Shown here: in pieces, positions 1 to 64,000 of the stretch
How positions within the stretch are numbered: position 1 is the stretch's first letter
Layout: the number at the start of each line of letters is the position of its first letter
Assembly (NCBI GenBank): GCA_040757295.1
Contig: JBFLXH010000005.1
Location: 7,014 to 71,013 of the forward strand
Source of the DNA: Bacillota bacterium
GTDB taxonomy: Bacteria > Bacillota > PH28-bin88
Direction of reading: 5' to 3'
DNA length: 64,000 nucleotides
Position numbers and translations under genes: made by a program
The notes under the pieces: model-generated
What the model saw: the letters and a program-made list of their open reading frames with translations, nothing else
Database searches by the model: none
Told to the model about the DNA's origin: nothing

Positions 1-1610
1 TTTACCGCCTCTTTATCTTGAGGCTCTGCCTTGTCAGCCAGTTCCTTTAGAGTGCGTTCTGCCTGGTAGACCAGGGAATCCCCTTGGTTCCTGGCCTCGA
101 TGGCTTCTTTCCGCTTTTTGTCCTCCTCCGCATGGAGCTCGGCATCCTTCATCATCCGCTCTATTTCCGTTTCGTTTAACCCGCTGGATGCGGTGATGGT
201 GATGGCCTGCTGTTTGCCCGTACCAAGGTCTTTGGCAGTGACATGCACTATTCCGTTGGCATCGATATCAAACTTAACTTCGATTTGAGGAATACCTCTA
301 GGAGCAGGGGGGATGCCGGTTAACTGGAAGCGCCCCAAAGTTTTGTTGTCTCCTGCCATGGCCCGCTCTCCCTGGAGCACATGGATCTCCACCGTGGTCT
401 GGTTATCCGCCGCAGTAGAAAAAATCTGGCTCTTAGAAGTGGGAATAGTGGTATTCCTTTCAATCAGCTTGGTGAATACCCCTCCCAGGGTTTCGATCCC
501 CAGAGAAAGGGGAGTTACATCCAAAAGCAAGACATCTTTGACCTCTCCGGCTAACACTCCGGCCTGGATGGCTGCCCCCAGAGCCACACACTCATCTGGG
601 TTAATCCCTTTATGGGGCTCTTTGCCTGTGAGCCGTTTTACTGTTTGTTGGACAAGGGGCACCCTGGTTGATCCCCCTACCAGAAGCACCCGGTCAATGT
701 CTTCGGGTTTCATTCCTGCATCAGCCATAGCCTGCCTGGTCGGGCCTTCAGTTTTAGCCACCAGGTCGGCGATTAATTCCTCAAATTTAGCCCTTGTCAA
801 GGTAAGATCCAAATGCTGGGGACCGTCTTGGGTTGCCGTAATAAACGGCAAATTAATATTAGTGCTGGTTACTGAAGACAGCTCGTGCTTGGCCTTTTCT
901 GCCGCCTCTTTCAACCGCTGCATGGCAATCTTGTCTTTTGCAAGGTCAACGCCATGGGATTTTTTAAATTCAGCCACCATCCATCCGATGACCCGCTCAT
1001 CAAAGTCATCGCCACCCAGCCGGTTATTGCCGCTGGTTGCTTTTACTTCAAACACCCCGTCTCCCAGCTCCAGGATGGATACGTCAAAGGTACCTCCGCC
1101 CAGGTCATAAACCAGGATGGTATGGTCCTCTCCCTTATCCAACCCGTAGGCCAACGCAGCCGCCGTAGGTTCGTTAATAATCCGGAGGACTTCCAAGCCA
1201 GCGATTCTCCCGGCATCCTTGGTAGCTTGCCGTTGGCTGTCGGTAAAATAAGCCGGCACAGTGATCACAGCCTGGGTAACTTTTTCTCCCAGGTAAGCTT
1301 CGGCGTCGGCTTTCAGCTTCTGTAAAATCATTGCGGAGATCTCCTGGGGAGTATAAGCCTTTTCATCGATCTTGACTTTATGGTCTGAGCCCATATGGCG
1401 CTTGATAGAGATTACTGTCCTGTCCGGGTTGGTAATGGCCTGTCTTTTGGCAACTTGCCCCACCATCCGTTCTCCGTTTTTGGCAAAACCAACTACCGAT
1501 GGGGTGGTGCGAGCGCCTTCCGCGTTAGGTATTACTACGGCCTCTCCGCCTTCCATCACAGCCACACAGGAATTAGTGGTTCCCAGGTCAATTCCGATAA
1601 CCTTTCCCAT
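1..1610 (-). CDS. dnaK: Molecular chaperone DnaK (Hsp70), 3'-truncated by the window edge. The N-terminus [14 protein letters not shown] is encoded at 1610 downward.
   Basis: Minus-strand ORF from ATG at 1608-1610 preceded by AGGAGG. The N-terminal Hsp70 motif is present. The ORF runs off the window start. The plus-strand ORFs 313-1325 are antisense artefacts. Confidence 0.9.
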
Positions 1611-1642
1611 TTCCACAATACCTCCTAGTTTTCACAGATATG

Positions 1643-2272
1643 TTATTCCCTGGTTTGCAAAGCTTTTGCTACTTTAACCATTGCCGTACGGAGCACTTTT
1701 TCTTTCAGCAAATAGCCCTTAAGCACCTGTTCTATTATTTTATTATCTTCATGATCTTCTGTTTCTACTTGCATCACGGCATGGTGGGTTTCCGGGTTAA
1801 AAGGATGGCCAACGGTTTCCATAGCCATTAGCCCCTGCTTTTCCAAAATACCCAATAATTGCCGGTAAATCATATCGACCCCATTAATAAAGGAGGAAAG
1901 TTCTCCCCCTTTGGCTGCAGCCTCAAGGGCCCGCTCCAAATTATCCAATACAGGCAACAGTTCAGCAATTAACTTTTCTGTCGCATAATTGACCAGTTCT
2001 TCCTGTTCGCGGCGGACACGGCGCCGGTAATTCTCGAAGTCCGCCTGCAGCCGCTGTAATCTATTAAACAGGGCTGCCGCTTCCTCGGTTTTTTCCGCTA
2101 ACTTGCTGGCCAGCTGTTCCTCTGGTCTGCCCGCCGCCTGTTCTTCCAGCCTGGATTGAGCTTCGATGTTTTCCGCTCCGTTCTCTGCTTCCTGGCGAGC
2201 CTCTTGTTCTCTTCTTTCCTGCACTTCCTGAGGGTGGCAATTTTTATCTTCATGGCGATTTTCATTGGTCAT
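1643..2272 (-). CDS. grpE: Nucleotide exchange factor GrpE
   Basis: Acidic N-terminus and the GrpE motif LLPVLDNLERAL. ATG at 2270-2272 sits 11 nt after AAAGAGG. An upstream in-frame GTG (2284) overlaps the RBS. Located between dnaK and the chaperonin gene. Confidence 0.85.
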   Translation of the reverse strand: MTNENRHEDKNCHPQEVQERREQEARQEAENGAENIEAQSRLEEQAAGRPEEQLASKLAEKTEEAAALFNRLQRLQADFENYRRRVRREQEELVNYATEKLIAELLPVLDNLERALEAAAKGGELSSFINGVDMIYRQLLGILEKQGLMAMETVGHPFNPETHHAVMQVETEDHEDNKIIEQVLKGYLLKEKVLRTAMVKVAKALQTRE

Positions 2273-2298
2273 GACCAGTCTCACCTCTTTTCAAAAGG

Positions 2299-3858
2299 CT
2301 ATTCCAAATCCATCTTTTTGGAGCTGTTTTCTTCCTTCATTTTGATAATGGTGTCAATTCGCAAAATGGCTTCAGAAACTTCAGCCGCCGTTTTTAACGC
2401 ATAAATCTTCACCAAGACAGGATCGGTAATACCAAGGGAATACATATTTGCCACTTCACCGGTGTCGCAATTAAGGGCAAAGGCCGGAGATTTATGCTCG
2501 GACTGGGCAGCCAGCACATCCCCCAGCTTTTCTAAGGGGTTAAAACCCGCATTGACTACAATCTGAGCAAAAGGCCTTTGCAGAGCTGTTACCACGCAAT
2601 CAACCCCATAAGCGGCCATTCCCCGCATTTCCGCTTTTACTCTTTCAACCTCCCTGGCAGCAGCCAGCTCAATGGATCCCCCGCCTGGCACAATGCCGGA
2701 TTTTACCGCGGCCTGGACTGAGGCAGCCGCATCTTTGGCGATCCGCTCACGTTCACCCACCACCTCTTCAGTGGCAGCTCCCACCAGAATGGTAGCCATG
2801 GGTTTGCCTGACCCGCCAATAATCCGGACATGCTCCAGTTTCTCGTCTAACAAGACCACTTTTGCAGACCCTAAGAATCTTGCTAATTCGGCAGGTGTCC
2901 TTCTTAAACCGGTGCGCTTGACGGCCCGAGCTCCCGTATGTTCTGCGGCCTTCACCAGTTCTTTGTGAGAAACCCGCTGGACCACCATTACTCCCGCATC
3001 AGTCAGCATTTCCTCTGCTTCGTCGTCCACCCCGCGGTCAACCAGTATTACCTTCACTCCGAGAGCAATGACTTTCTGCAGGTTTGACCTGAATTCTTCC
3101 CGCAGGGCAAGGTACCGCTGAAACCCTGTTTCGGTGGCCAAGGCTTCTTCCTCCACGGTCTCTGGTTCAAGGGCGTCATCTACAACCAGCACGGGTGCAT
3201 CAGTTACCTCCCGCGGCATATCCTTGTTCATAGTTTCTTTATTAATGATTAGTCCCTGAAAAACCATATTGGCTGCCGCAGCCTGGGCTACTACCGCTTC
3301 GGCCAACTGGAATTTGGGTTCCAACAGTTTTTCTTTGCCGATGAGCTTGGCGGCTTCCACTACCAGGTTAGCAATATCCTGGTACTCCCGTCCGGCAACC
3401 AAGGCAACCTCCAAGAGCCTGGGATCCTCTATTGTGTCTACAGGCTTTGCAACCTCATTAAAGTATTCGATGGCCCTTTTTACCCCTGCCCTGATCCCCT
3501 CGATTACCCGGGCCACAGGAACACCCTTAATCACCTGTTCCAAACCGCTGTTGACAAGGGCTCCGGCCATAATCGTGGTTGTAGTGGTGCCATCACCAAT
3601 CTCATCCTGTTGGGCTTTGGCGGCGTTGATCAGCATCCTGGCAGCAGGATGATTGACCTCCATCAAATTAAGGATGGTCACACCATCATTGGTAATGACC
3701 ACCTCGCCAAAGCGATCTACTAACATGGTATCCAAACCTTTAGGGCCGATGGTGCCTTCCACAGCCGAAGCAATCGCCCTAATGGCATTGGCATTGGTGA
3801 TAAGGGCGGCTAACCGCTCGTCTACCTCTGCGTTTTGGTTAACCTGTTTCACACTCAT
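2299..3858 (-). CDS. Group II-like (thermosome/TCP-1 type, bacterial 'group III') chaperonin, 519 aa
   Basis: GPKGLDTMLVD...VITNDGVTIL...NHPAARML...AKAQQDEIGDGTTTT matches the group II Cpn60/TCP-1 signature, not GroEL. Embedded between hrcA and grpE with a 26-nt gap to grpE and no separate terminator. Confidence 0.8.
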   Translation of the reverse strand: MSVKQVNQNAEVDERLAALITNANAIRAIASAVEGTIGPKGLDTMLVDRFGEVVITNDGVTILNLMEVNHPAARMLINAAKAQQDEIGDGTTTTTIMAGALVNSGLEQVIKGVPVARVIEGIRAGVKRAIEYFNEVAKPVDTIEDPRLLEVALVAGREYQDIANLVVEAAKLIGKEKLLEPKFQLAEAVVAQAAAANMVFQGLIINKETMNKDMPREVTDAPVLVVDDALEPETVEEEALATETGFQRYLALREEFRSNLQKVIALGVKVILVDRGVDDEAEEMLTDAGVMVVQRVSHKELVKAAEHTGARAVKRTGLRRTPAELARFLGSAKVVLLDEKLEHVRIIGGSGKPMATILVGAATEEVVGERERIAKDAAASVQAAVKSGIVPGGGSIELAAAREVERVKAEMRGMAAYGVDCVVTALQRPFAQIVVNAGFNPLEKLGDVLAAQSEHKSPAFALNCDTGEVANMYSLGITDPVLVKIYALKTAAEVSEAILRIDTIIKMKEENSSKKMDLE

Positions 3859-3896
3859 TCAGCTTTTTCTCACTTCCTTATAAACATTCCGGTTAG

Positions 3897-4928
3897 TTAC
3901 AGCATTTGCTTTATAGCGCGGGAAAGGGCCGCAGCTACAAATTCCACCAAACTGACCGCCTTGGCATAGTCCATGCGGGTTGGGCCAATCAGGCCTACAG
4001 TCCCCAGCAGTTGGCCATCAAGCTGGTAGGTTGTTGTAACCAAGCTGCATTCGGAAATCCCTTCATGATTATTCTCCCCGCCAATCCGGATATTTAATCC
4101 AATATTGCCAGGATGCTCTAGGAGATCCCGCAGCACTTTGCCTTCCTCCAGAATGGACAGCAAACTCTTGATTTTAGTAATATCCTTAAATTCTGGCTGA
4201 TTAAGGATATTAAGGGTGCCTCCCAAAAAAATCCTGTCATCCTTATTATCTGACGTCAACTGCTCCAAGGCCTCCAAAACCGTGCTGGCCAGCTTCTTTT
4301 GGAAAGACAGTTCAGACAGGATTTCATCAAAGGTATCCTCTTTCAACTGCTCCAATGCCAAGCCTTTTAGCTTGCTGTTTAATACTCTGGATACCCGCTC
4401 CAGATCATGCTCTGTTATCCCCGGGTGAATATCCAAGACCTGGTGTTCAACCACCCTGGTATTTGTGATTACTACCAAAAGGGCTTTTGTTGGCTCCACC
4501 TGCAGAAGCTGGATACGCTGGAAAGTGCTTCGGCCCATGGATGGAGCCAGAATAACAGCAGTTTGATGTGTCATTAATGATAAAAGATTTGTAGAGCGCT
4601 GGATTAAATCCTCAATCTCAGTCATCTTCTGGGCAAATCGCTCTTGAATATACTCCCGCTCCTGAGGAGTGAGACAATACTTTTCCATCAAACAATCCAC
4701 ATAGTAACGATAACCCCTATTAGAAGGGATGCGTCCTGCTGAAGTATGGGGTTGCTCGATGTAGCCCAATTCTTCCAAGTCAGCCATCTCATTGCGGATG
4801 GTAGCGGGACTGACGCCAAGGTTATACTTCCGGGCAATGGTGCGGGATCCTACAGGCTCAGCGGTAAACACATAATCATTGACAATAGCTGCCAGCACTT
4901 TTTTCTTCCGCTCGTCAAGACCCATCAT
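3897..4928 (-). CDS. hrcA: Heat-inducible transcription repressor HrcA
   Basis: N-terminus MMGLDERKKKVLAAIVNDYV, HrcA family. ATG at 4926-4928 lies 4 nt after AGGAGGTG. The CIRCE operator is immediately upstream. Confidence 0.85.
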   Translation of the reverse strand: MMGLDERKKKVLAAIVNDYVFTAEPVGSRTIARKYNLGVSPATIRNEMADLEELGYIEQPHTSAGRIPSNRGYRYYVDCLMEKYCLTPQEREYIQERFAQKMTEIEDLIQRSTNLLSLMTHQTAVILAPSMGRSTFQRIQLLQVEPTKALLVVITNTRVVEHQVLDIHPGITEHDLERVSRVLNSKLKGLALEQLKEDTFDEILSELSFQKKLASTVLEALEQLTSDNKDDRIFLGGTLNILNQPEFKDITKIKSLLSILEEGKVLRDLLEHPGNIGLNIRIGGENNHEGISECSLVTTTYQLDGQLLGTVGLIGPTRMDYAKAVSLVEFVAAALSRAIKQML

Positions 4929-4942
4929 TCCCCACCTCCTTG

Positions 4943-4969
4943 TTAGCACTCCATCCTCATGAGTGCTAA
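4943..4969 (-). promoter_or_regulatory. CIRCE operator (HrcA binding site), TTAGCACTC-N9-GAGTGCTAA
   Basis: Perfect 9-bp inverted repeat with a 9-bp spacer, directly downstream of the -10 box and upstream of the hrcA RBS. Confidence 0.85.
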
Positions 4970-4980
4970 TGCCTAATTAA

Positions 4981-5009
4981 AAAATATCACTAGCTCCTTT
5001 TTTTGTCAA
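4981..5009 (-). promoter_or_regulatory. SigA-type promoter of the hrcA-chaperonin-grpE-dnaK operon (-35 TTGACA, 17 nt, -10 TATTTT)
   Basis: On the minus strand: TTGACA (5004-5009), a 17-nt spacer, TATTTT (4981-4986), then CIRCE. Confidence 0.5.
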
Positions 5010-5011
5010 GA

Positions 5012-6154
5012 CTAAGGAAGAGTTAACAAGAACTTCTGAAATGCCTCGTTGGCCAAAGGAAGACCCTGTCTGGTCAGGCGAAACCTTCCCCGATGTTTTT
5101 CAATTAAACCCAAGGTCATCAGCTTCGCCAACTGGCTGCCGTATACTTGCTCAAAGGGGACGCCGAAACGATGCTGAAAATCCATGGGGTGGTAGCCTTC
5201 CAAGAGCCTTAAACCCAAAAAAACGGTTTCAGCCATCTCAATTTCCGGCGGCAATGACTCCTTCTCCCCCACCGGCAATACTCCGCTGTTTACCATAACC
5301 AGGTAGGCATCCAGGTCTTTGGTGTTGGTCCAGCGCATCGACCCAAAATGGGAGGAGGCAGCTACACCTAAACCCAGGTACTCTTGGTTGCGCCAATAAA
5401 GGAGGTTATGTACAGATCTAAAACCTGGACGGGCAAAGTTGGATATTTCATAATGCAGGTATCCGGCTCCCGTCAAAGTATGAATGGTTAGTTCATGCAT
5501 GTTAAGAACAGTCTCTTCTTCAGGCAGAGACAGCAATCCCATTTTAAATTGATCTTCCCACAGGGTGCCTTCCTCCAGCTTTAATCCATAAGCCGCCAAG
5601 TGCTCCGGCTCCAAAGCAACCGCCCAGTTCAGGGTGTCCTGCCAGTCTTCCAGGCTTTGACCAGGCAACCCATACATCAAGTCAAGGTTAATATTAGCAA
5701 ATCCCGCTTTTCTGGCCGCTCTTACAGTTATTTCAGTGTCCCGGGAGTTATGCGCCCGGCCCAGAAAGGATAAAAGCCGGTCCTGGCGGGCCTGGGCGCC
5801 AATAGACAAGCGGTTAAAGCCAGCTTGCCTCAGGGTTTCCAGTTGAGACTGTTCAATTGTAGCCGGATTGGCTTCCATGGTGATTTCCGCATCCGGTACC
5901 AGTTCAATCAACCCCATGATGCCAGTCAGGATCTCCGCCAACTGTTGCGGGCCTAAGAGGCTGGGAGTACCTCCGCCAAAATAAACCGAGACAGCCCTCC
6001 GTCCTGTTACAGCAGGATGATATAAAGCGAGTTCGGCGATTAGTCCCTGCCCGTAAGCCTGGTACCTGTTTTCCTCAGTTGGAAAGGAAATAAAATCACA
6101 GTAATTGCATTTTTGCCGGCAAAAAGGGACATGCAGATAGACGCCAAAATCCAT
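5012..6154 (-). CDS. hemW: Radical SAM heme chaperone HemW/HemN-like (oxygen-independent coproporphyrinogen III oxidase family)
   Basis: N-terminal CxxxCxxC radical-SAM motif (VPFCRQKCNYCDF). AAAGGAG lies 7 nt before the ATG at 6154. The position between lepA and hrcA matches B. subtilis. Confidence 0.85.
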   Translation of the reverse strand: MDFGVYLHVPFCRQKCNYCDFISFPTEENRYQAYGQGLIAELALYHPAVTGRRAVSVYFGGGTPSLLGPQQLAEILTGIMGLIELVPDAEITMEANPATIEQSQLETLRQAGFNRLSIGAQARQDRLLSFLGRAHNSRDTEITVRAARKAGFANINLDLMYGLPGQSLEDWQDTLNWAVALEPEHLAAYGLKLEEGTLWEDQFKMGLLSLPEEETVLNMHELTIHTLTGAGYLHYEISNFARPGFRSVHNLLYWRNQEYLGLGVAASSHFGSMRWTNTKDLDAYLVMVNSGVLPVGEKESLPPEIEMAETVFLGLRLLEGYHPMDFQHRFGVPFEQVYGSQLAKLMTLGLIEKHRGRFRLTRQGLPLANEAFQKFLLTLP

Positions 6155-6191
6155 ATGATACTCCTTTTTGAAATAATTATAAACCTAGTAT

Positions 6192-6221
6192 AACACAAAT
6201 AAGGACTGCATTTTGCAGTCC
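6192..6221 (-). terminator. Intrinsic terminator/attenuator hairpin (GGACUGC-AAAAU-GCAGUCC + UUAUUUGUGUU) 45 nt upstream of the hemW start codon
   Basis: 7-bp perfect GC-rich stem 6203-6209/6215-6221 with a U-rich tail on the minus strand. It sits between an upstream promoter (6438-6467) and the hemW RBS. Confidence 0.5.
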
Positions 6222-6437
6222 AAAAGCTCCCACTTTGCCGTTTACCGAGGGTTTCTGAACCTGCCCCAGCAGGTGGGTATCCTACCAGCAGCTTTTGTCT
6301 ACCGAGCAAAGTCGGCCTGACAGCCACTTCCGGACACGGATTCCCGTAGAAACGGTGTTGGTTCAAAACACAAACGGTTCAACACGAACATCGCAGGATA
6401 TAATCTTTTTTTGCCCTTCAATCTACCGGGCAAAGCT

Positions 6438-6467
6438 ATCATACTATGATCCGGCTCCCGGTGTCAA
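6438..6467 (-). promoter_or_regulatory. SigA-type promoter (-35 TTGACA, 18 nt, -10 TATGAT) driving a ~220-nt leader toward hemW
   Basis: Minus-strand TTGACA (6462-6467) and TATGAT (6438-6443). Confidence 0.4.
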
Positions 6468-6499
6468 AGGGAAATTATTAGGAAAGGAAATCTAGGTGT

Positions 6500-6908
6500 T
6501 CAGTAGTCAGACCCCCTCGCCGCCTATAGCGGCACCATCGAAAGAGGAAAATTTTATTTTCAGGGTAGAATTCAAAATACCTCGGGGGATAATCGGATGC
6601 ATTGGTGATTACCGGAGTAAAACATTACGGCGCATTAGTTCAAAGAGCGAAGAAGCCTGAGGATAAGCCGCAGCCGGTGTTTGAGGGCCTTTAGGCCCGA
6701 GTTCCAGTGCGGCATGAATACCCGCAAGGGGCAGGCCGTCCGGCTAAGGCGGCAAAGCCGCCAAGCCTCCCGCACGGCGACTGAGCTCGTTCGGGAATAA
6801 GAGCGCCGTCCTTTACGGAGGTAACACCAAGGCAGCCAAGCAGCTTTCCTAAAAACCTGGGGACTTCTTTCTCCCCTTCTGACTTCTGACTTCTGACCAC
6901 TGACTACT
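6500..6908 (+). repeat. Structured non-coding repeat element, copy A (~410 bp), abutting the lepA stop codon
   Basis: About 88% identical to the reverse complement of 43023-43460. Flanked by an inverted repeat (GTAGTCAG ... CTGACTAC) and by TTCTGAC x3 heptamers. Contains conserved hairpins (GGCGGC-AAA-GCCGCC, CCCGCAAGGG with a GNRA loop) and has no credible ORF. Confidence 0.6.
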
Positions 6909-6910
6909 TA

Positions 6911-8722
6911 TCATTTATCTACTTGCAGCACAGCCATAAAGGCTTCCTGGGGAATTTCCACATTTCCTACCTGCTTCATCCGGCGCTTTCCTTCTTTTTG
7001 TTTTTCCAAGAGCTTCCGCTTACGGGTTACATCTCCGCCATAGCACTTTTCCAAGACGTTTTTCCGCATCGCCTTGACCGTATCCCGGGCGATAACCTTA
7101 TTCCCAATAGCAGCCTGGATAGGTATTTCAAAAAGGTGCCGGGGAATCAGTTCCCGCAGCTTTTCCGTCAGAGATCTGCCCCGGTGATAAGCTCTGTCCC
7201 CGTGAACAATACAAGACAAGGCGTCCACCACTTCTCCGGCAATAAGGATATCCAGCTTAACCAACTGGGATTCCCGGTAGCCAATTAACTCGTAATCCAT
7301 AGAGGCATAACCTCTGGTGCGAGATTTGAGGATATCAAAAAAGTCATAAATGATCTCACTTAGGGGCAATTCATATTCCAACATAACTCTTTTTTCCGAC
7401 AGGTATTCCATATTAGAGAACTGCCCGCGCCGGTCCTGGGCAAGTTCCATTACCGATCCCACATAGTCAGTAGGTACCATGATCGTGGATTTTACATAGG
7501 GCTCTTCCATCTTTTCAATGAAGTTTGGCAGCGGCAGGGCTGCAGGGTTATCAACCTCCAAGACTTCACCGTCAGTTTTCGTAACCCGGTAAATTACGTT
7601 GGGCGCTGTGGTTATTAGCTCCAGCTTGTATTCCCGCTCCAACCGCTCCTGGATTATTTCCATATGCAAAAGGCCCAAAAACCCGCAGCGGAAACCAAAG
7701 CCCAGGGCCAAAGAAGATTCCGGTTCAAAAACCAAAGAAGCGTCATTAAGTTTTAGTTTTTCCAAGGCATCCCGCAAATCTTCATACTGAGCCGTGTCTA
7801 CCGGATAAAGGCCGCAGAATACCATTGGCGTAACCCGGCGGTATCCCGGCAAAGGTAGGGCTGCCGGTGTCTTCCCACCGGTAATCGTATCCCCAACGCT
7901 GGTGTCTTTGACATTTTTGATACTGGCAGTCAAAAAACCTACTTCCCCTGCCGACAAGGATTCTGCTTGCCGCATGGCCGGTGTGAAAACCCCAACTTCA
8001 TTTACCTCAAAGGTTTTACCCGTGGACATCATTTTTATTTCCATACCCTTTTTTAAGCTGCCTTCAACTAAACGCACGTAAGGCACGGCGCCACGGTAGG
8101 AATCAAAATGAGAATCAAAAATAAGGGCCCTGAGCGGAGCCTCAGCGGCCCCAGTTGGAGGAGGAATTCTCCGCACGATAGCCTCCAAGATTTCCACTGT
8201 ACCGAGCCCGGTCTTGGCTGAGGCCAGAATAGCATCGGAAGCATCCAATCCAATAACGTCTTCAATTTCCCGCTTCACCCGCTCTGGGTCTGCGCTAGGC
8301 AGGTCTATTTTGTTAATAATAGGAATTATCTCCAGGTCGTGCTCCATGGCCAGGTAGACGTTAGCCAGGGTCTGAGCCTCAATCCCCTGGGAAGCGTCCA
8401 CTACCAGCAGGGCCCCTTCACAGGCAGCAAGGCTGCGGGATACTTCATAGGTAAAATCAACATGACCGGGTGTATCAATCAAATTCAATACATAATCCAG
8501 CCCGTCTTTGGCACGGTAGTTCAATCTAACAGCCTGTAACTTAATGGTAATCCCCCGCTCCCGCTCCAGGTCCATCTGATCCAATACCTGTTCAGCCATT
8601 TCCCGGGAAGAAAGGGCGCCGGTGAATTCAAGCAGGCGGTCAGCCAGGGTTGATTTTCCATGGTCAATATGGGCAATGATGCAAAAATTCCGGATAAACT
8701 GTTGTCCCCGAGCACCGCTCAT
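6911..8722 (-). CDS. lepA: Elongation factor 4 (LepA)
   Basis: [17 protein letters not shown] GTPase N-terminus, 603 aa, double stop TGATAA. Confidence 0.9.
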
Positions 8723-8746
8723 TTTTTAGCTCCCTTCAAATTGCAT

Positions 8747-8775
8747 ACTTCAAACTATTATAGCATTCCCTGTTG
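8747..8775 (-). promoter_or_regulatory. SigA-type promoter upstream of lepA (-35 TTGTTC, 17 nt, -10 TATAAT)
   Basis: Minus-strand TTGTTC (8770-8775) and TATAAT (8747-8752), about 25 nt upstream of the lepA RBS. Confidence 0.5.
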
Positions 8776-8805
8776 AAGGGAACAACTTAGCTACAGATTT
8801 AAGAT

Positions 8806-8925
8806 AAAAGTACTACTAGGAGTCAGAAGTCAGGAGCCAGAATGAAAGAGCGGTTTATCGTCTCGGGGCATTTTTGAATTCTGTCTACTGACTTCTGAAT
8901 ACCTGAATAGTAACAGATAAAAAGT
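8806..8925. repeat. Short (~120 bp) member/fragment of the same repeat family, with imperfect terminal inverted repeats (GAGTCAGAAGTCAG ... CTGACTTCTGAAT)
   Basis: Matches one end of the 410-bp elements (AGGAGTCAGAA ... ATTTTTGAATTCTG ... CTGAATAGTAACAG). Sits 1 nt after the murJ stop. Confidence 0.5.
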
Positions 8926-10509
8926 CTACCCCGGAAGCGGGTTGGTTTTACCCCGCCGCAGTCTTTGGCGCAGCATAGCCAAAATCATGGCGGCTTCCTC
9001 CATTTTTAACGCTAAAGTTAGCCCGGCATAAACTGCGCCGCCAGCAGAAACGGCTAGAGCCACCTGGACAGCCTGATACAGTTTGTTGGTTAAGTCTAAC
9101 GTTTGTCCCAGATAGGATGCAATACCGTAGGCAACCAGCCCCATGGCTAAGGAGGCAAAAAGGCTTTTAGCAAAGGACGTAATGATCCGCCAGCCGTCAA
9201 CCCCGTGGATTTTGCGGCGCAGGATTACCAATAAGATCAGCATGTTAAAGCCGCCGGCAATGGAATAAGCCAAGGCAAGCCCTCCTTCAGCCATAGGCTT
9301 GATCAACAGAAAATTAAGAGCAATATTTAGCGCAATGGTTGCCACCCCTACGGTTACTGGTGTCCTGGTATCCTGCAGGGCGTAGTACACCCTGTTCAGC
9401 AATTGAATCGAAGCGTAGGCAGCCAATCCGAGGGAATAGAACACCAGTACATGGGCCGTCGCCCGGGTAGCCTCAGCAGTAAACATGCCTTGTTCAAATA
9501 AAAACCTTACTACCGGTACGCCAATAGCGATAAATCCAACTGCAGCCGGCAGGTTGACAAAGAGCACGGAACGCAAACTTAAAGAAACACTGCGGCGAAA
9601 TTGTTCCATTTCGCCCCGGGCGGCATTGCCAGTCAGAGTAGGGAATACAGCTACAGATACAGCAATGGCGAAAATGCCGATGGGCAGCATCATTAGCCGC
9701 TGTCCTGTCCGGAGAGCCGCTACGGCGCCTGGAGCAAGAGTGGACGCCAGATTTTGATTTACGAAGACATTTAATTGAATTACCGAAAGACCAATCAATA
9801 CCGGGAGCATTAAACGGGCAACCTTTTGCACACCGGGGTGTTTTAGATTAAAAGAAAAATGATAGCGCAGCCCTTTTCTTAAGAGTTGAGGAAGCTGGAC
9901 GCCGAAATTAGCCATTGCGCCCACTACCACACCAATAGAAAAACCGGCGATGCCGTACCATTTGGAAAGGATCAGACCAACCAGCACAATGCACAAATTA
10001 TATAACACCGCACCCAAGGCAGGAGGGAGAAATTGTTTGTAGGAGTTCAAGATCCCCATGGAAATGCCGCTTAAAGCCATAAAGATGACCTGGATGAACA
10101 TGATTCTGGTTAACTTTACAGTTAAATCCATGCTTTCGGGGGAAAAACCAGGCACCAGGAAATATACCAGCTGAGGGGTAAAAATGATGCCAAGTAAAAC
10201 CCCAAAAAACATTACGACCATGATCAGGTTAAAAAGAATACTTGCCATTTCCCAGGCCTCTTCTTCCTTCTCAGTGGCCAAATAGCCGGTAAAAACCGGA
10301 ATGAAAGAAGAGCTTAAAGCTCCGCCCACCAGCAGCAAGTATAAAAAATCAGGGATGGAAAAAGCCGCATTATAAACATCGGTGAGCCTGTTTTGGCCAA
10401 AACGGGCATAAATGACAACATCCCGGAGATACCCCAGGATGCGCGAGGCAATCATGGCTACCATAATAATTCCCACTGCCTTGACTACCCGTTTATCACC
10501 AGAAGTCAT
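8926..10509 (-). CDS. murJ: Lipid II flippase MurJ (MviN family, MOP superfamily)
   Basis: ILGYLRDVVIYARFG...DVYNAAFSIPDFLY...GGALSSSFIP matches the MurJ N-terminal signature. The start is taken as the ATG at 10507-10509 (MTSGDKR), 7 nt after AGGGGG. The longer ORF to 10560 lacks an RBS. Confidence 0.8.
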   Translation of the reverse strand: MTSGDKRVVKAVGIIMVAMIASRILGYLRDVVIYARFGQNRLTDVYNAAFSIPDFLYLLLVGGALSSSFIPVFTGYLATEKEEEAWEMASILFNLIMVVMFFGVLLGIIFTPQLVYFLVPGFSPESMDLTVKLTRIMFIQVIFMALSGISMGILNSYKQFLPPALGAVLYNLCIVLVGLILSKWYGIAGFSIGVVVGAMANFGVQLPQLLRKGLRYHFSFNLKHPGVQKVARLMLPVLIGLSVIQLNVFVNQNLASTLAPGAVAALRTGQRLMMLPIGIFAIAVSVAVFPTLTGNAARGEMEQFRRSVSLSLRSVLFVNLPAAVGFIAIGVPVVRFLFEQGMFTAEATRATAHVLVFYSLGLAAYASIQLLNRVYYALQDTRTPVTVGVATIALNIALNFLLIKPMAEGGLALAYSIAGGFNMLILLVILRRKIHGVDGWRIITSFAKSLFASLAMGLVAYGIASYLGQTLDLTNKLYQAVQVALAVSAGGAVYAGLTLALKMEEAAMILAMLRQRLRRGKTNPLPG

Positions 10510-10590
10510 ACCGCGGCCCCCTTTCTGACAATTTATCATACCATAATTATCCTCAGGCAAGCAATCGGTTTCGGCTACGGCGCCATACGG

Positions 10591-10959
10591 CTACTGGGCT
10601 CCCGCCCAGTAGTCGCGGGCGATGTTTTGGGCCTCTTCCAAGGTACGCTGTACCGCTTCCCTTAATGCAGCTGCTGCTTCATGCCCCCTGGTTTTAGCTT
10701 TACGTGCAATTCGAGCCGATTTGCCTACTGCCTCGCTTACCCGGGAATTGAGTCCCGTTAGCTTTTCCGCCTGCACCGGCAGAGGAAGGTTGGTACCTAT
10801 CAGTGTAATGGTTATTTCACCGGTAGCACCGGGGCCAATTTTGATTAACCCCGGATTCTCTATGCCAAGCATAATGTCTATTTTGTTGGAGGTGTAATTA
10901 AGGCCAAAAATAAACCCGAAAAGAACCAGCAATAGCAGTATCATTTTTGTCCACCTCAT
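10591..10959 (-). CDS. Small membrane-anchored protein (N-terminal TM, beta-rich middle, C-terminal helical), possibly YqxA-like given its position next to spoIIP
   Basis: 122-aa ORF with GAGGGG 5 nt before the ATG. The synteny (spoIIP-yqxA-lepA in Bacillus) is the only basis for the name. Confidence 0.45.
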   Translation of the reverse strand: MRWTKMILLLLVLFGFIFGLNYTSNKIDIMLGIENPGLIKIGPGATGEITITLIGTNLPLPVQAEKLTGLNSRVSEAVGKSARIARKAKTRGHEAAAALREAVQRTLEEAQNIARDYWAGAQ

Positions 10960-11122
10960 GTTATCCCCTCACGCACTAATGTCACTTATATACCTTGTCC
11001 TTTTTTTGCCAAATTAATACCCCAGGATTACTGGGGGAAGCAAAAAAGGGAGAGGTCCTCTCTCCCAGGATGTTGGCGATTCTTATTCGGCTGGCCTTTG
11101 TTACAGTCTTTGGCGGCCAGTT

Positions 11123-12271
11123 TCAGTTGCCGGGTTTGATTCCCATATCCCGCAGGACTTCAGCCACTACATGGGCCACCAATTCAGCGGCTCTTTTGGC
11201 TTCCTCCAAAGAATTTCTGGTACTGCCAATTTCCAGCAGCACAGCCCTTTGATGCAAGTGTTGATTATAACGGCCGTCCTGAATCCGGACCCCTTTAGAC
11301 AGTCCGGGATAAAGGGCTTCCACCTTGGCGGCCAACCGCTGAGCAAACTTAAGGTTCTGTCTCCAGGCAGGGTGATCCAAACGCTTGTCGCTTCCAACAA
11401 TTAGCAGGACTCTTGCTGTTTCTTTTCCATTAATTACGACGGATTCCTTTTGCTTTAACCCGGCATCCCGGTGGATATCCAGCACAACCTGAATGCCAGG
11501 GTTAGCCGAAATAAGTTCCTTGATTGTTTGCTCAGAATTAGTATAGGACTTAGCCCAGTTGGGATAATCATGGATTTTTTCAGAACGGGCCGTTTTTATC
11601 CCGTACTTGCCAGATAATACATCAGCCAGAGTTTCCGCCACTTTAACTACCCCACCGTTTTTCCCTTCTAGCTTCTCTTTACCGTCTGTTGGCACGTAGG
11701 TTTCAGCATTGTGGGTGTTATAAATGGCTACTAAGGCAGACCCGCTGGGTACCACTGGCGGTGGTTCCGGCTGAGCAGCCTCTTCCTCAGGCGGCAGTTC
11801 AACCAACTGGCCGCTTTGGGCCTCTGCCCCCTCATCTTCCACATACCTAGCCACTACAGGCGCAGCAGCTACCGGAACTACGTCAAGGACTGCCAGTTGC
11901 GAAGCCAAAAAACTTCTAGGGTCAAATACATCCACTTGTGCCAAGGTCTTGACGGTAGACTGCAGAAGGTCTCCTGGCTGCCTTTCGATGCTGGCTATTT
12001 CCCCTGCTACGGCAACGACAAGCATACCCTGCCGCAGGACCCCTTTCAGTGTTTCTACACTTACTCCGGTCAACAAACGGATCAGGTGACTATCCTGCTG
12101 TTCAGCTGCCACTGGCTGCCTATCTACCCCACCGGTTCCGGGTGAACCCCAAAAAAAGCTGACAAACAAAAAGATTACCGCCCCAAACACAATAATAAGT
12201 ACCGGAATGGGGCTGATCCAAAAATGAAAAGGGCGGTAGGCCTTTCTGCCTGCCCAACGCAGTCCTGACAA
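11123..12271 (-). CDS. spoIIP: Stage II sporulation protein P (SpoIIP, cell-wall amidase/endopeptidase)
   Basis: C-terminal domain VAIYNTHNAETYVP ... VVLDIHRDAG. The start is proposed at the TTG (12269-12271, MSGLRWAGRKAYRPF + TM), 7 nt after GGGGGG. The ORF-track start at 12367 has no RBS and would add an implausible N-terminus. Confidence 0.75.
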   Translation of the reverse strand: MSGLRWAGRKAYRPFHFWISPIPVLIIVFGAVIFLFVSFFWGSPGTGGVDRQPVAAEQQDSHLIRLLTGVSVETLKGVLRQGMLVVAVAGEIASIERQPGDLLQSTVKTLAQVDVFDPRSFLASQLAVLDVVPVAAAPVVARYVEDEGAEAQSGQLVELPPEEEAAQPEPPPVVPSGSALVAIYNTHNAETYVPTDGKEKLEGKNGGVVKVAETLADVLSGKYGIKTARSEKIHDYPNWAKSYTNSEQTIKELISANPGIQVVLDIHRDAGLKQKESVVINGKETARVLLIVGSDKRLDHPAWRQNLKFAQRLAAKVEALYPGLSKGVRIQDGRYNQHLHQRAVLLEIGSTRNSLEEAKRAAELVAHVVAEVLRDMGIKPGN

Positions 12272-12354
12272 TGGTAGTCCCCCCTTTGTGGTTACATCCC
12301 ATTTTATGCCCCGGACTACCAGGTTATGACCAAAATGAGGACAAGCCGCTAGGG

Positions 12355-12405
12355 AGAAAAAAAACAAACAGGCCGGGATATACCCCGATCCTGTTTGCGG
12401 CCTGT
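12355..12405 (-). terminator. Intrinsic terminator after the DUF360 gene (CAGGCCG ... CGGCCUG stem + U-rich tail)
   Basis: Minus-strand hairpin followed by UUUGUUUUUUUCUCCC. Confidence 0.5.
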
Positions 12406-12415
12406 TAAAACTTCC

Positions 12416-12745
12416 TTACCGCAGCTCTGTCGGGACAAAGATATCAATTACCCCGATTACCAGAGCGGCCAATAAGGCCCCCAGGATGTTCACAGTTAAA
12501 AACTGCGGCACAATAAACTGGGCCAAGTAGATAACGACTGCTGCGGTAACGAATCCGATAATTCCCCGGTTCTGGGGAGACACTTTTTTCCCCAAAAGGC
12601 TCTCCGCTATAAAACCTAAAACAGCAATAACGATTGCGGCTATTAGAGCCCCTGTAAAGCCTGCTACTCGAATACCTGGCAGAAGCCAACCGACCAACAT
12701 CAGGACCAGCGCTGACACAACAAAACGAACCGCTGCACCAATCAT
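12416..12745 (-). CDS. DUF360 / phage-holin-4_2 family small membrane protein (YvlD-like)
   Basis: Four predicted TM segments with LPGIRVAGFTGALIAA ... motifs. The ATG at 12743-12745 lies 7 nt after AGGAGGTG; the ORF track's 12775 start has none. Confidence 0.65.
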   Translation of the reverse strand: MIGAAVRFVVSALVLMLVGWLLPGIRVAGFTGALIAAIVIAVLGFIAESLLGKKVSPQNRGIIGFVTAAVVIYLAQFIVPQFLTVNILGALLAALVIGVIDIFVPTELR

Positions 12746-12937
12746 TTTTTTCACCTCCTTTTTCCTGTTAACCATAGGATTACCTGCGGCTAAGCCTGTT
12801 ATACGTGGTCTTTGCTCCCTGAAAGCCGGCGGCCAACTTATTTGTTCTATTGCCTTTTATCCCTTCCCATGGTAGAATAAATGCTGTTAACTGTGGTTAA
12901 AAGATGTGAATCCTTTCCCAAAAGGAGGTGACCATTC

Positions 12938-13189
12938 TTGGCAAATATTAAATCCGCAGAGAAACGGGTTGAGATAAATCGCCGCAATGCCCTGCGCAAT
13001 GCTGCGATTAAATCCCAGGTTAAAACGGCTGTGAAGAAGTTCGAAGCCAACGTTAATGATGTAAACCTAGTCAATGCCGTCAAAAATATTGATAAGGCCG
13101 TCACGAAAGGCGTATTGCATAAAAATACCGCCGCCAACAAAAAATCTAAGCTACAAAAGAAATACAACGCCGTAGCAGGCTTGCAGTAA
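12938..13189 (+). CDS. rpsT: 30S ribosomal protein S20
   Basis: MANIKSAEKR ... S20 family. TTG start 6 nt after AAAGGAGGTGA. Confidence 0.9.
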   Translation: MANIKSAEKRVEINRRNALRNAAIKSQVKTAVKKFEANVNDVNLVNAVKNIDKAVTKGVLHKNTAANKKSKLQKKYNAVAGLQ

Positions 13190-13196
13190 AACAGTT

Positions 13197-13240
13197 AAGT
13201 CCCGGGTATGTTTCCAAACCAGGGACTTATTGTTTTTCTC
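13197..13240 (+). terminator. Bidirectional intrinsic terminator between rpsT (+) and holA (-)
   Basis: AAGTCCCGG ... CCAGGGACTT hairpin followed by ATTGTTTTTCTC. It overlaps the holA stop. Confidence 0.5.
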
Positions 13241-14213
13241 TATCAATAACCAACCGCAGCAAGGCCATCTCCAGCAGCAAATGGGGCGGGCCTTTTCCGC
13301 TTTTTAAAGCCACATCTAGCCGCAAAAAATCCTGTAAAATCTTTTTTAATTGTTGATGAGAAAAGTTCTTGGCTTGAGCTACAGCTTTTTGAGCCACATA
13401 AGGGTGTACTTGCAATATACTGGCCAGGTTTTCTGCTTTGGCGGATTTAGCAGCCAGCATTAACCGGAACTGCCGCGCCAGCATCAACGCAATTGGCACC
13501 GGCTGTTCTCCAAGTGTAAACATTTCACGGAGAAGTCTGATTCCTTGTCCAATCCGCTTTTCAGCAACAGCGTCAACCAATTGAAAAATCCCAGCCTCCT
13601 GTGTCACTCCGGTGATTGACTGAACAACCGGCAAGGTAATCCGAGATTCCTCCCCCAAGTAATCGCTAATTTTGGCTATCTCGGCAGCCAGTAAAGACAA
13701 ATTGTTTCCTCCACAAGCAATCAGGTAATCTAAGGCTTGATTATCAAAAGTTTTCCCCCGGCTTGCCGCCTCCCGGTGCAGCCAATCTTGCAGCGCTTTC
13801 CCTTTTAGCGGAGCAAATTCCATTACTAAACCGCTCTTTTCCACTGCTTTATAAACCTTCCGCCGGGTATCCACCTTGCCCAAAGCCACCAAGACCAGGC
13901 AAGTCTGGGGATTGGGATCAGCAAGATATGCCAGCAGACGGTGGTTTTGGGCGCCCAGCTCGGTCTCTCCGGTTTCCTCTTGGGAGGGCCTGCTTTGAAA
14001 AAGGGATGTATTTTTTACCACCACCATCTTCCGGTCCCCCCAAAATGGCACGGTGTTGGCGGCATTTACTATTTCCTCCGAAGAAATCTCTTTCCCGTCC
14101 AGCAGTTCAAAGTTCCATTCGTCTGTATCCGGCAAAAAGCAATTGCGAAGGGAATTCAGGGCCTGTTTAATAAGGTATTGTTCTTCACCGTAAAGGAGGT
14201 AGACCGGAGACAT
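13227..14213 (-). CDS. holA: DNA polymerase III delta subunit (HolA)
   Basis: PVYLLYGEEQYL ... delta-subunit N-terminus. The start is chosen at the ATG 14211-14213 (MSPVYLLYG). The ORF track extends to 14369 but without an RBS, so the start is uncertain. Confidence 0.7.
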   Translation of the reverse strand: MSPVYLLYGEEQYLIKQALNSLRNCFLPDTDEWNFELLDGKEISSEEIVNAANTVPFWGDRKMVVVKNTSLFQSRPSQEETGETELGAQNHRLLAYLADPNPQTCLVLVALGKVDTRRKVYKAVEKSGLVMEFAPLKGKALQDWLHREAASRGKTFDNQALDYLIACGGNNLSLLAAEIAKISDYLGEESRITLPVVQSITGVTQEAGIFQLVDAVAEKRIGQGIRLLREMFTLGEQPVPIALMLARQFRLMLAAKSAKAENLASILQVHPYVAQKAVAQAKNFSHQQLKKILQDFLRLDVALKSGKGPPHLLLEMALLRLVIDREKQ

Positions 14214-14427
14214 TTTTCCCGAGGTTTCCCATGGGAAAACCGGCAAACCTGAAACCTTAGCCCTGCTTTGACTATTTATTACCATTTCTTCACCACCTAC
14301 TTCGCTATAACAAGTTCTAGCCATCTTTAATAAGTCCTCTTTATCTTTAAGTGAATCCTGCATGAACAAAAACAGTTAAACAGATAATATGAAATGCTTG
14401 AATTATGATTTTGAAGGGAAAGCTTAC

Positions 14428-15483
14428 ATGACAGAACCGGTAAAAACCATTATCGGCCCACGCCGCAGTCCCAGGCTTTTTGGAGGAAGGGATCTGGGTA
14501 TTGACCTTGGCACAGCAACCACCCTGGTATTCGCAAAAGGCAGGGGCATCATCCTGCGGGAGCCCTCGGTAGTGGCTATTGATGTTCATACGAACCAGAT
14601 CGTAGCCATCGGGCAAAAAGCGTGGGCCATGATCGGCCGCACCCCCGGCCGCATTAGAGCAATTCGTCCTTTGCAAAATGGAGTAATAACCGATTTTGAA
14701 ACAACCAAACTGATGGTATCCTCATTTATAAAAAGATGTCTCCCTATTTCCTTAGGAAAACCGAAGATAGTAATCAGCGTTCCCTTCGGCAGCACCCAGG
14801 TAGAACGAAGGGCCGTGTTTGAGGCCGCCCGCCAAGGGGGAGGCAAGGAGGTTTTGTTAGTAGAAGAGCCCCTGGCTGCAGCTATCGGAGCAGGCCTGCC
14901 TGTAGCCGAAGCGGTAGGGAGCATGGTTGTTAATATCGGGGGAGGCACAACCGAGGTAGCAGTTATTGCCTTAGGGGGGATCGTAAAGGGTGTCTCTTTA
15001 CGAAGCGCTGGTGATACCCTAACGCAAAGCATCCAAGCTTACATGAGAAGAAACTACCGGCTGGAGATTGGGGAACCTACCGCTGAAGCCATTAAGATAG
15101 AAGAAGGCTACGCCTTCAACCCTCCTGCCGATAAAATTATCCCGATTAAGGGAATCTACCTGCCTACGGGGATGCCGAAAGCTGTTCATGTTAAATCTTC
15201 AGAAATCACGGCTGCAATGGAAGAACCGCTGGCCACTATTCTTGCCGGTATCAGGCGGGTATTTGAACAGGCCCCGCCCCAGTTGGCCTCCGACATTATT
15301 GACACTGGTATTACCCTCACTGGCGGCGGAGCACTCCTTAAGAATATCGATGGCTTAATTGCCAAACAACTGGGGCTGCCGGTACAGGTGGCCACGGAAC
15401 CTCAGGAATGCGTCGCCCTTGGTACAGGCCAAATCCTGCAGCAAACCGGGAACCTAAACCGGGTTGCACTTTACCGGCTGTAA
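14428..15483 (+). CDS. Actin-like rod-shape protein MreB/Mbl family
   Basis: LFGGRDLGIDLGTATTLVFAKGRGIILREPSVVAI is the MreB signature. The ATG at 14428 lies 6 nt after GAAGGGAAAG. Confidence 0.8.
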   Translation: MTEPVKTIIGPRRSPRLFGGRDLGIDLGTATTLVFAKGRGIILREPSVVAIDVHTNQIVAIGQKAWAMIGRTPGRIRAIRPLQNGVITDFETTKLMVSSFIKRCLPISLGKPKIVISVPFGSTQVERRAVFEAARQGGGKEVLLVEEPLAAAIGAGLPVAEAVGSMVVNIGGGTTEVAVIALGGIVKGVSLRSAGDTLTQSIQAYMRRNYRLEIGEPTAEAIKIEEGYAFNPPADKIIPIKGIYLPTGMPKAVHVKSSEITAAMEEPLATILAGIRRVFEQAPPQLASDIIDTGITLTGGGALLKNIDGLIAKQLGLPVQVATEPQECVALGTGQILQQTGNLNRVALYRL

Positions 15484-15586
15484 ACATTTACTCCGATCAT
15501 GGCATGACCGCACATAACCGCGATCTCCAGAATTTCCTGGGGAGGCAGCTTTTCCGTCTTACCCCAGCGGCCCAAGCGTCTATTGG

Positions 15587-16615
15587 CTATTGTCGCTTCC
15601 TTTTGGCAGCAAGGCGAATAGCCACCTGAAAAGCTTCTTTCGTGGCCAGTTCATTCGCCTGGCCTTTCCCTGCCAGCTCGAAACTGCTGCCGTGGGCCGG
15701 CGTAACTGCCACCAAAGGCAAACCGGCGCAAATGGTTACTGTCTTGCTAAACCCCAACAGTTTAGCGCCGATTTGGCCCTGATCGTGGTACATGGCCAAA
15801 ATCCCGTTTCCCTGCCTTCGGAGGTAGCGCAAAAATATAGTGTCAGACGGATAAGGACCGCTGGCAAAAATCCCGTTATTCTGAGCCTGGGCAATCACAG
15901 GAACGATTATTTCTTCTTCTTCCGTCCCGAATAGGCCTCCATCGCCGGCATGAGGGTTAAGAGCAGCTACAAGTATTCTTGGAGACTTCGTTCCATAAGA
16001 AGTTATGGTTTGAGCCAGCAACTGCAGGGCGTTTAATATGCTGTCTTGGGTGACATGATGAGCGACATCCTTTATGGCCACATGGGATGTTACCCTGCCC
16101 AGCCACAACCTGCCCATTTTATTTATCTCGCCAAAAACCGCGCCGGCTGGCATTTTCGCCAGATGGGCCAGATAGTGAAGCTCATCGGTAACATCATAAC
16201 CCCCTAGATGTAACGCTGCTTTTGTCAACGGGCCATAGACTATCCCATCAGCAACGCCGTTCTGCACCAGATTAACCCCCCTGGCCAAATCCTGACCCAT
16301 TGCCCGGCCGGTTTCTTCGGAGACTTGCCCAATGGCAAAATCCCCTGGAGCTAAATTATTTTGCTCCAGCACATAGACCTTTCCAGGCTGATGATGGATT
16401 TCTTTCTCGTTTTCACAGACTTGAAATTCAGGTCCCCGGCCGGCAACCTCAATTCCTTTTCTTACAATACGCTGGTCCCCCACAACAACAAAGCAAGCCC
16501 GCCGGCGGAGTCTTTCGACCGCTAAAGCTTTCGCGATCACTTCCGGGCCGATACCTGCCGCATCGCCTAGAATGACGGCCAGGGTAGGAAACTGTTTCTT
16601 TCTTTTGGAGTCCAT
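15587..16615 (-). CDS. PdxA-family NAD-dependent 4-hydroxythreonine-4-phosphate / D-threonate-4-phosphate dehydrogenase
   Basis: AVILGDAAGIGPEV, LNPHAGDGG and HDQGQI motifs. GAGGGGGG 8 nt before the ATG. Confidence 0.75.
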   Translation of the reverse strand: MDSKRKKQFPTLAVILGDAAGIGPEVIAKALAVERLRRRACFVVVGDQRIVRKGIEVAGRGPEFQVCENEKEIHHQPGKVYVLEQNNLAPGDFAIGQVSEETGRAMGQDLARGVNLVQNGVADGIVYGPLTKAALHLGGYDVTDELHYLAHLAKMPAGAVFGEINKMGRLWLGRVTSHVAIKDVAHHVTQDSILNALQLLAQTITSYGTKSPRILVAALNPHAGDGGLFGTEEEEIIVPVIAQAQNNGIFASGPYPSDTIFLRYLRRQGNGILAMYHDQGQIGAKLLGFSKTVTICAGLPLVAVTPAHGSSFELAGKGQANELATKEAFQVAIRLAAKRKRQ

Positions 16616-16749
16616 TGCTGGATCCCCCCTCAGATAGCAGCGTAACGAAAATATTATGTTAACTTAGGGTCTTGACATAATACCGCTGCTCTCATTCTTA
16701 AATTATTATTGGAATATTGATCTTGGTCGGAGCTGGCATACTAATGATA

Positions 16750-17763
16750 TTAGCCCGAGAAATGACTATAACCCCTTGGCTCCAGGGGACGACGGTTGCC
16801 GGAGGGGTCGATTAACGTAACCCCTTTCTCCTTGGGCAAAACCCGCCCAATGATATGAAATGGAGTGTTACAGGCAGCCAGGGCTCCCCGGACAGCTTCC
16901 AACCTATCAGCTGAAAAAGCAAACAAGAGCTCATAGTCCTCGCCTCCCTCCAGGACCCAACCTAACAGGTCAACGCCCAGCAAACGAGCAACAGCCTGGG
17001 TTGCTTCCCCTACTGGCAAGCGGCCAAGCTCAATTTCTATCCCTACGGCGCTTTGGGCTGCTATGTGGTTGACCTCGCTGGCCAACCCATCGCTAATATC
17101 TATCATTGCCGAGACGGCTCCACTGGCGGCAAGAGCCTGTCCTGCCGCCACCCTAGGTGCCGGAGCCAGATGGGCAGCGACAACTTCGGCTTCATACCCA
17201 GAAGGCAGCCCGCCGGGAACAGGACCGGCCTTTTTGGCCTTCAGCCAGCCCAGGCCAGCCGCCGAAGCCCCTAACTGGCCGGTAACCCCTACCAACTGGC
17301 CCGGACGAGCTCCGCCTCTGGTCACCGGATAATCAGCTTCTCCGATAACAACAACATCGATCACCACTCCCCCGGGGGATCGCACCGTATCACCACCAAC
17401 TAGGCTTGCGCCGGAGGAGTGGGCCATTTGGACCATACCCTGATAAAGCTCTTCAACCTCCTTGTCACTGGTCAGGTCAGTTGCCCCTAAGGATACCAGC
17501 ACATACCTTGGGCGTCCCCCCATGGCGGCAATGTCGCTGATATTCACTGCCAGGGCTTTTGCCCCTAACTGAAAGGGGTTAATAAAAGAAAGATCAAAAT
17601 GCACTCCTTCTACCAGCATGTCCATGGTAACCAGCATCCGCCCCTGAGGTGGCTGCAGTACCGCCGCGTCATCGCCAATTCCCAGTTCAACCCCAGGACC
17701 GGCAGCCCCTACGATCTGTTTAATCCGGCCAATTAGCCCAAATTCTCCGCCTGCAAAAGGCAA
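16750..17763 (-). CDS. thiL: Thiamine-monophosphate kinase (ThiL) family
   Basis: EFGLIGRI ... GIGDDAAV ... NISDIAAMGG motifs. TTG start 7 nt after GGAGG. Confidence 0.7.
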   Translation of the reverse strand: MPFAGGEFGLIGRIKQIVGAAGPGVELGIGDDAAVLQPPQGRMLVTMDMLVEGVHFDLSFINPFQLGAKALAVNISDIAAMGGRPRYVLVSLGATDLTSDKEVEELYQGMVQMAHSSGASLVGGDTVRSPGGVVIDVVVIGEADYPVTRGGARPGQLVGVTGQLGASAAGLGWLKAKKAGPVPGGLPSGYEAEVVAAHLAPAPRVAAGQALAASGAVSAMIDISDGLASEVNHIAAQSAVGIEIELGRLPVGEATQAVARLLGVDLLGWVLEGGEDYELLFAFSADRLEAVRGALAACNTPFHIIGRVLPKEKGVTLIDPSGNRRPLEPRGYSHFSG

Positions 17764-17861
17764 GGCAATTCCTCCGTTCCTTTGTTAGGTAACATGTCTA
17801 CTGTTAATATTATCCCGAGGCTTCGCCTAATAGCAAGCCGCAGTTATTCAACTGGGTCTTG

Positions 17862-17983
17862 GCTTCAGCGGGGGATTGCTTCCCCCGCTGAGCTTAGAGC
17901 CAGTTAATACAGTGGCGTAGCCGCTCTTATCCCGCCGCTTGGAGAAGCGGGGGTATTAGAGCGGGTAGCCATCTGTGATAAAA
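17862..17983. repeat. GC-rich palindromic repeat units shared with 39036-39455 (second repeat family)
   Basis: 17862-17935 is the reverse complement of 39368-39455 (CTTCAGCGGGGG ... CCCCCGCTGA(A)GCTTAGAGCCAGTTAATACA ... GCGTAGCCGCTCTTA). 17956-17983 matches the reverse complement of 39036-39063. Confidence 0.5.
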
Positions 17984-18028
17984 AGCCGGGTTTTCCTAAA
18001 GCCTGAGGAATTGATCCGAGACAAACCC

Positions 18029-18847
18029 TTATGTATAGAGCCCAGCCAGGTGATTTGTAGGGCGGTAGCCCTTACCCACAACAGGCGCCTCCGCAATGGC
18101 ACGATTGATAAAGGCCTTTGCTTTTTGCAGGGCCGGCAAAACCTCCAGGCCTTTGGCAAGATAAGCGGCAATGGCAGCAGAGAAAGTACACCCGGTGCCG
18201 TGGGGCGTATAGGGGAACCTCATTCCCTTTAATTCAAAGTACTCTTCCCCATTAAAAGCCAAGTCTATGGCTTCCCCAGAAAGGTGCCCTCCTTTAACCA
18301 CCACCCATTCAGGGCCTAATTGATGCAAAAGCTTGGCAGCCAGGCGCATTTCTGGAAGACTCTTAATCTCCCTGTTTAATACTGCTCCTGCTTCATGTAA
18401 ATTGGGGGTGATTACCTTGGCCAGCGGGAATAAACGGTTAATTAGTGCGTCTCTGGCACCCGGAAGAAGCAGGTGGTGGCCGCTTTTGGCAACCATAACG
18501 GGGTCAACCACCAGGTTAGGTACCTGGTAAACAGCTATCACTTCAGCTACAGCACGGATAATTGCCTCATCTCCCAACATGCCTGTTTTTGCTGCATGGG
18601 TACCGATGTCGGAAAGCACGGCTTTCATTTGAGCTCGGACCATATCCGGGGGCAACAGCTGCACCGCCTCAACCCCTAGGGTATTTTGGGCGGTAATTGC
18701 AGTCAGGACACTGGTACCGAAGGCGCCTAAAACAGTAAAGGTCTTTAAATCTGCCTGGATACCGGCCCCCCCTCCACTATCAGAACCTGCAATGGTCATT
18801 ACCTTGGGGTACCTCGGGTTACTCTCCTGGTTTTGCACCTGTTCCAT
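18029..18847 (-). CDS. thiD: Hydroxymethylpyrimidine/phosphomethylpyrimidine kinase (ThiD/PdxK family)
   Basis: [20 protein letters not shown] motif. ATG at 18845-18847 lies 9 nt after GGAGGTG. Confidence 0.75.
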
Positions 18848-18873
18848 AAACTTGACCACCTCCAAATCACATC

Positions 18874-18909
18874 AAAAAAAATAAATGCCGTAAGCCTTTA
18901 AGGTTACGG
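18874..18909 (-). terminator. Attenuator-like hairpin with U-tracts on both sides, 30 nt upstream of the thiD-like start
   Basis: Minus strand reads GAUUUUUUUUGAA-CCGUAACC-UUAAA-GGCUUACGG-CAUUUAUUUUUUUU. Confidence 0.45.
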
Positions 18910-19302
18910 TTCAAAAAAAATCTTCCGAGGCCGGACTCCTGGAAGATATAAAACCCGTTTCCTTCGCTTTCAGACTGTAACGCCCATCACACTTAACGCC
19001 AAAAAGGGCGTGAACTACCCCCGCCTAAAGAGGCGTGAGCTTCCTGCTTCAAAGACAACCTGCGGTGTCTCGGCAGGCTTGAATTCCCGTGGTCCCCACG
19101 GTACTGCGTCTGCTTGGCACTCCCACTTGACTTTACGGAACCCAGGGCTACCAAGCACGATTGGTGTTCCGACCCCCTTGTCTGCAGGTGGACGCTAATT
19201 ACATTTTACAACGTTTTTATCAAATTGCAACAAAATTACCTGGCTATCGCCCGGCCGCCCATTCACCACCCGCCTATAGAGGCGGAGTCCTCTGGGCGGG
19301 TT

Positions 19303-19338
19303 ATGATAGAAAAGGGACAAGGGGCTAAGCCTTGTCCC
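19303..19338 (-). terminator. Intrinsic terminator of metY (GGGACAAGG-CUUAGCC-CCUUGUCCC + UUUUCUAUCAU)
   Basis: 9-bp perfect stem followed by a U-run, 12 nt after the metY stop. Confidence 0.6.
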
Positions 19339-19349
19339 AATGTAATTCT

Positions 19350-20717
<1,368 letters not shown>

Positions 20718-20736
20718 CTAAAATAAACAATTCCAT

Positions 20737-20913
20737 GCAAAACAAAACGCCTCTCCTATGACAAGAAGAGGCATGAAAACTTATCCTCCTCTTATCTCTC
20801 AGGAATAACCTGCAGGAATTGGCACCAATTCAAATAATCACGGCTATGCGGCCATCAATTCGAACGGTTGCCGGGCTTCATCGGGCCAGTCCCTCCACCT
20901 CTCTAGATAAGAG
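20737..20913 (-). ncRNA. SAM-I (S-box) riboswitch with intrinsic terminator, upstream of metY
   Basis: Minus strand reads CUCUUAUCUAGAGAGGUGGAGGGACUGGCCCGAUGAAGCCCGGCAACC ... GGUGCCAAUUCCUGCAGG ... GAGAGAUAAGAG, the canonical S-box core. It is followed by a GCCUCU ... AGAGGC hairpin + GUUUUGUUUUGC. Confidence 0.85.
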
Positions 20914-20938
20914 TTACTTATGATCTTTTAATACTCAT

Positions 20939-20967
20939 AATATACAGGGCAAAAAATTGGTTGTCAA
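20939..20967 (-). promoter_or_regulatory. SigA-type promoter for the S-box/metY transcript (-35 TTGACA, 17 nt, -10 TATATT)
   Basis: Minus-strand TTGACA 20962-20967 and TATATT 20939-20944. Confidence 0.5.
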
Positions 20968-20979
20968 TAACTTGTTTTG

Positions 20980-23490
20980 CTACCACCCGAAGGCCTGCCG
21001 CCAAAAATCCCTCCCCCGGCTTTCACCAAGCTCTGTCTCGACCCGCCAATCCCTGCCGTTACTCCAAAAGGTAATGGCGCCGTGCAGGTCATTCCGGCAA
21101 ACGGGGATCTCCCTTTCCTGCCAATACTTGATCACTTCAGGGGCAGGGTGATCAAAGGAATTGCGCTCACCAACCTGAATTACCGCTGCCTGAGGTTGGA
21201 TGGCAGCCAAAAAACCCCTATGCAACCCATATTTGCTGCCATGATGGGGAATCAGGAAAATGTCACAGTCCAGGTAATCCCCGTAATCTTGCAGCAAAAG
21301 TTCCATAGCTTCCTTTTCAATATCGCCGGTAAGGAGGATACTAGTCAGTCCATAATTGAGCTTTAGCACCAGAGAGTTGTTGTTGTAATCTGAACGGGTT
21401 CCGCTCAAGGGTTTGTCAGGCGCCAGGACCTGAATTTCTATCCGGGGGTCCAGCCAAAGTTGATCGCCCTTCCTGGCCGAAGCCCCCGGAATTTGTCTTT
21501 GAGACAGCAAGGAGAAAAACTTTTTGTACTCAGCTGCAAAGAATTCCGGAGGAGGTGTAATCACCAGTTGGACAGGCATTTTTTCCACTACTGCAAACAA
21601 CCCCGTCAAGTGATCGCCGTGGGGGTGGGTGTTAATCACCATATCAAGCCGCCGAATCCCGTGCCTGACAAGATAGGGTACAATAACCTTAGCTCCTGGG
21701 TCAAACAGGGAAGGCCCTTCTGCACCTCCCCCGTCCACCAGTGCCGTACGTCCGGCCGGGGTACGGATAAAAATGGCGCTGCCTTGACCCACATCCAAAA
21801 AAGCTACCTGCAGCAAATCTTTCTGGGAGTAGCTGCGTACCAAGGGCGCCACTCCCAGCAAGCAAACCGCTAATACAACAGCTATCAGTTTGATCCCTTG
21901 TGGTCTTCTAGTAGAATACTCTTTTTCCTGTGCGCGACCAACCCAATACTCCCGAAACATAATTAATGCTGAATAAAACAGGACTATTTCAATGATTGCA
22001 GGAGTTCTAATCCTATAGACGGTACCAGGCAAATAGGAGATACCCTCGACAGCCCATGTCAAGAAACTGATCACTGCACCATCAGCCAGGGCAAACATTG
22101 CCCCTACAGGCGGCAGGACAAGAGAGAACAAAAACATCACCAGACCCAGCATGACTACCAGCCCCACTAGCGGCACAACCAGGGGGTTTGCCACCATCGC
22201 CCCCGGGGACAGGATATTAAAGTAATAGGCAGTTAAGGGTACCAGGGCTAGCTGGGCCGCCAGGGGAACAACCAAAAGCTTACGCCAAGGGGGCAAAAAG
22301 GACAGCATGCTGTCCAAAAAGGGATACAGGTATACCAGGCCCCATGTAGCTGTGAAAGACAGCTGAAACCCCGGTTCAAAAAGGGCATTGGGGTTAAAAA
22401 GAAGGATAACAAAAGCAGCAACCCCCAGGGCAGTATAAAAATCCCTATCCCGGTCCCATAAGTAAGCGAATAAGGCCATGGATGCCATCAGACCAGCCCG
22501 TACCACTGAAGGGGTAAAACCGGTGACCGCTGCATAGAACCAAAGGACGGGCAGGGCAAGGAATACCAGCTTCTGTCTCGGCACCCCCAAGAGACGGCTG
22601 ATTTCATATAAAAACAACAACAGGAAACCTACATGAAGGCCAGACACTGCAAAGACGTGCATCACGCCCAAGTCGCGGAATCGCTCCACCTCTCCCTTTT
22701 CCAGGCGCTCCTTGTCTCCGAACAGCAGGGCCAGCAGCACTCCCGCCTGTTCAGCCGGCAGCGCCCTGTCCACCAGGGCGACAACCCGGGATTTGGCGGC
22801 CAACGACACCGCCACCACCGGATTACCCGGCCGCCTGCCTACCGGCTCCATACTGCCGGGGTTGTCCACCAGCATGCGGGTGAATACGCCCCGCCGGGCC
22901 AGGTAAGACCGGTAATCGAACTCCCCGGGGTTACGCCTGGTTGGAGGTAGCTCAAGCTGACCATGGATATGCAGGACGTCCCCGTAACGGTAAAGGGGAG
23001 CCCCCCACGGGGTGCGCCCCGGTTCTCTGTTGTTCGACCCGTAGCTGCCCAGGTTGTCACTACTCGTACCGGTTTGTTTCCCTCCTGCCGGGCGGGGTGC
23101 ATAGGCTACCACCTGCACCTTTTCGTCTATCCTTTGGTACCGGCCCTCCTGCCGCACCTCCTGCGCCCGCAGGGTATAGACCACCCGGTTGGCGTACACC
23201 TGCGGCTCTTCCACCACCACGCCTGTCAGAACCAGGTGCGTTTGCAGCCAATCCCCCAGGGCTGAGCGGTTTCGTTCCGCGGCTAGGGCAGCCCAAAACA
23301 AACCTATGACCAGGAAGCAGCCCAACACCAGCCAGGTATTGAACCGCCACCCCCGCCGGTACCCCATCGCTCCGGCCAACAGCAGCACCGCCGCAATTAA
23401 CGCCGTAAGGCCCAGGGATAAATTAACCCTCTGGGCCAAAGCAATTCCTGCAGTAAAAGCCGCGACAGTCATCACCAACGGGCGCTGCAT
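20980..23490 (-). CDS. comEC: DNA internalization-related competence protein ComEC/Rec2 (with C-terminal metallo-beta-lactamase domain)
   Basis: 836 aa, polytopic membrane N-terminal half, C-terminal VINTHPHGDHLTGL motif. GGGAGGGG 5 nt before the ATG. Confidence 0.85.
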   Translation of the reverse strand: MQRPLVMTVAAFTAGIALAQRVNLSLGLTALIAAVLLLAGAMGYRRGWRFNTWLVLGCFLVIGLFWAALAAERNRSALGDWLQTHLVLTGVVVEEPQVYANRVVYTLRAQEVRQEGRYQRIDEKVQVVAYAPRPAGGKQTGTSSDNLGSYGSNNREPGRTPWGAPLYRYGDVLHIHGQLELPPTRRNPGEFDYRSYLARRGVFTRMLVDNPGSMEPVGRRPGNPVVAVSLAAKSRVVALVDRALPAEQAGVLLALLFGDKERLEKGEVERFRDLGVMHVFAVSGLHVGFLLLFLYEISRLLGVPRQKLVFLALPVLWFYAAVTGFTPSVVRAGLMASMALFAYLWDRDRDFYTALGVAAFVILLFNPNALFEPGFQLSFTATWGLVYLYPFLDSMLSFLPPWRKLLVVPLAAQLALVPLTAYYFNILSPGAMVANPLVVPLVGLVVMLGLVMFLFSLVLPPVGAMFALADGAVISFLTWAVEGISYLPGTVYRIRTPAIIEIVLFYSALIMFREYWVGRAQEKEYSTRRPQGIKLIAVVLAVCLLGVAPLVRSYSQKDLLQVAFLDVGQGSAIFIRTPAGRTALVDGGGAEGPSLFDPGAKVIVPYLVRHGIRRLDMVINTHPHGDHLTGLFAVVEKMPVQLVITPPPEFFAAEYKKFFSLLSQRQIPGASARKGDQLWLDPRIEIQVLAPDKPLSGTRSDYNNNSLVLKLNYGLTSILLTGDIEKEAMELLLQDYGDYLDCDIFLIPHHGSKYGLHRGFLAAIQPQAAVIQVGERNSFDHPAPEVIKYWQEREIPVCRNDLHGAITFWSNGRDWRVETELGESRGRDFWRQAFGW

Positions 23491-23583
23491 CCGGTCCCCT
23501 CCCGCCGGGATTTCTTATACCTCGAGAAAATTCGCCCATGACCGGCAATATCCTGCAACGACATGTTAATAAGCCTTTTTCCC

Positions 23584-23870
23584 ATGCCTAGCCGAAAAAC
23601 AATTTGCTAGGTTGGGCAGACCGGTGATCGGAAGATGCCTCCACCTACCAGATGTGCTCCTAGCTACCGTCAGGAGGGATATGCCCATTACCGGGTCGTT
23701 GTCCATTCCTCTTCACTCGCGCCGCCGGTTATAACCCTGCCAGGCCGGAAGGCTAACCCCGGTACGCCTCCCGTCGATGCTTTACATGCAGGACGTAGAG
23801 GAGGCCCTTTTCCCGGTCAAAACGTAGGATAACCCGCCAGTCACCAACTCTGTATCGCCATATGTCCGCA
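23584..23870. repeat. 287-bp direct repeat, copy 1 (covers the last ~40 codons of the RelE-like toxin gene plus ~170 bp downstream)
   Basis: Near-identical to 25345-25629 except for one ~50-bp divergent patch. Confidence 0.7.
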
Positions 23871-24013
23871 GTACCTTCAAGTTTCTTTAAGTTCACAGCC
23901 TCCGGGTGCTGTGTTAACCTTTCCAGCGCGGCTACTATCCGTTCCCTAGTTGTCCTGTCCAACCTTGCCAGGTCTTTTAGGGCCGGTCTGGTCATCTCTA
24001 GCCGCACATTCAT
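23753..24013 (-). CDS. RelE/ParE-family type II toxin
   Basis: C-terminus GDWRVILRFDREKGLLYVLHVKHRREAYRG, typical of RelE/ParE. The ATG overlaps the upstream antitoxin stop as ATGA (24010-24013). Confidence 0.7.
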   Translation of the reverse strand: MNVRLEMTRPALKDLARLDRTTRERIVAALERLTQHPEAVNLKKLEGTADIWRYRVGDWRVILRFDREKGLLYVLHVKHRREAYRG

Positions 24014-24267
24014 AGACCAAGCTCCTTTTTGGCTTGCTCCCAAGGTATTGTGTCGCCCTGGGCGATGGCTTTTTCAGCCTCGCGGATTGCCGCCAACTCT
24101 TCCGGCTCTAGCGGTTCGTCATCTACCGGTGCCGTTTCTAAGGCTCTCAGAAGCGGGTCATCAATCTTCATGCTTAGGAGGAATTCCAAAAACCTTTTGG
24201 CTACCGGCATTTCCTGATCCGGCAAGGCCTCCACCAACCTGTGCAGGTCTTCTTTAATGACACTCAA
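24010..24267 (-). CDS. Cognate antitoxin (small acidic protein) of the RelE/ParE-like toxin
   Basis: 85 aa. TTG start 7 nt after GGAGG. Overlaps the toxin start by 4 nt. Confidence 0.55.
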   Translation of the reverse strand: MSVIKEDLHRLVEALPDQEMPVAKRFLEFLLSMKIDDPLLRALETAPVDDEPLEPEELAAIREAEKAIAQGDTIPWEQAKKELGL

Positions 24268-24349
24268 TGCTATGCCTCCTTTACTCTTGGCAATTCACTA
24301 TTCCGGTCCGATTTTTCCGGCCTTCTGACTGGCTTTCAGTTATTCAATG

Positions 24350-24759
24350 CTAGCTAACCCCAACTCTTTCGATTAGATTACGAGTAAGTTGCAAAAAGAC
24401 TTCCGCTTGTTTCACCGTATCGGCGGCCTCCGACTTGCTAACCAGATAAAACTCGTTATAATCACTTTCCTCCCGAATATCTTTGGCGTTTAATAGTATT
24501 CTACCAAACTCCTTTGGAACGATCCCTGTCTTAACAAAATGCTGGTTAAACAAGGAAATTACACCCGAGTGCTTCTTAGAATCGAATCAAGGCCTTTAGT
24601 GGCTAGAAGTGCCCTGGCCCCGTGCAAGAGAGCGTAATACGCCCTTGAGGTGGCATCGGCAAAATGAGATTGGTCAAGCAGCATTTTAGCACTTTCAAGT
24701 TTCTTTTCCGCCATTTCCAACCTATACCGAGCCAATTCTAAGCGGTCTATTGACTCCAT
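24350..24759 (-). pseudogene. HEPN-domain toxin gene split by a frameshift caused by a 5-bp tandem duplication (GATTC GATTC, plus-strand complement at 24579-24588)
   Basis: The N-terminal ORF (24559-24759, ... AYYALLHGARALLATKGLDS) and C-terminal ORF (24350-24553, ... FNQHFVKTG ... AKDIREESDYN) are in different frames. Removing one GATTC restores GLDSKKHSGVISLFNQHFVKTG. Confidence 0.65.
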
Positions 24760-25079
24760 AGTGCATACCCCTCGGACAGCACTTCTCTGACAAAAGGAAC
24801 CCCTTTCCTTTTGAAAGATTCAAATTCGTCTTCTCCATATATCTTGAGCGATAGGTCAACACCGTATTGCAGATTTACGTCCAACACATAATCATAAATC
24901 CGGGATCTGTCAATAAGCGATCTGTCCTTTACCACAATTAAAACATCAAAATCCGAATCCCGTCGAGCATCTCCCCTCGCGCGGGAACCAAACAACTGAA
25001 CCAAACGGATTTCGCCGGGGTATAACTCATTCAAATAATTGACTAACCCCTGCAACAGCTTCCTTTCACTTGTTTTCAT
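24747..25079 (-). CDS. Minimal nucleotidyltransferase (MNT) antitoxin of the HEPN/MNT pair
   Basis: GSRARGDARRDSDFDVLIV motif. ATG at 25077-25079 (MKTSERKLL) lies 10 nt after AGAGGGGG. Overlaps the HEPN start by 13 nt. Confidence 0.7.
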   Translation of the reverse strand: MKTSERKLLQGLVNYLNELYPGEIRLVQLFGSRARGDARRDSDFDVLIVVKDRSLIDRSRIYDYVLDVNLQYGVDLSLKIYGEDEFESFKRKGVPFVREVLSEGYALWSQ

Positions 25080-25344
25080 TAAAAACGGACCCCCTCTTTG
25101 GCTAAGGCCTTGCAATTCCTGGTACTATAATACCACAAACACTTGTTCCTGGCAAAGATCGTTTATCGTTCCCAGCACTGACGCATGAAAAATACCCGCA
25201 GACCGCTATTTTTTAACACCTTCACAAGAAAATAGCGCGAGAAGTTATTTCGTTCCAACCCCTGTAAGCCCTGATATGCCTGCGTTTTAAAAGTCATGCG
25301 TCCGTGCTGTGTCGTTCCTCTTGGTTGCCGAGCTGTTGACCTTG

Positions 25345-25629
25345 GATGCCTAGCCGAAAAACAATTTGCTAGGTTGGGCAGACCGGTGATCGGAAGATGC
25401 CTCCACCTACCAGATGTGCTCCTACTACCGCCAGGGGGGATTGCCAATTATCGTTTGGTCGTTGTCCATTCCTCTTCACTCGCACCGGTTATAACCCTGC
25501 CAGGCCGGAAGGCTAACCCCGGTACGCCTCCCGTCGATGCTTCACATGCAGGACGTAGAGGAGGCCCTTTTCCCGGTCAAACGTAGGATAACCCGCCAGT
25601 CACCAACTCTATACCGCCATATGTCCGCA
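25345..25629. repeat. 287-bp direct repeat, copy 2 (contains a frameshifted relic of the RelE-like 3' end)
   Basis: Same sequence as copy 1. The toxin-derived part lacks one T (CGTTTGACC vs CGTTTTGACC), giving a premature stop. ORFs 25163-25447 and 25296-25586 inside it are not credible. Confidence 0.7.
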
Positions 25630-25799
25630 AATCAGCTTGTTGGGCTGGCTGGTTCCGTCGTAGCTGAACCGGGTCAGCTGATTCCCCGCCACGGCGTCGT
25701 CCTGGGTGGGGACATAGAAAAAGGTCCTGCGCTTTTCATGAGCGTTGGGCCTTTTTCTTATGACTCTAACTAGAAGTTTGCTCCTAAGGTATAACAACT

Positions 25800-26219
25800 C
25801 TACGATGTAATTTCTTCGAAGAAAAATTTAGGCGTGACAATTTCAATGCCCCTGAACACACCTAGATTCAGCAAATGCTCGTCACCGGTAACAATGCGCG
25901 AAGCCTTCCCGGCCGCGGCACATTCTAAAACCATGTCGTCCTTGGGGTCTTCGGCGATGGCTTTGATTTTTTCTGCAGGATGAATTAATAATACCCAAGG
26001 AAATTCGAGAAGTTTTTGCAAGACCTCCAGCCGTTCCTCAATCCCGCCTAATACGTTAAATTTCTTGCGTGCAAGGACTACCGAATATTCTCTAATAAGT
26101 TCCGGACTTACAACAGGAACAAATTTACCAAAAACCCACCCGTCAAGCACCCTGACGGGGTAGCTTCCCGTGCTTAGCATACCGGAAATTAGGACATTGG
26201 TATCAATTACGACTCGCAT
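25800..26219 (-). CDS. PIN-domain toxin (VapC-like)
   Basis: MRVVIDTNVLISG ... N-terminus, PIN fold. Overlaps the upstream antitoxin by 13 nt. Confidence 0.75.
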   Translation of the reverse strand: MRVVIDTNVLISGMLSTGSYPVRVLDGWVFGKFVPVVSPELIREYSVVLARKKFNVLGGIEERLEVLQKLLEFPWVLLIHPAEKIKAIAEDPKDDMVLECAAAGKASRIVTGDEHLLNLGVFRGIEIVTPKFFFEEITS

Positions 26220-26491
26220 GAACGTGCTTCCTCTATTTCATACATGACATCCTTTTCGCTTAAACCGGCCTGTTCCCCACGTTCCCGCATTTCGTCCAGT
26301 ATGCTCTTTACTTCCAATTGTTTCGCTTTTTCGGACAGCTTTTTGAATTCCTCGTAGGAGGAATAACTCATAAGAACACCTTTTGGCTTTGAGCGTGATG
26401 AGATAATTACTACATCATCTTTCTTTTCAATTTCCTTTAGGTATTTCCCTAACAGAGGTCGTATTTTGTCAATACCCACTATTTTCTCCAT
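26207..26491 (-). CDS. Phd/YefM-type antitoxin
   Basis: DVVIISSRSKPKGVLMSYSSYEEF resembles the YefM/Phd core. AAAGAGGAGGG 5 nt before the ATG. Confidence 0.6.
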   Translation of the reverse strand: MEKIVGIDKIRPLLGKYLKEIEKKDDVVIISSRSKPKGVLMSYSSYEEFKKLSEKAKQLEVKSILDEMRERGEQAGLSEKDVMYEIEEARSCES

Positions 26492-26509
26492 GTTAACCCT
26501 CCTCTTTCG

Positions 26510-26553
26510 TTAATCTTAAGATTAATGATAATATTAATATGGAAAAAGGTCAA
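26510..26553 (-). promoter_or_regulatory. Promoter (-35 TTGACC, -10 TATCAT) with a perfect 16-bp palindromic operator TTAATCTTAAGATTAA between the -10 and the RBS of the Phd/PIN operon
   Basis: Read directly. The palindrome is at 26510-26525. Confidence 0.45.
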
Positions 26554-27015
26554 CCCTTAGTAGCCGGTTCCCACCGGTTCCCGCGACAGAACCGGGCGCA
26601 GGTGACAGTATCTCCATTCTCCTTCTCGTATAGAAATAAAAAACAGGTTTGCAAAAAACAATTTCCCCTGCCCCCGTGTCCCAAATGCCTAGTTTGGTAT
26701 AATCATAAGCGAAAAAGCATGCTCCTTCGGTTTGTTTTTCTTTAGCCGATTAAACAATACCACAGAAAGCGCATGCTTTTTCTTTTTTTTATTTAATTCT
26801 TTTGTTTTAGGTATTGCTCTCGCAAGCCATCGCGAAGCGATTTCGTTCTTCTCAATCTGTCGCATTTCAGGCTCTGAATATGATATCCTTACTGATGCCG
26901 GTATATTAAGCTAAGAAATGTCGGGAGTGTTGGCAAATTAGCGTAAAAAAATCGGCATTAACCTGGCCTTTGGGATTTACATTAATTACATGTATTAATG
27001 AGAGGCTACCCAAGG

Positions 27016-27804
27016 CTATTTCTTGTCTTGCCCCGCTTCATTAAGCACTCTTTTTTCTCCTCCACAAACCGGACAGTTCTGCATGGAAAGGGGAATTTCT
27101 AGTCCGCATTCTTCCATTAATTCTTTATCGACAAGAATTTTGTTTGTTGGCCCATCAGCTATTACTTCTCCATTGTTTAATATAATCGTTCTTTCGCATA
27201 GTTCCAATATCATATCCAAATCGTGAGATGCAATAATCTTTGTATGAGTAAATCCTTGAAGCAACCTGATTAACAGTCGTCTTGATTTTGGGTCGAGGGC
27301 AGAGCTTGGTTCATCCATGACCAATATATCAGGGTTCATCGCCAATATTGTCGCAATTGCTGCTGCCCTCTTTTCTCCCCCTGAAAGTTTATACGGTGGC
27401 CGGTCCGATAAGGACAAAATTCCGACAGTTTCAAGAGCCCTTTTTACCCTCTTTTCAACCTCTTCTTCGGGTAGCTTATAGTTGCGGGGCCCAAATGCTA
27501 CATCATCGTAGACAGAGGTCGTAAATAATTGATCATTAGGATCTTGGAAGACCATCCCCACTTTTTGCCGGATTATCGGTATGGTCTTCTTTGTTACCGG
27601 CATCTCACCTACCCGGATTTCTCCTTCATTGGGTAACAACACTCCGACCAGATGCATCAAAAGTGTAGATTTTCCTGCCCCATTTGCACCTACGATACCC
27701 ACAGATTCTCCATGCAGGATTTGAAAAGCAATCCCATTCAGCGCTTGCCGTCCATCAGCATACCTAAATTTTAAATTGTTTACTTCAATAATATGGTGAC
27801 TCAT
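27016..27804 (-). CDS. cbiO: ECF-type cobalt/nickel transporter ATPase (CbiO/EcfA-like)
   Basis: Walker A GANGAGKST, ABC signature LSGGEKRAAAIA, Walker B ILVMDEP. The ATG overlaps the cbiQ stop (ATGA). Confidence 0.8.
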   Translation of the reverse strand: MSHHIIEVNNLKFRYADGRQALNGIAFQILHGESVGIVGANGAGKSTLLMHLVGVLLPNEGEIRVGEMPVTKKTIPIIRQKVGMVFQDPNDQLFTTSVYDDVAFGPRNYKLPEEEVEKRVKRALETVGILSLSDRPPYKLSGGEKRAAAIATILAMNPDILVMDEPSSALDPKSRRLLIRLLQGFTHTKIIASHDLDMILELCERTIILNNGEVIADGPTNKILVDKELMEECGLEIPLSMQNCPVCGGEKRVLNEAGQDKK

Positions 27805-28622
27805 CTTCCTTCTCCTGTCATTAATAAACCTAAAAACGCAGGTATGTTAATAAATCTAACGATTACAAAAAATAAACTCCATCCTGCGAAATAAGCAATA
27901 TCACCAATCATCATTTTATTTTGTTTGCTAATCCTGTACTCCCCTGTAAATCCCCGACAGCACATAGAATGATAAACACGTTGCGCTCTTTCCAGCGTCC
28001 TCATTAATAACTGTCCGGTCAACGAACCCCAATTACTTATTTTGATACCCTTTGTATCTGGAGAGCGCAACGAATATGCACACAACGCACGCCCAACTTC
28101 CTCAATTAACAATGTTATATACCGGTATGTTAGAAGAAGTTGCATTATGAAAACCTTGGGAATTCTCATCATTCTAAGGGCTGACGCAACCCTTGTTATC
28201 CCCGTTGTCGCTATAAGCAGGAGGGCTGCCAATATTGTTAGAGATCCCTTAACCAGGATGGAAAAAAAGGATATCCAACCTCCGGAAATTTGTATCCATG
28301 GCAATATCACTACGGGATTGGTATCAAAAAAAGGATTAAAAACCCCTATGCCAATGATAAAAGGCATGACAAAAAGCATTCTTTTTAAAATTGGCACTAC
28401 AGGAATATCCGCCAGGGTTATTACAACAACAGGATAGAATATAAGGGGCAACAATCCGCTTAATTGATATTTGTCAAAAGATACGGTAACAAATAAAAAC
28501 ATGAGTGTGGTTAACACCTTCATCAGTGGATGTATCTGATGAATATTTGTTCTTTTTCCTGCAAGTTCATCAAGTAGCCTTATATTGTTTAATAATTCCA
28601 TCATATTTACCATATCAATCAT
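27801..28622 (-). CDS. cbiQ: ECF transporter transmembrane (T) component CbiQ
   Basis: 273-aa polytopic membrane protein of the CbiQ family, between cbiMN and cbiO. Confidence 0.75.
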   Translation of the reverse strand: MIDMVNMMELLNNIRLLDELAGKRTNIHQIHPLMKVLTTLMFLFVTVSFDKYQLSGLLPLIFYPVVVITLADIPVVPILKRMLFVMPFIIGIGVFNPFFDTNPVVILPWIQISGGWISFFSILVKGSLTILAALLLIATTGITRVASALRMMRIPKVFIMQLLLTYRYITLLIEEVGRALCAYSLRSPDTKGIKISNWGSLTGQLLMRTLERAQRVYHSMCCRGFTGEYRISKQNKMMIGDIAYFAGWSLFFVIVRFINIPAFLGLLMTGEGR

Positions 28623-28674
28623 CAGATCCTATAAATATTATTATGGCGGGTTTAAAGCCCGCCTACTTTTTTTT

Positions 28675-29727
28675 CTAAACAACGCTTGGTCTTTTTCGTT
28701 TTTTGAATAAAATTATGCAAAAACCTGTTATCCCAGCTAAAATTAAAGTCATGATGCCGCCAACCAACCCTGATATACTGGTTCCGGCATCCACAACAGG
28801 CCATGCTTCTTCAGTCTTTGTTTCACCTGTATTAGTTTCCTGTTCCTGAGTTTTAAAGCTGTAATCAGGTAAAAATGCAGTCTTCTCCTGAATGGAGGCC
28901 AATGTTTGATGGATACCATCGGGAACCTCAAGTTCCTCTTTACCCGAAGTATTAAATACAGACCACTCCAAGCCGTCTGGATGTGCAGATGCAAACCAAG
29001 AAAGAAACCCGCCAGTAAAAACCGCAACGATAGCAAGCACGGCAAGAACCTGCTTAATTGGAATTGTTCCCAACGCCTCACCTGACGATGCCTTCTCAAT
29101 GATTTCAGGGCGTGCCTTCCACACAAATCCAACAACTGCAGCTGTAATAAGGCCCTCCACCATTCCTATGGCCAGGTGAATAGGCTGCATTAACAGTAGG
29201 AAGGTGCCAAAAGGTAATTCCGTTTTTCCTGAGAAGAGTGTTTCCAATACTACACTGAACGCCCCAAGTTGAAGACCTATGATTGCAGACACCATTGTCC
29301 CAATAAATATTCGGCTAGGGGAATATCCCCTTCGCATGATTTGTTTATAAATCAAAGGATAAGCTATAAAGCATGTAAAAAAACCAAGATTAAAAATATT
29401 GCATCCCAGTGCAAGTAATCCGCCATCTGCAAAGAACAGTGCCTGGATAACTAAAATAGATGCCATAGTCAGAAAGCCCGCATAAGGGCCTAGTAATATT
29501 GCAAGCAATAAACCTCCACCTAAATGCCCACTAGAACCAGTTGCAGGAATGGAAAAGTTAATCATCTGGGCAGCAAACACAAATGCTCCCATTACCCCCA
29601 TTAAAGGTATTTTTTGCTCATCCAAGTCATTCTCAACTTTTTTTGTGGCATAAGCAGCAACCCCTGCTGTTACTGCCCACATGGTTCCGCCTACAACCGG
29701 TGAAATCAAGGCGTCTGCCATATGCAT
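28675..29727 (-). CDS. cbiM: CbiM substrate-capture component fused to a CbiN-like C-terminal segment
   Basis: N-terminus MHMADALISP ... (CbiM starts MH-x-x-DG/A). ATG at 29725-29727 lies 8 nt after AGGAGGAG. The C-terminal extra TM segment plus KKRKRP resembles CbiN. Confidence 0.75.
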   Translation of the reverse strand: MHMADALISPVVGGTMWAVTAGVAAYATKKVENDLDEQKIPLMGVMGAFVFAAQMINFSIPATGSSGHLGGGLLLAILLGPYAGFLTMASILVIQALFFADGGLLALGCNIFNLGFFTCFIAYPLIYKQIMRRGYSPSRIFIGTMVSAIIGLQLGAFSVVLETLFSGKTELPFGTFLLLMQPIHLAIGMVEGLITAAVVGFVWKARPEIIEKASSGEALGTIPIKQVLAVLAIVAVFTGGFLSWFASAHPDGLEWSVFNTSGKEELEVPDGIHQTLASIQEKTAFLPDYSFKTQEQETNTGETKTEEAWPVVDAGTSISGLVGGIMTLILAGITGFCIILFKKRKRPSVV

Positions 29728-30123
29728 ATGTATCTCCTCCTTAGCAGACCTCTTTTTACCGACAAAAAGCCACAAAGGCAATACACTGCTTCTGCAATGT
29801 GATCAACCTTCGTGGCTGTCTATCCTAAGAATAATGTTTTGCAGTTTCTAACTTAACCTTTTTGAGCCTTCATGACTCTTTTATACAAAATCTATTATAG
29901 TAAACAAAATCGCACTTGTCTACAATAATTCTGGCTGGTTATGGTGACTACGGGCTTGCACTAGAATTTGGCAGATGGGTTTTATGCAACGGTAACAGTA
30001 TTGCCATGGTTTTGGCGGGCTAGTCTCAACAACACCTTGCTGAGCCACGCCAGGTAAAAGTTGTTAAGAATATTCTTGTACATTACTATGATAATGATAT
30101 AATGTATATGGAGGTGTTACAGA

Positions 30124-30363
30124 ATGCCGCAAAAAATGGTTCGCAAACAGGTCTATCTTACTTCCGTGCAGGAACAAAAATTAAAAAAACTCGCCCGGAA
30201 AAACAGTGTAACAGAAGCCGAAATACTCCGTAGGGCTATTGATAATTACATTCAAGAAGAGCCGTTAGAAGAAGATCCCCTACTTGAGCTATGCGGTTGT
30301 TACGATGGAGAGGAGGATGAATCTCTCCATCATGACGAGTATGTCTATGGGCAAAAATCGTAA
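30124..30363 (+). CDS. Ribbon-helix-helix (CopG/VapB-like) antitoxin
   Basis: 79 aa with an acidic C-terminus. A consensus promoter (TTGTAC-17-TATAAT) and GGAGGTG RBS lie upstream. Confidence 0.6.
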   Translation: MPQKMVRKQVYLTSVQEQKLKKLARKNSVTEAEILRRAIDNYIQEEPLEEDPLLELCGCYDGEEDESLHHDEYVYGQKS

Positions 30364-30784
30364 GATCTTCGTTGATACTAGTGGGTTGCTGGCCTTGTTT
30401 GACCGCAAGGACCAGTATCACCAATCCGCAGCGGAATACTACCGCAAGATCTCCACGCGAAAAAAGGTCATAACCAACTTAATTGTGGCAGAAACGTACA
30501 CGCGTTTGAGACAGCAAGCGGGCTTCGATCTGGCCATGACATTTCTGGCAGCAATAGACGCAGCTAAAAACAGTGGCCTGCTGGACCTTGTGTATAGCAA
30601 TGCTCGGATTGAAACATTGTCTAGAAGCTATTTGGACAAATACCATGATCATAAACTTTCATACACTGACGCTGTCAGTTTTGCCGTTATCCTGCAACCA
30701 CGAAGTGAGATCCATGAAATCTTTGCGTATGACCGCCATTTCATTATGACCAAGAAGCTGGTTTGCCCGGGACTTGGCAAATGA
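30341..30784 (+). CDS. PIN-domain toxin (VapC family)
   Basis: IFVDTSGLLALFDRKDQYH ... Overlaps the antitoxin 3' end by ~20 nt. The start (30341 or 30347) is uncertain. Confidence 0.7.
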   Translation: MSMGKNRKIFVDTSGLLALFDRKDQYHQSAAEYYRKISTRKKVITNLIVAETYTRLRQQAGFDLAMTFLAAIDAAKNSGLLDLVYSNARIETLSRSYLDKYHDHKLSYTDAVSFAVILQPRSEIHEIFAYDRHFIMTKKLVCPGLGK

Positions 30785-30839
30785 ACTACCAGGGTTTTAG
30801 AATTTTCACCGAATGAACTTCCTGAAAGGAGTGATCAAC

Positions 30840-31394
30840 TTGCGCCGCGTGTTAATGGTGATCGACATGCAAAATGATTTTGTGGCAGAAGTAGGAGCCT
30901 TGAGTTTCCCGGAAGCCCGCCAGGTGATACCTTTTGTAACCGCTAAGGTTAAGGAAGCCCTGGCCAGGGGATATGAGGTCCTGTTCACGCTGGATACCCA
31001 TACCCCCGGTGACCTTGAGTTTAATAAGTTTCCTCCTCATTGCCTTGCCGATACACCCGGGCAAGAACTAATCCCAGAACTGCAGCAAATTGTCAATGAC
31101 GAATTGAAAACCGACCGGATTCACTTGGTCCGCAAAAACCGTTACAGCGCTTTCCACGGTACTGAACTGGACCAATTGTTGGGCCTGAGCCCCGGCTCGT
31201 CAAAGGAAAAGGTGGCCGAGGTGGAACTGGTGGGGGTATGTACAAATATCTGCTGCTTTTTCACGGCGGAAGAACTGGCGAACCGCGATGTACCGGTTAC
31301 GGCCTACCAGGAGGGCATGGCCAGTTTCGACCAAACCGCCCACCAATATGCCCTGGAACAAATGAAGAGTGTATTGGGGGTGAAAGTCGTCTAG
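30840..31394 (+). CDS. Isochorismatase-family cysteine hydrolase
   Basis: LMVIDMQNDF motif. TTG start 6 nt after AGGAGTG. The ORF-track start at 30813 has no RBS. Confidence 0.75.
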   Translation: MRRVLMVIDMQNDFVAEVGALSFPEARQVIPFVTAKVKEALARGYEVLFTLDTHTPGDLEFNKFPPHCLADTPGQELIPELQQIVNDELKTDRIHLVRKNRYSAFHGTELDQLLGLSPGSSKEKVAEVELVGVCTNICCFFTAEELANRDVPVTAYQEGMASFDQTAHQYALEQMKSVLGVKVV

Positions 31395-31493
31395 CCACGT
31401 ATTTATCCATAGTCTATCAATACTCGTGATTTCTCATAACCAATACTTCTTAAAAGGTTAGTCATAATGTTCAGGTTGCAGGATCCTACTGAA

Positions 31494-31522
31494 TTCTGAA
31501 TACCTGAATAGTAACAAACTCC
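31494..31522. repeat. 29-bp fragment of the 410-bp repeat family end motif (CTGAATTCTGAATACCTGAATAGTAACA)
   Basis: Matches 8895-8920 and the reverse complement of 43425-43460. Confidence 0.35.
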
Positions 31523-31746
31523 CGGCAGAAAGGGAAAAAAATGCCTGCGGCATAAACAGGCGGCGCTTGAGAGGAAAAAACCGGTTAAAATTCTCACCTG
31601 TTTTGATAAATAGGTGTATATTCGCCCAGCTTTGGGCATAATCCTCTACCATAAAAGATTAGATACCCTTCTTTTGCAGGAAATCCTTGCCGCTTGAAGA
31701 AATTATTGCTGAAAGCAAGACGCTGGCTTACCTCTTTGAAGGAGTG

Positions 31747-32323
31747 ATGCGCTATACTAAAAATAACCAAAGCGCCTTATACCGCCCTGTTCCCTGTTCC
31801 TGCGGTACTAGTAAGCTGTGGTTCTGTTGATTATTCACCCAACATTATCACAATCGCCTGGACCGGCACCATGTGCTCGGAACCTCCTATGGTCTATGTT
31901 AGTATCAGGCCGGGAAGACATTCATTTAGCATTATTGAAGCCACAAGAGATTTTGTCATCAATATCCCCTCGGCAAGTATGGCTCGAGCGGTGGACCTGT
32001 GCGGTACTGTCTCGGGCAGGAATGTTGACAAGTTTCTGGAATGCGGTTTTACTCCCGTACCAGCTACTGTCGTGAAGGCGCCGCTAATAAATGAGTGCCC
32101 GGTAAATATTGAGTGCGCTGTTAAACAGGTATTGCCCCTTGGCACCCACCATGCTTTTGTCGCTGAGGTGGTAGCCGTAAATATAGACGCGGCAGTGATT
32201 GACGATAAAGGCCGGATCGACATGGAACGATTACAGCCTTACGCCTACTGCCTGAATGAATACCGGCAAGTTTCTTCCCTTTTAGGCGTGCACGGCTTTT
32301 CCCTAAAAAACAAAGGCAAATAG
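31747..32323 (+). pseudogene. Flavin reductase-like (FMN-binding split-barrel) gene interrupted by a 7-bp tandem duplication (CTGTTCC CTGTTCC at 31787-31800)
   Basis: Frame 1 gives MRYTKNNQSALYRPVP then a stop at 31828. Frame +1 continues as AVLVSCGSVDYSPNIITIAWTGTMCSEPPMVYVSIRPG ... Deleting one heptamer gives a contiguous ... ALYRPVPAVLVSCGSVD ... protein. Confidence 0.6.
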
Positions 32324-32362
32324 AAAAAAGATCTTTGAAGGCCTGTAGGGTAATGCAGGTCC

Positions 32363-32899
32363 TTATTCTTTTAGCTGCTTAAGTATTTGTTTAGAGTAGT
32401 AGGATTTGGGAGTTCCGGTCCTGGCAACGAACTGGGCCAGGCCCCGCTCACCCCGGTTGTAGGCGGTTAAGGCCTTGTCCAAATCTCCATGATACCGCTG
32501 AATGAGATAAGAGAGAATATACGCAGTCAGTTTGATGTTGAATTCCGGGTCAAACAGCATCTCCGGGTTGAAATCCTTAACCCCTAAACGCTCAGCAGCC
32601 CAGGCTCCGGTTCCGGGCATAATTTGGCCTAACCCCATAGCTCCTTTATGGCTTACCGCCATTGGATCAAAATTGCTTTCAAACCGGATCACCTCGTGCA
32701 AGAGCTCGGGTGTCAATTGAGGGTATTTGGCCGCCTGTCTGATGATGGTGGCTTCCAGGTCAAAGGGCTTTTCCTCCCCTGGCGGCTCCAGGGACTGACC
32801 CTGTTCTTTCTCTGGTTCTCCTGGCTGTAAAAGAGTAAAGCCAACCGTGAAAAGAAGAAATAGGCATATTAATGCCCCAGCCGTTACTTGCCGTGCCAT
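32363..32899 (-). CDS. Lytic transglycosylase (SLT domain) with signal peptide/membrane anchor
   Basis: ESNFDPMAVSHKGAMGLGQIMPGT is the SLT catalytic motif. Confidence 0.75.
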   Translation of the reverse strand: MARQVTAGALICLFLLFTVGFTLLQPGEPEKEQGQSLEPPGEEKPFDLEATIIRQAAKYPQLTPELLHEVIRFESNFDPMAVSHKGAMGLGQIMPGTGAWAAERLGVKDFNPEMLFDPEFNIKLTAYILSYLIQRYHGDLDKALTAYNRGERGLAQFVARTGTPKSYYSKQILKQLKE

Positions 32900-33133
32900 A
32901 TTACCTTCACCCCGTTTGCCGGAAAAAATCCGCTTAATCTAGCATAAACTTATGGTTATGCTAAATTATTATTTCTTGGATAATATTACACCTGATTCCG
33001 GCAAAAGGGAAGGAAACTTTTTACATTACGTTGTACTATTAGGTTTTTGGATAGCGGAAATGGTGAATTAAGGGAGATGGCCAGGTAAGCAAACGGTCTT
33101 CCTCCGTCGCCCAAGGGCCGCCGTTATGGATGA

Positions 33134-33164
33134 GCATAAAACGAAAGCCTGCAAGCATGCAGGC
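33134..33164 (-). terminator. Intrinsic terminator after the thiolase gene (GCCUGCA-UGCU-UGCAGGC + UUUCGUUUUAUGC)
   Basis: Perfect palindrome 33147-33164 followed by a U-rich tract on the minus strand. Confidence 0.6.
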
Positions 33165-33190
33165 CGAAAGACTTGTTTGCACCCTGATTT

Positions 33191-34366
33191 TTAACGTTCC
33201 ACAATGATGGCCATTCCCATGCCGCCACCGATACAAAGGGTGGCCAGACCCCTCTTGACATCCCGCCGTTTCATCTCGTACAGGAGAGTGGTAAGGATGC
33301 GGGCGCCGGTACACCCTACCGGATGGCCCAGGCCCACACCGCTGCCGTTGACATTGACAATATCCCTATTCAAACCTAAGAGCTTTTCACAGGCCAAATA
33401 CTGGGCCGCAAAAGCCTCGTTCACCTCAATCAGGTCGATATCCGCCAAGGACAGCCCAGCTTTCTGCAAAGCCTTTTGAGTGGCAGGCACTGGCCCGTAG
33501 CCCATCAATTCAGGTTCTACGCCGGCCCAAGCATAAGACACCACTTTGGCCAAAGGTTCTAGGCCTAAAGAGAGAGCCTTGGCGGCAGACATTAGCACCA
33601 AAGCTGCGGCGCCGTCATTGATGCTGGAGGAATTACCGGCAGTGACTGTCCCACCCGGGCGGAATGCGGGGGCTAGTTTAGCCAGTTTCTCTAGGCTGAT
33701 GTCTTTCCGGGGATGTTCATCCTTCTCCACTACAATAGGAGGGCCCTTGCGCTGGGGAACCGCTACAGGCACGACTTCTTCCAAGAAGCGGCCTGTTTCC
33801 CAAGCCTCTACCGCTTTCTGGTGACTGCGTTGAGCGATCTCATCCTGTTCCTCCCGGGTAATGGCATACTTATCTGCTAATCTTTCGGCAGTTTCACCCA
33901 TCATTATTTTGTGGTCCGGATCCGTCAACAATTCCCACATAGCGTCTGTCATCTGCCCGTGCATCATCCTTTGGCCCCAGCGGGCGTCTTTCAGTACATA
34001 GGGGGCTGAACTCATGCTTTCGGTTCCGCCGGCAATCATCACCTGGGCATCACCGGCGGTAATTGCCTGGCAGGCTGATACAACCGCCTGTAAGCCGGAT
34101 GCGCACTGGCGCTGCACAGTATAGGCTGTGGTTTCTTTCGGAAAACCTGCTCTAAGGGCAGCAACCCTGGCCGTATTGGGCTCGTCGGTCCGCTGGATGG
34201 CATTACCCAGAATTATTTCTTCCACTAGCTCAGGGGTTATTCCCGCCCGCTTGACAACCTCTTGCAAGACAACGGAAGCCAGCTGGTTTGCCTGCAGGTC
34301 TTTCAAAGCCCCGCCAAATTCGCCGATAGGAGTTCTGGCTGCTGAGACGATTACTGTTTCTGGCAT
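33191..34366 (-). CDS. Acetyl-CoA C-acetyltransferase (thiolase II)
   Basis: [15 protein letters not shown] ... thiolase N-terminus, with the C-terminal [12 protein letters not shown] motif. Confidence 0.85.
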
Positions 34367-34396
34367 TTTTCCATCTCCTTTTTAGCATATCTCTCT

Positions 34397-34987
34397 TTAA
34401 TAAACCGCAATCAATTCCTTTACTTGATTATACTTGGCTTCTCCGATGCCGGAGACATTGGTAATATCCTTAATATCCCGGAAAGGTCCTTTGCTGTTCC
34501 TGTAATCAATAATGCGCTGAGCCAAAGCAGGGCCGATCCCCGGCAGGTTTTTCAGTTGCTCCAGGGTGGCGGTATTAATATTTATTAAGCCTGGCTGTAA
34601 GGCCGCTGCCGCTCCTTCGGCATGGGTCAGTGCCGCTCCAACCCTTGGCACGGTAATCTTTTGGCCATCAATGAGGGGAGCAGCCAAATTAAGGGCCTGC
34701 AGGTCAGCCTCCTCCAAGGGTTTAGCCTTTTCCACCCCGTCCACTACCCGGGAGCCCTTTGGCACCCGGTACACCCCGGGAAACTGTACCGCCCCGGAAA
34801 CATGGATCACAACCTCCTGTTGGACCGGGGTTTGCTCCCGAGCTGGCAAATTATTTGTCCCAGCTGAAATCACTTGCGGTGGTGCCGGCTTGGACGTCCA
34901 CCGGGCATATTTGATGCCAGCGCCAAAAAGCAGCGCCGCCACTAACAAAAGGAGCAGCGCCTGGGCTCGACGGTCCATCTGAATCAA
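34397..34987 (-). CDS. comEA: Competence protein ComEA (membrane-anchored tandem helix-hairpin-helix DNA-binding protein)
   Basis: N-terminal TM; C-terminal INTATLEQLKNLPGIGPALAQRIIDYR ... ITNVSGIGEAKYNQV HhH motifs. TTG start 6 nt after AAAGGGGGG. Confidence 0.8.
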   Translation of the reverse strand: MIQMDRRAQALLLLLVAALLFGAGIKYARWTSKPAPPQVISAGTNNLPAREQTPVQQEVVIHVSGAVQFPGVYRVPKGSRVVDGVEKAKPLEEADLQALNLAAPLIDGQKITVPRVGAALTHAEGAAAALQPGLININTATLEQLKNLPGIGPALAQRIIDYRNSKGPFRDIKDITNVSGIGEAKYNQVKELIAVY

Positions 34988-35158
34988 TTACAGCCCCCCT
35001 TTCCCCAAGGGAATCTATACTACAATTCAAGCCTTTTCTCCTTCAAATCACCGGAGTAGCTGTAAACTTTATGCAAAAAAAACCCAGTCCCGGCAAAAGG
35101 CACAAAAAACGCCCGGGGTCCAATCCCGGGCTTAAGGTAGCAGGTAAATAGTAAGCGG

Positions 35159-37642
35159 TTATTTAACTACAATGTTCAAAAGCTTATCGGGAACAGGGAT
35201 TACCTTGACGACCTCTTTGCCCGCCAGCAGTCTAATCACCCGATCCATGGACATGACCTCTTGTTCCATTTCACTTGCTGAGAGGTTAGCCGGTACCTGC
35301 ACCCGGTCCCTGACCTTCCCGTTAATCTGAACAACTATGGTTACTTGGTCCTGAACCAAAGCGGCCGGATCAAACTTAGGCCAGGGCCTCTGGTGAATGC
35401 TGCCGCTGCCACCTAAGGCCTGCCACATTTCTTCCGTAATATGGGGGGCAAAAGGAGCCAGCACATGAGTCAACAACCACAGACCTTCCTTTACCAGGGG
35501 TAGGTACTGCTGTTCCTGGGGCACTTGGTCCTTATAGTGATACAAAGCATTAACCATCTCCATGATGGCGCTGATGCCTGTATTAAAGTTAAACCGCTGG
35601 GTAATGTCATCGGTAATTTTTTTCACGCCGGCGTGGAGGGCGCGGCGCAGGTTTCTGGCCTCAACATCCAATTCCTCGTCTTGGTAAAGAGAGACTCCTT
35701 CCAATTGGGGAACATAATTATATACCAAACGCCAAACCCGGTTTAAGAAACGGAAACATCCTTCTACCCCCTGGTCACTCCACTCCAAGTCCCGTTCCGG
35801 GGGCGCGGCAAACAGGATAAACAACCGGGCTGTGTCTGCCCCGTATTTGGCGATAATCTCCTCGGGGCTCACGGTATTGCCTTTGGATTTACTCATTTTT
35901 CCGCCATCTTTCAGGACCATGCCTTGGGTCAGGAGGTTCTGGAAGGGTTCCTCATAATCCAGCCAATCCAAGTCATACAAAACCTTAACGAAGAAGCGGG
36001 AGTACATTAAATGGAGAATGGCATGTTCTACTCCACCGATATACTGGTCAACGTTCATCCAGTAATTAGCCTTCGCCTGGTCATAGACCTCCGGAGCATC
36101 CGGGCTGCAATAGCGCAAAAAGTACCAGGAAGAATCCACAAAAGTATCCATGGTATCTGTTTCCCGCTTAGCCGGTTTCCCGCAAGTAGGACAGGTGGTA
36201 TTCAGGAAATCGGGATTGGTGGTTAGCGGGGAATCTCCTGTTGGCTTAAATTCTACCTTTAGGGGAAGTTCCACCGGTAGGTCCTTTTCCGGTACAGGCA
36301 CTGCCCCACAGCCCTGGCAGTAAACAATGGGTATCGGCGCCCCCCAGTAGCGCTGGCGGGAAATCAGCCAATCCCGCAAGCGGAAATTAATCCTGCGCCG
36401 GCCAATCTGCTGCTGTTCCATGTGGTCGGCGATCCGCTCCTTAGCCTCCTCGCTAGGGAGCCCGTTAAATTGGCCGGAATTAACCATGAAACCCTCTTCA
36501 TCATACGCTGTGACTAGGGTTTCAGGGTCTAACTGTTCTCCTAAGGGTTGGACAACAATTCTCACCGGCAAACTGTATTTGCGGGAAAAGTCCAAGTCCC
36601 GCTGGTCATGAGCCGGCACTCCCATGACAGCGCCAGTGCCGTAGTCCATCAAAACGTAATTGGCTGTCCAGATAGGCACCTGTTCTCCATTCATGGGATT
36701 AATGGCATAAGCCCCGATAAAAATCCCTTCTTTTTCGGTATCCGCTGACGTGCGTTCCATTTCTTTCAGCTGGCGGACGCGCTGCACAAACTCCCGTACT
36801 TTGGCTTCATGCGGCGTTCCGGCGGTTAATTTCTCCACTAAGGGATGCTCCGGAGCCAACACCAGGTAGGTTGCTCCAAAAACCGTGTCATGGCGGGTGG
36901 TGAACACCGGGATGTCTTCTCCGGTATTCTCCACTGTAAAATTAAACTCTACGCCAGTGGAACGGCCGATCCAGTTCTGCTGCATGATTTTTACCTTTTC
37001 CGGCCACCCCGGCAATTTCTGCAAGTCGTCCAGCAGGCGGTCGGCATAAGCCGTGATCTTAAAAAACCACTGCTCCAGGTCCTTTTTCTCCACAATGGTG
37101 TCACAACGCTCACAAGCGCCATCTACTACCTGCTCATTAGCTAAGACGGTGGCACAGGAGGGACACCAGTTCACAGCAGCCTTCTTTTTATAAGCCAGGC
37201 CGTTTTTAAACAAGAGCAAAAATAGCCATTGGGTCCATTTGTAATAATCAGGGTGGCAAGTAGCAACTTCCCTGGCCCAGTCATAACTGATTCCCATCGC
37301 CTTTAACTGGCGGCGCATGTTGTTGATATTGCTCCAGGTCCATTCGGAAGGGTGGACATTACCATGCTTGATGGCCGCGTTTTCAGCCGGCAGACCAAAG
37401 GCATCCCATCCCATTGGATGCAGCACGTTATAACCCTGCATGGTTTTAAACCTGGCTACTACATCACCTATGGAGTAATTGCGCACATGACCCATGTGCA
37501 GGTTGCCGGAGGGGTAAGGGAACATTTCCAAGGCGTAGTATTTGGGCTTGTCTCCCCGCTCCGTTACTTTGTACAAGAGGTTTTTCTCCCATTCCTCTTG
37601 CCACTTTGCTTCCAGCTCGCGGAAATCGTAACGTTCTTTCAT
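35159..37642 (-). CDS. leuS: Leucyl-tRNA synthetase
   Basis: HMGH motif ([15 protein letters not shown]) and KMSKS motif. The start is taken at ATG 37640-37642 ([15 protein letters not shown]), 9 nt after GAGGTG. Confidence 0.9.
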
Positions 37643-37695
37643 TTTCTCCATCACCTCAAAGACTAAATAGGGACTAATTGTAGGATTCCGGCGCT

Positions 37696-37965
37696 AAAAG
37701 AAAAACCTCCCGCCCCATGCCTTGGGACGGGAAGTTTTATTTCCCGCGTTACCACCCAAATTGGTAATAATAAGTAATCATTACTACCCTCTCAAGGTTT
37801 ATTAACGGCAACCAGCCGGCACAGGTTAAAAATTCACCTGCACAGCTCCCGGGCGAGTTCAGCGGGCTTCCTGCTGTTTTTCACCATCCAACAGCTCTCT
37901 GATAAAGCTGACCCAGCCTAATGCTCCCGTTCACTGCTTTTCCCATTAGTTGATTAATAATTAAC
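37696..37965 (-). ncRNA. T-box riboswitch leader (Leu, specifier CUC region) with intrinsic terminator, upstream of leuS
   Basis: The T-box sequence AAUUUGGGUGGUAACGCGG is the reverse complement of 37746-37763. It is followed by the terminator CUUCCCGUCCC ... GGGGCGGGAGG + U-run. Stem I contains AGAGA and GAACUCGCC. Confidence 0.7.
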
Positions 37966-37973
37966 ATTACTCA

Positions 37974-38002
37974 TTATATGGTAATTATGGTTGAATGTCA
38001 AT
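37974..38002 (-). promoter_or_regulatory. Consensus SigA promoter for the leuS T-box leader (-35 TTGACA, 17 nt, -10 TATAAT)
   Basis: Minus-strand TTGACA 37997-38002 and TATAAT 37974-37979. Confidence 0.6.
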
Positions 38003-38047
38003 GAAGGAGTGCCGGGCTCGCCGGGCTGCCAGGCTGAAGGAAAAGGC

Positions 38048-38404
38048 TTAAGCCTGCTGGATGTCCAGATTTAACTTTTTTGCGTCACCCCAGAGCCGCT
38101 CCAGGTTGTAAAAAAGCCGGTCTTCCGTCTGAAAGACATGAATTACAAGATGCCCATAATCCAATAGAACCCAGCGGCCTTCCCGGAAGCCCTCCCGGCG
38201 CAGGTATTTGTGTCCGTGGGTTTCCAGCACCTCAGAAATGTTTTCAGCAATGGATTGAACATGGGTAGTGGATCTGCCGCTGCAGATTAAAAAATAGTCG
38301 GCAATTAAGGTAATCCCCCTAAGATCCAGTATAACGACGTCCAAGGCTTTTTTATCAGTGGCAGCATCATAACTCCAGGACAAAAGCTGGTCTTTTTCTC
38401 CCAA
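38048..38404 (-). CDS. rsfS: Ribosomal silencing factor RsfS (Iojap family)
   Basis: 118 aa of the RsfS/Iojap family. Conserved position after yqeK. Confidence 0.8.
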   Translation of the reverse strand: MGEKDQLLSWSYDAATDKKALDVVILDLRGITLIADYFLICSGRSTTHVQSIAENISEVLETHGHKYLRREGFREGRWVLLDYGHLVIHVFQTEDRLFYNLERLWGDAKKLNLDIQQA

Positions 38405-38405
38405 T

Positions 38406-39008
38406 TCATCCCCTCCTCCTTAATTCTATCTCCAAACGGCAGTGTCTAATCTCAGATAAAACTTCATTAAACCCATCAATAGTTGCCGGGTGTATATATG
38501 TTTCTTTATCCAGTACATAGCGGATGGCTGATTTAAAAGCAGCAATCATAGCAAGGTTAAGATCCTGGAGAGCCAGAAGCCGGATTTCTTCCACCCCCGG
38601 GAAATCCCGGCCAGGCTCGGCAATATCTGCCAAAAAGATTACTTTATCCAGTTTGGTCATATTTCTTCCGCCAACGGTATGCAGGGCTATGGCAGTTAAT
38701 ATTTCCGGGTCGGTAATGCCAATCTCTTCTTTAACCAAGCATGCGCCAACTGGTGCATGTAATATAACCGGAACCAGGCAGTCCACGGGGTGAACTGCCA
38801 TTCCTTTTTGCCTAGCAAGATACAACAGTTTTTCTTCTGGCAAGTCCCGCCCATAGTCGTGGAGCAAACCGGCCAGGGAAGCCTGATTTTCAGCCACCCC
38901 ATGCTTAGCCGCCAGGCTGGCGGCTAAGTCCGCCACGCGCAAAGAGTGCTCATAGCGGTTGGGGGAGAGGCGCTTTAATAACAACTGCCTCAGTCCTTCG
39001 TTTTCCAT
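38406..39008 (-). CDS. yqeK: HD-domain phosphohydrolase YqeK (bis(5'-nucleosyl)-tetraphosphatase-like)
   Basis: HSLRVA ... LLHDYGRD HD motifs. ATG at 39006-39008 lies 6 nt after GGGAGAG. The ORF-track start at 39047 lacks an RBS. Confidence 0.8.
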   Translation of the reverse strand: MENEGLRQLLLKRLSPNRYEHSLRVADLAASLAAKHGVAENQASLAGLLHDYGRDLPEEKLLYLARQKGMAVHPVDCLVPVILHAPVGACLVKEEIGITDPEILTAIALHTVGGRNMTKLDKVIFLADIAEPGRDFPGVEEIRLLALQDLNLAMIAAFKSAIRYVLDKETYIHPATIDGFNEVLSEIRHCRLEIELRRRG

Positions 39009-39035
39009 TTGGCTCTCTCCCGACAACAAAAACCC

Positions 39036-39460
39036 CCTATTTATCACAGATGGCTACCCGCTCTAAGGAACGGGGACACACCGCTTACAAATCGCTCTTG
39101 CCGCAGAAGCACTCTAAAGTTAAGGTTACAGGGGACATGTCTACCGCATTCATCCTTAACGCGGAATGTCCCCAACGCGTTCGCTTCTTTAAAGCGGCGG
39201 GATATGCTCGGCATGAAATTCGCTTTGAGGCCACATTTAATCAAGGAATAATTGGTGGCCTCGCTCATTATATGCTCGGCGAGGAATAAAATTTGATTAC
39301 AGTCAATGAAGCCGAGCATGAAATTCGCTTTGAGGCCACATTTAATCAAGGAATAATTGGTGGCCTCGCTCATTTTAAGAGCGGCTACGCCATTGTATTA
39401 ACTGGCTCTAAGCTTCAGCGGGGGTAGCAATCCCCCGCTGAAGCTTAGAGCCAGTTGAAG
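39036..39460. repeat. Repeat-dense non-coding region: two tandem 63-bp direct repeats (39206-39268, 39311-39373) each with an 8-bp-stem hairpin, plus a 21-bp-arm perfect palindrome (39402-39450)
   Basis: GAGGCCAC-N20-GTGGCCTC units, and GGCTCTAAGCTTCAGCGGGGG-tagcaat-CCCCCGCTGAAGCTTAGAGCC. Homologous units occur at 17862-17983 and 55025-55125. ORF 39044-39373 is an artefact of the tandem repeat. Confidence 0.55.
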
Positions 39461-39480
39461 GAATAGGAGGTCCTGAAGCA

Positions 39481-39732
39481 TTATTGTTCTCTGGGTTTTG
39501 CTTCATTAACTGTCAATATTCTGTTTCCTAATTCGGCCCCATTCATAGCGGAAATCATTTTTTCTGCATCCTCATCCGCCACTTCTACAAACCCAAATCC
39601 CCGGGAGCGTCCTGTTTGGCGGTCGGTAATGATGCGGCTGCTGACCACCTGGCCGTGGGCCTCAAAAGCCCTCGCTAGTTCCTCGTCATTTGTAGACCAT
39701 GGCAAATTACCTACATAAAGCGTGCGTACCAA
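39481..39732 (-). CDS. RRM-type RNA-binding protein (glycine-poor, ~83 aa)
   Basis: RNP-2 LYVGNL and RNP-1 RGFGFVEV motifs. TTG start 7 nt after AGGAGG. Confidence 0.75.
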   Translation of the reverse strand: MVRTLYVGNLPWSTNDEELARAFEAHGQVVSSRIITDRQTGRSRGFGFVEVADEDAEKMISAMNGAELGNRILTVNEAKPREQ

Positions 39733-39852
39733 GAGGTAACCTCCTAACTGCTTTGGTGTTCACCATGTATTATATACAGTGGTGAAACTAGTATACGCAG
39801 ACAGATGGGTTTTGCCCTTTTGAAAAAAAGGGGTTTTCAGGATTAATTAGCG

Positions 39853-40473
39853 CTAAGTGGAATAAATCCCCTTTTGAATAATATACCTTTCTACTGTTTC
39901 AGGTAATAAGTATTTGATTGTTCTCTTTTCTCGCACCCGGCAGCGGATATCAGTTGAAGAAATGGATAAGGCCGGCACCTCAAGCTGGTGAATCCTGTCC
40001 CTGGCTGCTGGAGGAAGCTGTTCCAGGGTAGGGTCAAGCTCAAGATTATAGCCGGGTCTGGTGGCAGCGATGAACTCGCACAGATCAACCAGGCGATGAA
40101 CCTGCTTCCATGTGAGTATTTCTAAAATTGCATCAGCGCCGGTGATAAAGTATAAGCGGCAATTGCTGCCATAGGCTTGGGCAAAATAGGATACCGTATC
40201 AATGGCAAAGGAATATCCTGGGCGGTTAATTTCCACATCGGAAATATGAAAATAAGGATTGGAGGCTATGGCCAGCTTGGTCATTTCGTACCGGTGCAGC
40301 GCATCGGTAACTCGATAGTCCTTTTTATGAGGAGGCATACCAGCAGGGACAAATATTACTTGTTCCAGCCGAAACTGATCCCGCGCTTCCTCCGCCGTAA
40401 CCAAGTGGCCTAAGTGAACTGGATCAAAGGTTCCGCCCATTAGGCCTATCCTCAAATCCTGGTTTGCGCTCAC
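39853..40473 (-). CDS. nadD: Nicotinate-nucleotide adenylyltransferase NadD
   Basis: RIGLMGGTFDPVHLGH motif. The start is proposed at the GTG 40471-40473, 6 nt after GGGAGG. The ORF-track TTG at 40536 has no RBS. Confidence 0.75.
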   Translation of the reverse strand: MSANQDLRIGLMGGTFDPVHLGHLVTAEEARDQFRLEQVIFVPAGMPPHKKDYRVTDALHRYEMTKLAIASNPYFHISDVEINRPGYSFAIDTVSYFAQAYGSNCRLYFITGADAILEILTWKQVHRLVDLCEFIAATRPGYNLELDPTLEQLPPAARDRIHQLEVPALSISSTDIRCRVREKRTIKYLLPETVERYIIQKGIYST

Positions 40474-40572
40474 GCTGTACCTCCCGCAAAGTCTTATGCT
40501 TGCCAACATTCTAACAAATATTTTTTCTGGCTGCAAACCAGTTTTACCAAATGTTTCCTGGCAAATTTCCGA

Positions 40573-41835
40573 TTATTGTCTTATATGACCATCCCCATAA
40601 ACAATGTATTTTAGACTTGTCAAGGTTTCCAATCCCATCGGCCCTCTGGCATGAAGCTTTTGGGTGCTAATTCCTATTTCCGCCCCTAATCCATACTCTC
40701 CTCCGTCGGTAAACCGGGTCGAGGCATTTACGTAAACCGCGGCGGCATCCACTTCCTGCAGAAACCTGCGGGCCCGCTGGTAGTCACTAGTTACAATGGC
40801 CTCTGAATGCTTGCTGCCATAGCGGTTGATATGGTCAAGAGCATCCTCCATGCTATCCACTACCTTAACCGCCAAAATCAGAGCCAGGTATTCGGTTTCC
40901 CAATCCTCTTCCGTTGCGGGCTTGGCTTCAGGCAACAATTCCTGGGTAAACGGACAGCCCCGGATTTCTACTCCTAACTCTATTAAGCGTCGTCCCAGGG
41001 CCGGGACTATTTGTTCAGCCTCGGCCCTGTGCACCAGGAGGGTTTCAACCGCATTACATACCCCGGGCCGCTGGGTTTTGGCGTTGATCACGATTTCAGC
41101 CGCCATTTGCGGATTAGCGCTTTCGTCAATATAAATATGGCAGTTGCCGACCCCGGTTTCGATCACCGGAACCGTAGAATTGGTTACCACTGCCCGGATC
41201 AACCCGGCTCCACCCCTGGGAATTAATACATCCAAGTAATCCCGCATCTGCATCATGATTGTAATAGCTTCTCTTTCAGCAGTTTCAATTAACTGGAAGC
41301 TTCCTAAAGGCAGTTTGCTGTCGGCAAGAGTCTGATTTAAAGCCTCTACAATAGCCAAATTTGACTGCAAAGCTTCAGAGCCGCCTCTTAAAATGACGGC
41401 ATTTCCCGTTTTTAAAGAGAGGGCTACTGCATCAACAGTTACATTAGGCCTTGCCTCGTAAATCATGCCGACTACCCCTAAGGGCACCCTGATTTGGCCG
41501 ATTTGCAGACCGTTAGGCCGTGTCCACATGCGGATTACCTCGCCAATAGGATCAGGCAAAAGGGCTACCTCCCGCAAAGCATTAGCCATCCCTTTTACTC
41601 GCTGGCTATTGAGCAGTAAACGGTCAAGCAAGGCTCCGGAAATGCCTTTATCGCGGGCACTTTTCATGTCGATTTGGTTAGCCGCCAAGATGTCTTTTTC
41701 CCGCTCTTCGATGGCTGTTGCCATAGCAAGCAAGGCTTTGTTTTTGGCTGCCGTCGACAACGAGCCTAATTTTCTGGCTGCCTCCCTAGCCAGGCGGCCT
41801 TGGGCAAATAGCCTTTCATGCAGTTCGTCGTTCAC
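40573..41835 (-). CDS. proA: Gamma-glutamyl phosphate reductase ProA
   Basis: Aldehyde-dehydrogenase-like ProA family. GTG start 5 nt after GGGGGGG. Confidence 0.85.
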   Translation of the reverse strand: MNDELHERLFAQGRLAREAARKLGSLSTAAKNKALLAMATAIEEREKDILAANQIDMKSARDKGISGALLDRLLLNSQRVKGMANALREVALLPDPIGEVIRMWTRPNGLQIGQIRVPLGVVGMIYEARPNVTVDAVALSLKTGNAVILRGGSEALQSNLAIVEALNQTLADSKLPLGSFQLIETAEREAITIMMQMRDYLDVLIPRGGAGLIRAVVTNSTVPVIETGVGNCHIYIDESANPQMAAEIVINAKTQRPGVCNAVETLLVHRAEAEQIVPALGRRLIELGVEIRGCPFTQELLPEAKPATEEDWETEYLALILAVKVVDSMEDALDHINRYGSKHSEAIVTSDYQRARRFLQEVDAAAVYVNASTRFTDGGEYGLGAEIGISTQKLHARGPMGLETLTSLKYIVYGDGHIRQ

Positions 41836-41853
41836 ATATACCCCCCCCGTTGT

Positions 41854-42993
41854 TTAATTGCAGCTGATCACCAGGTTATTCCTATGAATAACCTCATCAT
41901 AGTCCTTATAGCCTAAGATATTAATAATCTCCGCTGTCTTGCGTCCCTTGATCCGCCTGATTTCTTCCGCACTGTAATTGACCATTCCCCTGCCAATTTC
42001 GGCGCCGTCCGGATCCTGGATACTAACTACATTACCTGGCTCAAAATACCCCTCAACTCTGGTAATGCCTATGGGCAGGAGGCTCTTCCCTGTTAAACGG
42101 ACGGCCTCGGCAGCCCCTTTATCCACATGAATCTCGCCCTGTACCGGGGAACCAAAGGCAATCCATCTTTCTTTGGTGTGCAGGCGGGTATCTTTGGGGA
42201 CAAATAGAGTCCCCAGGGCTTCCCCCGCCAAGAGCCCGGCCAGAACACCGGCTCGCTTACCATTAGCTATTACCATAGGGATGCCGGAGTTCATAGCAAT
42301 TTTGGCGGCTGCAATCTTGGTGCCCATTCCCCCTGTACCCAGAGTGGAACCAGCTCCGCCAGCCAGTTTTTCAATCTCCGGGTTGATTTCCCGCACCAGA
42401 GGGATTATCCTAGCGCTTTCGTCAGTCCTTGGATCGCCGTTATAAAGGCCATCGATATCAGACAACAACACTAAGAGTTCCGCATCCACCAAACCGGCCA
42501 CCAGAGCCGAAAGAGTATCGTTATCTCCTACCCGCATCTCTTCAACAGCCACAGTATCGTTTTCATTGACTACCGGAATAACCCGATACTGGAGCAGGGT
42601 CAGCAAGGTATTTCTGGCGTTTAGGAAACGGCGCCGGTTATTCATATCCTCTCTGGTAAGCAGAACCTGACCCACAGCGTAACCGTACTCACTGAACAGT
42701 TTCTCATACATATGCATTAACAGTCCCTGACCTACTGCTGCGGCAGCCTGTTTTTCGGGAATTGTTTTGGGCTTTTTGTTAAATCCCAACCTGCCCATCC
42801 CGGCCCCAATGGCTCCCGAGGTTACCAAAACTACCTGGCGTCCCTGGTTGGCCAGGTCAGCCAACTCCCGCACCAGCCTTTCCAGTTGGGCCAGGTTTAA
42901 CTTGCCGGTACCATGAGTCAAGGAACTGGTACCGACTTTTACCACTAACCTTTCTGCCCCGGCTAGCCCCTTGCGAGCTTCTGTCTCCACCAT
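41854..42993 (-). CDS. proB: Glutamate 5-kinase ProB (with PUA domain)
   Basis: LVVKVGTSSLT ... amino-acid-kinase fold. GAGGTGG 6 nt before the ATG. Confidence 0.85.
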   Translation of the reverse strand: MVETEARKGLAGAERLVVKVGTSSLTHGTGKLNLAQLERLVRELADLANQGRQVVLVTSGAIGAGMGRLGFNKKPKTIPEKQAAAAVGQGLLMHMYEKLFSEYGYAVGQVLLTREDMNNRRRFLNARNTLLTLLQYRVIPVVNENDTVAVEEMRVGDNDTLSALVAGLVDAELLVLLSDIDGLYNGDPRTDESARIIPLVREINPEIEKLAGGAGSTLGTGGMGTKIAAAKIAMNSGIPMVIANGKRAGVLAGLLAGEALGTLFVPKDTRLHTKERWIAFGSPVQGEIHVDKGAAEAVRLTGKSLLPIGITRVEGYFEPGNVVSIQDPDGAEIGRGMVNYSAEEIRRIKGRKTAEIINILGYKDYDEVIHRNNLVISCN

Positions 42994-43022
42994 CTACACC
43001 CACCTCATTAAATTAGGTAGTC

Positions 43023-43460
43023 AGAATTCAGCACTTAGTATTCAGAATTTTTCACGCAACCGTCCTCCCATTCTGACTCCTGCCCTGAAAATAAAATTTC
43101 CTGTTAGGTTTTTAAAGGCTACTTGACTGCCTTGGTGTTACCTCTGTAAACGACGGCGCTCTTATTCCTGAACGAGCTCGGTCACCGTGCGGGAGACTTG
43201 GCGGCTTTGCCGCCTTAGTCGGACGGTCTACCCCTTGCGGGTATTCGGGACGCACCGGAACCCGGGCCTACGGCCCTCAAACACCGGCTGCGTCTAATCC
43301 TCAGGTTCCTCGCTCTTTGAACTTAAGCGCCGTAATGTTTACTTCCGGTAATCACCAATGCATCCTAGTTTGAAAATACAATTTTCCTCGCCTGATGGTG
43401 CCGCCATAGGCGGCATGGGGGTCTGACTCCTGTTACTTATTAGGTAGTCGGAATTCAGCA
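43023..43460 (-). repeat. Structured non-coding repeat element, copy B (~440 bp, inverted relative to copy A), bounded by 22-bp direct repeats TTAGGTAGTC(A/G)GAATTCAGCAC
   Basis: The reverse complement aligns with 6500-6908 at ~88%, with loop-only and compensatory-looking changes around conserved hairpins. It lies between the yhbY 3' end and the proB RBS. Confidence 0.6.
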
Positions 43461-43854
43461 CCCAAGACAGGAGAACCGTCCCCTTGTCTCCGGCCAGCAC
43501 CCAAGACAGGAGAACCGTCCCCTTGTCTATTCGGCCAGCACCCAAGACAGGAGAACCGTCCCCTTGTCTATTCTGCGGTTTTTTCTTGGAAGGCCGGTAA
43601 AAAAGAAGGGTGCGGCCAATAACCTGCACCAGGTCCGCGCCGGTACCCTGAGCCAGATCAACCGCCACTTGTTCAGTTTCTTCTTCGCAGTTTTGCAGGA
43701 CCTTAGCCTTCACCAATTCCCTGGCCTCCAGGGCCTCGTCCAATTGGCGCAAGACATTGTCATTAAGCCCGCCCTTGCCCACCTGAACGATTGCCTCCAG
43801 GCTCGTCCCCATGGCTCTTAAATAGCGCTTCTGTTTTCCGCTTAAGGCTGCCAT
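43339..43854 (-). CDS. yhbY: Ribosome-assembly RNA-binding protein YhbY (CRS1/YhbY domain) with an aberrant ~75-aa C-terminal extension read through the tandem repeat into repeat element B
   Basis: Residues 1-95 (MAALSGKQKRYLRAMG ... LVQVIGRTLLFYRPSKKKPQ) form a complete YhbY domain. No stop follows. Translation continues through the repeat units (giving DKGTVLLSWVL twice) and ends at a TAA inside element B (43339). ATG at 43852-43854 lies 6 nt after GGGGAGG. Confidence 0.6.
   Translation of the reverse strand: MAALSGKQKRYLRAMGTSLEAIVQVGKGGLNDNVLRQLDEALEARELVKAKVLQNCEEETEQVAVDLAQGTGADLVQVIGRTLLFYRPSKKKPQNRQGDGSPVLGAGRIDKGTVLLSWVLAGDKGTVLLSWVLNSDYLISNRSQTPMPPMAAPSGEENCIFKLGCIGDYRK
43459..43578. 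repeat. Tandem direct repeat, 3 units of 39-41 bp (CACCCAAGACAGGAGAACCGTCCCCTTGTCT(ATT)CGGCCAG), each with an internal hairpin
   Basis: Read directly. No spacers between units, so this is not a CRISPR array. Confidence 0.65.
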
Positions 43855-43871
43855 ACTGTTCCTCCCCACGT

Positions 43872-45149
43872 TTATGCCTCGTCCACAAATTCAAACTCCT
43901 TTTTTTTGATGCGCACCATATCTCCGTTTTTCGCCCCAAGCTCCCTTAGGGCCTGGTCAACGCCAATTATCTTTAAGATCTTTGCAAATCTTTTAACAGC
44001 GGCCTCGTTAGCGAAATTTGTCATCGCCAGGTGGCGTTCGACCTCCTTACCAGCTACAACAAATACATTTCCATCCCGTTCGATAGTAAAACGCTCCTCT
44101 GCCGTAGCCATCCGGTGAACCACATACTCCGGAACCGTTTCAGGCTCTTCCTCCGGCAGGGCCGCCAAGGCCTCCGCTACCCTCCGCATCAGGGCCTCAA
44201 GGCCCTGACCGGTAGCAGCGGAAATAGGAAACACTTCATATTCTTCTTCAAAATGCTCCCTGAAGCGCTGCAGGTTTTCCTGGGCCTGGGGGAGGTCCAT
44301 CTTATTAGCCGCCACCAACTGGGGACGCTCTAAAAGTTTGGGGTTATACAGCTCCAGTTCCTTGTTGATGGTGATAAAGTCCTGCACAACATCCCGCCCC
44401 TCAGTCGCAGCAGCATCCAATACATGGACAAGGAGTTTAGTCCGTTCAATATGCTGCAAAAAATCGTGGCCTAAACCAGCCCCCTGGTGGGCGCCTTCAA
44501 TTAAGCCTGGAATATCAGCCACTACAAAGCTTTCTCCGCTTTCCTTCTGTACCACGCCCAGATAGGGAACCAAAGTGGTAAATGGGTAATCTGCCACTTT
44601 GGGTTTTGCTGCTGAGATCCTGGAAATCAGGGTAGACTTTCCTGCGTTTGGAAACCCGATTAAGCCTACATCCGCCAAGAGCCGCAACTCCAATTCCAGC
44701 CAGCGCTCTTCGCCTGGCTCACCGTTTTCCGCCAAAGTGGGCACTCGGTTCTGGGCGCTGGCAAAACGGGCATTGCCCCGCCCCCCTCTGCCGCCTTTTG
44801 CCGCTACAAAACGATCTTCCGGTCCAACCAGATCGGCAATCAGTTCACCCGATTCCGCATCTTTAACCATAGTCCCCGGGGGAACCTTTATTACCAGGTC
44901 CTCCCCGCCGCTGCCATGCATGTTTTTACCCTGGCCATGCTGGCCCCTTTCGGCTTTATAATGGCGCTTGTAGCGAAAATCCACTAGTGTCCTTAAACCG
45001 GGGTCAGTGACCAGGATTACATCTCCGCCTTTACCCCCATCCCCTCCGCTGGGGCCTCCCTGAGGGACGTATTTCTCCCGCCTGAACGCAACAACTCCGT
45101 TGCCGCCATCGCCGCCCTTAACATAAATTTTTGCATGATCAAAGAACAT
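43872..45149 (-). CDS. obg: GTPase Obg/CgtA
   Basis: KIYVKGGDGGNGVVAFRREKYVPQGGPSGGDGGKGG Obg fold plus GTPase motifs. Confidence 0.9.
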   Translation of the reverse strand: MFFDHAKIYVKGGDGGNGVVAFRREKYVPQGGPSGGDGGKGGDVILVTDPGLRTLVDFRYKRHYKAERGQHGQGKNMHGSGGEDLVIKVPPGTMVKDAESGELIADLVGPEDRFVAAKGGRGGRGNARFASAQNRVPTLAENGEPGEERWLELELRLLADVGLIGFPNAGKSTLISRISAAKPKVADYPFTTLVPYLGVVQKESGESFVVADIPGLIEGAHQGAGLGHDFLQHIERTKLLVHVLDAAATEGRDVVQDFITINKELELYNPKLLERPQLVAANKMDLPQAQENLQRFREHFEEEYEVFPISAATGQGLEALMRRVAEALAALPEEEPETVPEYVVHRMATAEERFTIERDGNVFVVAGKEVERHLAMTNFANEAAVKRFAKILKIIGVDQALRELGAKNGDMVRIKKKEFEFVDEA

Positions 45150-45286
45150 ATACTATTCACCTTCAAATAACAATTTACCAGCCCTTAATAAAACTATTTG
45201 ACTGCCTTGGGGTTTGTCGCTAGCTAATATTCTTATTTATGTTTTCCAATGTGGGTTTATTGCAATCCTGGCCAGGTGAGATTCAA

Positions 45287-45856
45287 TTAACTGTTTTTTC
45301 GCTTTTCCAGGGAGATTTCCCAACCGCCGGCTATCGACCGGCCTGAACAGCTTATATCCCTTTCATTACAGGAAAGAAACAGGTGTTCAAAAGCCTCTTT
45401 TACTCTTTCAAAGGTGTTATCTTGCCAGTTAACCTGAAATCTTAACCAGTCAAAATCCTGGCTTACCGATAATTGGGCTTGTAGCCATTTATCTTCTCGG
45501 ATCTCAATAGCAAATCCTGCCAAAACCAGGTCCCAGGCCATACTTACTATCTCTTCCGGCAACAGGCACTCGGCCGGAAAACCAGGCGTTTGGCAGTCAA
45601 AACTTGCATATACCCCCATGTCCTCAGCCTTTTTCCTGTTAAGAAGACAGCAGAGCGCCAGACCAGGGGGCTGAAGCGAAAACAAGGCGCTGCCGGCAGA
45701 GACCTGAGCAATGGCTTCCCGGGCATATTCATGGGCCTTTTGATGCCGGTTTAGCTGCAGGTAACCGACAATAACTTGAAGGTGATTTAAAAAATCGTGC
45801 CTTTCGGTTCTTAAGATAGAGATCAGGTCCCTAGACTCCTCTTGACCAGTCGCCAT
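45287..45856 (-). CDS. Spo0B-like sporulation phosphotransferase (HisKA-like four-helix-bundle protein)
   Basis: N-terminal HDFLNHLQVIVGYLQL resembles the Spo0B His-phosphotransfer helix. The position between rpmA and obg matches B. subtilis spo0B. Confidence 0.5.
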   Translation of the reverse strand: MATGQEESRDLISILRTERHDFLNHLQVIVGYLQLNRHQKAHEYAREAIAQVSAGSALFSLQPPGLALCCLLNRKKAEDMGVYASFDCQTPGFPAECLLPEEIVSMAWDLVLAGFAIEIREDKWLQAQLSVSQDFDWLRFQVNWQDNTFERVKEAFEHLFLSCNERDISCSGRSIAGGWEISLEKRKNS

Positions 45857-46071
45857 TTTCTAGTACCCCCCTGGAAGCGTTGGCTATATCATTAATTTAC
45901 CATATCAAACCACGGACGCAAAAGAACAAAATCTTCTTTTCGAAAACTTAATATGGCTGATTTTCTTGAAACCCATTACGGAAATTATGAATTATCCACA
46001 TTTTTTAAAGGAGCATAATTTCCTGGTAAAAAAAAAAAGAAAAACCCCGCAGCGGGGTTTTTCTAAACTGC

Positions 46072-46350
46072 CTATAATGCGTATACGCTGACCTGCTTTT
46101 TGTCTCTGCCCATGCGCTCGAATTTAACCTTGCCGCCAACCAGGGCAAATAAGGTGTCGTCTTTGCCAATACCAACATTTTCACCAGGATGAATTCTGGT
46201 ACCTCTTTGCCTTACGATAATGCTTCCGGCGTTAATAACCTGCCCGTCGTGACTTTTTACTCCAAGACGCTTCGGCAGGCTGTCACGACCGTTACGAGAA
46301 CTGCCAACCCCTTTTTTATGCGCAAACAGCTGTAAGTTCATTTTAATCAT
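46072..46350 (-). CDS. rpmA: 50S ribosomal protein L27 (with N-terminal propeptide)
   Basis: [24 protein letters not shown] ... ATG at 46348-46350 lies 7 nt after AGGAGGTG. Confidence 0.9.
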
Positions 46351-46681
46351 AGCTATACACCTCCTCTGATATTTCCACATACTTGCCGTAGTTTTCCTTG
46401 ATAGCAGTTAACCCTAAATACATTGTTCGCAGAATTGTTTCCGCCTGCAGAGCTTCTTTTCCCGTAACAGGGCGGGCGCGGCAATCCAAAAAACCATCTC
46501 TGACTTCCACATCCACTCTGTTGCCCAAGTAATGGCAAAGACCAAGAACCGCAGTCTGAGCCAGCACTGAAACCGCTGCACAAACAATATCTTTTCCCGC
46601 TGGAGCAAAACCGGAGTGTCCCTGGGCTTTGAAACCTGACAACCGCCCCTCCGGTGTTTGATAAAAAGAGACAGTAACCAT
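46343..46681 (-). CDS. prp: Ribosomal-processing cysteine protease Prp (YsxB/DUF464)
   Basis: 112 aa between rplU and rpmA. The start overlaps the rplU stop (TAATG). Confidence 0.8.
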
Positions 46682-46995
46682 TAAGCCTGGATGCTTTCCA
46701 CCACCAACTGGGTATAGGGTTGCCGGTGTCCTTGCTTGCGGCGATAGTTCTTCTTGGCTTTATACTTAAAAACAATGATTTTCTTGCCTTTTCCTTGGTG
46801 GTTAGCTCTACAGATTACCTTAGCGCCGGAAACCGTAGGAGAACCTAATTTAAGGTCTCCGTCTACTGAAACAGCTAAAACAGTATCGATCTCAACAGGA
46901 GCCCCGTCTTCCACCGGAAGCTTCTCCACCCGCAATACCTGGCCTTCCTCTACGCGGTACTGTTTGCCTCCAGTTTGAATAATTGCGTATTTCAT
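46681..46995 (-). CDS. rplU: 50S ribosomal protein L21
   Basis: [19 protein letters not shown] ... ATG at 46993-46995 lies 5 nt after AAGGAGAG. Confidence 0.9.
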
Positions 46996-47118
46996 AATAT
47001 CTCTCCTTCGCCAAATACTCGCCTGCACGGGTAGCCTGGCGGCTTTTGATACCCTGCCAGAGCGGTTTTGCAACGTCTTACAAATAATGATATTAGCACA
47101 GCCTCGTCATTCTGTCAA
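46996..47118 (-). promoter_or_regulatory. SigA promoter (-35 TTGACA 47113-47118, 17 nt, -10 TAATAT 47090-47095) and ~85-nt structured leader of the rplU operon (possible L21-leader type autoregulatory element)
   Basis: Consensus promoter read directly. The leader contains paired segments (GCCAGGCUACCCGUGCAGGC ...). The L21-leader assignment is by position only. Confidence 0.4.
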
Positions 47119-47155
47119 GGAAAGAACTCCCCTTAAAATCACGGCCTCCAGGACT

Positions 47156-48835
47156 TTAATGGGCTGTCAGAGGGCGAGCCTTTGCACTTGTGCGCAAGAC
47201 CTTAATTATTTCCACCGGGATTTCCCGGCCCACCAGAGAAGCAGCTCCGGCCACATCTAAAATAAACCCGTTAACCCGGGCAATTCCATCCTGATTGTTT
47301 GCCGCATGGGTTTCTTCGATTTTCACCATAATAACCTCTCCGACTTGGACAGGCGCAGACAGGCCGCTGGCTTGCTCAAGGTCAATCCCCTTAATGTGAA
47401 ACTCCTCCAAGTGCAGACTCTCCACTCCTTTTATTACCACCTGCTTCCCGGTACAGACCTCCAAATGGCGCAGGCCAGCGCCGCCGCTGCCAATAACCAA
47501 AGCTGCCACAGCAGGATTGGCCTCTACCAGCAGTACCGGATAAAGGCTAAATTCTGCAAAGGAAAGAATTTGCTTCTTGCAGCGCAAGCTAATCGTTTCT
47601 GCCGACAAAACCTTTCCACTGCCCTCACAGTAAGGACAATCTTTCTGCAGCAATTTAGCCAGGCCCTGCCTTGCTTTTTTTCTCGTAAGCTCAACTAATC
47701 CCAGCCGAGTAAGACCCTGGATAGAGGTCTTGGTTTTATCTTTCTTCAGTTCGTCCTCCAGAGTTTTGAGGACCTTTTCCTGGTGGCTCAAATCCTCCAT
47801 ATCGATAAAATCAATGATAATAATCCCGCCAGTATTGCGCAGGCGAATTTGCCTGGCTATCTCCACAGCAGCCTCTAAATTAGTCTTTAAGACCGTATCC
47901 GAAAGGTTGGTGCTGCCCACAAATTTACCCGTATTGACATCAATTGCTGTCAAGGCTTCCGTCTGGTCAATCACCAGGTACCCTCCGCACTTAAGCCAAA
48001 CCTTACGCCGCAAAGCCTCCTGGATCTGGGAGTACACGTTATGGACAGAAAAAAGGTCCCTGTTATCCAGTCTCACTTTTGAACGTAAAGAGGGCGCCAT
48101 GGCCTCCACCATTTCCATCACCCTGTCATGGGCCTCCCGGGAATTGACGGTTAGCCGGTCCACTTCTGTGTTAAACAGGTCTCTTAATATCCGGTCCAGG
48201 AGTTCCACATCCCGGTGCAACAGGTGGGGGGCAGGAACTCGTTCTGATTTTGCTACAACCCTGTTCCATTGGTTGGCCAGGTTATGGAAATCCCTTGCCA
48301 GCTCCTCATTTGACACGCCTTCAGCAACCGTCCTTACTATTAATCCCATTGCAGGCGCCTTTATTTCCTGGGTCAATTTTTTGAGACGGTTCCGTTCGGC
48401 TTCACTTTCAATTCGCCTGGATATTCCCACATAATCCACTCCGGGCATCAAGATAACGTATCGCCCAGGCAAGGTAATCCTGGTGGTAACTCGAGCCCCT
48501 TTACCGCCAAGAGGTTCCTTAGCAACCTGGACAATCAGTTCCTGTCCTTCCTTGACCAGGGCATCAATGGAGGGACGGGCCTGCTTGCTATTTTTTGCCT
48601 GATCACGGGGCGGTATTACATCCTCTACATAAAGAAAAGAGTTCCGATCAAGCCCAATGTCCACGAAAGCAGCCTGCATACCCGGAAGAACATTGATTAC
48701 CCGGCCCTTGTAGATATTCCCCACCAAGCGGGAATGGACAGGCTGTTCCAAATATATTTCCACCAACCGGTGGTCCTCCAGTACAGCCACCGAGGTTTCC
48801 TCATCATCCATTTGCACCAGCATTTCCCTATACAC
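47156..48835 (-). CDS. rng: Ribonuclease G/E family endoribonuclease (Rng)
   Basis: S1 domain plus RNase E/G catalytic core (... NIYKGRVINVLPGMQAAFVDIG ...), 559 aa. GTG start 5 nt after AGAGGGGTG. Confidence 0.8.
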   Translation of the reverse strand: MYREMLVQMDDEETSVAVLEDHRLVEIYLEQPVHSRLVGNIYKGRVINVLPGMQAAFVDIGLDRNSFLYVEDVIPPRDQAKNSKQARPSIDALVKEGQELIVQVAKEPLGGKGARVTTRITLPGRYVILMPGVDYVGISRRIESEAERNRLKKLTQEIKAPAMGLIVRTVAEGVSNEELARDFHNLANQWNRVVAKSERVPAPHLLHRDVELLDRILRDLFNTEVDRLTVNSREAHDRVMEMVEAMAPSLRSKVRLDNRDLFSVHNVYSQIQEALRRKVWLKCGGYLVIDQTEALTAIDVNTGKFVGSTNLSDTVLKTNLEAAVEIARQIRLRNTGGIIIIDFIDMEDLSHQEKVLKTLEDELKKDKTKTSIQGLTRLGLVELTRKKARQGLAKLLQKDCPYCEGSGKVLSAETISLRCKKQILSFAEFSLYPVLLVEANPAVAALVIGSGGAGLRHLEVCTGKQVVIKGVESLHLEEFHIKGIDLEQASGLSAPVQVGEVIMVKIEETHAANNQDGIARVNGFILDVAGAASLVGREIPVEIIKVLRTSAKARPLTAH

Positions 48836-48889
48836 TATTTCACCCCTCTATCTCCAGCCTTAATCCTTTGCCAAAAAATGATTTCCAGA

Positions 48890-49597
48890 TTAAATAGCTC
48901 CTTGATTGTCCCCTAACGCCACAAATCCGTCCGGTCCCTTTGCCAGCAAATCACGCCTGATTATCTTCAAGCCTTCTCCGATTAAAGGCAAACCGGTATA
49001 CTGCATCAAAGCCTTCACCACGTCTTCCGGCCTGACATTGCCCTGGGACCCTGCCTTTAGAGACATTTGGAGCTCGACCCATGAGCCTTTGAGTTCAGCC
49101 TGCAGGCAATAGACGCCGGGGCGCACATCCTGGGGTTTCGGGCCATGTTTCCCTTCCTTCATTACCACTGCTTCAGATAAAGCCGAAAAGGCGTCTAAGG
49201 CTTTTTTCAATTCTTCTTCTGATATTGGGCGGGACAACGGGGACCTGACCAGATAACTTGCCCCTTCTACCTGCGCCATTAATGGCGGGCCACCGTCAGG
49301 CAGGAGGGTTACGGAAATAACTCGCAGCCCTGCAGGCAAAGCCTTGGATAAGGCTTCCGTCATTGCCCCCAGGTCCTTTCCGGCCTCCACCATAATTTCA
49401 AGGTATTCCCGGAGGCCTTCACTACCCACCGCCAGCGGCAAAGCAAAAGACATCCTGGGATGGGGATTAAAGCCTTCGGAATAGGCAACCGGAACAGCCG
49501 CCCGCCGTAAGGCCCGCTCCCAGGTCTTCATTAATTCTAAATGAGAGATAAAACGGGCTAATCCCTCTTTAGCGAATTCTATTTTGAGACGGGGCAT
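48890..49597 (-). CDS. Radical-SAM-associated protein (DUF2344 / TIGR03936-like)
   Basis: 235 aa immediately downstream of, and overlapping, a large radical SAM gene. GGGGGG 7 nt before the ATG. Confidence 0.65.
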   Translation of the reverse strand: MPRLKIEFAKEGLARFISHLELMKTWERALRRAAVPVAYSEGFNPHPRMSFALPLAVGSEGLREYLEIMVEAGKDLGAMTEALSKALPAGLRVISVTLLPDGGPPLMAQVEGASYLVRSPLSRPISEEELKKALDAFSALSEAVVMKEGKHGPKPQDVRPGVYCLQAELKGSWVELQMSLKAGSQGNVRPEDVVKALMQYTGLPLIGEGLKIIRRDLLAKGPDGFVALGDNQGAI

Positions 49598-51470
49598 CCC
49601 CGGTCCCCCCTTTTAACAAGACGTCAACATTCAATCCAAAACAAACCCCGCATCCAGGACATTTTTCCCAGCGGCAGTCTCCGGTGGGAGCTAATTCCGT
49701 TGCGGCCTGATACTCCTTAATCAAATATTCTTTGCTCACCCCGGAATCGATGTGGTCCCAGGGCAAAACCTCTTCTAAAGGGATCTGCCGGTGGGTATAA
49801 TAAAGAGGATCGATGCCCGCTTCTGCAAAAGCCTCCATCCAAGATTGGAATTTAAAATGTTCCTGCCAACTGTCAAATTTGCACCCTTTGCCCCAAGCCG
49901 CCTCCAGCACTCGGCCCAGCCGCCGGTCCCCCCTGGCAAAAACCCCTTCCAGAAAACTGATTTCACTTTGATGCCAGTTAAAATTGAGCCCCCGATCCTT
50001 TAACTTGGACTTCAGGTAGTACTGTTTTCGCTTCAATTCAGCAATGGAGTCTTGGGCTACCCACTGAAAAGGGGTATGGGCCTTGGGGACAAAAGAGGAA
50101 ACGCTGATGGTAACCGAGGGGTTCTTCCCTTGATTTGTTTCCCTTTTAACCCTGCGTCCAATGGCCAACACCCGGTGAGCCAAAGAAATAATTCCATCCA
50201 GGTCTTCGTTTCGCTCCATTGGCAAACCAATCATAAAATAAAGCTTTATTGAATGCCATCCTGCTCTAAAAGCCTTCTCGGCAGCGTTAAAGAGATCTTC
50301 CTCCGTGACCCCTTTATTGATGATATCCCTTAACCGCTGGGTACCAGCTTCCGGTGCAAAGGTTAACCCAGACCGCCGGACTCTTTGGATTTCTTGGGCC
50401 AAGTCAACAGAAAAGGAATCAACCCTTAGAGAAGGAAGGGATATCCCTACCCGGTGCTCCTGGAACAGATCTAACAGCTTCGTTGCCAAGGGCTGTACAC
50501 AAGAATAGTCAGCCGTACTCAATGAGGTAAGGGATATTTCTTCATGGCCGGTGGCCCGGTAAATCTGCATGGCCTGGTTTAATAGCACTTCCTGGCTGCG
50601 CTCTCTAACAGGTCTGTAGATAGCGCCAGCTTGACAAAAGCGGCAGCCCCGAGTACAGCCGCGCAACACCTCCAACATAATCCGGTCATGAACCACTTCA
50701 ACGGCAGGAACAATCGGCTGCAGGGGAAAGTAAGCTTCATCAAGGTCCCTGATCACCCTTTTTGCCACCCGGTGCGGAAGACCTTCCAAGAGCGGCACGG
50801 TCTTTTGCAGGCGGCCATCAGGGGAATAAACCGGCTGGTACAAGGAAGGCGCATAAACACCACTTATCTGAGCCATTTGAAACACAACCTGCTCCCGGTC
50901 CGCTCCCTCCTGTTTTAATACCTGCAATTTGGATAAAAGTTCGGGCAAGCTTTCTTCGCTGTCACCTACCAAAAATAAATCGATAAAATCTGCCAGGGGT
51001 TCTGGATTAAAGGCGCCGGGACCGCCGGCAATCACAAGTGGGTCTCCCGCTCCCCGTTTGCCACCATGCAGCGGAATCCCCGCCAGATCCAATATATTCA
51101 GGATATTAGTAAAACTCATCTCGTACTGCAAAGTAAACCCGATCACATCAAAATCTTTTAACGGGCGATACGACTCCAGGCTGAATAGGGGTATTCCCTT
51201 CGCCCGCAATAGCTCCTCCATATCCACTCCAGGCGCGAACACTCTTTCCATCAGGAAATGGGGGTGCTGGTTTACCAGACCATATAGGATCTGCAGGCCT
51301 AAGTGGGACATGCCTATTTCATACACATCAGGAAAGGCGAAAACCATGCGGACTGCAGTCTCATCCCAGGATTTCCGGATGGAATTCCATTCGTTGCCTA
51401 AATAACGGCCCGGCTTTTTAACAAAAGGGAGCACCTCATTTTCTACCAAAAAACGCACATCAGCGGACAT
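49569..51470 (-). CDS. Radical SAM protein with N-terminal B12-binding-like domain (TIGR03960-like)
   Basis: 633 aa with a CxxxCxxC motif (VLRGCTRGCRFCQAG). AGGAGG 6 nt before the ATG. Confidence 0.75.
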   Translation of the reverse strand: MSADVRFLVENEVLPFVKKPGRYLGNEWNSIRKSWDETAVRMVFAFPDVYEIGMSHLGLQILYGLVNQHPHFLMERVFAPGVDMEELLRAKGIPLFSLESYRPLKDFDVIGFTLQYEMSFTNILNILDLAGIPLHGGKRGAGDPLVIAGGPGAFNPEPLADFIDLFLVGDSEESLPELLSKLQVLKQEGADREQVVFQMAQISGVYAPSLYQPVYSPDGRLQKTVPLLEGLPHRVAKRVIRDLDEAYFPLQPIVPAVEVVHDRIMLEVLRGCTRGCRFCQAGAIYRPVRERSQEVLLNQAMQIYRATGHEEISLTSLSTADYSCVQPLATKLLDLFQEHRVGISLPSLRVDSFSVDLAQEIQRVRRSGLTFAPEAGTQRLRDIINKGVTEEDLFNAAEKAFRAGWHSIKLYFMIGLPMERNEDLDGIISLAHRVLAIGRRVKRETNQGKNPSVTISVSSFVPKAHTPFQWVAQDSIAELKRKQYYLKSKLKDRGLNFNWHQSEISFLEGVFARGDRRLGRVLEAAWGKGCKFDSWQEHFKFQSWMEAFAEAGIDPLYYTHRQIPLEEVLPWDHIDSGVSKEYLIKEYQAATELAPTGDCRWEKCPGCGVCFGLNVDVLLKGGTGDAPSQNRIR

Positions 51471-51634
51471 ACAGGGCCTCCTTTATCCAACATACTATCA
51501 AATTGCATCTAAATTAAGACTACTCACCGACGGATGTCTTGGAAACTAAATCTCTCCTGACTATTTTACCCCGATAACAAGGTAATCTGTGTACTTTTCC
51601 ATGAATAATCAATAATTCCTTCCATGAGAAAAAA

Positions 51635-51660
51635 TTTGGGGCAGTTAGCCCGCCCCTTTA
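51635..51660 (-). terminator. Intrinsic terminator after the M23-domain gene
   Basis: GGGGCGGGCUAACUGCCCC + AAAUUUUUUCUC on the minus strand. Confidence 0.5.
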
Positions 51661-51711
51661 GCTTTTTTTAACGTTTTTACATCAATGGCAATAAAGTCAA
51701 AAGACCTTATT

Positions 51712-52470
51712 TTAAATATTGCCCGGATTAGGACGGAAATAGTCTACCGGGTTGACTGGGGTCCCATTAACCCGGACCTCAAAATGAATTGAACCGGTTC
51801 GATTATTAATGCTCCCAGCCTTGCCGATTATTTCATCCCGCTTAACCTGTTGGCCCCGGCTGACCAAAACCTCTGACAAACCCGCATAGACAGTGGAAAG
51901 ACCAGTAGCGTGTTCCAATTCTACCATCCTGCCGAGAGCTGGGCTTTGCCCGATAGTAATTACCTTGCCTGGCAGGGAAGCGCGAACAGGCGCCCCTGGG
52001 TCGGTGGCAATTACTATGCCTGGGTATAAACGACGCTGCCCGTCAACAGCGGAAGTTTCCCAGCCAAACTCTCTTGAGAAACGCCCAGACACCGGGATGC
52101 TCATGGCCGGCAGGCTTTTAATCACTGGTTTTTCCGGAGCGGTCAGATTAAAAACCTGGCGCTCATAGCTGTCCATCCACAGGCCTTTTTCCAAGGCGGT
52201 TTTTAGAACAGGCGTCCAATCGCTCCGGCTGTCAGCAAGATAGTACCGAACTCTGTTTTGCATCTCAGATGCTATTGGGCTGTCAAAGAAGAAAATACTC
52301 GTTATCAAGAGCAACAGGGCCATGCTGACAATGGCCTGGCCCAGCCACCCGCTGGTTTTTGCGGCTCCACCAGGTTGACTCCAGTTGGATTTAGGTCCGA
52401 ATACCTCTCCCAAAGGTACTCCCTTAATCTCCCGCCATTCTCGGATATTATCGTCATACTTATGTTTCAA
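51712..52470 (-). CDS. Membrane-anchored protein with a degenerate M23/LytM peptidase domain (SpoIVFA/SpoIIQ-like)
   Basis: C-terminal LytM fold (GIVIATDPGAPVRASLPGKV ... IHFEVRVNGTPVNPVDYF) lacks the HxxxD/HxH metal ligands. It has a single TM. The start is proposed at the TTG 52468-52470, 6 nt after AGGGAGGAG; the ORF-track start at 52707 has no RBS. Confidence 0.55.
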   Translation of the reverse strand: MKHKYDDNIREWREIKGVPLGEVFGPKSNWSQPGGAAKTSGWLGQAIVSMALLLLITSIFFFDSPIASEMQNRVRYYLADSRSDWTPVLKTALEKGLWMDSYERQVFNLTAPEKPVIKSLPAMSIPVSGRFSREFGWETSAVDGQRRLYPGIVIATDPGAPVRASLPGKVITIGQSPALGRMVELEHATGLSTVYAGLSEVLVSRGQQVKRDEIIGKAGSINNRTGSIHFEVRVNGTPVNPVDYFRPNPGNI

Positions 52471-52754
52471 GGCCCACTCCTCCCTCGGACATGCCAAAAA
52501 CCTATTACTATCATATGGTCGGAGTGGAAAAATATGACTAATTATTCTTTCTAGCTCCGCCAGTGCCACTGGAGTTAAGGTCATCTTCCAAAATAACCAG
52601 GACTGGATGGGTGCCGTAGGGGAAGCCCAGTTGGAAGTTGCCAGCAGCTGCCGGGTAACCGGAGGTATTCCCAAGATAACAATACTTAACCCGCGGTTTA
52701 ACCTCACCAGAACTCATGAAAAGATTCTCTTCTTCCCTGACCCCTGTCCGACTA

Positions 52755-53780
52755 TCATAATCCACGGCATGTGCACCCCCGTTCATACAGTTTCTGCCAG
52801 CTTTGATCCAGCATATTAACCATTACTTTCGGGTTGCCTTCTGCATTGGAGCCGGTTTTGGTGATCCTGCCGGAAAAAATGAAGCCATCGGTCCGGTCTT
52901 CACTTTCAATAATTCCGCCAATAACCTTGAAATTAACCTCCCGTTCGTGGTCAGGCAACATAGCTTCAGGGTTAAAGGCTTCTTGCAGGCGCAAGCAGCG
53001 TTCATACTCCTCAAACAGTTGCCAGACACATTTTTCCACCAAGGGAGGCGGAACAGAAACTGGCAACTGGATATTTTGCTTTGCTTCCCTCCGAGAGATC
53101 ATGTAATTATGAGCATAAAGCTTTTCCGTTAAATTATCGATAATCTCTTGGATTACTGTTTCCGGCAGGGAAAAACTGCGTTGGGTCAGGAGCTTGCGCG
53201 CCAAGGATCGGATTAAGGCATGATTGCGGTGTACATTTCCTAATGCTAAAGGGTGCACCCTGTCTGACAGCAGGCGAAAAATTGATAATATCTGGTTCTC
53301 GCTGTTCAAGCCTCCTTTTTCCCTGGCTAAGGCCAAGTAGGAAGACACATCTTCCACGCTCACCGGAATCCTGGCAATGGGGTTATTAGGGTCCTGTGGA
53401 TTAAAGGCATTAGCTACGCTTGGGTCAATTGGGCCCAACTCTCCCATCCGCCCCATTACCAACTCATCAGCGCCTAAACAAATGAGGGTACCGGCGCTGT
53501 AAGCCCGGTAAGGAATTATCACCCCGAAAAAAGGAGTGTATTCCCGAATCAGATTTACCAAACGCCAAGGAGTTAATACATCTCCTCCACGGGTATACAG
53601 AAGCAGATGAACCTTAGGTTGAGGCCCCATTATTTCCAGGTGATGAAAAAATACTCTGATAATATCAGGAGCTACCCGGGTATTGACATTTTCCCGATCT
53701 CCGGTCAGGTAGCATATGATGCGGGAACCTAAATAATCCTCTAATTCCTTGATCAGGGTTATTCTCTGTTGCCGTTCCAT
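52755..53780 (-). CDS. SDH-family (ClpP/crotonase-fold) serine protease
   Basis: TGDRENVNT ... LYTRGGDV ... YRAYSAGTLICLGADELVMG matches the SDH_sah-type serine-dehydrogenase proteinase pattern. Confidence 0.55.
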   Translation of the reverse strand: MERQQRITLIKELEDYLGSRIICYLTGDRENVNTRVAPDIIRVFFHHLEIMGPQPKVHLLLYTRGGDVLTPWRLVNLIREYTPFFGVIIPYRAYSAGTLICLGADELVMGRMGELGPIDPSVANAFNPQDPNNPIARIPVSVEDVSSYLALAREKGGLNSENQILSIFRLLSDRVHPLALGNVHRNHALIRSLARKLLTQRSFSLPETVIQEIIDNLTEKLYAHNYMISRREAKQNIQLPVSVPPPLVEKCVWQLFEEYERCLRLQEAFNPEAMLPDHEREVNFKVIGGIIESEDRTDGFIFSGRITKTGSNAEGNPKVMVNMLDQSWQKLYERGCTCRGL

Positions 53781-53848
53781 TTTTTCACCCCGCCAGGTAA
53801 TTTGCGGTATTATTATTTCCTCCCATCACCTAGCTATGCTACTGGAAT

Positions 53849-54985
53849 CTAGAAAACAATCTTTTGCCGTCTTAAATTGATGTTCAGGACCAACCCTAAG
53901 GCCAACATATTTGCCAGCATGCTGCTGCCCCCAGAGCTAAAAAGAGGCAATGGCAGTCCTGTAATCGGCATTAAACCAATGGTCATCCCCACGTTTTCCA
54001 CAATATGAAAAAAAATCATAGACGTCACGCCGGTAACTAACAGGGCTCCAAAAAGGTCCTTTGCTTCAAAAGCGATCCGGATGCACCGGTAAATTAAAAC
54101 AAAGTACAAGATCAGGAGAGAAGCGGCTCCAATAAAGCCAAGCTCTTCTCCTACCACAGAAAAAATAAAGTCGGTGTGGTGCTCCGGCAGAAAGTTTAAC
54201 TGTACCTGGGAACCCTTGGTCAGGCCTTGGCCCCATAAACCCCCGGAACCAATAGCCACCTGGGACTGGATAATATTATAACCGGCGCCCCGCCCGCCAT
54301 AACCATCGTTATAAGGATTAAGAAAAACGACCAAACGCATTAATTGATAACCTTCCAGCGGCACGGGCAGACCGAAACGGAAATGTCCTACCAGCACGCC
54401 TATACATGCAAGCAAGCCAAAAAGGATAATACCGGTCAGAAGCCTGGGATTAGCTCCGCCAATGAACAACATCCCAAAAAGAATGGCCACAAAAACCAAG
54501 GAAGTTCCGAGATCGGGCTGAGCCATAATTAAAAGCATTGGCGGGATGAAAAAGGCAAAACAGGGAATAAGATCCCACAAACGATCCAGCTTTCCCTGTC
54601 TTTTAACCAGGAATTGAGCAAAGGAAATAATTATAAATACCTTGGCAAATTCGGAAGGCTGAATCTTTAACGGCCCATACCCCAGCCACCTTGTGGCGCC
54701 CTTGGCGTCATCACCCAGCACTAAGACTGCCAGCAGCATCAAGAGGTTAAGAGCGTAAATATGCCAGCCCATCCTGGTCAGATGGCTGTAGTTTATTGTT
54801 AAAACCGCTATAAGGGCTGCAAAACCCACGCCAATCCACATCAGGTGTTTACGAAAATAATAGGTGGGATCCCCAGGGATGACACTGGCAGAAGCGCTGT
54901 AAAGCACCACTGCGCTCATGGACAGTATCGCCAGAAGGGATAAAATTAGGGTATAGTCAATATTCTGCAAGAGTCTCCGATCCAT
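53849..54985 (-). CDS. SEDS-family peptidoglycan glycosyltransferase (RodA/FtsW/SpoVE)
   Basis: 378 aa, 10-TM SEDS profile. GGAGGAGGG 5 nt before the ATG. Confidence 0.8.
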   Translation of the reverse strand: MDRRLLQNIDYTLILSLLAILSMSAVVLYSASASVIPGDPTYYFRKHLMWIGVGFAALIAVLTINYSHLTRMGWHIYALNLLMLLAVLVLGDDAKGATRWLGYGPLKIQPSEFAKVFIIISFAQFLVKRQGKLDRLWDLIPCFAFFIPPMLLIMAQPDLGTSLVFVAILFGMLFIGGANPRLLTGIILFGLLACIGVLVGHFRFGLPVPLEGYQLMRLVVFLNPYNDGYGGRGAGYNIIQSQVAIGSGGLWGQGLTKGSQVQLNFLPEHHTDFIFSVVGEELGFIGAASLLILYFVLIYRCIRIAFEAKDLFGALLVTGVTSMIFFHIVENVGMTIGLMPITGLPLPLFSSGGSSMLANMLALGLVLNINLRRQKIVF

Positions 54986-55024
54986 TTTATCCCTCCTCCA
55001 ATTTATCTTATAATGAGCAAGGCC

Positions 55025-55125
55025 ACTAATTATTCATTGATTTGCCGTGGCCTCAAAGCGAATTTCATACTCGGCTTCATTATGATAATGCAATTTTATC
55101 CCTTGCCGAGTATATCATAATTATT
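55025..55125. repeat. Inverted copy of the 63-bp hairpin repeat seen at 39206-39373
   Basis: The reverse complement reads AATGAAGCCGAGTATGAAATTCGCTTTGAGGCCAC ... AATAATTAGTGGCCTT. Confidence 0.45.
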
Positions 55126-55259
55126 ATAGATCACTCCTCCCCAGCTTAGCTACTGACAAAATTACGGCAGGATCAAGCTTTGGTTAAAACAAAACGTTCA
55201 CTGAAGTAACACTTTCAAAAAAAAGAGGGGCCCGAAGGCCCCCGGCGTAGAAAGAAAGA

Positions 55260-56687
55260 TTACCTGCCGTAAGTGCTCTTTTCGTGATCTACCACTATTC
55301 CCCGCAGGATTCCGTCTGCTGCATTGCCGTAGGCAGCTTTCGCCCAGACATAGAAGATCAATCCCAGTAAGGACCAGCCCAAGACCATAGCCCATTCATA
55401 GGGCCACACCAAGGCAGCAGGAGAAACCCCCGGCAGGTACAGCAGCACAAAAAAGCCGCTTAAAACTACTGCAATAGTGCCTACCAGTTTTCCTTGAGGA
55501 ACTAAGAAAGGCCTGGGCATTTGGGGTTCTTTAGACCGCAAGGCTAAAAATGAAGCAGCTACCAGGACCCAAGCAACTACTACCGCAAAGCCGCCTGCGT
55601 CCACCAGCCAAACCAGCATTTTCCTGCCCAGCAAAGGGGCAAGGGTAGACAGGATGCCAATCAGAATAATGGCATTATGGGGGGTTTTATATTTTGGGTG
55701 CAGCGCGCCCAGAAATTCAGGCAGCATTTTGGCCCGGGCCATAGCGTAAAGCGCCCGGCTACCGCCGATGTAAAAGGCGTTCCAGCTGGTCATAATCCCG
55801 CAAATGCCACCCAGGATCAGCAGTTTAGCCGCTACCGGGCTTTTGAACACGGCAGCCATGGCGTCGGCTGTAGCCAGGGAAGCAAAATTCCTGGCCTCAA
55901 AGGGCAAGGCCCGGCTGACACCGAAAATAATAAACATGTACCACGCTACCGCCATTAAAACAGACGCCAATAGGATTAAGCCAATGCTGCGATAAGGAAT
56001 GTTTATTTCTTCCGCCGCCTGGGGAATGACATCAAAACCCACAAACATGAAGGGAGTCATGACCATAACAGCAACGATGCCCTTCCACCCATCCACAAAG
56101 AAGGGCTGCATGGCCTCTGTGCTGCCGGTAAAAAGGCTGCCGGTGATAAACATGACACCAATGATGGCCAGCCCAGCGGTGAGAGTAGCCTGGAAAACCG
56201 CCGCCGGCCTGATGCCAAGGTAATTAACCACCGCAACCAGCACGGATCCCAGCATTCCGACCAGAACCCAAGTAGCATAGACATCCCAACCGGCTATAGT
56301 CCATAAGTAGCCCACTTTATAACCCGGAACAATATACTCCACAACGGTTGGCAGAGCAACCGCCTCGAAGGCCACAACAGATATATATCCAAGGATTATT
56401 GCCCAAGTACAAATAAACGAGGCTCCTACACCCAACCCTCGCCAACTAAAAAACAGTTCGCCGCCGGCTTTAGGAATTGCTGTTGTTAACTCCGCATAGG
56501 CGAGGCCTATAAAAATAACCATAATACCGCCTAATAAAAAGGCCAACATCCCGCCAAGAGATCCTCCGGTATTAGCCCATTCCCCTGCCAGGACTACCCA
56601 GCCCCAACCGATCATTGCGCCAAAGGCGAGCACCAGCACATCCCACCGGCCCAACACCCTCACCAGGCTATTGTTTTCACTTGACAA
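55260..56687 (-). CDS. APC-family amino acid/polyamine permease
   Basis: 475 aa, 12 TM, APC signature region. TTG start 7 nt after AGGAGGG. Confidence 0.85.
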   Translation of the reverse strand: MSSENNSLVRVLGRWDVLVLAFGAMIGWGWVVLAGEWANTGGSLGGMLAFLLGGIMVIFIGLAYAELTTAIPKAGGELFFSWRGLGVGASFICTWAIILGYISVVAFEAVALPTVVEYIVPGYKVGYLWTIAGWDVYATWVLVGMLGSVLVAVVNYLGIRPAAVFQATLTAGLAIIGVMFITGSLFTGSTEAMQPFFVDGWKGIVAVMVMTPFMFVGFDVIPQAAEEINIPYRSIGLILLASVLMAVAWYMFIIFGVSRALPFEARNFASLATADAMAAVFKSPVAAKLLILGGICGIMTSWNAFYIGGSRALYAMARAKMLPEFLGALHPKYKTPHNAIILIGILSTLAPLLGRKMLVWLVDAGGFAVVVAWVLVAASFLALRSKEPQMPRPFLVPQGKLVGTIAVVLSGFFVLLYLPGVSPAALVWPYEWAMVLGWSLLGLIFYVWAKAAYGNAADGILRGIVVDHEKSTYGR

Positions 56688-56810
56688 CTATTTTCCCTCC
56701 TTTTTTTCTCTTTGCTACCATCCCAAATTATTTGGAAAACTACTCCTTTGCTTGCATACCACCCCCAAACCGCTTTTTGAATGGCAACTGCTGTTGTAAC
56801 AAACCTTAAG

Positions 56811-56828
56811 ATGCAAAATTGATGCCAA
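56811..56828 (-). promoter_or_regulatory. Candidate sigma-54 (-24/-12) promoter TTGGCAT-N5-TTGCAT upstream of the permease
   Basis: GG and GC elements are spaced 10 nt apart as in TGGCAC-N5-TTGCW. One mismatch (T for C) in the -24 box. Confidence 0.45.
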
Positions 56829-57005
56829 TACAGAAAATTTTTTATTCTCTGTATTTACTTAATTGGCTAAAATTATTAAATTCTTAATGCCTGAATAACA
56901 TGAATAATGCAAAATAACCTCAAACTTTCCAGCTCTTTTGGGACACCCCTATTGAATAATGAGCCGTAAAAAATGCAAAAATACCGACTTAAATGCGTAT
57001 TTGCA

Positions 57006-57051
57006 TTTATTTTTTGGAAAAAGGCGGCCTTGAACCCCAGGGCTCAAGGCC
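57006..57051 (-). terminator. Intrinsic terminator after the aldehyde:ferredoxin oxidoreductase gene
   Basis: GGCCUUGAGCCCUGGGGUUCAAGGCC followed by GCCUUUUUUCC on the minus strand. Confidence 0.6.
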
Positions 57052-57080
57052 AAATTTATTGCAAGAGGATGGTAGATTGC

Positions 57081-58838
57081 TTAGTTCGCCACGGGAATCC
57101 CTTCAGGGGTCCAACCCCGTAACCGGTAATAATCAGCCAGCATCAAATCGAATTCGGCTTCAGTCAGGTGACTGCGATCAGGCGCTATTGATTGGCGGAA
57201 CAGGCGGGCAGGCAACCGGTCGTCAAGAGCGCTAAGTCCTTGATCAAGGTTAAACTGCCGGGACATGGCTACAATCCGGTTGGCAACCTGACGCAGTTCA
57301 TCGGGGGTAAACTCCCACCCACAGGTAGCCCTTATTAGGGAAACTAAAGATTCCCAGGGGATCAGGTCCCGGAAAAATACGCAGAGGATCATGGTATTAA
57401 AGATGGTAAGGCGGTTTTCAAACTCGATAAACAGTTGGGCTTTCCCGTCAATCTGGGCCGGGTCGATGATTCCCGCCAGTTCAGGTTTATAGAAAGTTGC
57501 CCGCAGGTGGCAGGCACCCCTGGCTGAAGTGGCATAAGCTAACCCCATGCCTTTTAATAAGCGGGGATCATAACCGGCTGGCTCCATCCCTTTGACATGG
57601 ACAGCCAGGTCCTCAAGCCCCAGCTGGGCTGCTGCTGCCTTAATACCGCCTGAAAGAATGGCCCCTAAACCTTGCCTGCCTGAGATTTGCAATATAAGAT
57701 CAGCCGCTCCTTTGGCATCGCCGTATAAAGGCCCTTCAGTTAACCGGCCCTGCTCTCTCGCCTCCATCACCAGCCCGATTAGGTTGCCGCAGGTGATGGT
57801 ATCAACCCCCAACCGGTCACAGAGGTCATTTAATTTTAGGATTTCGTCCAGTCGATCAATTTCGCATAGGCCGCCGAAAGCGTAAATTGTTTCATACTCA
57901 GGCCCCTCTACCGTCAGGCCTTGATACTCCCCTTCTCTTACTTTCGTAAGTTTGCCGCAGGCCAGCATGCAGTGGGGGCAGGCCTTTGCCTTGACGTCAA
58001 AATTATTTAATAAGGCATCACCGTTAATTTTTTCCCAGTGATCGCTCCTGCCTTTGGACCAGTAGCGGGCAGGGAAAACTCCTGCTTTATTCAGAATAGA
58101 GACCATCACCGGAGTGCCATAGGTACGGTAATTTTTGGCCCCTGGGTCATCTTTGGCTTTTTCCCGCAGGCTCATGACCAATTCTTTTAGCAATTCCGGA
58201 TCGGCAAGCTGGCAGGCGGCCTGGCCATGGAAAACCACGGCCTTTAATTTTTTAGACCCCATTACAGCCCCCATGCCGGTACGGCCGGCAGAACGCCAGT
58301 AATTGTTCTCCAAACAGGCAAACCGCACCAGGTTTTCCCCGGCAGGGCCGATGACCAAAGCCTCGGCCCCCTCCTGTCCAACTTCTGCGATCACCGCATC
58401 TTCGGTAAAGTAAGTATCCTTTCCCCACAGGTGACCGGCATCATGGACCTTGACTTCTCTATCGCTGATTTCCAGATAAACTGGCTTGTCGCTTTTGCCT
58501 TCAATTACAATGGCATCATATCCGGTAGACTTCATGGCAGCAGCCACTCGACCGCCGGAAGAGGCCTCCCCAAAGCCGCCCGTTAAAGGGGATTTGCTGA
58601 AAACGCTGTAACGGCTGGCGCCAGGCATGATGGTCCCAGCGGCTGGACCAGTCACAAAAATCACGGGGTTCCCCGGACCCAGGGGATCCGTTCCAGGCGG
58701 CACCAGGCGGTTCAAGAGGTAGGTTGCTAACCCGCGGCCGCCCAGATATTTTTTTAACAACTCTTCCTCCAATACCTCAACAAAATGATCCCCGGTTATC
58801 AAGTTAATACGTAGCATTTTACCAAAAAAACCAAACAT
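57081..58838 (-). CDS. Tungsten-containing aldehyde:ferredoxin oxidoreductase (AOR family)
   Basis: MFGFFGKMLRINLITG ... AOR N-terminal domain and a full-length ~585-aa catalytic domain. ATG at 58836-58838 lies 6 nt after AGGAGGGG. The ORF-track start at 58922 is an upstream in-frame extension. Confidence 0.85.
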   Translation of the reverse strand: MFGFFGKMLRINLITGDHFVEVLEEELLKKYLGGRGLATYLLNRLVPPGTDPLGPGNPVIFVTGPAAGTIMPGASRYSVFSKSPLTGGFGEASSGGRVAAAMKSTGYDAIVIEGKSDKPVYLEISDREVKVHDAGHLWGKDTYFTEDAVIAEVGQEGAEALVIGPAGENLVRFACLENNYWRSAGRTGMGAVMGSKKLKAVVFHGQAACQLADPELLKELVMSLREKAKDDPGAKNYRTYGTPVMVSILNKAGVFPARYWSKGRSDHWEKINGDALLNNFDVKAKACPHCMLACGKLTKVREGEYQGLTVEGPEYETIYAFGGLCEIDRLDEILKLNDLCDRLGVDTITCGNLIGLVMEAREQGRLTEGPLYGDAKGAADLILQISGRQGLGAILSGGIKAAAAQLGLEDLAVHVKGMEPAGYDPRLLKGMGLAYATSARGACHLRATFYKPELAGIIDPAQIDGKAQLFIEFENRLTIFNTMILCVFFRDLIPWESLVSLIRATCGWEFTPDELRQVANRIVAMSRQFNLDQGLSALDDRLPARLFRQSIAPDRSHLTEAEFDLMLADYYRLRGWTPEGIPVAN

Positions 58839-58921
58839 CTTTTTCCCCTCCTCGAACTCTCCTCCAACCATCCTAAGCAAGCACAAACATGCTTTTTGGC
58901 CAAGGGGCGCCGCGGAACCCA

Positions 58922-60268
58922 TTAATTCAGAGAAGCAGCCTCCAAGGCCCGCTCCACTACGTCAAGCCCCATAGACAGCTGTTCCTCAGTGATAACCAGG
59001 GGAACCAGGAAACGGACCACATTGCTGAATACACCGGCGCTTAAGGCCAAAACGCCGTTTTTAACGCAGGAGTTGATGACCTTTGAGGTTGCTTCCTTAG
59101 CGGGCTCTTTGGTCTGGCGGTCTTTTACCAGTTCAATGGCAACCATGGCTCCTAGCCCCCGGACATCGCCAATCAAAGGGAATTTATCCTGCATGGCCTT
59201 CAATCGCTGAACCAAAATTTCTCCCAGTTGGTTAGCCCTGTTAGCAAGGGCATCCCGTTGAAGCAGCTCGATTGACTTCAAGGCAGCTACACAGGATACT
59301 GGGTTGCCGCCAAAGGTGCCTCCAATTTCGCCCGGGTTCGCCGCATCCATTATCTCGGCCCGGCCTACAACAGCGCTGACAGGCATCCCGGCAGCCAATG
59401 ACTTGGAAAGAGTCATCATGTCAGGCTCAATTCCAAAGTGTTCAACAGCAAACATCGTCCCGGTACGGCCAAAGCCCGATTGGACCTCATCGGCAATCAG
59501 CAAAATACCGTACTTCTCACATATTGCCTTGAGACCCTGAAGATACTCCGGCGGCGGGACGATGAAGCCGCCCTCGCCCTGGACGGGCTCAGCGATTATT
59601 GCAGCAACGTTTTCGTGGGGGCATTCAGACAGGAAAAACCGCTCCAGGTAACTAACGCACTGCAGGTCACATCCCGGATACTTTTGCCCAAAAACACAAC
59701 GGTAGCAATAAGCTGATGGAATTTTGTGAACCTCGGGGGCAAAAGGGCCAAAGCCAAATTTATAGGGCTTAACCTTGCTTGTCAGGGTCATTGCCATCAG
59801 AGTCCGGCCGTGGAATGCACATTCCAACGCAATGATCCCCGTCCGCTTGGTATACTTTCTGGCCAGCTTGACAGCATTCTCAACTGCCTCTGCCCCGGAA
59901 TTGGCCAACATCACCTTTTTAGCAAAGGAGCCTGGGGTTATCTGGGTTAATTTTTCCGCCAGCCGCACATAGGGCTCGTACATGGCCACATGAAAACAGG
60001 TATGGAGATACTTTTCCGCCTGTTCCTTAACAGCGTTTACAATTTCCTGGGGACTGTGGCCTACATTTACAACGCCGATACCAGCCGCAAAATCAATAAA
60101 AACATTACCGTCTACATCCCGTACCAGGGCCCCTTTAGCCTCTTCGGCAAAAATCGGGGCGGTATTCGCCGGTCCCCGGGATACAAATTGCTCTCTTAAT
60201 GCCAGCAGTTCCTTTGATTTGGGACCCGGGATTTCAGTAAGCAACTGAGGCTTCCACTCAAAGGCCAT
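58922..60268 (-). CDS. Class-III PLP aminotransferase (4-aminobutyrate/omega-amino acid aminotransferase-like)
   Basis: GabT-like fold (... FIDFAAGIGVVNVGH ... DEVQSGFGRTG ...). AGGAGG 8 nt before the ATG. Confidence 0.8.
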   Translation of the reverse strand: MAFEWKPQLLTEIPGPKSKELLALREQFVSRGPANTAPIFAEEAKGALVRDVDGNVFIDFAAGIGVVNVGHSPQEIVNAVKEQAEKYLHTCFHVAMYEPYVRLAEKLTQITPGSFAKKVMLANSGAEAVENAVKLARKYTKRTGIIALECAFHGRTLMAMTLTSKVKPYKFGFGPFAPEVHKIPSAYCYRCVFGQKYPGCDLQCVSYLERFFLSECPHENVAAIIAEPVQGEGGFIVPPPEYLQGLKAICEKYGILLIADEVQSGFGRTGTMFAVEHFGIEPDMMTLSKSLAAGMPVSAVVGRAEIMDAANPGEIGGTFGGNPVSCVAALKSIELLQRDALANRANQLGEILVQRLKAMQDKFPLIGDVRGLGAMVAIELVKDRQTKEPAKEATSKVINSCVKNGVLALSAGVFSNVVRFLVPLVITEEQLSMGLDVVERALEAASLN

Positions 60269-60306
60269 TTTAATAACCTCCTTGCATTTTGTGTTACCAT
60301 TCCTTT

Positions 60307-60323
60307 ATGCAAGAAGTGTGCCA
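60307..60323 (-). promoter_or_regulatory. Consensus sigma-54 promoter TGGCAC-N5-TTGCAT, 4 nt after the activator stop and ~40 nt before the aminotransferase start
   Basis: The minus strand reads aaTGGCACacttcTTGCATaaagg, a perfect match to the -24 GG / -12 GC consensus. Confidence 0.65.
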
Positions 60324-60326
60324 TTC

Positions 60327-61814
60327 TTATTGCCCGCTGCAGGAGGTTTTCTTGTTGGGCTTGCGGCGCCTGATGGCCAAATATTTATTTATTTTCCGTA
60401 CAACTGTGGATTGGTTGATTCCTAAAACTTCCGCTATCCGGTAGGTATTCCCTAACTGGTGATAAGCCTTGGCAATCAGCTGTTTTTCCAGCTCTTCTAT
60501 GGCCCTGCTCAAGGTGCAAAGCCCCCGGACAATTACCACTGGCTCTTTTCGACCGGCTGCCCTTGCCAAAAAAAGGTCCGGCAAATGGCCAACAGCAATT
60601 TCCTTCCGGTCACTGGTAACCACCAGACGCTCAATAACATTCTCTAACTCCCGCACATTACCAGGCCAATCATAATTCATAAAAAGGTCCAACACCTCGG
60701 GGCTCAATTCCTTGGTGATGCCGTATTTCTCCTTAAAGCGGCTTAAACACCCCTCAATTAAAAGAGGAATGTCTTCTCTCCGATACCTAAGCGGAGGAAC
60801 GGTGATGGGCACTACATTGAGCCGGTAGTATAGGTCTTCCCGGAACCCACCGGTAGAAACCATTCTTTGGATATCCTGATTGGTGGCAGCCAGAATCCGC
60901 ACATTGACAGGCCGTTCTTTATAGCCCCCTACCCTGACAACCCGTTTCTCCTGCAAGACTTGCAAGATTTTAGCCTGGAGTCCCAAAGGCAGTTCGGCTA
61001 TCTCATCTAAAAACAGGGTGCCTTGATCGGCCATCTCAATGGTACCCTTTTTACCTTCTTTTCTGGCGCCGGTAAAAGCTCCCGGTTCATAGCCGAACAG
61101 CTCGGACTCCAACAGATTGGCAGGGATGGCTGCGCAATTAATACTGATAAATGGTCCTCGGCACCTGGGACTGTTTTGGTGTATGTGGGCTGCCAGTAAG
61201 CCCTTACCAACTCCCGTTTCGCCTAGTAGCAGGATAGTCGAGTCAACTTTGGCTACCCGTTTGGCTAGGTCTACTACCTCCCGCATGCAGGGACTCTCGG
61301 CGACCATTTCATATCCAGCTTGCTGAAGGCTCTTTTGGTTTAATTGGGCGATCTGCTGCCGGTAGCTGTCTGCTAAGGCCTCCGTTTCGGCCAGTCTTTC
61401 CTTGAGCACATTGAGTTCGGTGATATCCCTGGAGTTGATCACAATTCTTTCAATGACCCCGTCCTCGTTAAATACGGGGTTTCCGGTAACGACTACCTGC
61501 CGGCCGCTGCGGGTATGCTGCAAGATGGTTACCCGCCGCTTTTCTTTTAAGACCACCTCTGTACAGGAAGGGAAAAAAAGACCTGCTTTAACCAGTTCAT
61601 CAACCGGTTTTCCAACCAATTCTTCGGGCTTAACGCCATAAAGCCGTTCACAAGCAGCACTTACCCTAAGAGTAATTCTGTTTCCATCGGTAAGGTAGAT
61701 TTCGTCGAAAGAAGATTCGAGCATGGCCTCTAACTCTTTATTGACCTGCTGCAATTTTTTTAACTCTTCCTGCAATGCCAAAACCTGTTGCAAGAGGTCT
61801 GGCGAACCTGACAT
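60327..61814 (-). CDS. Sigma-54-dependent transcriptional activator with an N-terminal PAS sensor domain (PAS-AAA+-Fis HTH)
   Basis: GETGVGKGLLAAHIH (Walker A), GAFTGA motif (EPGAFTGA), and a C-terminal HTH. Confidence 0.85.
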   Translation of the reverse strand: MSGSPDLLQQVLALQEELKKLQQVNKELEAMLESSFDEIYLTDGNRITLRVSAACERLYGVKPEELVGKPVDELVKAGLFFPSCTEVVLKEKRRVTILQHTRSGRQVVVTGNPVFNEDGVIERIVINSRDITELNVLKERLAETEALADSYRQQIAQLNQKSLQQAGYEMVAESPCMREVVDLAKRVAKVDSTILLLGETGVGKGLLAAHIHQNSPRCRGPFISINCAAIPANLLESELFGYEPGAFTGARKEGKKGTIEMADQGTLFLDEIAELPLGLQAKILQVLQEKRVVRVGGYKERPVNVRILAATNQDIQRMVSTGGFREDLYYRLNVVPITVPPLRYRREDIPLLIEGCLSRFKEKYGITKELSPEVLDLFMNYDWPGNVRELENVIERLVVTSDRKEIAVGHLPDLFLARAAGRKEPVVIVRGLCTLSRAIEELEKQLIAKAYHQLGNTYRIAEVLGINQSTVVRKINKYLAIRRRKPNKKTSCSGQ

Positions 61815-61943
61815 GAAAACCTACCCCCAGTCAATGGAATAATAACGCCACTCAACCCTCTTAAATGCAACTATCCATTTGCTTCATGCAATCTTGCATT
61901 TACGAAAGTTCCTGATTAGACCCCCTGACGGGAAAATCTCCGC

Positions 61944-64000
61944 TTAGGCAAGCTTTTTTGGCAGCGGAAACACATTAAGCCTTACATGCTTTTTAGCGAT
62001 AATAAGAGCGTCAGCCAACCTGACTCCCTGTCCCTCCGGCAACACGATTAATGGGTTGATATCCAGCTCCGCCAGGTCATCTTTTAGGTCAACAGCCAGG
62101 TGGGATACGGTAATCAGGACTTCCGCCAAGGCAGCAATATCCCCCTTTCCCCGCCCCCTAAAACCAGCCATTAAGGGATACCCTTTGATTTCCATAATCA
62201 TTTCCATTGCATCCCTTTTGGAGAGGGGCGCCGGCCGCATGGATACATCTTTAAATACTTCTACAAATATCCCTCCCAATCCAAACATGACCACCGGCCC
62301 AAACACGGGATCGTTATTGACCCCGATGATGGCCTCGACGCCTTTGCCAATCATTTCCTGCACCAGGACGCCCCAGATTTCCGCATCAGGGTTATACTCC
62401 TTGGCATTCGCAACGATGGTGCGGAAAGCTTCTCGCACCTCCTGGGGAGAGAAAATATTTAATATGACCCCTTTAGCTTCCGTCTTGTGCAAAATTTGGG
62501 GAGATTCTATCTTCATGACCACCGGGTAGCCTATTTCCTGGGCTAAGGCCACAGCGTCTTCCTCGTTTGTAGCCAGGCCCTCACCGGGCATGGGCAGCCC
62601 ATAATACTTTAAAACTTTTTTCGCCTGGTGCTCAGACAGGGTGCCTCCGTCAGCCAAGAGCTCCCGGACTCTTTGCAGTTCTTGTTCGCTGAGTACCTGA
62701 GGCCTTATTTGCGCCTGAAGGGAACTATTCTTGTAGGCTTGGGCAAAGGAAGCATAGTCCACCAAGGCCTTAATTGCCCGCACCCCCCTGCCTGGAGCCT
62801 TAAAATAAGGAACGCCGCCTTGTTTAAGAATCTGAAAGCAACGCTGATTGGTCACATCCCCAGCTGTCCAGACAATGACCACCGGTTTTGTGCTGGAGCC
62901 CATCACATCAACAATATCCCTGGCTACCTGTTCACCCGCCGAGCCGGTAATCATGGTCTGCACAATCATTAGGCAGTCCACGTTGGGATCAGCCAGGACA
63001 ACCTCAACACACCGGCGGAAACCGGTGGGGTCGTTAATTACCTGGGCTGTAATATCAATGGGGTTCCTGGCTGAACCATAGGAAGGGATAAATTCTTTAA
63101 TCTGGTCATAGCTTTCCTCCAAGAGGTCCGGCAGGTCCAAGTCCAGGTCCGCGCAGGTGTCTGCTGCAATAATCCCCGCCCCGCCAGAAGTGCTGATTAC
63201 ACAAAGGCGATTTCCCTGAGGAAGTTTGCCGGGGGCAAAGACTTTTGCCATATCAAGCAGCTCTTCGATATCGTTCACCCGGACAATCCCTTTTTGCCGG
63301 CAGACAGCCTGGAATGCTGCGTCAGAGCCGGTCAGGGCTGCCGTATGGGAGGAAGCAGCGCGGCTGCCGATAGCCGAACGCCCCGCCTTTAAAAGAACCA
63401 AAGGTTTTCCCAAGGCCAAAGCCCGTTCTGCCACGGCCTTAAACTGCTCTGAATCGGGCACTCCCTCCAAATAACCGAGGATAACCCTGGTTGAGTCATC
63501 CTCAACCATAAATTCCATGGCATCTAAAGTAGTCAAATCTGCCTCATTTCCGGTGTTCACGATATATGTAAAGCCAATACCTGCTTCCTGGGCCTGATTA
63601 AAGGTGGAATAGCCCAGGGCCCCGCTTTGGGTAGCAAACCCCACCGGGCCACAGAGAAGGGCTCCGTTTTCCAAAGCCGCGCTAAAACTTGCCGTAATAC
63701 TGTCTGCCAGGTTGACCATCCCCTGGCAGTTAGGGCCGCAGACCCTAATCCCGCTGGCTCTGGCCAGTTCCTTGATCTGTTTTTGCAGACGGGCGCCCTC
63801 AGCACCTGTCTCTGCAAACCCAGAACTGAAGATAATTACGTTTTTGATTCCCTTTTCCGCACACTCTTCCAGAGCAGGCAAAACCCGGTGGTAGGCCACC
63901 GCAAAAAGAGCCAGGTCCGGTTGGCCGGGGATAGCCTTAATCGACGGATAGCAGGCCACGCCGTAAATTTCGCTGTACTTAGGATTGACCAGGAAAATAT
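61944..64000 (-). CDS. ADP-forming acyl/acetyl-CoA synthetase (fused alpha/beta, NDP-forming), 5'-truncated by the window edge
   Basis: The in-frame continuation to position 64000 encodes the N-terminal CoA-binding region (... IFLVNPKYSEIYGVACYPSIKAIPGQPDLA ...). Succinyl-CoA-synthetase-like and ATP-grasp domains follow. Confidence 0.8.
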   Translation of the reverse strand, partial: IFLVNPKYSEIYGVACYPSIKAIPGQPDLALFAVAYHRVLPALEECAEKGIKNVIIFSSGFAETGAEGARLQKQIKELARASGIRVCGPNCQGMVNLADSITASFSAALENGALLCGPVGFATQSGALGYSTFNQAQEAGIGFTYIVNTGNEADLTTLDAMEFMVEDDSTRVILGYLEGVPDSEQFKAVAERALALGKPLVLLKAGRSAIGSRAASSHTAALTGSDAAFQAVCRQKGIVRVNDIEELLDMAKVFAPGKLPQGNRLCVISTSGGAGIIAADTCADLDLDLPDLLEESYDQIKEFIPSYGSARNPIDITAQVINDPTGFRRCVEVVLADPNVDCLMIVQTMITGSAGEQVARDIVDVMGSSTKPVVIVWTAGDVTNQRCFQILKQGGVPYFKAPGRGVRAIKALVDYASFAQAYKNSSLQAQIRPQVLSEQELQRVRELLADGGTLSEHQAKKVLKYYGLPMPGEGLATNEEDAVALAQEIGYPVVMKIESPQILHKTEAKGVILNIFSPQEVREAFRTIVANAKEYNPDAEIWGVLVQEMIGKGVEAIIGVNNDPVFGPVVMFGLGGIFVEVFKDVSMRPAPLSKRDAMEMIMEIKGYPLMAGFRGRGKGDIAALAEVLITVSHLAVDLKDDLAELDINPLIVLPEGQGVRLADALIIAKKHVRLNVFPLPKKLA

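Follow-up and report, generated by a model that had tools for sequence, protein, structure and literature searches.

Group III chaperonins form a family that is already known (PNAS 2010, Nat Commun 2017, MBE 2025) and for which crystal structures as well as a resurrected ancestor are available. Ch-CPN of Carboxydothermus hydrogenoformans, solved in the open (5x9u) and closed (5x9v) state, is a lidded homo-hexadecamer composed of two rings of eight subunits, which closes on AMPPNP (PMC5635000). It refolded malate dehydrogenase without a co-chaperonin, and its closing on ATP binding showed little cooperativity (PMC5635000). The reconstructed group III ancestor ACIII (9rwq, with the PDB molecule name 'ACII') forms double octameric rings according to cryo-EM, in which the apical domains were not resolved (PMC12696368). 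Group II chaperonins, comprising the archaeal thermosome, Mm-cpn and CCT/TRiC, resemble those of group III in their three-domain subunits with a built-in helical lid and in being independent of GroES, and most members have 8-fold rings. They close on ATP hydrolysis, show negative inter-ring cooperativity, and use prefoldin as delivery partner (PMC5635000). In the Bacillus-type dnaK operon, lepA and hemN/hemW are followed by hrcA-grpE-dnaK-dnaJ-prmA-rsmE-mtaB.

The window analysed in this study, a 64 kb stretch of DNA from an uncultured Bacillota bacterium, carries a gene for a group III chaperonin, here called cpn (2299..3858, minus strand), which according to the ORF table starts with ATG and encodes 519 aa. 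A previous sequence-only reading had located this ORF between hrcA and grpE, which agrees with profile matches obtained for both neighboring genes. We consider it very probable that cpn is orthologous to the Ch-CPN gene, that it occupies the second position in an HrcA/CIRCE-controlled hrcA-cpn-grpE-dnaK-dnaJ operon, and that its product follows a Ch-CPN-like mechanism. Both proteins fall into the same clade and share the domain order, a two-helix lid 4 residues shorter than that of group II, a shortened sensing loop with an Arg, the catalytic Asp residues and the pivot Leu, and both genes occupy the same place between hrcA and grpE. Ch-CPN stems from Carboxydothermus hydrogenoformans, whereas the host of cpn is an uncultured bacterium. 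ACIII is the closest solved sequence to the cpn protein with all hallmark positions being identical, although the former is a synthetic reconstruction and the latter a natural protein. Group II members are more distant (28-37% identity, fold TM about 0.8 to the cpn model); their sensing loop is 6 residues longer and contains a Lys, and their lid is 4 residues longer and includes a beta-strand. Gene order, CIRCE operator sequence and the promoter-CIRCE-hrcA position of the window are the same as in the Bacillus-type operon, from which the window differs in having the chaperonin gene as an extra gene between hrcA and grpE. With cpn, the known group III chaperonins gain a further member that is typical in every respect, so that the gene is an ordinary find. 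The interest of the family lies in its clients, its ties to DnaK/DnaJ and GroEL, and its origin as an ancestral relic or by early archaeal transfer.

Operon structure and control signals

The gene hrcA (3897..4925, minus strand), starting with the ATG at 4925, codes for a heat-inducible repressor of 342 aa, which matched Pfam HrcA with an E-value of 1.3e-65 and TIGR00331 with 354 bits (cutoff 197 bits). It was also called as 342 aa on contig L003, whose sequence agrees with window positions 1..8880 at 100% identity. A longer alternative, a GTG ORF from 4949, would overlap the CIRCE element. On the other side of cpn, grpE (1643..2272, minus strand) starts with the ATG at 2272 and encodes a nucleotide exchange factor of 209 aa (Pfam GrpE 3.3e-49; NCBIfam GrpE equivalogs above cutoff), again called with the same length on L003. 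Its Shine-Dalgarno sequence AAGAGGTGA is located 8 nt 5' of the ATG. The dnaK gene (1..1613, minus strand) is cut at the window start and is represented by its N-terminal 537 codons, as identified by translation and by the HSP70 match on L003. This contig continues with the remainder of dnaK (608 aa in total), followed by dnaJ, prmA, rsmE and mtaB. The order lepA-hemW-hrcA-cpn-grpE-dnaK-dnaJ-prmA-rsmE-mtaB is common to Zhaonella, Heliomicrobium and two metagenome contigs.

A perfect CIRCE operator (TTAGCACTC-N9-GAGTGCTAA; 4943..4969), the predicted HrcA binding site, was found by pattern scan, so that the previous placement of cpn downstream of such an element was confirmed. No second match was found in the 64 kb window when up to 3 mismatches were allowed, and 0 of 100 shuffled sequences contained a match. 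A perfect CIRCE was also present at the equivalent position in the related loci L001, L003, L004 and L006. In the window, 11 nt separate it from the -10 hexamer of a putative sigma-A-type promoter on its upstream side, and 1 nt from the Shine-Dalgarno sequence of hrcA on its downstream side. This promoter-like site (4981..5009, minus strand) was recognized by its consensus match (TTGACA, 17-nt spacer, TGnTATTTT extended -10); it begins 2 nt past the hemW stop codon, and the same site was found in L003. The gaps between hrcA and cpn and between cpn and grpE comprise 38 nt and 26 nt, respectively, and Shine-Dalgarno sequences are present, that of cpn being rather distant from the ATG (about 12 nt). 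Pattern scans yielded neither sigma-70-type promoter-like nor terminator-like sites in the two gaps, in line with the earlier statement that cpn has no promoter or terminator of its own. The location of cpn in a CIRCE/HrcA-headed dnaK operon, apparently without own signals, is supported by these sequence features.

The dnaK operon of Bacillus subtilis has internal promoters. By analogy, cpn may be correctly assigned to its family and nevertheless be expressed mainly from a promoter inside hrcA instead of under CIRCE/HrcA control, a possibility that we regard as improbable. The scan covered sigma-70-type consensus sites only, which leaves some room for this explanation, but no sigma-70-like site was detected on the coding strand from 3858 to 4949 and the gap upstream of cpn comprises 38 nt. 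Furthermore, 69 of 70 related loci have hrcA directly upstream of cpn, and all of the 69 testable ones contain a CIRCE element (at most 2 mismatches), a degree of conservation that argues against expression from an internal promoter. Regulation of both chaperonin types by HrcA is also stated in a passage of a review (PMC5904260) citing Techtmann and Robb 2010.

Assignment of the gene product to group III

The Pfam model Cpn60_TCP1 (PF00118) matched the cpn protein in full length (residues 29-508, E 2.7e-107). NCBIfam thermosome models reached about 285-288 bits, with the alpha and beta models being best (top score 287.7), and were thus below all of their cut-offs of 400-671 bits. CCT models (140-215 bits, cut-offs 456-800) and GroEL models (150-176 bits on two equatorial pieces, cut-offs of at least 352) did not reach their thresholds either. 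In a PDB sequence search the best match was 9rwq (E 3.9e-197, 60% identity), followed by Ch-CPN 5x9u/5x9v (E 1.3e-141), the group II ancestor ACII (E 7e-83) and thermosomes (about 1e-63). Identities of the cpn protein amounted to 47-60% to group III references, 28-29% to thermosomes and 25-27% to GroEL. The sequence-only reading had based its assignment on three motifs regarded as typical of thermosomes/TCP-1 rather than of GroEL. All three are present (GPKGLDTMLVD, residues 38-48; ITNDGVTIL, 55-63; GDGTTT, 88-93), but the alignment revealed that GDGTTT also occurs in GroEL. The PROSITE TCP-1 signatures are presumably matched in part, and no weight was placed on this match. The label 'group II-like' holds as a mere description. 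The cpn product is a group III and not a group II chaperonin, because its scores are below the thermosome cut-offs and the nucleotide-sensing loop of group II is missing.

A phylogeny including chaperonins of groups I, II and III, as suggested in the earlier reading, placed the cpn protein within the group III clade. In this neighbor-joining tree (128 sequences, 501 columns, GroEL root, 100 bootstraps) the cpn protein grouped with Ch-CPN and ACIII in 100 out of 100 bootstraps, with ACII, the two thermosomes and the two GroELs remaining outside this clade. Inner nodes were weak, with 0-15% bootstrap support for nested group III clades and 56% for a superclade of 53 members.

The group III hallmarks, i.e. 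the sensing-loop deletion, the form of the lid, the catalytic Asp residues and the pivot Leu, were taken from An et al. 2017 (PMC5635000). The nucleotide-sensing loop of the cpn protein aligned with an exact 6-residue gap to ACII and thermosomes. R157 corresponds to R155 of Ch-CPN, which touches the gamma-phosphate (PMC5635000), and an Arg was found at this position in 30 of 31 clade members. According to the alignment the lid segment comprises 56 residues, 4 fewer than that of group II (60) and 13 more than the corresponding segment of GroEL (43). The lid tip residues L240, F246, Y249 and F256 align with L237, F243, Y246 and F253 of Ch-CPN, and D58, D376 and the pivot residue L442 with D56, D373 and L439. 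Across 50 homologues GDGTT (G88-T92), R157, D376 and a GGG motif (392-394) were invariant and T93 nearly so. The long sensing loop with Lys and the extra four lid residues forming a beta-strand in group II are both missing. An AlphaFold2 model (pLDDT 87.4, pTM 0.81) contained lid helices at 237-240 and 243-265, and its best Foldseek matches were 5x9v_A and 5x9u_A (TM 0.88-0.93, rmsd 2.4 A) versus about 0.8 for group II structures. Hence, the search for a built-in lid segment that had been proposed together with the phylogeny revealed an apical lid of the group III form, both in the alignment and in the model.

These data leave a very low probability for the view that cpn is a genuine thermosome gene of group II that entered the dnaK operon after a recent transfer from an archaeon. 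The two best NCBIfam models are indeed thermosome alpha and beta, and the overall fold is close to that of thermosomes, but the scores are far below the cut-offs and the identity to thermosomes is low compared to that to group III references. Group II references were set apart in 100 out of 100 bootstraps, and the 6-residue sensing-loop and 4-residue lid insertions of group II are lacking. Moreover, the GC content of cpn equals that of the neighboring genes, and the insertion site is common to distant Bacillota, which indicates an ancient insertion event. A recent horizontal transfer was ruled out by GC content, common insertion site and phylogeny.

Compared to an orthologue with 86% protein identity, cpn showed a dN/dS of 0.12, which is as low as that of hrcA and within the range of the neighboring genes (0.03-0.18). 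This shows that cpn is under purifying selection. Bacteria with a group III gene have been reported to carry GroEL/GroES too (PMC5220055), which raises the question of redundancy, and cpn could be viewed as a surplus chaperonin copy that persists in the operon without a function or in a state of decay. We consider this hardly credible since, besides the low dN/dS, the ORF is intact and of full length, catalytic and lid residues are all conserved, and hundreds of lineages have retained a family member at this position. A pseudogene or redundant copy was ruled out by dN/dS and the conserved catalytic residues. Least probable of all is a divergent, GroES-dependent GroEL (group I) paralogue, for which GroEL models and a tblastn search with E. 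coli GroEL provide matches, since this likeness is limited to two equatorial pieces at 25-27% identity, no groES adjoins cpn, and phylogeny, with GroEL as the outgroup, together with the apical 13-residue lid insertion, missing from GroEL, ruled it out. The sequence-only reading had also suggested looking for a groESL locus; within the 64 kb window and contig L003 neither groES nor groEL was detected, E. coli GroEL matching the two pieces of cpn in the tblastn search.

Spread of the family and variation of the locus

The gene family and its arrangement in the dnaK operon were reportedly described by Techtmann and Robb in 2010. By 2017, group III chaperonins had been listed for 195 species (PMC5635000), and we found relatives of cpn encoded on at least 400 metagenome stretches. 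Their hosts belong to the Desulfotomaculia, Heliobacteria, Thermincolia, Neomoorellales and Negativicutes. Group III chaperonins are common in anaerobic Bacillota and far less rare than the sequence-only reading had held. Its statement that such proteins have been described in Carboxydothermus and a few other Firmicutes understates the spread. Its remark that clients and co-chaperone dependence are poorly known still applies (PMC5220055, PMC5635000).

The best 120 of 2,843 matching 90%-identity clusters were 66-91% identical to the cpn protein in full length. Among the matches listed, the nearest named relatives by cpn were Clostridiales bacterium PH28_bin88 (76%) and Zhaonella formicivorans (73%). 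An identical copy of cpn is present on contig 149 of Logan SRR32167787 and on a contig of 50-200 kb. A scan of a genome collection, performed with a single-protein query and over-specific patterns, picked up a single orthologue (PH28_bin88) besides one GroEL. What stays constant next to the group III gene is hrcA together with CIRCE, and not dnaK, which provides a usable lead on the chaperone that partners the group III chaperonin.

Within 10 kb on either side of cpn, about 15% of the related metagenome loci had the order hrcA-cpn-dnaJ, grpE and dnaK being absent from the locus. Here dnaJ directly follows cpn, and in several cases the cpn stop codon overlaps the dnaJ start. Lineages with this order include GCA_040771825.1 and GCA_012840505.1. 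The DnaJ proteins of these loci keep the HPD motif, which argues that DnaK is still encoded elsewhere in these genomes.

Proposed mechanism and chaperone partners

Consensus patterns and the spacing of the genes suggest that one sigma-A-type promoter transcribes the whole operon. HrcA bound to the CIRCE element just downstream would repress this promoter, and inactivation of HrcA by heat or folding stress would result in production of the chaperonin along with the DnaK system. The subsequent steps are carried over from Ch-CPN, which shares 47% identity and the same hallmark residues. By analogy, the cpn subunits probably assemble into two stacked eight-membered rings, and unfolded proteins may bind to the hydrophobic lid tip formed by L240, F246, Y249 and F256. 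ATP binding, presumably sensed by Arg157 on the shortened loop, would close the lid without a GroES-like partner, and D58 and D376 are likely to assist ATP hydrolysis.

A further reading, which we regard as unlikely and put forward tentatively, is that the fixed partner of the chaperonin is the HrcA regulatory circuit together with a J-protein, and not DnaK itself. It derives from the adjacency of hrcA, the conservation of CIRCE and the fraction of loci without grpE and dnaK, in which dnaJ comes directly after cpn. If it holds, HrcA could be kept active by the group III chaperonin, either in place of GroEL or jointly with it, and the operon would thereby become a self-contained thermostat. The chaperonin could then also receive its substrates via DnaJ.

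With cpn being regarded as the Ch-CPN orthologue of its host, some differences between the two proteins were observed. The cpn protein contains one extra residue in the region 169-175, and its C-terminal tail (…KMKEENSSKKMDLE) differs from that of Ch-CPN.

Family assignment and structural hallmarks

The protein encoded at 2299-3858 on the minus strand, the 519-aa ORF between hrcA and grpE (cpn) reported by the sequence-only reading, is a full-length Cpn60/TCP-1 member (Pfam, E 2.7e-107). Among the curated NCBI models the thermosome ranked first with 285-288 bits, well below the cut-offs of 400-671, and GroEL models reached at most 176 bits, matching two equatorial pieces only (NCBIfam). A PDB search retrieved the reconstructed group III ancestor ACIII (9rwq, E 3.9e-197), the group III chaperonin Ch-CPN of Carboxydothermus hydrogenoformans (5x9u and 5x9v, E 1.3e-141), the group II ancestor ACII (9rwp, E 7e-83) and thermosomes, which belong to group II (E about 1e-63). 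The PDB molecule name of 9rwq reads 'Ancestral Group II Chaperonin (ACII)'; its sequence nonetheless clusters with group III, and 9RWQ has been assigned to the ancestor ACIII (PMC12696368).

A tree of 128 sequences was built from the window protein, named homologues and every full-length representative at 50% identity that an exhaustive HMMER search returned, with Ch-CPN, ACIII, ACII, two thermosomes and the GroEL proteins of E. coli and of one member of the Sedimentisphaerales as references. In this distance-based tree with few outgroups and weakly supported inner nodes, a clade of the window protein, Ch-CPN and ACIII that excluded ACII, thermosomes and GroEL was recovered in 100/100 bootstrap replicates. 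The protein thus falls outside GroEL, which bears out the earlier assignment from signature motifs. Over the aligned columns, identity was 60% to ACIII, 47% to Ch-CPN, 37% to ACII, 28-29% to thermosomes and 25-27% to GroEL, the sequences other than GroEL having been taken from the PDB HMMER alignments with their termini missing.

Several features define group III (An et al. 2017; PMC5635000), and all those checked by alignment are carried by the window protein. The nucleotide-sensing loop, 6 residues shorter in group III than in group II (PMC5635000), has a gap of exactly 6 residues when aligned with ACII and the two thermosomes. R157 is the counterpart of Arg155 of Ch-CPN, which replaces a group II lysine (PMC5635000). 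The group III lid consists of two helices and lacks 4 residues of the group II lid (PMC5635000); the corresponding segment comprises 56 residues in both the window protein and Ch-CPN, compared with 60 in group II and 43 in GroEL. The hydrophobic lid tip of Ch-CPN (L237, F243, Y246, F253) is matched by L240, F246, Y249 and F256, its catalytic D56 and D373 by D58 and D376, and its inter-ring pivot L439 by L442. Across 50 homologues R157, L240, F256, D376 and GDGTT (G88-T92) are invariant and T93 is nearly so. An AlphaFold2 model based on the alignment of these homologues (pLDDT 87.4, pTM 0.81) predicts lid helices at 237-240 and 243-265. The apical lid segment anticipated for such a chaperonin is present. 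In structural comparison the model matched the Ch-CPN crystals best, in both the closed and the open form (TM 0.88-0.93, rmsd 2.4 A), with group II chaperonins next at about 0.8.

Operon setting and proposed regulation

The minus strand of 1-6154 forms a compact gene run from hemW through dnaK (ORF listing). It contains hemW (5012-6154; Pfam/NCBIfam), hrcA (3897-4925; Pfam and TIGR00331, 354 bits, cutoff 197), cpn, grpE (1643-2272; Pfam/NCBIfam) and the first 537 codons of dnaK (1-1613), truncated at the window edge. A Logan contig (SRR32167787, L003) is 100% identical to window positions 1-8880 and continues the operon with the remaining dnaK (608 aa), dnaJ, prmA, rsmE and mtaB.

Promoter and operon assignments in this region are pattern-based. 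The coding strand of the 86-nt gap between hemW and hrcA (4926-5011, minus strand) contains a promoter-like site, TTGACA and TGnTATTTT with a 17-nt spacer. The inverted repeat TTAGCACTC-ATGAGGATG-GAGTGCTAA, a perfect CIRCE, follows after 11 nt, and downstream of it lie 1 nt, AAGGAGGTG, GGGA and the ATG of hrcA. With up to 3 mismatches allowed, the 64 kb window held no other match to this repeat, and 0/100 shuffles matched. Mechanical ORF calling starts hrcA at a GTG inside CIRCE (4949, minus strand); the real start is likely the alternative ATG at 4925, 5 nt past AAGGAGGTG, giving 342 aa as called on L003. The gaps between hrcA and cpn (38 nt) and between cpn and grpE (26 nt) both contain a Shine-Dalgarno sequence, and the pattern scan revealed no promoter-like or terminator-like site in either. 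Other terminator-like matches in the operon region were no more numerous than in shuffled sequence. Since the ORF, the perfect CIRCE and the signal-free gaps are all in place, the observation of a chaperonin gene lacking its own promoter and terminator downstream of a perfect CIRCE was factually correct.

With the gene, its family, hallmark residues, predicted fold and operon setting established here, a mode of action can be proposed. Where operator and promoter lie, together with what is established for HrcA/CIRCE operons, suggests that a single transcript would begin a few bases upstream of CIRCE and would be repressed by HrcA. Stress would lift this repression, and therefore the chaperonin would be made alongside GrpE, DnaK and DnaJ. 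By analogy with the biochemistry and structures of Ch-CPN, the product may form a double ring with eight subunits per ring, shut its own lid upon ATP binding without a co-chaperonin, show low cooperativity and be able to refold a model substrate. Substrate hand-over from DnaK or DnaJ to group III chaperonins has been proposed (PMC5635000, PMC5220055).

A 6S RNA (SsrS) gene (6223-6402, minus strand; Rfam score 87 bits, gathering score 46) is located just upstream of the heat-shock operon, between lepA and hemW. A near-consensus (11/12) promoter-like site of its own lies at 6467..6438, and a terminator-like hairpin with a T-run at 6221..6203. Elsewhere on the minus strand, a SAM (S-box) riboswitch (20789-20913) precedes a Cys/Met-metabolism PLP enzyme gene (19350-20666), and a T-box leader (37720-37943) precedes the leucyl-tRNA synthetase gene (35159-37654).

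Conservation and abundance

Group III chaperonins were described in 2010 by Techtmann & Robb (as cited in PMC5904260 and PMC5220055), a structure was solved in 2017 (PMC5635000) and the ancestor was resurrected in 2025 (PMC12696368). That such chaperonins in dnaK operons were already described, as stated earlier, agrees with the literature, in which this position is a defining family feature: 'with one exception, encoded within the DnaK operon' (PMC5635000). The accompanying view that they are rare and described in a few other Firmicutes is outdated, as 195 species were known in 2017 (PMC5635000) and relatives are encoded on at least 400 metagenome stretches. The 120 top-scoring of 2,843 matching 90%-identity clusters show 66-91% identity over the full length, and about 30 full-length 50%-identity clusters lie above the thermosome score level (HMMER search). 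Public assemblies already contain this exact protein without annotation, and it is no outlier in any respect within group III. Two library representatives, P0148 (1057 aa) and P0199 (1047 aa), each contain two complete Cpn60/TCP-1 units in tandem; these could be real fusions or merged gene calls.

The insertion of cpn in the operon is ancient and kept. A decaying copy is ruled out by a dN/dS of 0.12 relative to the orthologue at the related locus L008 (86% protein identity) and by the position kept across related loci; the same comparison yielded 0.13 for hrcA, 0.17 for grpE, 0.18 for hemW, 0.06 for lepA and 0.03 for dnaK. Recent transfer is likewise ruled out, because the GC content (0.50-0.54) equals that of dnaK and the surrounding genes and because the position is common to distant Bacillota, occurring in Zhaonella formicivorans (Neomoorellales), Heliomicrobium modesticaldum and two metagenome contigs. 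In a sample of 80 metagenome loci and 5 others, hrcA lies directly upstream of cpn in 69 of 70 testable loci. CIRCE with at most 2 mismatches was found in 69/69 and is perfect in L001, L003, L004 and L006. The sole exception among the related loci, L017 (hrcA 3484-4494, cpn from 5001), has a spacer of 507 nt where the others have some tens of bases.

A variant hrcA-cpn-dnaJ operon

Of the testable related loci, 11 of 73 have no grpE after cpn and 9 of 59 have no dnaK there. A complete type-I DnaJ gene directly follows cpn in 11 loci and, from the ORF listing, in L010. This variant, accounting for about 15% of the metagenome loci sampled, was found in L010, L022, L025, L059, L063-L065, L069, L071, L072, L083, L087, L089, L090 and L091, and two NCBI assemblies and a JGI contig show it over ±10 kb as well. 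In L064 (cpn 4866-6455, dnaJ 6452-7621), L083, L089 and L091 the stop codon of cpn overlaps the TTG start of dnaJ. Further downstream, rsmE-like and mtaB-like genes occur in most cases and prmA in some (ORF listings). Neither grpE nor dnaK was found within ±5 to 10 kb of the variant loci, and lepA and hemW are usually missing there too. The variant loci share one neighbourhood of the cpn tree, including MAGs labelled Candidatus Fermentithermobacillaceae, the nr label of the homologues P0276 and P0279 (the latter from L091). Because their DnaJ proteins retain the HPD motif, DnaK is probably encoded elsewhere in these genomes.

Follow-up and report, generated by a model that had tools for sequence, protein, structure and literature searches.

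The window analyzed here, a stretch of 64,000 nt from a Bacillota bacterium, carries two copies of a non-coding element, copy A between lepA and hemW (6501-6858, plus strand) and copy B between yhbY and proB (43106-43432, minus strand), which are inverted relative to each other. Each copy consists of a 62-nt arm and a 264-nt core, and the identity between the two is 85-89%. After alignment with a repeat finder and BLAST, the two cores were found to match over 264 nt (E 3e-84) and the arms over 6501-6562 of copy A, with a gap that sets apart the 27 extra nt of copy A (Table 1). The first-pass annotation had described two inverted copies of ~410 bp; the inverted copies were indeed found, but their collinear homology covers ~326 nt and not 410-440 nt, and the outer 50-90 nt beyond the shared 326 nt are built differently in copy A and copy B.

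Table 1. Parts of copies A and B and the heptamer-ended short repeats in the window.
Feature	Position	Strand	Description
Copy A left arm	6501..6567	+	begins CAGTAGTCAGACCCCC; hairpin GCCGCC-TATA-GCGGC; 85.5% identical to 43432-43371
Copy A-only segment, 27 nt	6568..6594	+	TAGAATTCAAAATACCTCGGGGGATAATC; resembles start of short repeat after copy B core
Copy A core, 264 nt	6595..6858	+	long imperfect palindrome, apex branched; 88.6% identical to 43365-43106
Copy A apex module	6719..6777	+	hairpins P2 (CCCGCAAGGG) and P3 (GGCUAAGGCGGCAAAGCCGCCAAGCC, lower stem extended); R1 covariance model 65.1 bits (training member); 82-87% identical to copies from other genomes
Copy A right flank	6859..6907		terminator-like hairpin, heptamer array (CTTCTGA)x4.3, terminal CTGACTAC
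Stand-alone short repeat, heptamer family, without core	8818..8917	+	(AGTCAGA)x3 ... TTCTGAATACCTGAATAGTAACAG
Solo end-piece of short repeat	31486..31516	+	97% identical to 8885-8915
Heptamer-ended short repeat ('mini'), directly after copy B core	43012..43082	-	CAGGAGTCAGAATGGGAGG...TTCTGAATAC...CTGACTACCTAAT
Copy B core	43106..43365	-	alignment with copy A core
Copy B apex module	43185..43243	-	R1 62.2 bits (training member)
Copy B left arm	43371..43432	-	begins CAGGAGTCAGACCCCC
Copy B left-hand direct repeat, 23 nt	43439..43461	-	GTGCTGAATTCCGACTACCTAAT; 95.7% identical to 43012-43034

The hairpins named before, CCCGCAAGGG and GGCGGC-AAA-GCCGCC, were seen in both copies, and the repeats reported at their boundaries were likewise recovered. 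Copy A is bounded by an inverted repeat of 8 nt on each side (GTAGTCAG at 6503-6510 and, inverted relative to it, CTGACTAC at 6900-6907), the TTCTGAC heptamers forming an array at 6876-6905, and copy B is bounded by 23-nt repeats that stand in direct and not in inverted order. No clear target-site duplication was detected at copy A. The right-hand direct repeat of copy B is the last 23 nt of the mini that follows its core, and the pair of direct repeats may be just two copies of the short repeat, like those at 8885 and 31486. The stretch 6549-6578 of copy A gives an 87% match to 43099-43070 of copy B, and the first 17 nt of the copy A arm are found alone in the obg-proB spacer of a relative (L168).

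The outer ends of the short repeat read (C/T)AG(T/G)AGTCAGA ... TCTGACTAC, with a variable number of AGTCAGA heptamers; the count of AGTCAGA was 11 against 3.8 expected. The obg-proB spacer of L168 holds a short element, CAGTAGTCAGACCCCC...TATTCTGAATTC...GTCTGACTGGCTAAT, with the terminal repeats GTAGTCAGAC ... GTCTGACTGGC, and this mini agrees at its ends with the window elements and with the repeat that stands alone at 8818-8917. Among the sites that had been proposed as partial members of the element, 8818-8917 and 31486-31516 turned out to be a separate heptamer-built short repeat and not pieces of the core, and 45194-45214 is a 21-nt match at chance level (E=0.11).

Both insertion loci were compared with those of relatives. 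The lepA-hemW gap, 757 nt in the window, ranges from 0 to 162 nt in close relatives, being 0 nt in L162, L163 and L164 (LepA 93% identical), 41 nt in L165 (LepA 91%) and 162 nt in L167 (LepA 85%). The extra block contains the element and a 6S RNA gene (6223-6402, minus strand; 98 nt from copy A) that the first-pass annotation had overlooked; no 6S gene was found at the loci of the relatives. The yhbY-proB gap is ~590 nt in the window against 81 nt in L170 (ProB 89% identical), in which the yhbY stop codon TAG is followed by a single hairpin and by the start of proB 81 nt on. In the window the same hairpin appears as a 41-nt unit repeated 2.9 times and the yhbY stop is gone, the frame running from 43869 to 43339 into copy B. 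The core was absent from the locus of every relative examined. Judged from these filled and empty loci, copies A and B are insertions.

The placement of the copies directly behind stop codons, as originally described, is correct for copy A, which comes right after the lepA stop, but not for copy B, which is not behind a stop. A terminator-like hairpin lies just downstream of lepA (6876-6859, minus strand) within the span once assigned to copy A; it is located outside the conserved core and has a T-run behind it on the lepA strand. Relative to the neighbouring genes, copies A and B point in opposite directions. The glycosyltransferase gene of the relatives is missing where the stand-alone repeat 8818-8917 sits, and this absence, together with the 757-nt block carrying the 6S gene and the loss of the yhbY stop, marks loci that the repeats have reshaped in this genome.

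The folds of both strands of both copies were compared with those of shuffled sequences, giving z-scores of -3.6 to -5.9, and both strands of the element fold equally well. The core is folded into a long imperfect palindrome with the closing stem TGCATTGGTGATTACC / GGTAACACCAAGGCA and further stem segments, and its apex carries, in this order, a first hairpin (GCCGCAGCC...GGGCC-UUUA-GGCCC...UGCGGC), P2 (CCCGCAAGGG) and P3 (GGCUAAGGCGGCAAAGCCGCCAAGCC plus a lower extension), of which P2 and P3 form a two-hairpin module of ~59 nt. On the consensus structure predicted from the two copies (68 pairs), we counted four double compensatory changes, one change of G-C to G-U and no broken pair (P=0.00035), a test that is partly circular. 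When the structure was predicted from copy A alone and copy B was scored on it, two compensatory changes, four one-sided changes that keep the pair and five broken pairs were observed, against 12.3 broken pairs expected under random substitution (P=0.004). The view that substitutions keep pairing is right only in part: on the copy-A-only structure fewer pairs are broken than by chance, but five are broken, and pairing is maintained less cleanly than the first-pass annotation held. On these predicted structures, base pairing has been kept in the element.

No start-to-stop ORF is common to copies A and B, in agreement with the earlier statement that the element contains no credible ORF. Copies A and B have one frame in common that stays open over ~50 codons, but in copy B it lacks a start codon, and a search with its translation found no relative among 5.8 billion proteins; a protein-coding gene was rejected for lack of a common start codon and of a protein homologue. 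The element had also been said to match no known RNA, and the Rfam search proposed as a check agrees with this: with Rfam 15 neither copy gave a gathering-level score, the search of both copies at E<=10 yielded only four weak matches of 11-15 bits (E 2-7) at chance level, and nothing was found for 12 module-bearing loci from other genomes. The families left without a match include 6S, RNase P, tmRNA, SRP, riboswitches, group I/II introns, hammerhead, and the HEARO and IS605-orfB motifs. Elsewhere in the window, Rfam 15 identified the 6S RNA, a T-box and a SAM riboswitch. A hammerhead reading of CUGAGGA...GAA around the first apex hairpin was rejected on inspection, since there are extra unpaired bases, position 15.1 has U and not A, and Rfam gave no hammerhead match. 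A group I/II intron was likewise rejected, there being no GUGYG start, no domain V, no conserved terminal G and no Rfam match. In the literature searched by sequence words and topic, no description of the module motif was found.

Only the two full-length copies were seen in ~79 kb of this contig, including 14.6 kb beyond the window. A metagenome scan with a P3 22-mer gave 14 loci, none of which carried the core; viral sequences, scanned three times with words of the core, yielded only chance matches, and a BLAST search of phage and plasmid collections with copy A yielded only one chance match of 59 nt. The lead to the apex module was a P2 16-mer that matched a viral contig with 47-49 nt in common with the element. 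Using the search pattern CCGCAAGG-N12-30-GCGGCAAAGCCGC, in which exact words are required, we obtained 15 loci in viral sequences and at least 120 in genomes. Among the matches listed, ~95 distinct module copies lie outside the window, in Oscillospiraceae (to which most of these matches belong), catalogued phage contigs, PH28_bin88 and Sulfuricella. One copy (L066) is in PH28_bin88, a relative of the window's organism, a diverged group is present in Sulfuricella and Sulfurisoma, and ten records of uncultured human-gut phages carry the module. A plasmid of Parageobacillus has a P3 variant with a covarying upper stem (GGCGAC-GGA-GUCGCC). The window element shares only ~60 nt, that is the module, with the loci from other genomes, and the R1 covariance model matched the two window copies plus the one in L066 and none of the relatives' loci.

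For covariation analysis, 94 distinct sequences were aligned, in which the core of P2 and the upper stem of P3 are fixed by the search pattern. Of all cells, 93.9% are paired on the stated structure, compared with 30-51% for sliding partners, and the number of cells changed on both sides was 125 against 24 in shuffles, a value reached by none of 500 shuffles. Changes on both sides were detected for 9 of the 15 pairs of P3, including the lower-stem examples GCAUCCGU/ACGGCUGC, AUAGCUCU/AGAGCUAU and AAAAUUCU/AGAAUUUU. The GCAA tetraloop adjoins a conserved A-rich internal loop (U-AA / A) in the parallel hairpin; this internal loop is not fixed by the search pattern and persists in the Parageobacillus plasmid variant.

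Comparison among the fetched loci gave 21 pairs of filled and empty sites, defined by 18-nt flanks on both sides that match a site without the module. In 17 of the 21 pairs the insert is exactly 56-57 nt, with nothing left over at the empty site, and in the other four it is 59-67 nt and replaces 3-8 bases. By this comparison of filled and empty sites, the module is mobile and is inserted precisely. Most targets are hairpin loops, the point of insertion being as a rule immediately ahead of the 3' stem strand. The targets include REP-like palindromes ending in CCCTAC, such as GGGCCGCCGAG^GGCGGCGGCCCCTAC (L111, L031, L060, L124; insertion at ^) and GGGCGCACAAT^GTGCGCCC (L042), other hairpins (L030 against L074; L052) and the P2 loop of the module itself, ACCCGCAA^GGGG (L036, with three copies, compared with L050 and L083). 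When the screen was relaxed, L024 and a case from the Sulfuricella group, L104, were added.

Two modules are located inside the istB gene of an IS21 element (L056). Removal of 56 nt at each leaves an open frame, and the 265-aa protein thus restored matches Pfam IstB_IS21 over the whole profile with 279.5 bits. In the istB gene of a second genome (L041), an insert occupies one of the two sites and the other is empty. The two genes differ synonymously at 59 codons and non-synonymously at 10, which shows, as far as codon counts tell, that the istB with two inserts is still under purifying selection between the two genomes. Other ORFs restored by removal of the module, for instance in the ftsL-ftsI spacer and the 5' region of alaS, were discarded as artefacts, GC-rich DNA having long frames without stops. 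Neither a fixed target word nor a target duplication was seen at the module sites: the left flanks end in GAG, CAA, AAT, TTTT, GTC, TGT or GCG, and the left flank shares no more than its last 1-4 nt (AG, GCAA, TC, GCG, T) with the 3' end of the insert. CTAC follows within 35 nt downstream of the module at 24 of 96 sites against 4-7 for controls, and the module is therefore oriented relative to the host palindrome and not to genes. No neighbour protein recurs beside 106 module sites, and no gene for a transposase, a reverse transcriptase or an HUH enzyme was found among the Pfam-annotated genes in ~79 kb of this contig.

On balance, we regard copies A and B as probably a diverged, lineage-specific, non-coding composite insertion of nested palindromic mobile DNA, MITE/REP-like in character. 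The proposal of a MITE-like mobile family, one of the two offered at first, gains support from the empty loci in relatives, the terminal repeats that also occur alone, and the precise insertion of the module at 21 sites. The heptamer-ended short repeat, which also exists alone, would be the outer layer of this composite, the arm and the long imperfect palindrome (62 nt plus 264 nt, 326 nt in all) would be its cargo, and the apex of the palindrome would hold the ~59-nt two-hairpin micro-element, elsewhere a precise insertion of usually 56-57 nt. Nesting is demonstrated for the innermost module, and we infer it for the outer layers from their anatomy. Since the module is at the same place in both copies, it would have entered before the composite was copied, and the multi-branched, 'RNA-like' fold would arise because palindromes nested inside hairpin loops produce it automatically. 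The units may spread as folded single-stranded nucleic acid that is handled by an enzyme encoded elsewhere, one candidate mover being a single-strand DNA transposase of the HUH/Y1 type. Pairing would be kept either because folding is needed for the spread or because the palindrome arms correct each other by template switching. The effects on the host, that is the terminator-like hairpin after lepA, the extended yhbY frame, the missing glycosyltransferase gene and the assembly breaks at repeats, would be incidental.

We propose more tentatively that the ~56-nt module (P2 CCCGCAAGGG plus P3 ..CCGUAAGGCGGCAAAGCCGCCAACGG..) might represent an undescribed class of ultra-small mobile element, moved by some enzyme or by an RNA-based mechanism. 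Such an element would insert precisely, mostly at hairpin apices, with its own loop, REP-like palindromes and an IS21 gene among the sites, and would be spread over Clostridia, catalogued phage contigs and some Betaproteobacteria; the 330-nt element of the window would then be the largest composite around it.

A different interpretation is that of a structured non-coding RNA, either a trans-acting family or an element-encoded RNA of the guide or scaffold type on a mobile repeat, with a fold selected as RNA. The elaborate fold with its z-scores, the four compensatory changes and absence of broken pairs on the partly circular consensus, the GNRA tetraloop by the A-rich internal loop, which recalls a tetraloop-receptor pair, and the location of a 6S RNA gene within the same inserted block all agree with this interpretation, and the GCAA loop and the U-AA/A internal loop of the module do look like RNA tertiary-contact motifs. 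We nevertheless consider it rather unlikely. G·U pairs are not preferred in the module stems (14 G·U against 18 A·C, both small counts, with the misaligned Sulfuricella group excluded), and the orientation of the module relative to the flanking ORFs is random (++8, +-9, -+6 and --5, for only 28 sites that could be scored). Copies A and B share no promoter or terminator, point in opposite directions relative to the neighbouring genes, fold equally well on both strands and have no counterpart in Rfam, HEARO and the IS605-orfB motifs included; in addition, an ORF and other repeats are among the sites where the module has inserted. Given the lack of a G·U excess, the random orientation, the lack of a common promoter or terminator and the finding of only two full copies, the selection on RNA structure and the dispersed ncRNA family suggested by the first-pass annotation are not supported. 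The results fit better a fold that matters as DNA, or on either strand, than one that matters as RNA of one strand, an RNA stage or an RNA role for the element being still conceivable.

In our estimate it is improbable that the element, once transcribed, serves nearby mRNAs in cis as terminator, 3' stabilizer or processing site, a role suggested for REP, ERIC and Correia elements, and is kept by the host for that purpose. The position of copy A right after the lepA stop, with the adjoining hairpin and T-run on the lepA strand, and the location of both copies and of the stand-alone short repeat at gene 3' ends would suit such a role. REP-type repeats are reportedly often transcribed (PMC3733652), which also counts in favour of such a role. 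However, the terminator-like hairpin is outside the conserved core, the corresponding strand of copy B runs antisense to yhbY and proB, relatives do without the element at both loci, and the orientation of the module to genes is random. A single segmental duplication, of which the copies would be a passive relic, neither mobile nor constrained, agrees with the finding of two copies only but is very improbable, given that both sites are empty in relatives, the flanking genes are unrelated, far fewer pairs are broken than expected at 12% divergence, and the central module is mobile elsewhere.

The composite of nested palindromic mobile DNA, which we favour, has implications for the recognition of RNA genes. 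An ornate, covarying, multi-branch fold can arise from palindromes nested in each other's loops, and with this origin such a fold need not mark an RNA gene; tests of wobble bias and of orientation help to separate an RNA gene from nested DNA palindromes. The way in which very small palindromic repeats move is a long-standing question, for which the module provides clean filled/empty pairs, and these pairs, together with the istB gene with two inserts, are usable for finding the mechanism of movement.

Among the known systems, the large structured RNAs (OLE, GOLLD, ROOL, raiA and HEARO/omega RNA) resemble the window element in the size of 260-330 nt, the multi-way junction, the GNRA loop and the link with mobile DNA. 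In contrast to them, the window element has no Rfam match above chance level even at E<=10, no conserved gene neighbourhood and no strand signal, and only two copies of it were seen, in one genome. Non-autonomous elements of the IS200/IS605 type (PATEs) are inserted precisely, without target-site duplication and 3' of a fixed target of 4-5 nt, and depend on hairpins of single-stranded DNA, one near each end, the two end hairpins being alike. The module likewise has a hairpin near each end and is inserted precisely and without target-site duplication (17 of 21 pairs; istB frame restored), but it has no fixed target, and its P2 and P3 differ in sequence and length.

REP, BIME and REPIN sequences are, like the elements described here, short multi-copy intergenic palindromes, present or absent between close relatives, with clustering and nesting. 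In Oscillospiraceae and PH28_bin88 the module is located in or beside palindromes that end in CCCTAC and so read GTAG on the opposite strand. Di Nocera et al. (PMC3733652) describe the insertion of REPs into other palindromes. Unlike a REP, the module itself carries no GTAG head and consists of two unlike hairpins, and the window element is ~10 times longer; GTAG is present at the end of copy A (14 nt from the arm hairpin), but copy B has GGAG. No RAYT (Y1 HUH) gene was found near any copy or among the Pfam matches in the contig stretch read. Long palindromes of the MITE type (ERIC/IRU, Correia, BOX, RUP and bcr1 of B. cereus) are non-coding sequences of 100-400 nt with a long stem that lie beside genes, fold when transcribed and have internally deleted 'mini' forms. 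The window element agrees with them in being non-coding and gene-adjacent, with a long-stem fold and mini forms; it differs in its inverted ends of 8-11 nt only, which come from the heptamer repeat, in the lack of a clear target-site duplication, and in an apex that bears an independently mobile micro-element. No transposase that could belong to a parent insertion sequence was found among the Pfam-annotated genes in ~79 kb of this contig.

Cyanobacterial SDRs are reportedly ~20-27 nt long, thought to be mobile and nested in other hairpin-forming repeats, and we know of no enzyme that moves them; STRRs are heptamer repeats of cyanobacteria. The SDRs, 'very small mobile repeated elements', and the STRRs are treated by Elhai et al. 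(2008, Genome Res 18:1484), as cited in PMC3116915 and PMC2884548. By analogy, the module appears most like the SDRs and the heptamers of the window like STRR, both systems having very small nested repeats and tandem heptamers at repeat ends. The module differs from the SDRs in its size of 56-57 nt, its two hairpins, its hosts in Bacillota and Betaproteobacteria and the absence of sequence similarity. Departing from REP and IS200/IS605 elements in the features that define them, and falling in no Rfam family, the element of the window is filed as a variant of the palindromic mobile repeats.

A 757-nt block between lepA and hemW that is absent from the relatives contains, together with the palindromic non-coding repeat (copy A), a gene for 6S RNA. 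This gene has a promoter-like site near consensus at 6467-6438 (TTGACA-18-TATGAT), and a hairpin resembling a terminator at 6221-6203. The 6S gene was not found at the corresponding loci of the relatives, and the gene and the repeat seem to have arrived jointly at the lepA-hemW locus in this lineage. Directly 3' of the lepA stop in PH28_bin88 locus L167 (1955-2080), a further palindrome made of heptamers was observed, in which AAGCAGG / AGGCAAG repeats stand opposite their own reverse complements, and this palindrome suggests that heptamer-ended hairpin repeats 3' of lepA are a habit of the clade.

Coordinates of RNA features in the window and of module inserts at other loci
Feature	Location	Strand	Score
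6S RNA gene	window, 6223-6402	-	87.4 bits (Rfam)
T-box leader	window, 37720-37943	-	127.5 bits
SAM-I riboswitch	window, 20789-20913	-	86.7 bits
Module inserts in IS21 istB	L056, 3064-3119 and 3184-3240
Module insert in IS21 istB	L041, 1383-1440

On the other side of lepA, a gene for a 217-aa glycosyltransferase is present between murJ and lepA in relatives (L162, 9323-9976; L165, 8738-9391), L165 carrying there a TrpBP gene in addition; in the window, a spacer of just 203 nt (8723-8925) separates murJ from lepA, and inside it lies the short heptamer repeat, a stand-alone AGTCAGA-type repeat without the core of copies A and B. A Logan assembly contig from the same sample breaks inside this spacer, about 160 nt upstream of lepA.

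Next to copy B, the second insertion, 43456-43573 consists of 2.9 tandem repeats of a 41-nt unit, each with the hairpin GACAAGGGGACGGTTCTCCTGTC, which is single in the relative L170 (2309-2335), 3' of the yhbY stop codon. Because expansion of the 41-nt unit removed the stop, the yhbY frame in the window is extended to 176 aa. The NCBI gene calls list no gene in the obg-proB interval.

The module, the mobile two-hairpin (P2 plus P3) element at the apex of copies A and B, was also found within istB of IS21, as two 56-nt inserts in one genome (L056) and one in another (L041). With the inserts removed, the two istB sequences differ by 59 synonymous and 10 non-synonymous codons, and the insert common to both differs at 1 of 56 nt. 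This has two possible explanations: the module was inserted independently at the same site in both genomes, or the gene stays functional despite the insert. The latter is favored by an ATG preceded by GGGGAG, which is present directly after the insert.

Four copies of the module are present in a single 12-kb viral contig of IMG/VR (L024), and in both L024 and L140 two ORFs that, judged by their sequence, look like small and large terminase subunits are located about 350 nt downstream of a module copy. In termite-gut metagenome loci (L151, L155 and L161), the P3 hairpin (CTAAGGCGGCAAAGCCGCCAAG) was also found within another repeat, about 200 nt long, which lacks P2 and is bordered by GACTACCCCGGAAAG and the near-complement (T/A)TTCCGGGGTAGTC.

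The window carries a second hairpin-rich intergenic repeat family, unrelated to copies A and B (17847-17994, 39028-39460 and 55006-55081), including a perfect 25-nt hairpin, AACTGGCTCTAAGCTTCAGCGGGGG...CCCCCGCTGAAGCTTAGAGCCAGTT (39400-39456), and a 70-nt unit at 39211 that is duplicated at 39316 and recurs as an inverted copy at 55006. Separately, two copies of a block of about 290 nt (23584-23870 and 25346-25629), 88-100% identical and 1.76 kb apart, bracket toxin-antitoxin genes (ParE-like, nucleotidyltransferase/HEPN), which are adjoined by a PIN + PhdYeFM pair. The T-box leader and the SAM-I riboswitch are ordinary in this phylum.

Follow-up and report, generated by a model that had tools for sequence, protein, structure and literature searches.

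How did comEA and comEC come to lie 10.9 kb apart in the stretch of Bacillota DNA analysed here (64 kb, called the window throughout)? The initial annotation described an ~11-kb insertion between the two genes, and the distance and the accessory, toxin–antitoxin (TA)-rich content were confirmed, but this is not one insertion between two intact genes. The gap is a mosaic of accessory pieces that were acquired separately rather than one inserted island, and the comEC-side boundary of the foreign block is inside comEC, at ~22648. In our best reading, the comEA–comEC spacer is a recombination hotspot in which TA cassettes move together with a substitute 5′ end for comEC. The parts that frame the foreign DNA are the following:

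20980-23490, minus strand: comEC, a single open frame of 836 codons
31395-31612, no strand: left edge of the window-specific block, without coding sequence (relative L081 is homologous again from ~31613 in the alignment)
31613-32330, plus strand: flavin reductase with promoter region, 84% identical to L081 in both nt and aa along its full length
32331-33188, minus strand: second window-specific segment, with the SLT lytic transglycosylase gene (32363-32899)
33191-34987, minus strand: ancestral flank in leuS-comEA-thiolase order, with thiolase (33191-34366) and comEA (34397-34987, minus strand)

The relatives (L081-L086, L172 and L173), which are 79-86% identical in nucleotides to the flanks of the window, indicate what was there before; the comparators are MAGs or short metagenome contigs throughout. 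The order leuS-comEA-thiolase is present in all of these loci (all four related genotypes), and flavin reductase-comEC-metY in every L081-type locus that reaches the flavin reductase (three or four, L081-L084), while comEA directly abuts comEC in seven more distant Firmicute loci. The relatives thus show the ancestral order, leuS-comEA-thiolase-...-flavin reductase-comEC. Thiolase and flavin reductase are ancestral and lie outside the foreign DNA, and the TA, cbi, isochorismatase and SLT content occurs in no relative compared; the interval in its present form was found in none of them. The absence of comEB, which had been pointed out as unusual, is uninformative because no relative has comEB at this position, as is normal for the clade. 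Nor is the flavin reductase gene disrupted, as had been suggested: its 189-codon frame from 31754 is intact, its non-canonical start context is the same in L081, and the NCBI annotation also gives it as intact. The rest of the original gene list (four TA pairs, an ECF transporter, an isochorismatase, the transglycosylase and the thiolase) was recovered, except for a separate cbiN. Where the window has the SLT segment, relatives carry tRNA_edit, YoeB/RelB remnants and an M20 peptidase.

By comparison with these relatives, the window-specific DNA consists of two segments, 32331-33188 and 22648-31612, and one end of the latter falls within comEC. There are no Pfam remnants in 31395-31612, and no tRNA gene was found at the locus. 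Composition is heterogeneous across segments (GC3 from 0.35 to 0.74). With core genes at 0.53 +/- 0.03 and HEPN/MNT, Phd-PIN3, cbi and RHH at 0.35-0.46, the interval is distinguishable from the core and foreign by composition in large part.

The clearest trace of replacement is in comEC itself, which is divided as follows:

20980-22647, minus strand: comEC 3′ two-thirds (codons ~282-836), native to the lineage, with GC 0.51 and GC3 0.55, as in the core
22648-23490, minus strand: comEC 5′ third (codons 1-~281), foreign and of PH28_bin88 type by identity, GC and MaxChi
23491-23752, minus strand: “up”, the 262-nt comEC upstream region accompanying the foreign 5′ end, with RBS GGGAGGGG

The first ~850 nt are 80-93% identical in nucleotides to L001 (Clostridiales bacterium PH28_bin88) vs. 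35-62% to L081, whereas the 3′ part is 70-87% identical to L081 vs. 35-70% to PH28_bin88, and the switch is seen at both the protein and the nucleotide level. The 5′ third, which encodes the DUF4131/OB-fold module and the first TM helices, has a GC of 0.63 and a GC3 of 0.74 (z +5.3/+6.7), with a sharp step at ~22.6 kb. The MaxChi breakpoint, at nt 855/858 (chi2 311, a value reached by 0/1000 permutations), establishes the mosaic and the position of its join, which is in frame and falls where the gene first becomes strongly conserved (...GVMHVFA|VSGLH...). The “up” region is 85-87% identical to both copies in L001, has no match in Rfam and shows no excess folding (z +0.39). The first third of comEC is foreign and, in our best reading, arrived linked to TA cassettes that also occur in a distantly related uncultured bacterium. 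These cassettes and the sequences between them are:

23584-23870, no strand: direct repeat R1, 118 nt of the ParE 3′ end plus “up” positions -262 to -94
23753-24267, minus strand: cassette 1, antitoxin candidate and RelE/ParE toxin (PF05016, 2.7e-14)
24317-25345, minus strand: cassette 2, MNT antitoxin and HEPN toxin pseudogene (Pfam; NCBIfam MntA-like; PADLOC PDC-S09)
25346-25629, no strand: direct repeat R2, frameshifted ParE 3′ remnant plus partial “up”
25630-25804, no strand: spacer “X”, 175 unique nt between the PIN_3 stop and R2
25805-26691, minus strand: cassette 3, Phd antitoxin and PIN_3 toxin, with predicted promoter and palindromic operator

All four TA pairs of the initial annotation were confirmed, three of them in this part of the locus. 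In cassette 1, an 85-aa antitoxin candidate (24010-24267) that belongs to no Pfam or NCBIfam family lies upstream of the ParE gene (23753-24013, or to 24043 in a longer version), which it overlaps by 4 nt with the NCBI start; the proteins are 96% and 93% identical to those of PH28_bin88 (82% nt). Cassette 2, whose limits were set by a 97% match to L174, has a promoter-like site of its own (25155-25127), and its MNT nucleotidyltransferase (24747-25115, alternative end 25079) does adjoin HEPN, as described; HEPN (24350-24759) is the broken gene of the pair, shifted in frame by a 5-bp tandem duplication, GAATC GAATC (24578-24587), while intact homologues have 135 aa. Only the MNT protein matched PADLOC candidate families, so that the label of “defence” islet was not retained. 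Cassette 3 comprises Phd (26207-26491) and PIN_3 (25800-26219), with 99.1% nt identity to PH28_bin88 over 755 nt and a match that reaches 26691 when compared with L171. Core genes of the window and PH28_bin88 are only 67-77% identical, vs. 99% for Phd-PIN3, and 97% for MNT-HEPN (to L174); TA cassette identity across lineages thus exceeds that of core genes, as judged from these sequence comparisons.

The direct repeats of ~287 bp were confirmed (290 aligned columns at 94% identity, E = 1e-123), but they enclose only the ParE-antitoxin and HEPN-MNT genes and not the whole left part, as had been stated. Each combines the ParE 3′ end (118 nt) with ~170 nt from upstream of comEC. R2 is 89% identical to L001 9621-9896 and ends at the start of the MNT-HEPN cassette; its ParE remnant has a 1-nt deletion. 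Spacer “X” has no match in L001, L171 or Pfam.

The same elements recur, in other arrangements, in PH28_bin88-like genomes, where tandem units consist of a TA cassette, a 223-nt upstream region and comEC nt 1-866. In L001, for instance, the order is a comEC 5′ remnant, Phd-PIN3, “up” with comEC 1-866, antitoxin-ParE and “up” with full comEC. In both L001 and L171, the truncated comEC 5′ copies stop at ...ATGCATGTCTTTGC, ~15 nt or less from the breakpoint of the window, and have 23 nt in common past this end point (local alignment score 49, 0/500 shuffles). Between the three alleles of the comEC 5′ end, dS is ~0.5 and dN/dS 0.26-0.30, and the 302-codon frame of a truncated copy is still open; therefore, the alleles diverged as working genes in different hosts, and duplication and decay in situ was rejected on the same grounds. 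A third context is found in L174, where the cassette lies directly behind a comEC 5′ fragment: MNT-HEPN lies between comEC nt ~235 and a 3′ fragment of leuS, while in the window its junction is “up” at -94, and the two junctions fit no single simple rule. Decay is also visible: the window and L174 have independent frameshifts in HEPN, L171 has lost PIN_3, and comEC 5′ copies have internal deletions. The pattern as a whole is seen in three or four lineages only.

The distal 5 kb of the larger segment, mostly low in GC, is probably a separate acquisition, and no comparator of any kind was found for it:

27016-29727, minus strand: ECF-type Co/Ni uptake operon, cbiM-PDGLE fusion, cbiQ and cbiO (Pfam, NCBIfam)
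30124-30784, plus strand: cassette 4, RHH antitoxin and VapC-like PIN toxin (RHH_3 8.6e-4, PIN 1.8e-6)
30849-31394, plus strand: isochorismatase-family hydrolase (PF00857, 2.5e-30)

The transporter, annotated earlier as cbiMNQO, does have CbiM (28675-29727), CbiQ (27801-28622) and CbiO (27016-27804), with a PDGLE domain fused to CbiM in place of a separate CbiN. Its GC3 is 0.35-0.38 (z about -5), and the nearest DNA in the plasmid database comes from low-GC Clostridia (68%). The RHH (30124-30363) and PIN (30332-30784) genes overlap by 32 nt, and the hydrolase agrees with the original call.

We lean towards a hotspot filled piece by piece, in which units moved as DNA segments and were fixed by RecA-type recombination at the conserved block of comEC; we infer the pathway, which way the DNA was transferred and any effect of addiction. 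The segment after the thiolase would have been swapped for the SLT gene, and ~1.05 kb (the native comEC upstream region and the first ~850 nt of comEC) for ~9 kb of foreign DNA (22648-31612). The comEC-proximal 4 kb is a decaying array of self-contained cassettes (antitoxin-ParE, MNT-HEPN and Phd-PIN_3) interleaved with copies of the comEC upstream region, ending in a foreign, high-GC comEC 5′ module fused in frame to the native 3′ part. Units would pass between lineages and be fixed by insertion-duplication or replacement, with the crossover anchored in the conserved block as the first stretch similar enough between diverged comEC genes. Each would displace the resident 5′ end, left upstream as a truncated copy, and comEC would stay intact because each unit brings a promoter and an N-terminal module. 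TA pairs may penalise loss of the segment (addiction), while deletions and toxin-inactivating mutations would erode the array. Against the RecA reading, homologous recombination is inefficient at ~20% divergence, and insertion, as opposed to replacement, requires a circular or permuted donor molecule, none of which was seen in the data examined. Two different cassettes with the same truncation point and the same 23 nt are also what a discrete site-specific att junction would yield, which speaks against RecA.

A site-specific origin is possible, if doubtful. The unit of TA cassette, “up” and comEC 1-866 would be a minimal integrative element, or its remnant, comparable to a cis-mobilisable element, with a recombinase encoded elsewhere and an att site in the sequence coding for VMHVFA|VSGLH (candidate ...GTCTTTGC...); the surrogate promoter and 5′ coding end would restore comEC, and tandem arrays would reflect repeated integration at the regenerated site. 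The shared truncation point and following 23 nt agree with this, as do the independent mosaic breakpoint within ~15 nt, the displaced 5′ ends kept upstream and the divergence of the 5′ alleles as functional genes. However, both junctions in the PH28 lineage could descend from a single ancestral one, the MNT junctions of L174 and the window are at other positions, and the similarity of the MNT-HEPN left end to the 23-nt stretch is not significant (20-82/500 shuffles reach the score). In addition, as noted originally, no integrase or transposase is visible: none was found among the ORFs, in any intergenic gap read as six-frame pieces (Pfam, E <= 1), in the rest of the 64-kb window by inspection, or in 21 kb of the PH28_bin88 contig. 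Recombinase genes are thus absent from the window, and searches for a viral or plasmid counterpart of the units found none.

It is improbable that 22648-33188 is the degraded remnant of one large ICE or prophage that lost its integrase. Transglycosylases of the SLT type occur frequently in conjugative elements, as do TA pairs, and one edge carries a surrogate comEC 5′ end, but the ancestral flavin reductase and its promoter sit in the middle, in ancestral orientation and position; GC3 is heterogeneous, the cassettes are individually common to other genomes at unlike identities (82%, 97%, 99%), and there are no conjugation, phage or replication genes. An artefact fusing two co-occurring populations at conserved sequence is still less credible, even though the source is a MAG, the breakpoint lies within a conserved block and contigs of other assemblers break inside the repeats. 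In fact, the outer flanks on either side share synteny with one and the same relative, which would require two compensating mis-joins, a second NCBI assembly is identical (100% over 20 kb), an independent unbranched Logan contig covers the whole of comEC including the breakpoint, and two runs gave Logan contigs that bridge the cbiO-Phd-PIN3-X-R2 junctions, all of which speaks against an assembly artefact. Hardly any weight is left for a vertically inherited order merely unlike that of Bacillus: thiolase, flavin reductase and the absence of comEB are truly ancestral, but the accessory content is in no relative, deviates strongly in composition and includes cassettes 97-99% identical to those of organisms with ~70% identical core genes.

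Several known systems resemble parts of this locus. SXT/R391 elements reportedly integrate into the 5′ end of prfC. There, as here, a conserved host gene receives a new promoter and 5′ coding end from the incoming DNA and still functions, while the displaced end remains on the far side. By contrast, SXT has its own tyrosine integrase, ~100 kb and a surrogate of few codons, whereas here there are no recombinase, units of ~2 kb with only a TA pair and a surrogate of ~1.1 kb (223 nt upstream plus ~850 nt coding). Cis-mobilisable elements (CIMEs), said to accrete in tandem with other integrative elements in Streptococcus thermophilus, are likewise units without an integrase that lie between direct repeats of the target at one chromosomal site, but they are flanked by short att repeats and adjoin or derive from identifiable ICEs, while no ICE, att core or trans-acting recombinase was identified at the comEC array. 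TA cassettes of (super)integrons also form arrays of small, promoter-bearing, horizontally exchanged units thought to stabilise the array; they differ in having intI and a 60-140-nt attC hairpin between cassettes, where here comEC plus leader (0.2-1.1 kb) shows no excess folding.

The targeting of competence genes by mobile elements is a general theme (PMC11472951). The landing site here, a gene of the DNA-uptake machinery, is of this kind. Known insertions in transformation genes include the comK prophage of Listeria, AbaR islands in comM of Acinetobacter and a prophage in pneumococcal comYC. These split and inactivate the gene, whereas comEC remains one open frame with its N-terminal module swapped. 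By profile, the RelE/ParE, Phd-PIN_3, RHH-PIN/VapBC and MNT-HEPN (type II/VII TA) and CbiMNQO/NikMNQO genes are ordinary members of their families, apart from the inactivated HEPN toxin, the family-less ParE-linked antitoxin candidate and the PDGLE domain that replaces CbiN.

Although a variable islet rich in toxin-antitoxin (TA) genes is commonplace in itself, the one between comEC and comEA is unusual in that comEC is chimeric and TA cassettes form units with copies of the comEC 5′ end. The genes named in the initial annotation were mostly recovered by ORF listing and profile searches, which gave the following inventory:

20980-23490, minus strand: comEC, with DUF4131, Competence and metallo-beta-lactamase domains
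23753-24013/24043, minus: RelE/ParE toxin
24010-24267, minus: antitoxin candidate of 85 aa, overlapping the toxin, no family
24350-24553 and 24559-24759, minus: HEPN, in two pieces
24747-25115, minus: MNT nucleotidyltransferase
25800-26219, minus: PIN_3
26207-26491, minus: Phd
27016-27804, minus: cbiO
27801-28622, minus: cbiQ
28675-29727, minus: cbiM, with fused PDGLE domain and no separate cbiN
30124-30363, plus: RHH
30332-30784, plus: PIN
30849-31394, plus: isochorismatase
ending at 32323, plus: flavin reductase
32363-32899, minus: SLT transglycosylase
33191-34366, minus: thiolase
34397-34987, minus: comEA
35159-37654, minus: leuS, with T-box

Apart from the exceptions described below, the individual genes are ordinary RelE/ParE, Phd-PIN, VapBC-like, MNT-HEPN and CbiMQO members. 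By inspection, the remainder of the 64-kb window looks like housekeeping genes (grpE, hrcA, lepA, holA, mreB, obg, proAB, rodA and others), and its 6S RNA (6223-6402), SAM riboswitch upstream of metY (20789-20913) and T-box upstream of leuS (37720-37943) are ordinary as well. In the heat-shock operon, hrcA and grpE are separated by a TCP-1/thermosome-type chaperonin gene (2299-3858, minus strand; Cpn60_TCP1, 2.7e-107), which is the bacterial “group III chaperonin” arrangement.

Four TA pairs had been proposed; the RelE/ParE, Phd-PIN and RHH-PIN genes and MNT are present, but the HEPN toxin is broken. The RelE/ParE toxin matches PF05016 (2.7e-14; 53.9 bits versus a cutoff of 23) and, under its cutoff, TIGR02385. 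The antitoxin candidate, which shares 4 nt with the start of the toxin gene and is kept together with it in Clostridiales bacterium PH28_bin88 (locus L001), matches no Pfam or NCBIfam profile, not even at E ≤ 1. Phd (PF02604, 6.9e-10) and PIN_3 (PF13470, 4.1e-25; TIGR00305 over its cutoff) are both intact and overlap by 13 nt, forming a Phd/YefM-PIN pair. In the RHH-PIN pair, PIN reaches 29 bits with PF01850 (cutoff 23.6) and RHH 19.7 bits with RHH_3, under the cutoff of 21.6; the gene arrangement is consistent with a VapBC-like TA. MNT matches PF01909 (5e-11) and, under the cutoff, a MntA-like model (3e-8), and in its HEPN partner a tandem duplication of 5 bp (GAATC GAATC on the plus strand, 24578-24587) splits the gene into halves that lie in different frames. 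A 97%-identical MNT-HEPN copy from another metagenome does not have the duplication, and the intact HEPN partners of related MNT genes are of 135 aa; the pair in the window, of type VII, is a degenerate module that lacks an intact HEPN toxin. Among defence profiles, only MNT matches candidate families (PDC-S09, PDC-M05A), and RelE weakly matches a CARF-RelE model.

The gene orders found in other genomes are as follows:

L081-L086 (a “Syntrophomonadaceae bacterium” MAG and JGI, ENA and Logan contigs): leuS-comEA-thiolase-tRNA_edit-(YoeB fragment)-M20 peptidase-flavin reductase-comEC-metY-thiD-thiL-pdxA
L172: L081-type order, plus an SBF transporter and a RelB antitoxin after tRNA_edit
L173: order wholly different beyond tRNA_edit
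Seven more distant Firmicute loci (Moorellales-like and others): leuS-comEA-comEC, with comEA abutting comEC and no comEB

The flanking genes of L081-L086 are all 79-86% identical in nucleotides to those of the window, and those of L172 and L173 likewise. These orders indicate that the comEC-comEA spacer is a plastic region across the whole family. The absence of comEB, which had been counted as a feature of the islet, is real but extends to all comparator loci, and is therefore uninformative. As for the islet itself, described as an ~11-kb island between comEC and comEA, it is absent from close relatives and deviant in composition, and an ancestral gene order is refuted; nevertheless, the window-specific DNA falls into two segments, one of which has an edge inside comEC. 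Homology to L081 stops 2 nt before the thiolase stop (33189), is back from 31613 to 32330, which covers the flavin reductase with ~140 nt of its promoter, and is next found only from 22733, within comEC. Therefore, the window-specific segments are 32331-33188, with the SLT gene, and ~22648-31612. Since relatives keep both the thiolase and the flavin reductase in the L081-type order, these two genes are ancestral. Between tRNA_edit and the M20 peptidase, L081 carries its YoeB fragment (5847-5990) and L172 its RelB antitoxin (6493-6756) with the SBF transporter; judging from these genes, the spacer has here, at the site that SLT occupies in the window, a second variable spot with TA genes.

The flavin reductase gene had been considered disrupted, which proved incorrect: a reading frame of 189 codons, from 31754, matches the L081 gene over its whole length (84%), and NCBI gives an intact product of 178 aa. 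The frame has no ATG, GTG or TTG start, an arrangement kept in this 84%-identical relative, and the start context (AGGAG, 9 nt, ATA and an out-of-frame ATG) is the same in the window (31740-31790) and in L081 (7930-7970), which may point to a non-canonical start codon or to recoding.

With regard to the proposed cbiMNQO ECF transporter, cbiM, cbiQ and cbiO are there, but a cbiN ORF is absent and a PDGLE domain (PF13190, 1.8e-32) is fused to CbiM. CbiM (PF01891, 1.6e-60) starts with MHMADA..., and thus with Met-His, CbiQ reaches 127 bits with TIGR02454 (cutoff 111.8) and CbiO matches ABC_tran at 6e-33, the S, T and ATPase components of a CbiMNQO transporter all being present. Rfam detected no riboswitch upstream of cbiM (E ≤ 1, 23400-32000). 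GC3 is 0.35-0.38 in the cbi genes, for which the nearest DNA in the plasmid collection (68%) is from low-GC Clostridia; a distant blastn search of the plasmid database returned only these ~68% cbi matches and one Phd-PIN pair, from an Ammonifex plasmid. Because the distal part of the islet (cbiM-PDGLE, cbiQ, cbiO, RHH-PIN and isochorismatase) is compositionally unlike the comEC-proximal array, and a comparator locus was not found for it, it was probably acquired separately.

The comEC gene of the window is chimeric, its promoter and first ~280 codons having been replaced by a foreign allele linked to TA cassettes. Codons 1 to ~280 are 78-98% identical in protein and 80-93% in nucleotides to PH28_bin88, but just 35-62% in nucleotides to L081, whereas beyond about nt 890 the pattern is inverted (70-87% to L081, 35-70% to L001). 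When 865 informative sites were scanned by maximum chi-square, the switch fell between nt 855 and 858 (window 22636/22633), with counts of 279:35 to its left and 146:405 to its right (chi2 311, a value reached in 0 of 1000 permutations). It falls within ...ERFRDLGVMHVFA|VSGLHVGF..., the first block of comEC to be strongly conserved. There is a sharp GC step at ~22.6 kb, from a GC of 0.63 and GC3 of 0.74 in the 5′ part (z of +5.3 and +6.7 versus 32 core genes) to 0.51 and 0.55 in the 3′ part; comEC of PH28_bin88 has a GC of ~0.60-0.62, and the core genes of that genome are only 67-77% identical in nucleotides to the window. In total, ~1.05 kb of native sequence was replaced by ~9 kb of foreign DNA, with a breakpoint in comEC.

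Read in the direction of comEC, the array of the window is composed of:

cbiO stop
~325 unmatched nt, in which 19 nt around 26870 match the left-end region of L171, an ENA scaffold from a PH28-like strain
26691-25805: Phd-PIN_3 cassette
spacer X: 175 nt between the PIN_3 stop and R2, no match in L001 or L171
R2: ParE 3′ remnant and comEC upstream region, -262 to -94
25345-24317: MNT-HEPN cassette, HEPN frameshifted
antitoxin-ParE
upstream region of comEC
foreign comEC 5′ end, fused to the native 3′ part of the gene

The ~287-bp direct repeats reported initially were confirmed (R1, 23584-23870, and R2, 25346-25629; 94% identical). Each is made up of the last 118 nt of the ParE gene and ~170 nt of the comEC upstream region, and R2 carries a frameshifted ParE remnant. 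No direct repeat was found flanking the whole block, the duplicated target being the internal R1/R2 and the tandem comEC 5′ copies of PH28_bin88; nor does the island hold a displaced native comEC 5′ end or fragments of leuS or comEA. Every cassette of the comEC-proximal array has a promoter-like site of its own. One frame of spacer X (25630-25804) encodes ...GNQLTRFSYDGTSQPNKLI, which is YD/RHS repeat-like and has no Pfam match, and X may be a fragment of an unrelated gene. A “left-end” similarity upstream of the MNT cassette, suggestive by eye, was not significant versus shuffles and was dropped.

In PH28_bin88, related cassettes adjoin the full-length comEC on its upstream side:

comEC 5′ remnant: nt 1-124 and then 798-827, preceded by 72 nt of upstream region
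Phd-PIN_3 cassette: 99.1% identical to that of the window over 755 nt
223 nt of upstream region and comEC nt 1-866: open frame of 305 codons
78-aa ORF and antitoxin-ParE: 82% in nucleotides, proteins 96% and 93% identical to those of the window
upstream region once more, then full-length comEC

The undeleted form of the first junction is held by L171. In both L001 and L171 the truncated comEC copies end at ...ATGCATGTCTTTGC (nt ~866), which is nt ~843 of the window comEC and about 15 nt off the chi-square breakpoint. After this truncation point, a 23-nt stretch is common to both units despite their different cassettes (local alignment score 49; 0 of 500 shuffles). The three comEC 5′ alleles show a dS of ~0.5 and a dN/dS of 0.26-0.30, and the truncated allele has neither stop nor frameshift; therefore, they diverged within working genes in different hosts and were united later, and an old in-situ duplication is ruled out. 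The 78-aa ORF (L001 8965-9219; MYVRVKQVKGHQYYYLQHSKKEEGKVKSVHVAYLG...) is missing from the window and has no meaningful Pfam match; its N-terminal motif may resemble the beginning of certain IS4/IS1634-type transposases.

L174 (JGI contig Ga0104751_1090341) has yet another comEC 5′ allele (77% identity), which breaks off near nt 235 and is directly followed by MNT-HEPN, 97% identical to window 25172-24317, and then by the 3′ end of leuS as a fragment (aa 745-775, E 6e-9). All three lie in one orientation within 1-1264, and their permuted order resembles what a duplication junction, or a circle running from leuS to comEC, would give. A self-comparison of 171 fetched loci detected comEC 5′ duplications only in the window and PH28_bin88 lineages; ParE homologues of ≤70% identity lie in unrelated contexts with another antitoxin, and distant MNT-HEPN homologues (82-85%) show no comEC linkage. 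The cassette array is eroding: HEPN is frameshifted in the window and, by another change, in L174, PIN_3 of L171 is deleted after codon 15, and comEC 5′ copies have internal deletions or were lost altogether.

Discrete cassettes have thus been shared horizontally and form tandem units in another lineage, and no recombinase was found. In agreement with the initial annotation, neither integrase nor transposase genes were detected among the ORFs, in six-frame pieces of every intergenic gap, where remnants were also lacking, or, by inspection, elsewhere in the 64-kb window. A tRNA scan of the window was negative, as was Rfam for the island and its repeats (whole window at the gathering threshold; 23400-32000 at E ≤ 1). 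The 262-nt comEC leader folds no better than shuffles (z +0.39), and therefore is not a structured RNA and does not resemble attC; an integron cassette array was rejected, as there is no intI integrase and the inter-cassette repeat has no excess secondary structure. The ComEC N-terminus returned only PH28_bin88 in a protein word search and nothing closer than 49% in a metagenome scan, IMG/VR scans with it and with PIN_3 gave no relatives, and a full-text literature search yielded no account of DNA that integrates into comEC and supplies a surrogate 5′ end.

We consider it somewhat better than an even bet that homologous recombination, with the conserved comEC block as its anchor, fixed the units. 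A circular or permuted donor would produce an insertion-duplication, and a second crossover further upstream would produce a replacement. As every unit would supply a promoter and an N-terminal module, comEC would be kept intact, and the TA pairs would then disfavour unit loss. The main rival, which we regard as rather unlikely, is site-specific integration of CIME-like units by a recombinase encoded elsewhere. The truncation point shared by both units and their common 23 nt speak for it, but the recombinase is absent and the MNT-HEPN junctions are off-site. A smaller share of the probability falls to a single degraded element, which is at odds with an ancestral flavin reductase in the middle and with the heterogeneous composition, and also to an assembly artefact, which is contradicted by independent contigs. 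By exact protein look-ups, the window belongs to a 102-kb MAG contig that occurs in two NCBI assemblies. The second of them shows 100% identity across the 20 kb that were compared, and Logan contigs (different assembler) from one run reproduce cbiM-cbiQ-cbiO-Phd-PIN_3-X-R2 at 100% identity, while one from a second run covers the cbiO end-Phd-PIN_3-X-R2 junctions at 99.5%. The whole 836-codon comEC is spanned by one unbranched Logan contig, and such contigs end within repeats, as expected.

A bolder reading, which we regard as unlikely, is that the TA cassettes are recombinase-less selfish units. They would spread with a surrogate promoter and comEC N-terminal (OB-fold/DUF4131) module, insert at the conserved SGLH-box, rewrite rather than kill the gene and leave displaced 5′ ends as silent copies, which could recombine back and switch the outward-facing domain of the channel. 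If true, natural transformation, TA addiction and the modular variation of ComEC would be connected; units able to move by themselves would rank with the smallest known integrative modules, and would illustrate how selfish DNA can occupy a competence gene without abolishing it. SXT integrates into prfC, supplying a new 5′ end, much as incoming DNA did in the comEC of the window. The other closest analogies are CIME or tandem-accretion arrays, the TA cassettes of chromosomal integrons and, for the site, mobile elements landing in competence genes (comK, comM, comYC). Unlike these four, the system of the window has no recombinase and no attC or att cores, carries a surrogate gene end of ~1.1 kb and leaves the competence gene intact. 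Overall, the islet initially noted was partly borne out as an observation, and its interpretation was partly supported, a role in defence not being among the supported points. For annotation, island limits set at gene edges can overlook chimeric core genes.

Two other repeats were observed in the window. One, intergenic and of ~255 nt, occurs between 6S RNA and lepA (6595-6847, plus strand) and, inverted and ~90% identical, between proB and yhbY (43115-43365). Rfam does not recognise it, not even at E ≤ 1, and it folds, on either strand, at -107/-108 kcal/mol versus -89 ± 5 for shuffles (z -3.7), which makes it a candidate structured RNA or MITE-like element. The other, of 70-76 nt, is present in three copies that are 88-94% identical, two direct and one inverted (39211-39280, 39316-39385 and 55006-55081), near yqeK/nadD and rodA.

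Follow-up and report, generated by a model that had tools for sequence, protein, structure and literature searches.

A direct repeat of the relE 3' end on the 5' side of comEC and the possible stacking of toxin-antitoxin cassettes

On the 5' side of comEC in the window, by which we mean the whole 64-kb stretch of DNA analyzed, the 3' end of a relE toxin gene and the spacer that separates relE from comEC (here called the tail) occur twice as direct repeats around a set of toxin-antitoxin (TA) genes. We put at roughly 0.55 the probability that this repeat is the leftover homology segment of a Campbell-type stacking of TA cassettes on the 5' side of comEC and serves no function itself. Scars of accretion and integration are known, and the repeat is a variant of them. 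As a scar, it shows addiction modules accumulating beside a core gene without a visible mobility gene, and the stacking site is the gene of the DNA uptake channel, which is itself mosaic at a boundary near codon ~287.

The two copies of the repeat are 94.1% identical over 290 aligned columns (BLAST E value, 1.6e-123), and there is no third copy elsewhere in the window. Every gene in the repeat region lies on the minus strand, in the order phd-PIN, dead relE piece plus tail, MNT-HEPN, relB-relE plus tail, and comEC (Table 1). An earlier note on this DNA had described direct repeats of ~287 bp, the loss of one T that leaves the toxin fragment of copy 2 dead, and one patch of difference between the copies. 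All of these descriptions held, with the start of copy 2 moved from 25345 to 25346. Copy 2 is indeed one T short (CGTTTGACC versus CGTTTTGACC). Its relE fragment, which keeps the ~38 last codons and has no promoter, is not a gene; with ~47 codons gone from its beginning and no start codon, it is dead whatever the frameshift. In a strain that is 99.5% identical (L093), the left junction of copy 2 is present but reads TTTT, so the missing T is either specific to the strain or, possibly, an error in a homopolymer. Of the 13 events that distinguish the copies, 9 fall within 68 of the 290 columns (binomial P = 6e-4, for a patch that was defined post hoc). Beyond this divergent patch are identical blocks of 79 nt (100%) and 97 nt (99%). 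A diversity-generating retroelement with a TR/VR pair was rejected, since C/T and G/T changes and indels are among these events and there is no reverse transcriptase in the listed genes.

Table 1. Features of the repeat region and its surroundings, in coordinates of the window
Feature	Coordinates	Strand	Remarks
Repeat copy 1	23584..23870	-	Last 38 codons and stop of intact relE, plus 169-nt relE-comEC spacer (tail); end ...GGCTAGGCAT
Repeat copy 2	25346..25629	-	relE 3' fragment without start codon and with one T fewer, plus tail truncated at ...GGCTAGGCAT
relE, RelE/ParE-family toxin, 86 aa	23753..24013	-	PF05016, E 1.9e-14; source MAG gene call
Antitoxin-position gene, 85 aa, overlaps relE start	24010..24267	-	No Pfam match
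MNT-HEPN cassette, discrete	24317..25341	-	98.4% identical to L097 1530-2402; both ends set by homology loss
MNT	24747-25079	-	Pfam
HEPN	24350-24759	-	Pfam; broken by 5-nt duplication
PIN-gene 3' flank, lineage specific	25630..25804	-	Last PIN codons, terminator-like hairpin 25716-25758, 85 nt abutting copy 2
phd-PIN_3 cassette, promoter 26553-26525	25805..26691	-	Pfam; matches in L010, L094
comEC-proximal leader	23491..23583	-	Single in window, duplicated in relatives
Intact comEC, 836 aa, mosaic origin	20980..23490	-	Identity profile versus PH28_bin88

The Pfam families between the repeats are MNT, HEPN, antitoxin, and RelE only, and no integrase, transposase, or recombinase family was found among the genes listed from comEA (~34.4 kb) to ~10 kb past comEC. 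The intact relE scored 54.4 bits against the RelE/ParE profile (cut-off, 23), covering profile positions 2 to 89 of 89. Together with the antitoxin-position gene, it is 97 to 99% identical in nucleotide sequence to PH28_bin88. The MNT-HEPN cassette has its own promoter-like site at 25155-25127 according to a promoter scan, a distance of 5 nt separates its left end from copy 2's right end, and the sequence upstream of MNT, from 25345 downwards, reads CCAAGGTCAAC. The comEC gene is intact with all three domains.

Both the MNT-HEPN and the phd-PIN cassettes are discrete and horizontally spread. In another lineage (L097), MNT-HEPN at 98.4% identity stands behind a comEC leader and 5' fragment that are only 76% identical. 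The phd-PIN segment 26559-25805 is 99.1% identical to positions 4953-5707 of PH28_bin88 (L010), and 26691-26173 is 95.8% identical to a third lineage (L094). Genomes that share the phd-PIN cassette at 99% identity have flanks that are 80 to 85% identical or unrelated, and the lineage-specific PIN flank has no match in PH28_bin88. In both L094 and PH28_bin88, a comEC 5' fragment precedes phd-PIN. The MNT and PIN proteins were not found in viral contigs. The motifs TAGGCAT and AAATTGTTTTT occur at cassette edges, in too few independent cases to be given the status of recombination sites.

The closest relative, Clostridiales bacterium PH28_bin88, has the tail twice. Its first copy lies after an intact relE and before comEC. 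The window tail is homologous to positions 7729-7949 there (81%), copy 2 is 89.5% identical to positions 7621-7896, and the earlier note's proposal to look in relatives for a single-copy unit beside an intact relE is answered by positions 7621-7949. The second PH28_bin88 copy begins at tail position 54, where it is fused to the PIN stop codon, and is followed by a 305-codon open reading frame that is a displaced 5' fragment of comEC. The two window copies (W1, W2) group against the two copies of PH28_bin88 (PA, PB) at 4 sites, with one site for any other grouping. The patterns make the window copies sisters, with most changes unique to copy 1; of the 8 tail sites that are copy specific, copy 2 is ancestral at 7. 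Each window copy has the other as its closest relative, and the duplication in the window is therefore recent and separate from that in PH28_bin88. The segment duplicated in PH28_bin88 runs from tail position 54 to comEC codon ~287, limits unlike those in the window, which indicates that the recurrent shared homology is the comEC-proximal region and not the toxin 3' end. The displaced fragment in that genome shows a dN/dS of 0.28 against the resident 5' part (dS, 0.50), and the ratio between species is 0.23 to 0.30. Because these values are the same, the displaced fragment diverged within a working gene and met the resident copy by recombination; it did not decay in place.

The comparison covers four lineages, three of them known from short contigs. 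The lineage of the window is present in the runs SRR32167787, SRR22388167, and SRR29635773. Among 80 comEC loci of other species compared with themselves, fragments of comEC upstream of the gene were found in PH28_bin88 only, so the phenomenon is clade specific. A search with the ComEC N terminus returned, among the matches listed, the PH28_bin88 fragment as the only displaced one. Extension of the L097 lineage by means of its VapC protein yielded just the one 2.4-kb contig.

The comEC gene itself carries a boundary. Codons 1 to ~287 are 71 to 90% identical to PH28_bin88 per 100 nt, one indel-rich stretch excepted, and past ~22631 the identity falls to ~35 to 70%. This drop and the fragment ends in PH28_bin88 and L094 coincide at ...GGCCTTCATGT (window ~22631, codon ~287), and two displaced comEC fragments with different cargo share the altered end GTTA(A/T)(A/G)GGGAATTCATGT. 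The coincidence hints at a fixed element boundary, and such a boundary would be no less expected of a site-specific process than of plain homologous recombination. Because three independent junction types meet at this codon and the altered fragment end is common to both fragments, we also entertain, more tentatively, a family, in this Bacillota clade, of tiny mobile units without a recombinase. Each unit would carry TA cargo, the leader, and DNA to take the place of comEC codons 1 to ~287 and would enter comEC at one fixed point, ...GGCCTTCATGT; comEC would stay intact, its old 5' third would be pushed upstream, TA cassettes would pile up, and the 287-bp repeat would be the trimmed remnant of one such event. 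Elsewhere in the window, there is neither a comEC coding fragment nor the junction motif, and the link to the arrays of the relatives is therefore by analogy. If the fixed breakpoint reflects a real insertion mechanism, the case would be unusual, with mobile DNA substituting for a third of the target gene and not disrupting it, and the spread of TA cassettes would be linked to the competence machinery.

In the stacking that we favor, the stretch upstream of comEC in this clade is a pile of small TA cassettes, which new units would join through a homologous single crossover of Campbell type or an equivalent unequal exchange. The incoming DNA would consist of a cassette with a comEC-proximal stretch (relE 3' end, tail, leader, and comEC 5' part), and insertion would duplicate the shared homology on either side of it. 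For the window, we infer a single crossover, possibly by way of a circular or bridging intermediate, between a unit of MNT-HEPN, relB-relE, and tail and a resident relE-tail copy that would already have decayed. The left end of the repeat at 25629 would mark the stop of the resident homology at an older truncation of relE, and the right end at 25346 would mark the junction of the tail with MNT-HEPN. Before the event, the resident order would have been PIN, terminator, 85 nt, dead relE, tail, and comEC. This agrees with direct repeats that are homologous to the target and flank cargo found elsewhere as discrete units (MNT-HEPN in L097; phd-PIN in PH28_bin88 and L094), and the comparisons support the view that the DNA between the repeats includes recombined-in material. 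The earlier note had suggested insertion by recombination into a preexisting relE-like gene; the dead relE 3' relic, the recombined-in MNT-HEPN, and a crossover in the relE 3' end or tail are compatible with this, but the recurrent shared homology is comEC proximal. Counting against Campbell-type stacking, no circular form, empty site, or deletion product was seen among the contigs, and the presumed resident state is in none of them. A three-way comparison of the duplicated segment did not give the clean hybrid pattern expected of a recent single crossover between diverged partners, and the PH28_bin88 repeats likewise contain no clean switch. Through RecA, the 287-bp homology may still allow the 1.76-kb unit to be lost or amplified. 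Losing the unit would take away relB together with the relE 5' part and would thus be counterselected through RelE addiction.

Other origins of the repeat were weighed against this stacking. That two strain variants were joined end to end in assembly might be suspected, given that the DNA comes from a MAG and that contigs from short reads end within the repeat. However, Logan short-read assemblies from three other runs or samples, in which every contig breaks inside the repeat, reproduce both outer junctions and the interior at 99.5 to 100% identity: L092 and L093 run from PIN across the terminator and the 85-nt segment into copy 2, L098 covers the MNT-to-relE stretch, and L101 covers the tail-comEC stretch. 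Given also the 13 differences between the copies and the unique flanks of each, the repeat junctions are not an assembly artifact, and we give that explanation practically no weight. Scarcely more probable is a tail that acts as a cis-regulatory or structured RNA, either a comEC leader or a relE 3' element, duplicated because it is needed before the MNT-HEPN operon. A tail core of ~50 nt is nearly invariant in all four copies from two genomes, as such a function would have it. Against this, the tail and repeat matched no Rfam family at the gathering score or at an E value of ≤10, with weak terminator-like matches outside the repeat only. The earlier note had called the downstream sequence structured and proposed folding it as RNA; folding, which covered both strands and both copies, showed no excess stability as RNA (z, +0.99, +1.32, and -1.27) and none for the whole unit as DNA on the two strands (z, +1.03 and +0.56). 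Covariation across four tails (alifold) gave 0 of 51 predicted pairs as compensatory, with the covariation term a penalty. The tail contains no sigma-70-like promoter, a tRNA/tmRNA scan found no match, no tail-like sequence lies downstream of more distant relE homologs (58 to 70% identical), and copy 2 lacks the 93-nt comEC-proximal leader. The tail is the relE-comEC spacer and shows no sign of structure.

The earlier note had also raised an att-like site, that is, that the relE 3' end and tail were duplicated on integration of a site-specific element, as by phage 21 or e14 at icd. TA cargo flanked by direct repeats fits such an element, and RelE homologs at 58% identity adjoin a tyrosine integrase in other metagenome contigs. 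Yet this origin is improbable. No recombinase family occurs in the gene lists, which reach ~10 kb to each side. An element that targets the 3' end of a gene would not be expected to leave an orphan fragment where it is found here, upstream of the intact relE. The repeats have no short identical core between divergent arms, their identity lying in the 79- and 97-nt blocks. On the right they stop at the edge of a cassette that moves independently and on the left at an older truncation, so that the ends are accidental, and the different bounds in PH28_bin88 make the end points nonrecurrent. The databases searched also yielded no further copies: exact tail 22-mers gave 0 matches in GTDB species representatives, 0 in IMG/VR, and one chance match in JGI metagenomes (L095), and the whole array had no megablast match among plasmids and phages. 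These searches, the two copies in the window, and the absence of inverted repeats within the unit also led us to reject a MITE or IS remnant. An internal segmental duplication, by slippage or unequal sister-chromatid exchange with later unrelated indels and no mobile unit, is a more serious contender but still unlikely. It would account for sister copies within one lineage and for the lack of mobility genes among those listed. However, the layout is not tandem, and of the 1.76-kb period only 287 bp recurs. Moreover, the boundary matches the edge of a horizontally shared cassette, cassettes are interleaved with comEC-proximal fragments independently in the four lineages, and one comEC fragment is clearly imported or displaced and not an in-place copy.

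The arrangement resembles several known systems in part. At fda in Streptococcus thermophilus, integrative elements of the ICESt1/ICESt3 family and decayed CIMEs accrete in tandem at one gene end. The comEC array likewise grows at one gene boundary, with partial target copies between units and many units without recombination genes; unlike there, its repeats are long (0.29 to 1.1 kb) and of variable extent, lie on the 5' side of the gene, carry TA cargo only, and show no integrase or short att core. The elements SXT/R391 (at the prfC 5' end) and phage 21 and e14 (at icd) supply a replacement gene end. Comparably, the comEC 5' third in the relatives is of other ancestry than the 3' two-thirds, and older 5' parts are displaced upstream, but the replacement would be far longer (~860 nt of coding sequence plus leader), there is no recombinase, and the window duplicates only the relE-tail segment. 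Downstream of rhs and cdiA stand orphan toxin/immunity arrays with 3' fragments of the toxin gene itself, reshuffled by homologous recombination. Here too, toxin-related cassettes are stacked beside a conserved gene, each with a piece of that gene as homology; the cargo, however, consists of type II TA modules, and the fragments come from an unrelated housekeeping or competence gene. Like TA cassettes of integrons, the units are small, form a one-directional array, and lack mobility genes of their own. We rejected an integron cassette with attC, as there is no attC-like hairpin (DNA z, +1.03 and +0.56), no inverted repeat, and no IntI among the listed genes; in the window, neither HEPN nor PIN has a tail copy behind it, so there is no site per cassette as in integrons. 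As a landing place for mobile DNA, comEC has a parallel in Streptococcus pneumoniae, for which a genomic island in comEC is mentioned in PMC12378983, citing Del Grosso 2002. Such insertions disrupt comEC, whereas comEC in the window is intact. For annotation, the relE-like fragment at 25513-25629 and the split HEPN gene are best entered as pseudogenes.

Two direct repeats, copy 1 (23584-23870) and copy 2, flank the MNT-HEPN and relB-relE genes on the 5' side of comEC and are 94% identical over 290 aligned columns (E value of 1.6e-123). No third copy was found within the 64-kb window, and every gene of the repeat-bearing stretch is on the minus strand. Copy 1 contains the last 38 codons of relE and a further 169 nt, here called the tail. 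Copy 2 matches copy 1 in content except that one T and the first ~47 codons of relE are missing. Both outer junctions and the interior were matched at 99.5 to 100% in Logan assemblies from three additional sequencing runs, whose contigs end inside the repeat, and this recurrence indicates that the arrangement is real. One of those contigs (L093) contains the copy 2 junction, but with TTTT; thus, the single-T frameshift is not fixed, and it may be a homopolymer error. The relE fragment in copy 2 is dead with or without it; the earlier note, too, had described a toxin relic. The divergent patch that the note remarked upon is likewise present, with 9 of 13 inter-copy differences falling within 68 columns (P of 6e-4 for a patch chosen post hoc). 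The 85-nt segment that separates copy 2 from the PIN terminator (25630-25715) translates on the minus strand to ...AGNQLTRFSYDGTSQPNKL..., which resembles a YD/Rhs repeat by eye and had no match in a Pfam search; it may be left over from some other gene.

Features of the repeat-bearing stretch in minus-strand 5'-to-3' order
Feature	Coordinates	Strand	Remarks
cbiMQO			First in order, before phd
phd antitoxin	26491-26207	minus	After cbiMQO
PIN_3 toxin	26219-25800	minus	After phd
Terminator-like hairpin, followed by the 85-nt segment		minus	Between PIN_3 and copy 2
Copy 2	25346-25629	minus	Between 85-nt segment and MNT
MNT	25079-24747	minus	After copy 2
HEPN	24759-24350	minus	Split by frameshift
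85-aa gene in antitoxin position	24267-24010	minus	Before relE
relE	24013-23753	minus	PF05016
Remainder of copy 1, then 93-nt leader		minus	Between relE and comEC
comEC	23490-20980	minus	Last in order

The tail had been described as structured downstream sequence, and it is not a structured element. It gave no Rfam match, at the gathering score or at an E value of ≤10. Folding z scores were +0.99 and +1.32 for the sense RNA, -1.27 for the antisense RNA, and +1.03 and +0.56 for single-stranded DNA. When the four available tails were aligned, 51 pairs were predicted with 0 compensatory changes, the covariation term being a penalty, and a simple scan found no promoter-like site. Instead, the tail is a plain relE-comEC spacer, because the order relB-relE-tail-leader-comEC also occurs in the closest relative, where a second tail copy precedes a comEC fragment. 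Elsewhere in the window, a 6S RNA (6223-6402), a SAM riboswitch preceding an O-acetylhomoserine sulfhydrylase gene (20789-20913), and a T-box leader (37720-37943), all on the minus strand, scored above the Rfam gathering score. The heptamer TAGGCAT stands at the right ends of the two repeat copies (23584-23590 and 25346-25352), at the phd-PIN cassette's left end (26685-26691), and at position 399 of L094, a contig in ENA that stems from another study; the 11-mer AAATTGTTTTT is common to the tail and the phd cassette 5' region. Independent cases of these motifs at cassette edges are too few for judgement.

That relative, Clostridiales bacterium PH28_bin88 (L010), was the one close match when ComEC was searched against one genome per GTDB species (61% protein identity; next matches, ≤45%). 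It carries the unit in single copy beside an intact relE (7201-9299), as would be looked for under the earlier note. Identity to the window is 97 to 99% in relB-relE, 94% at the relE 3' end, 80 to 86% in the tail, and 71 to 90% per 100 nt over most of comEC codons 1 to ~287, one indel-rich stretch being far lower. The second PH28_bin88 tail copy begins at tail position 54, fused to the PIN gene stop codon, and runs on into an open 305-codon comEC 5' fragment (5708-6824). A comEC leader with 5' fragment, the third and a shorter one, occupies 4729-4952, upstream of phd. In this genome, it is comEC-proximal DNA that is repeatedly duplicated between toxin-antitoxin (TA) cassettes. Within 6825-7221, its relB-relE is preceded by an 84-aa open reading frame, possibly a third component or regulator, whose promoter-like site overlaps an inverted repeat that is perfect over 12 nt, TTAGGCACTACT / AGTAGTGCCTAA. 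A 20-nt relE-like scrap (6854-6873) follows the comEC fragment.

By sequence comparison, the phd-PIN and MNT-HEPN cassettes behave as discrete, horizontally moving units. The phd-PIN region (26559-25805) is 99.1% identical to PH28_bin88 positions 4953-5707, with flanks that are unrelated or only 80 to 85% identical. Since the ComEC proteins are only 61% identical, this sharp-ended 755-bp cassette points to recent horizontal exchange. The L094 copy of the cassette is 95.8% identical and again follows a comEC 5' fragment. The MNT-HEPN region (25341-24317) is 98.4% identical to one on L097, a contig in Logan that represents a further lineage, where it is preceded by a VapBC pair and a comEC leader and 5' fragment 76% identical to that of the window. 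The cassette's left end (GGTCAACAGC...) lies 5 nt past the right end of copy 2, which makes the right boundary of the repeat a cassette junction. HEPN is broken at ~24580-24589, where 5 nt are duplicated in tandem (GATTC GATTC); an Illumina-derived contig (L098) confirms this. The L097 HEPN (~2170-2230) lacks this duplication and has its own 1-nt deletion ~75 nt further on; thus, the toxin was knocked out twice independently. The MNT antitoxin is intact. An extra ~140-nt segment in the MNT-HEPN 5' region (25173-25311), bounded by GGAACGA direct repeats and absent from the L097 cassette, could be either an insertion in the window or a microhomology deletion in L097.

Among the four tails, four sites pair the two window copies, against one for any alternative grouping, and the window duplication is therefore recent and independent of that in PH28_bin88. 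Seven of eight copy-specific tail sites are unique to copy 1, whose patch (23660-23705) combines a 3-nt deletion with a 1-nt insertion and three substitutions in the space of ~36 nt, and across the patch copy 2 has the state common to both PH28_bin88 tails. The patch therefore represents derived changes in copy 1 and not decay of copy 2. The simplest single event giving this layout would be a single crossover between a resident, already truncated PIN-terminator-85 nt-dead relE-tail-leader-comEC and an incoming circular or bridging MNT-HEPN-relB-relE-tail closed at GGCAT|CCAA-GGTCAAC. The left end of the repeat would mark where resident homology stopped, and the right end would be the closure junction. 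The displaced layer of PH28_bin88, phd-PIN fused to tail-leader-comEC, corroborates the existence of a resident state of this kind; the crossover step itself we infer, its intermediate not having been observed.

The earlier note had offered insertion by recombination or a duplicated att-like site. It is partly right: a recombined-in cassette is present, and a crossover within shared homology over relE and the tail is plausible, but the proposal of an att site that is both dedicated and structured is wrong. Among the defining features tested, the layout fails those of att sites of integrase-bearing elements, integron cassettes, DGRs, MITEs, and structured RNAs. Recombinase, transposase, and reverse transcriptase Pfam families are absent among the genes listed from comEA (~34.4 kb) to past comEC, the unit has no terminal inverted repeats, and no similar sequence was found on known plasmids, phages, or viral contigs; homology-driven accretion is therefore favored. 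The repeat itself is an ordinary scar. Today its 287-bp homology can act only as a RecA-type substrate through which the 1.76-kb unit could be deleted or amplified. With deletion, relB and the relE 5' part would be lost, and RelE addiction, by analogy with known type II TA modules, should therefore oppose it.

A site-specific process acting in trans at comEC codon ~287 may lie behind the arrays of the relatives, and this would be the novel case. Identity to PH28_bin88 falls abruptly from 90% to 47% after ~22631 (...GGCCTTCATGT) and is roughly 35 to 70% per 100 nt beyond; the window comEC is mosaic. The displaced fragments of L094 and PH28_bin88 (L010 frag2) stop at this point too (window, 22620-22640; L010, 6824 and 8866; L094, 238). 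They have in common an altered end, GTTAAGGGGAATTCATGT and GTTATAGGGAATTCATGT, with the terminal motif GTTA(A/T)(A/G)GGGAATTCATGT and different cargo beyond; L010 frag1 derives from the L094 type by deletion. Between the displaced 305-codon fragment and the resident 5' part, dN/dS is 0.28 and dS is 0.50, values that match those between the two species (0.23 to 0.30). The fragment therefore diverged while it belonged to a working gene, and recombination, rather than decay in place, brought it into the array. When 80 comEC loci of other species were compared, displaced comEC fragments occurred in PH28_bin88 only, and the window has none.

Integrative elements and CIMEs that accrete in tandem at the end of a gene are a known arrangement, as are elements that bring a replacement gene end (SXT at prfC and phage 21 at icd) and orphan arrays at rhs and cdiA. 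The window layout resembles all of these but differs in its long, variable repeats on the 5' side and in its TA-only cargo with no recombinase. Mobile DNA inserted in comEC is already described, as a disruption (PMC12378983), whereas the window comEC is intact. The interleaving of TA cassettes with comEC-proximal fragments, together with the shared codon ~287 breakpoint, is modestly novel, and the pattern merits attention when further genomes of the clade become available. The G+C content of the cbiMQO region and phd-PIN (26250-30000) is 33 to 45%, compared with ~50 to 55% in the surroundings and a maximum of 66% in the 5' part of comEC. The interval between comEA and comEC resembles an island made up of acquired genes.
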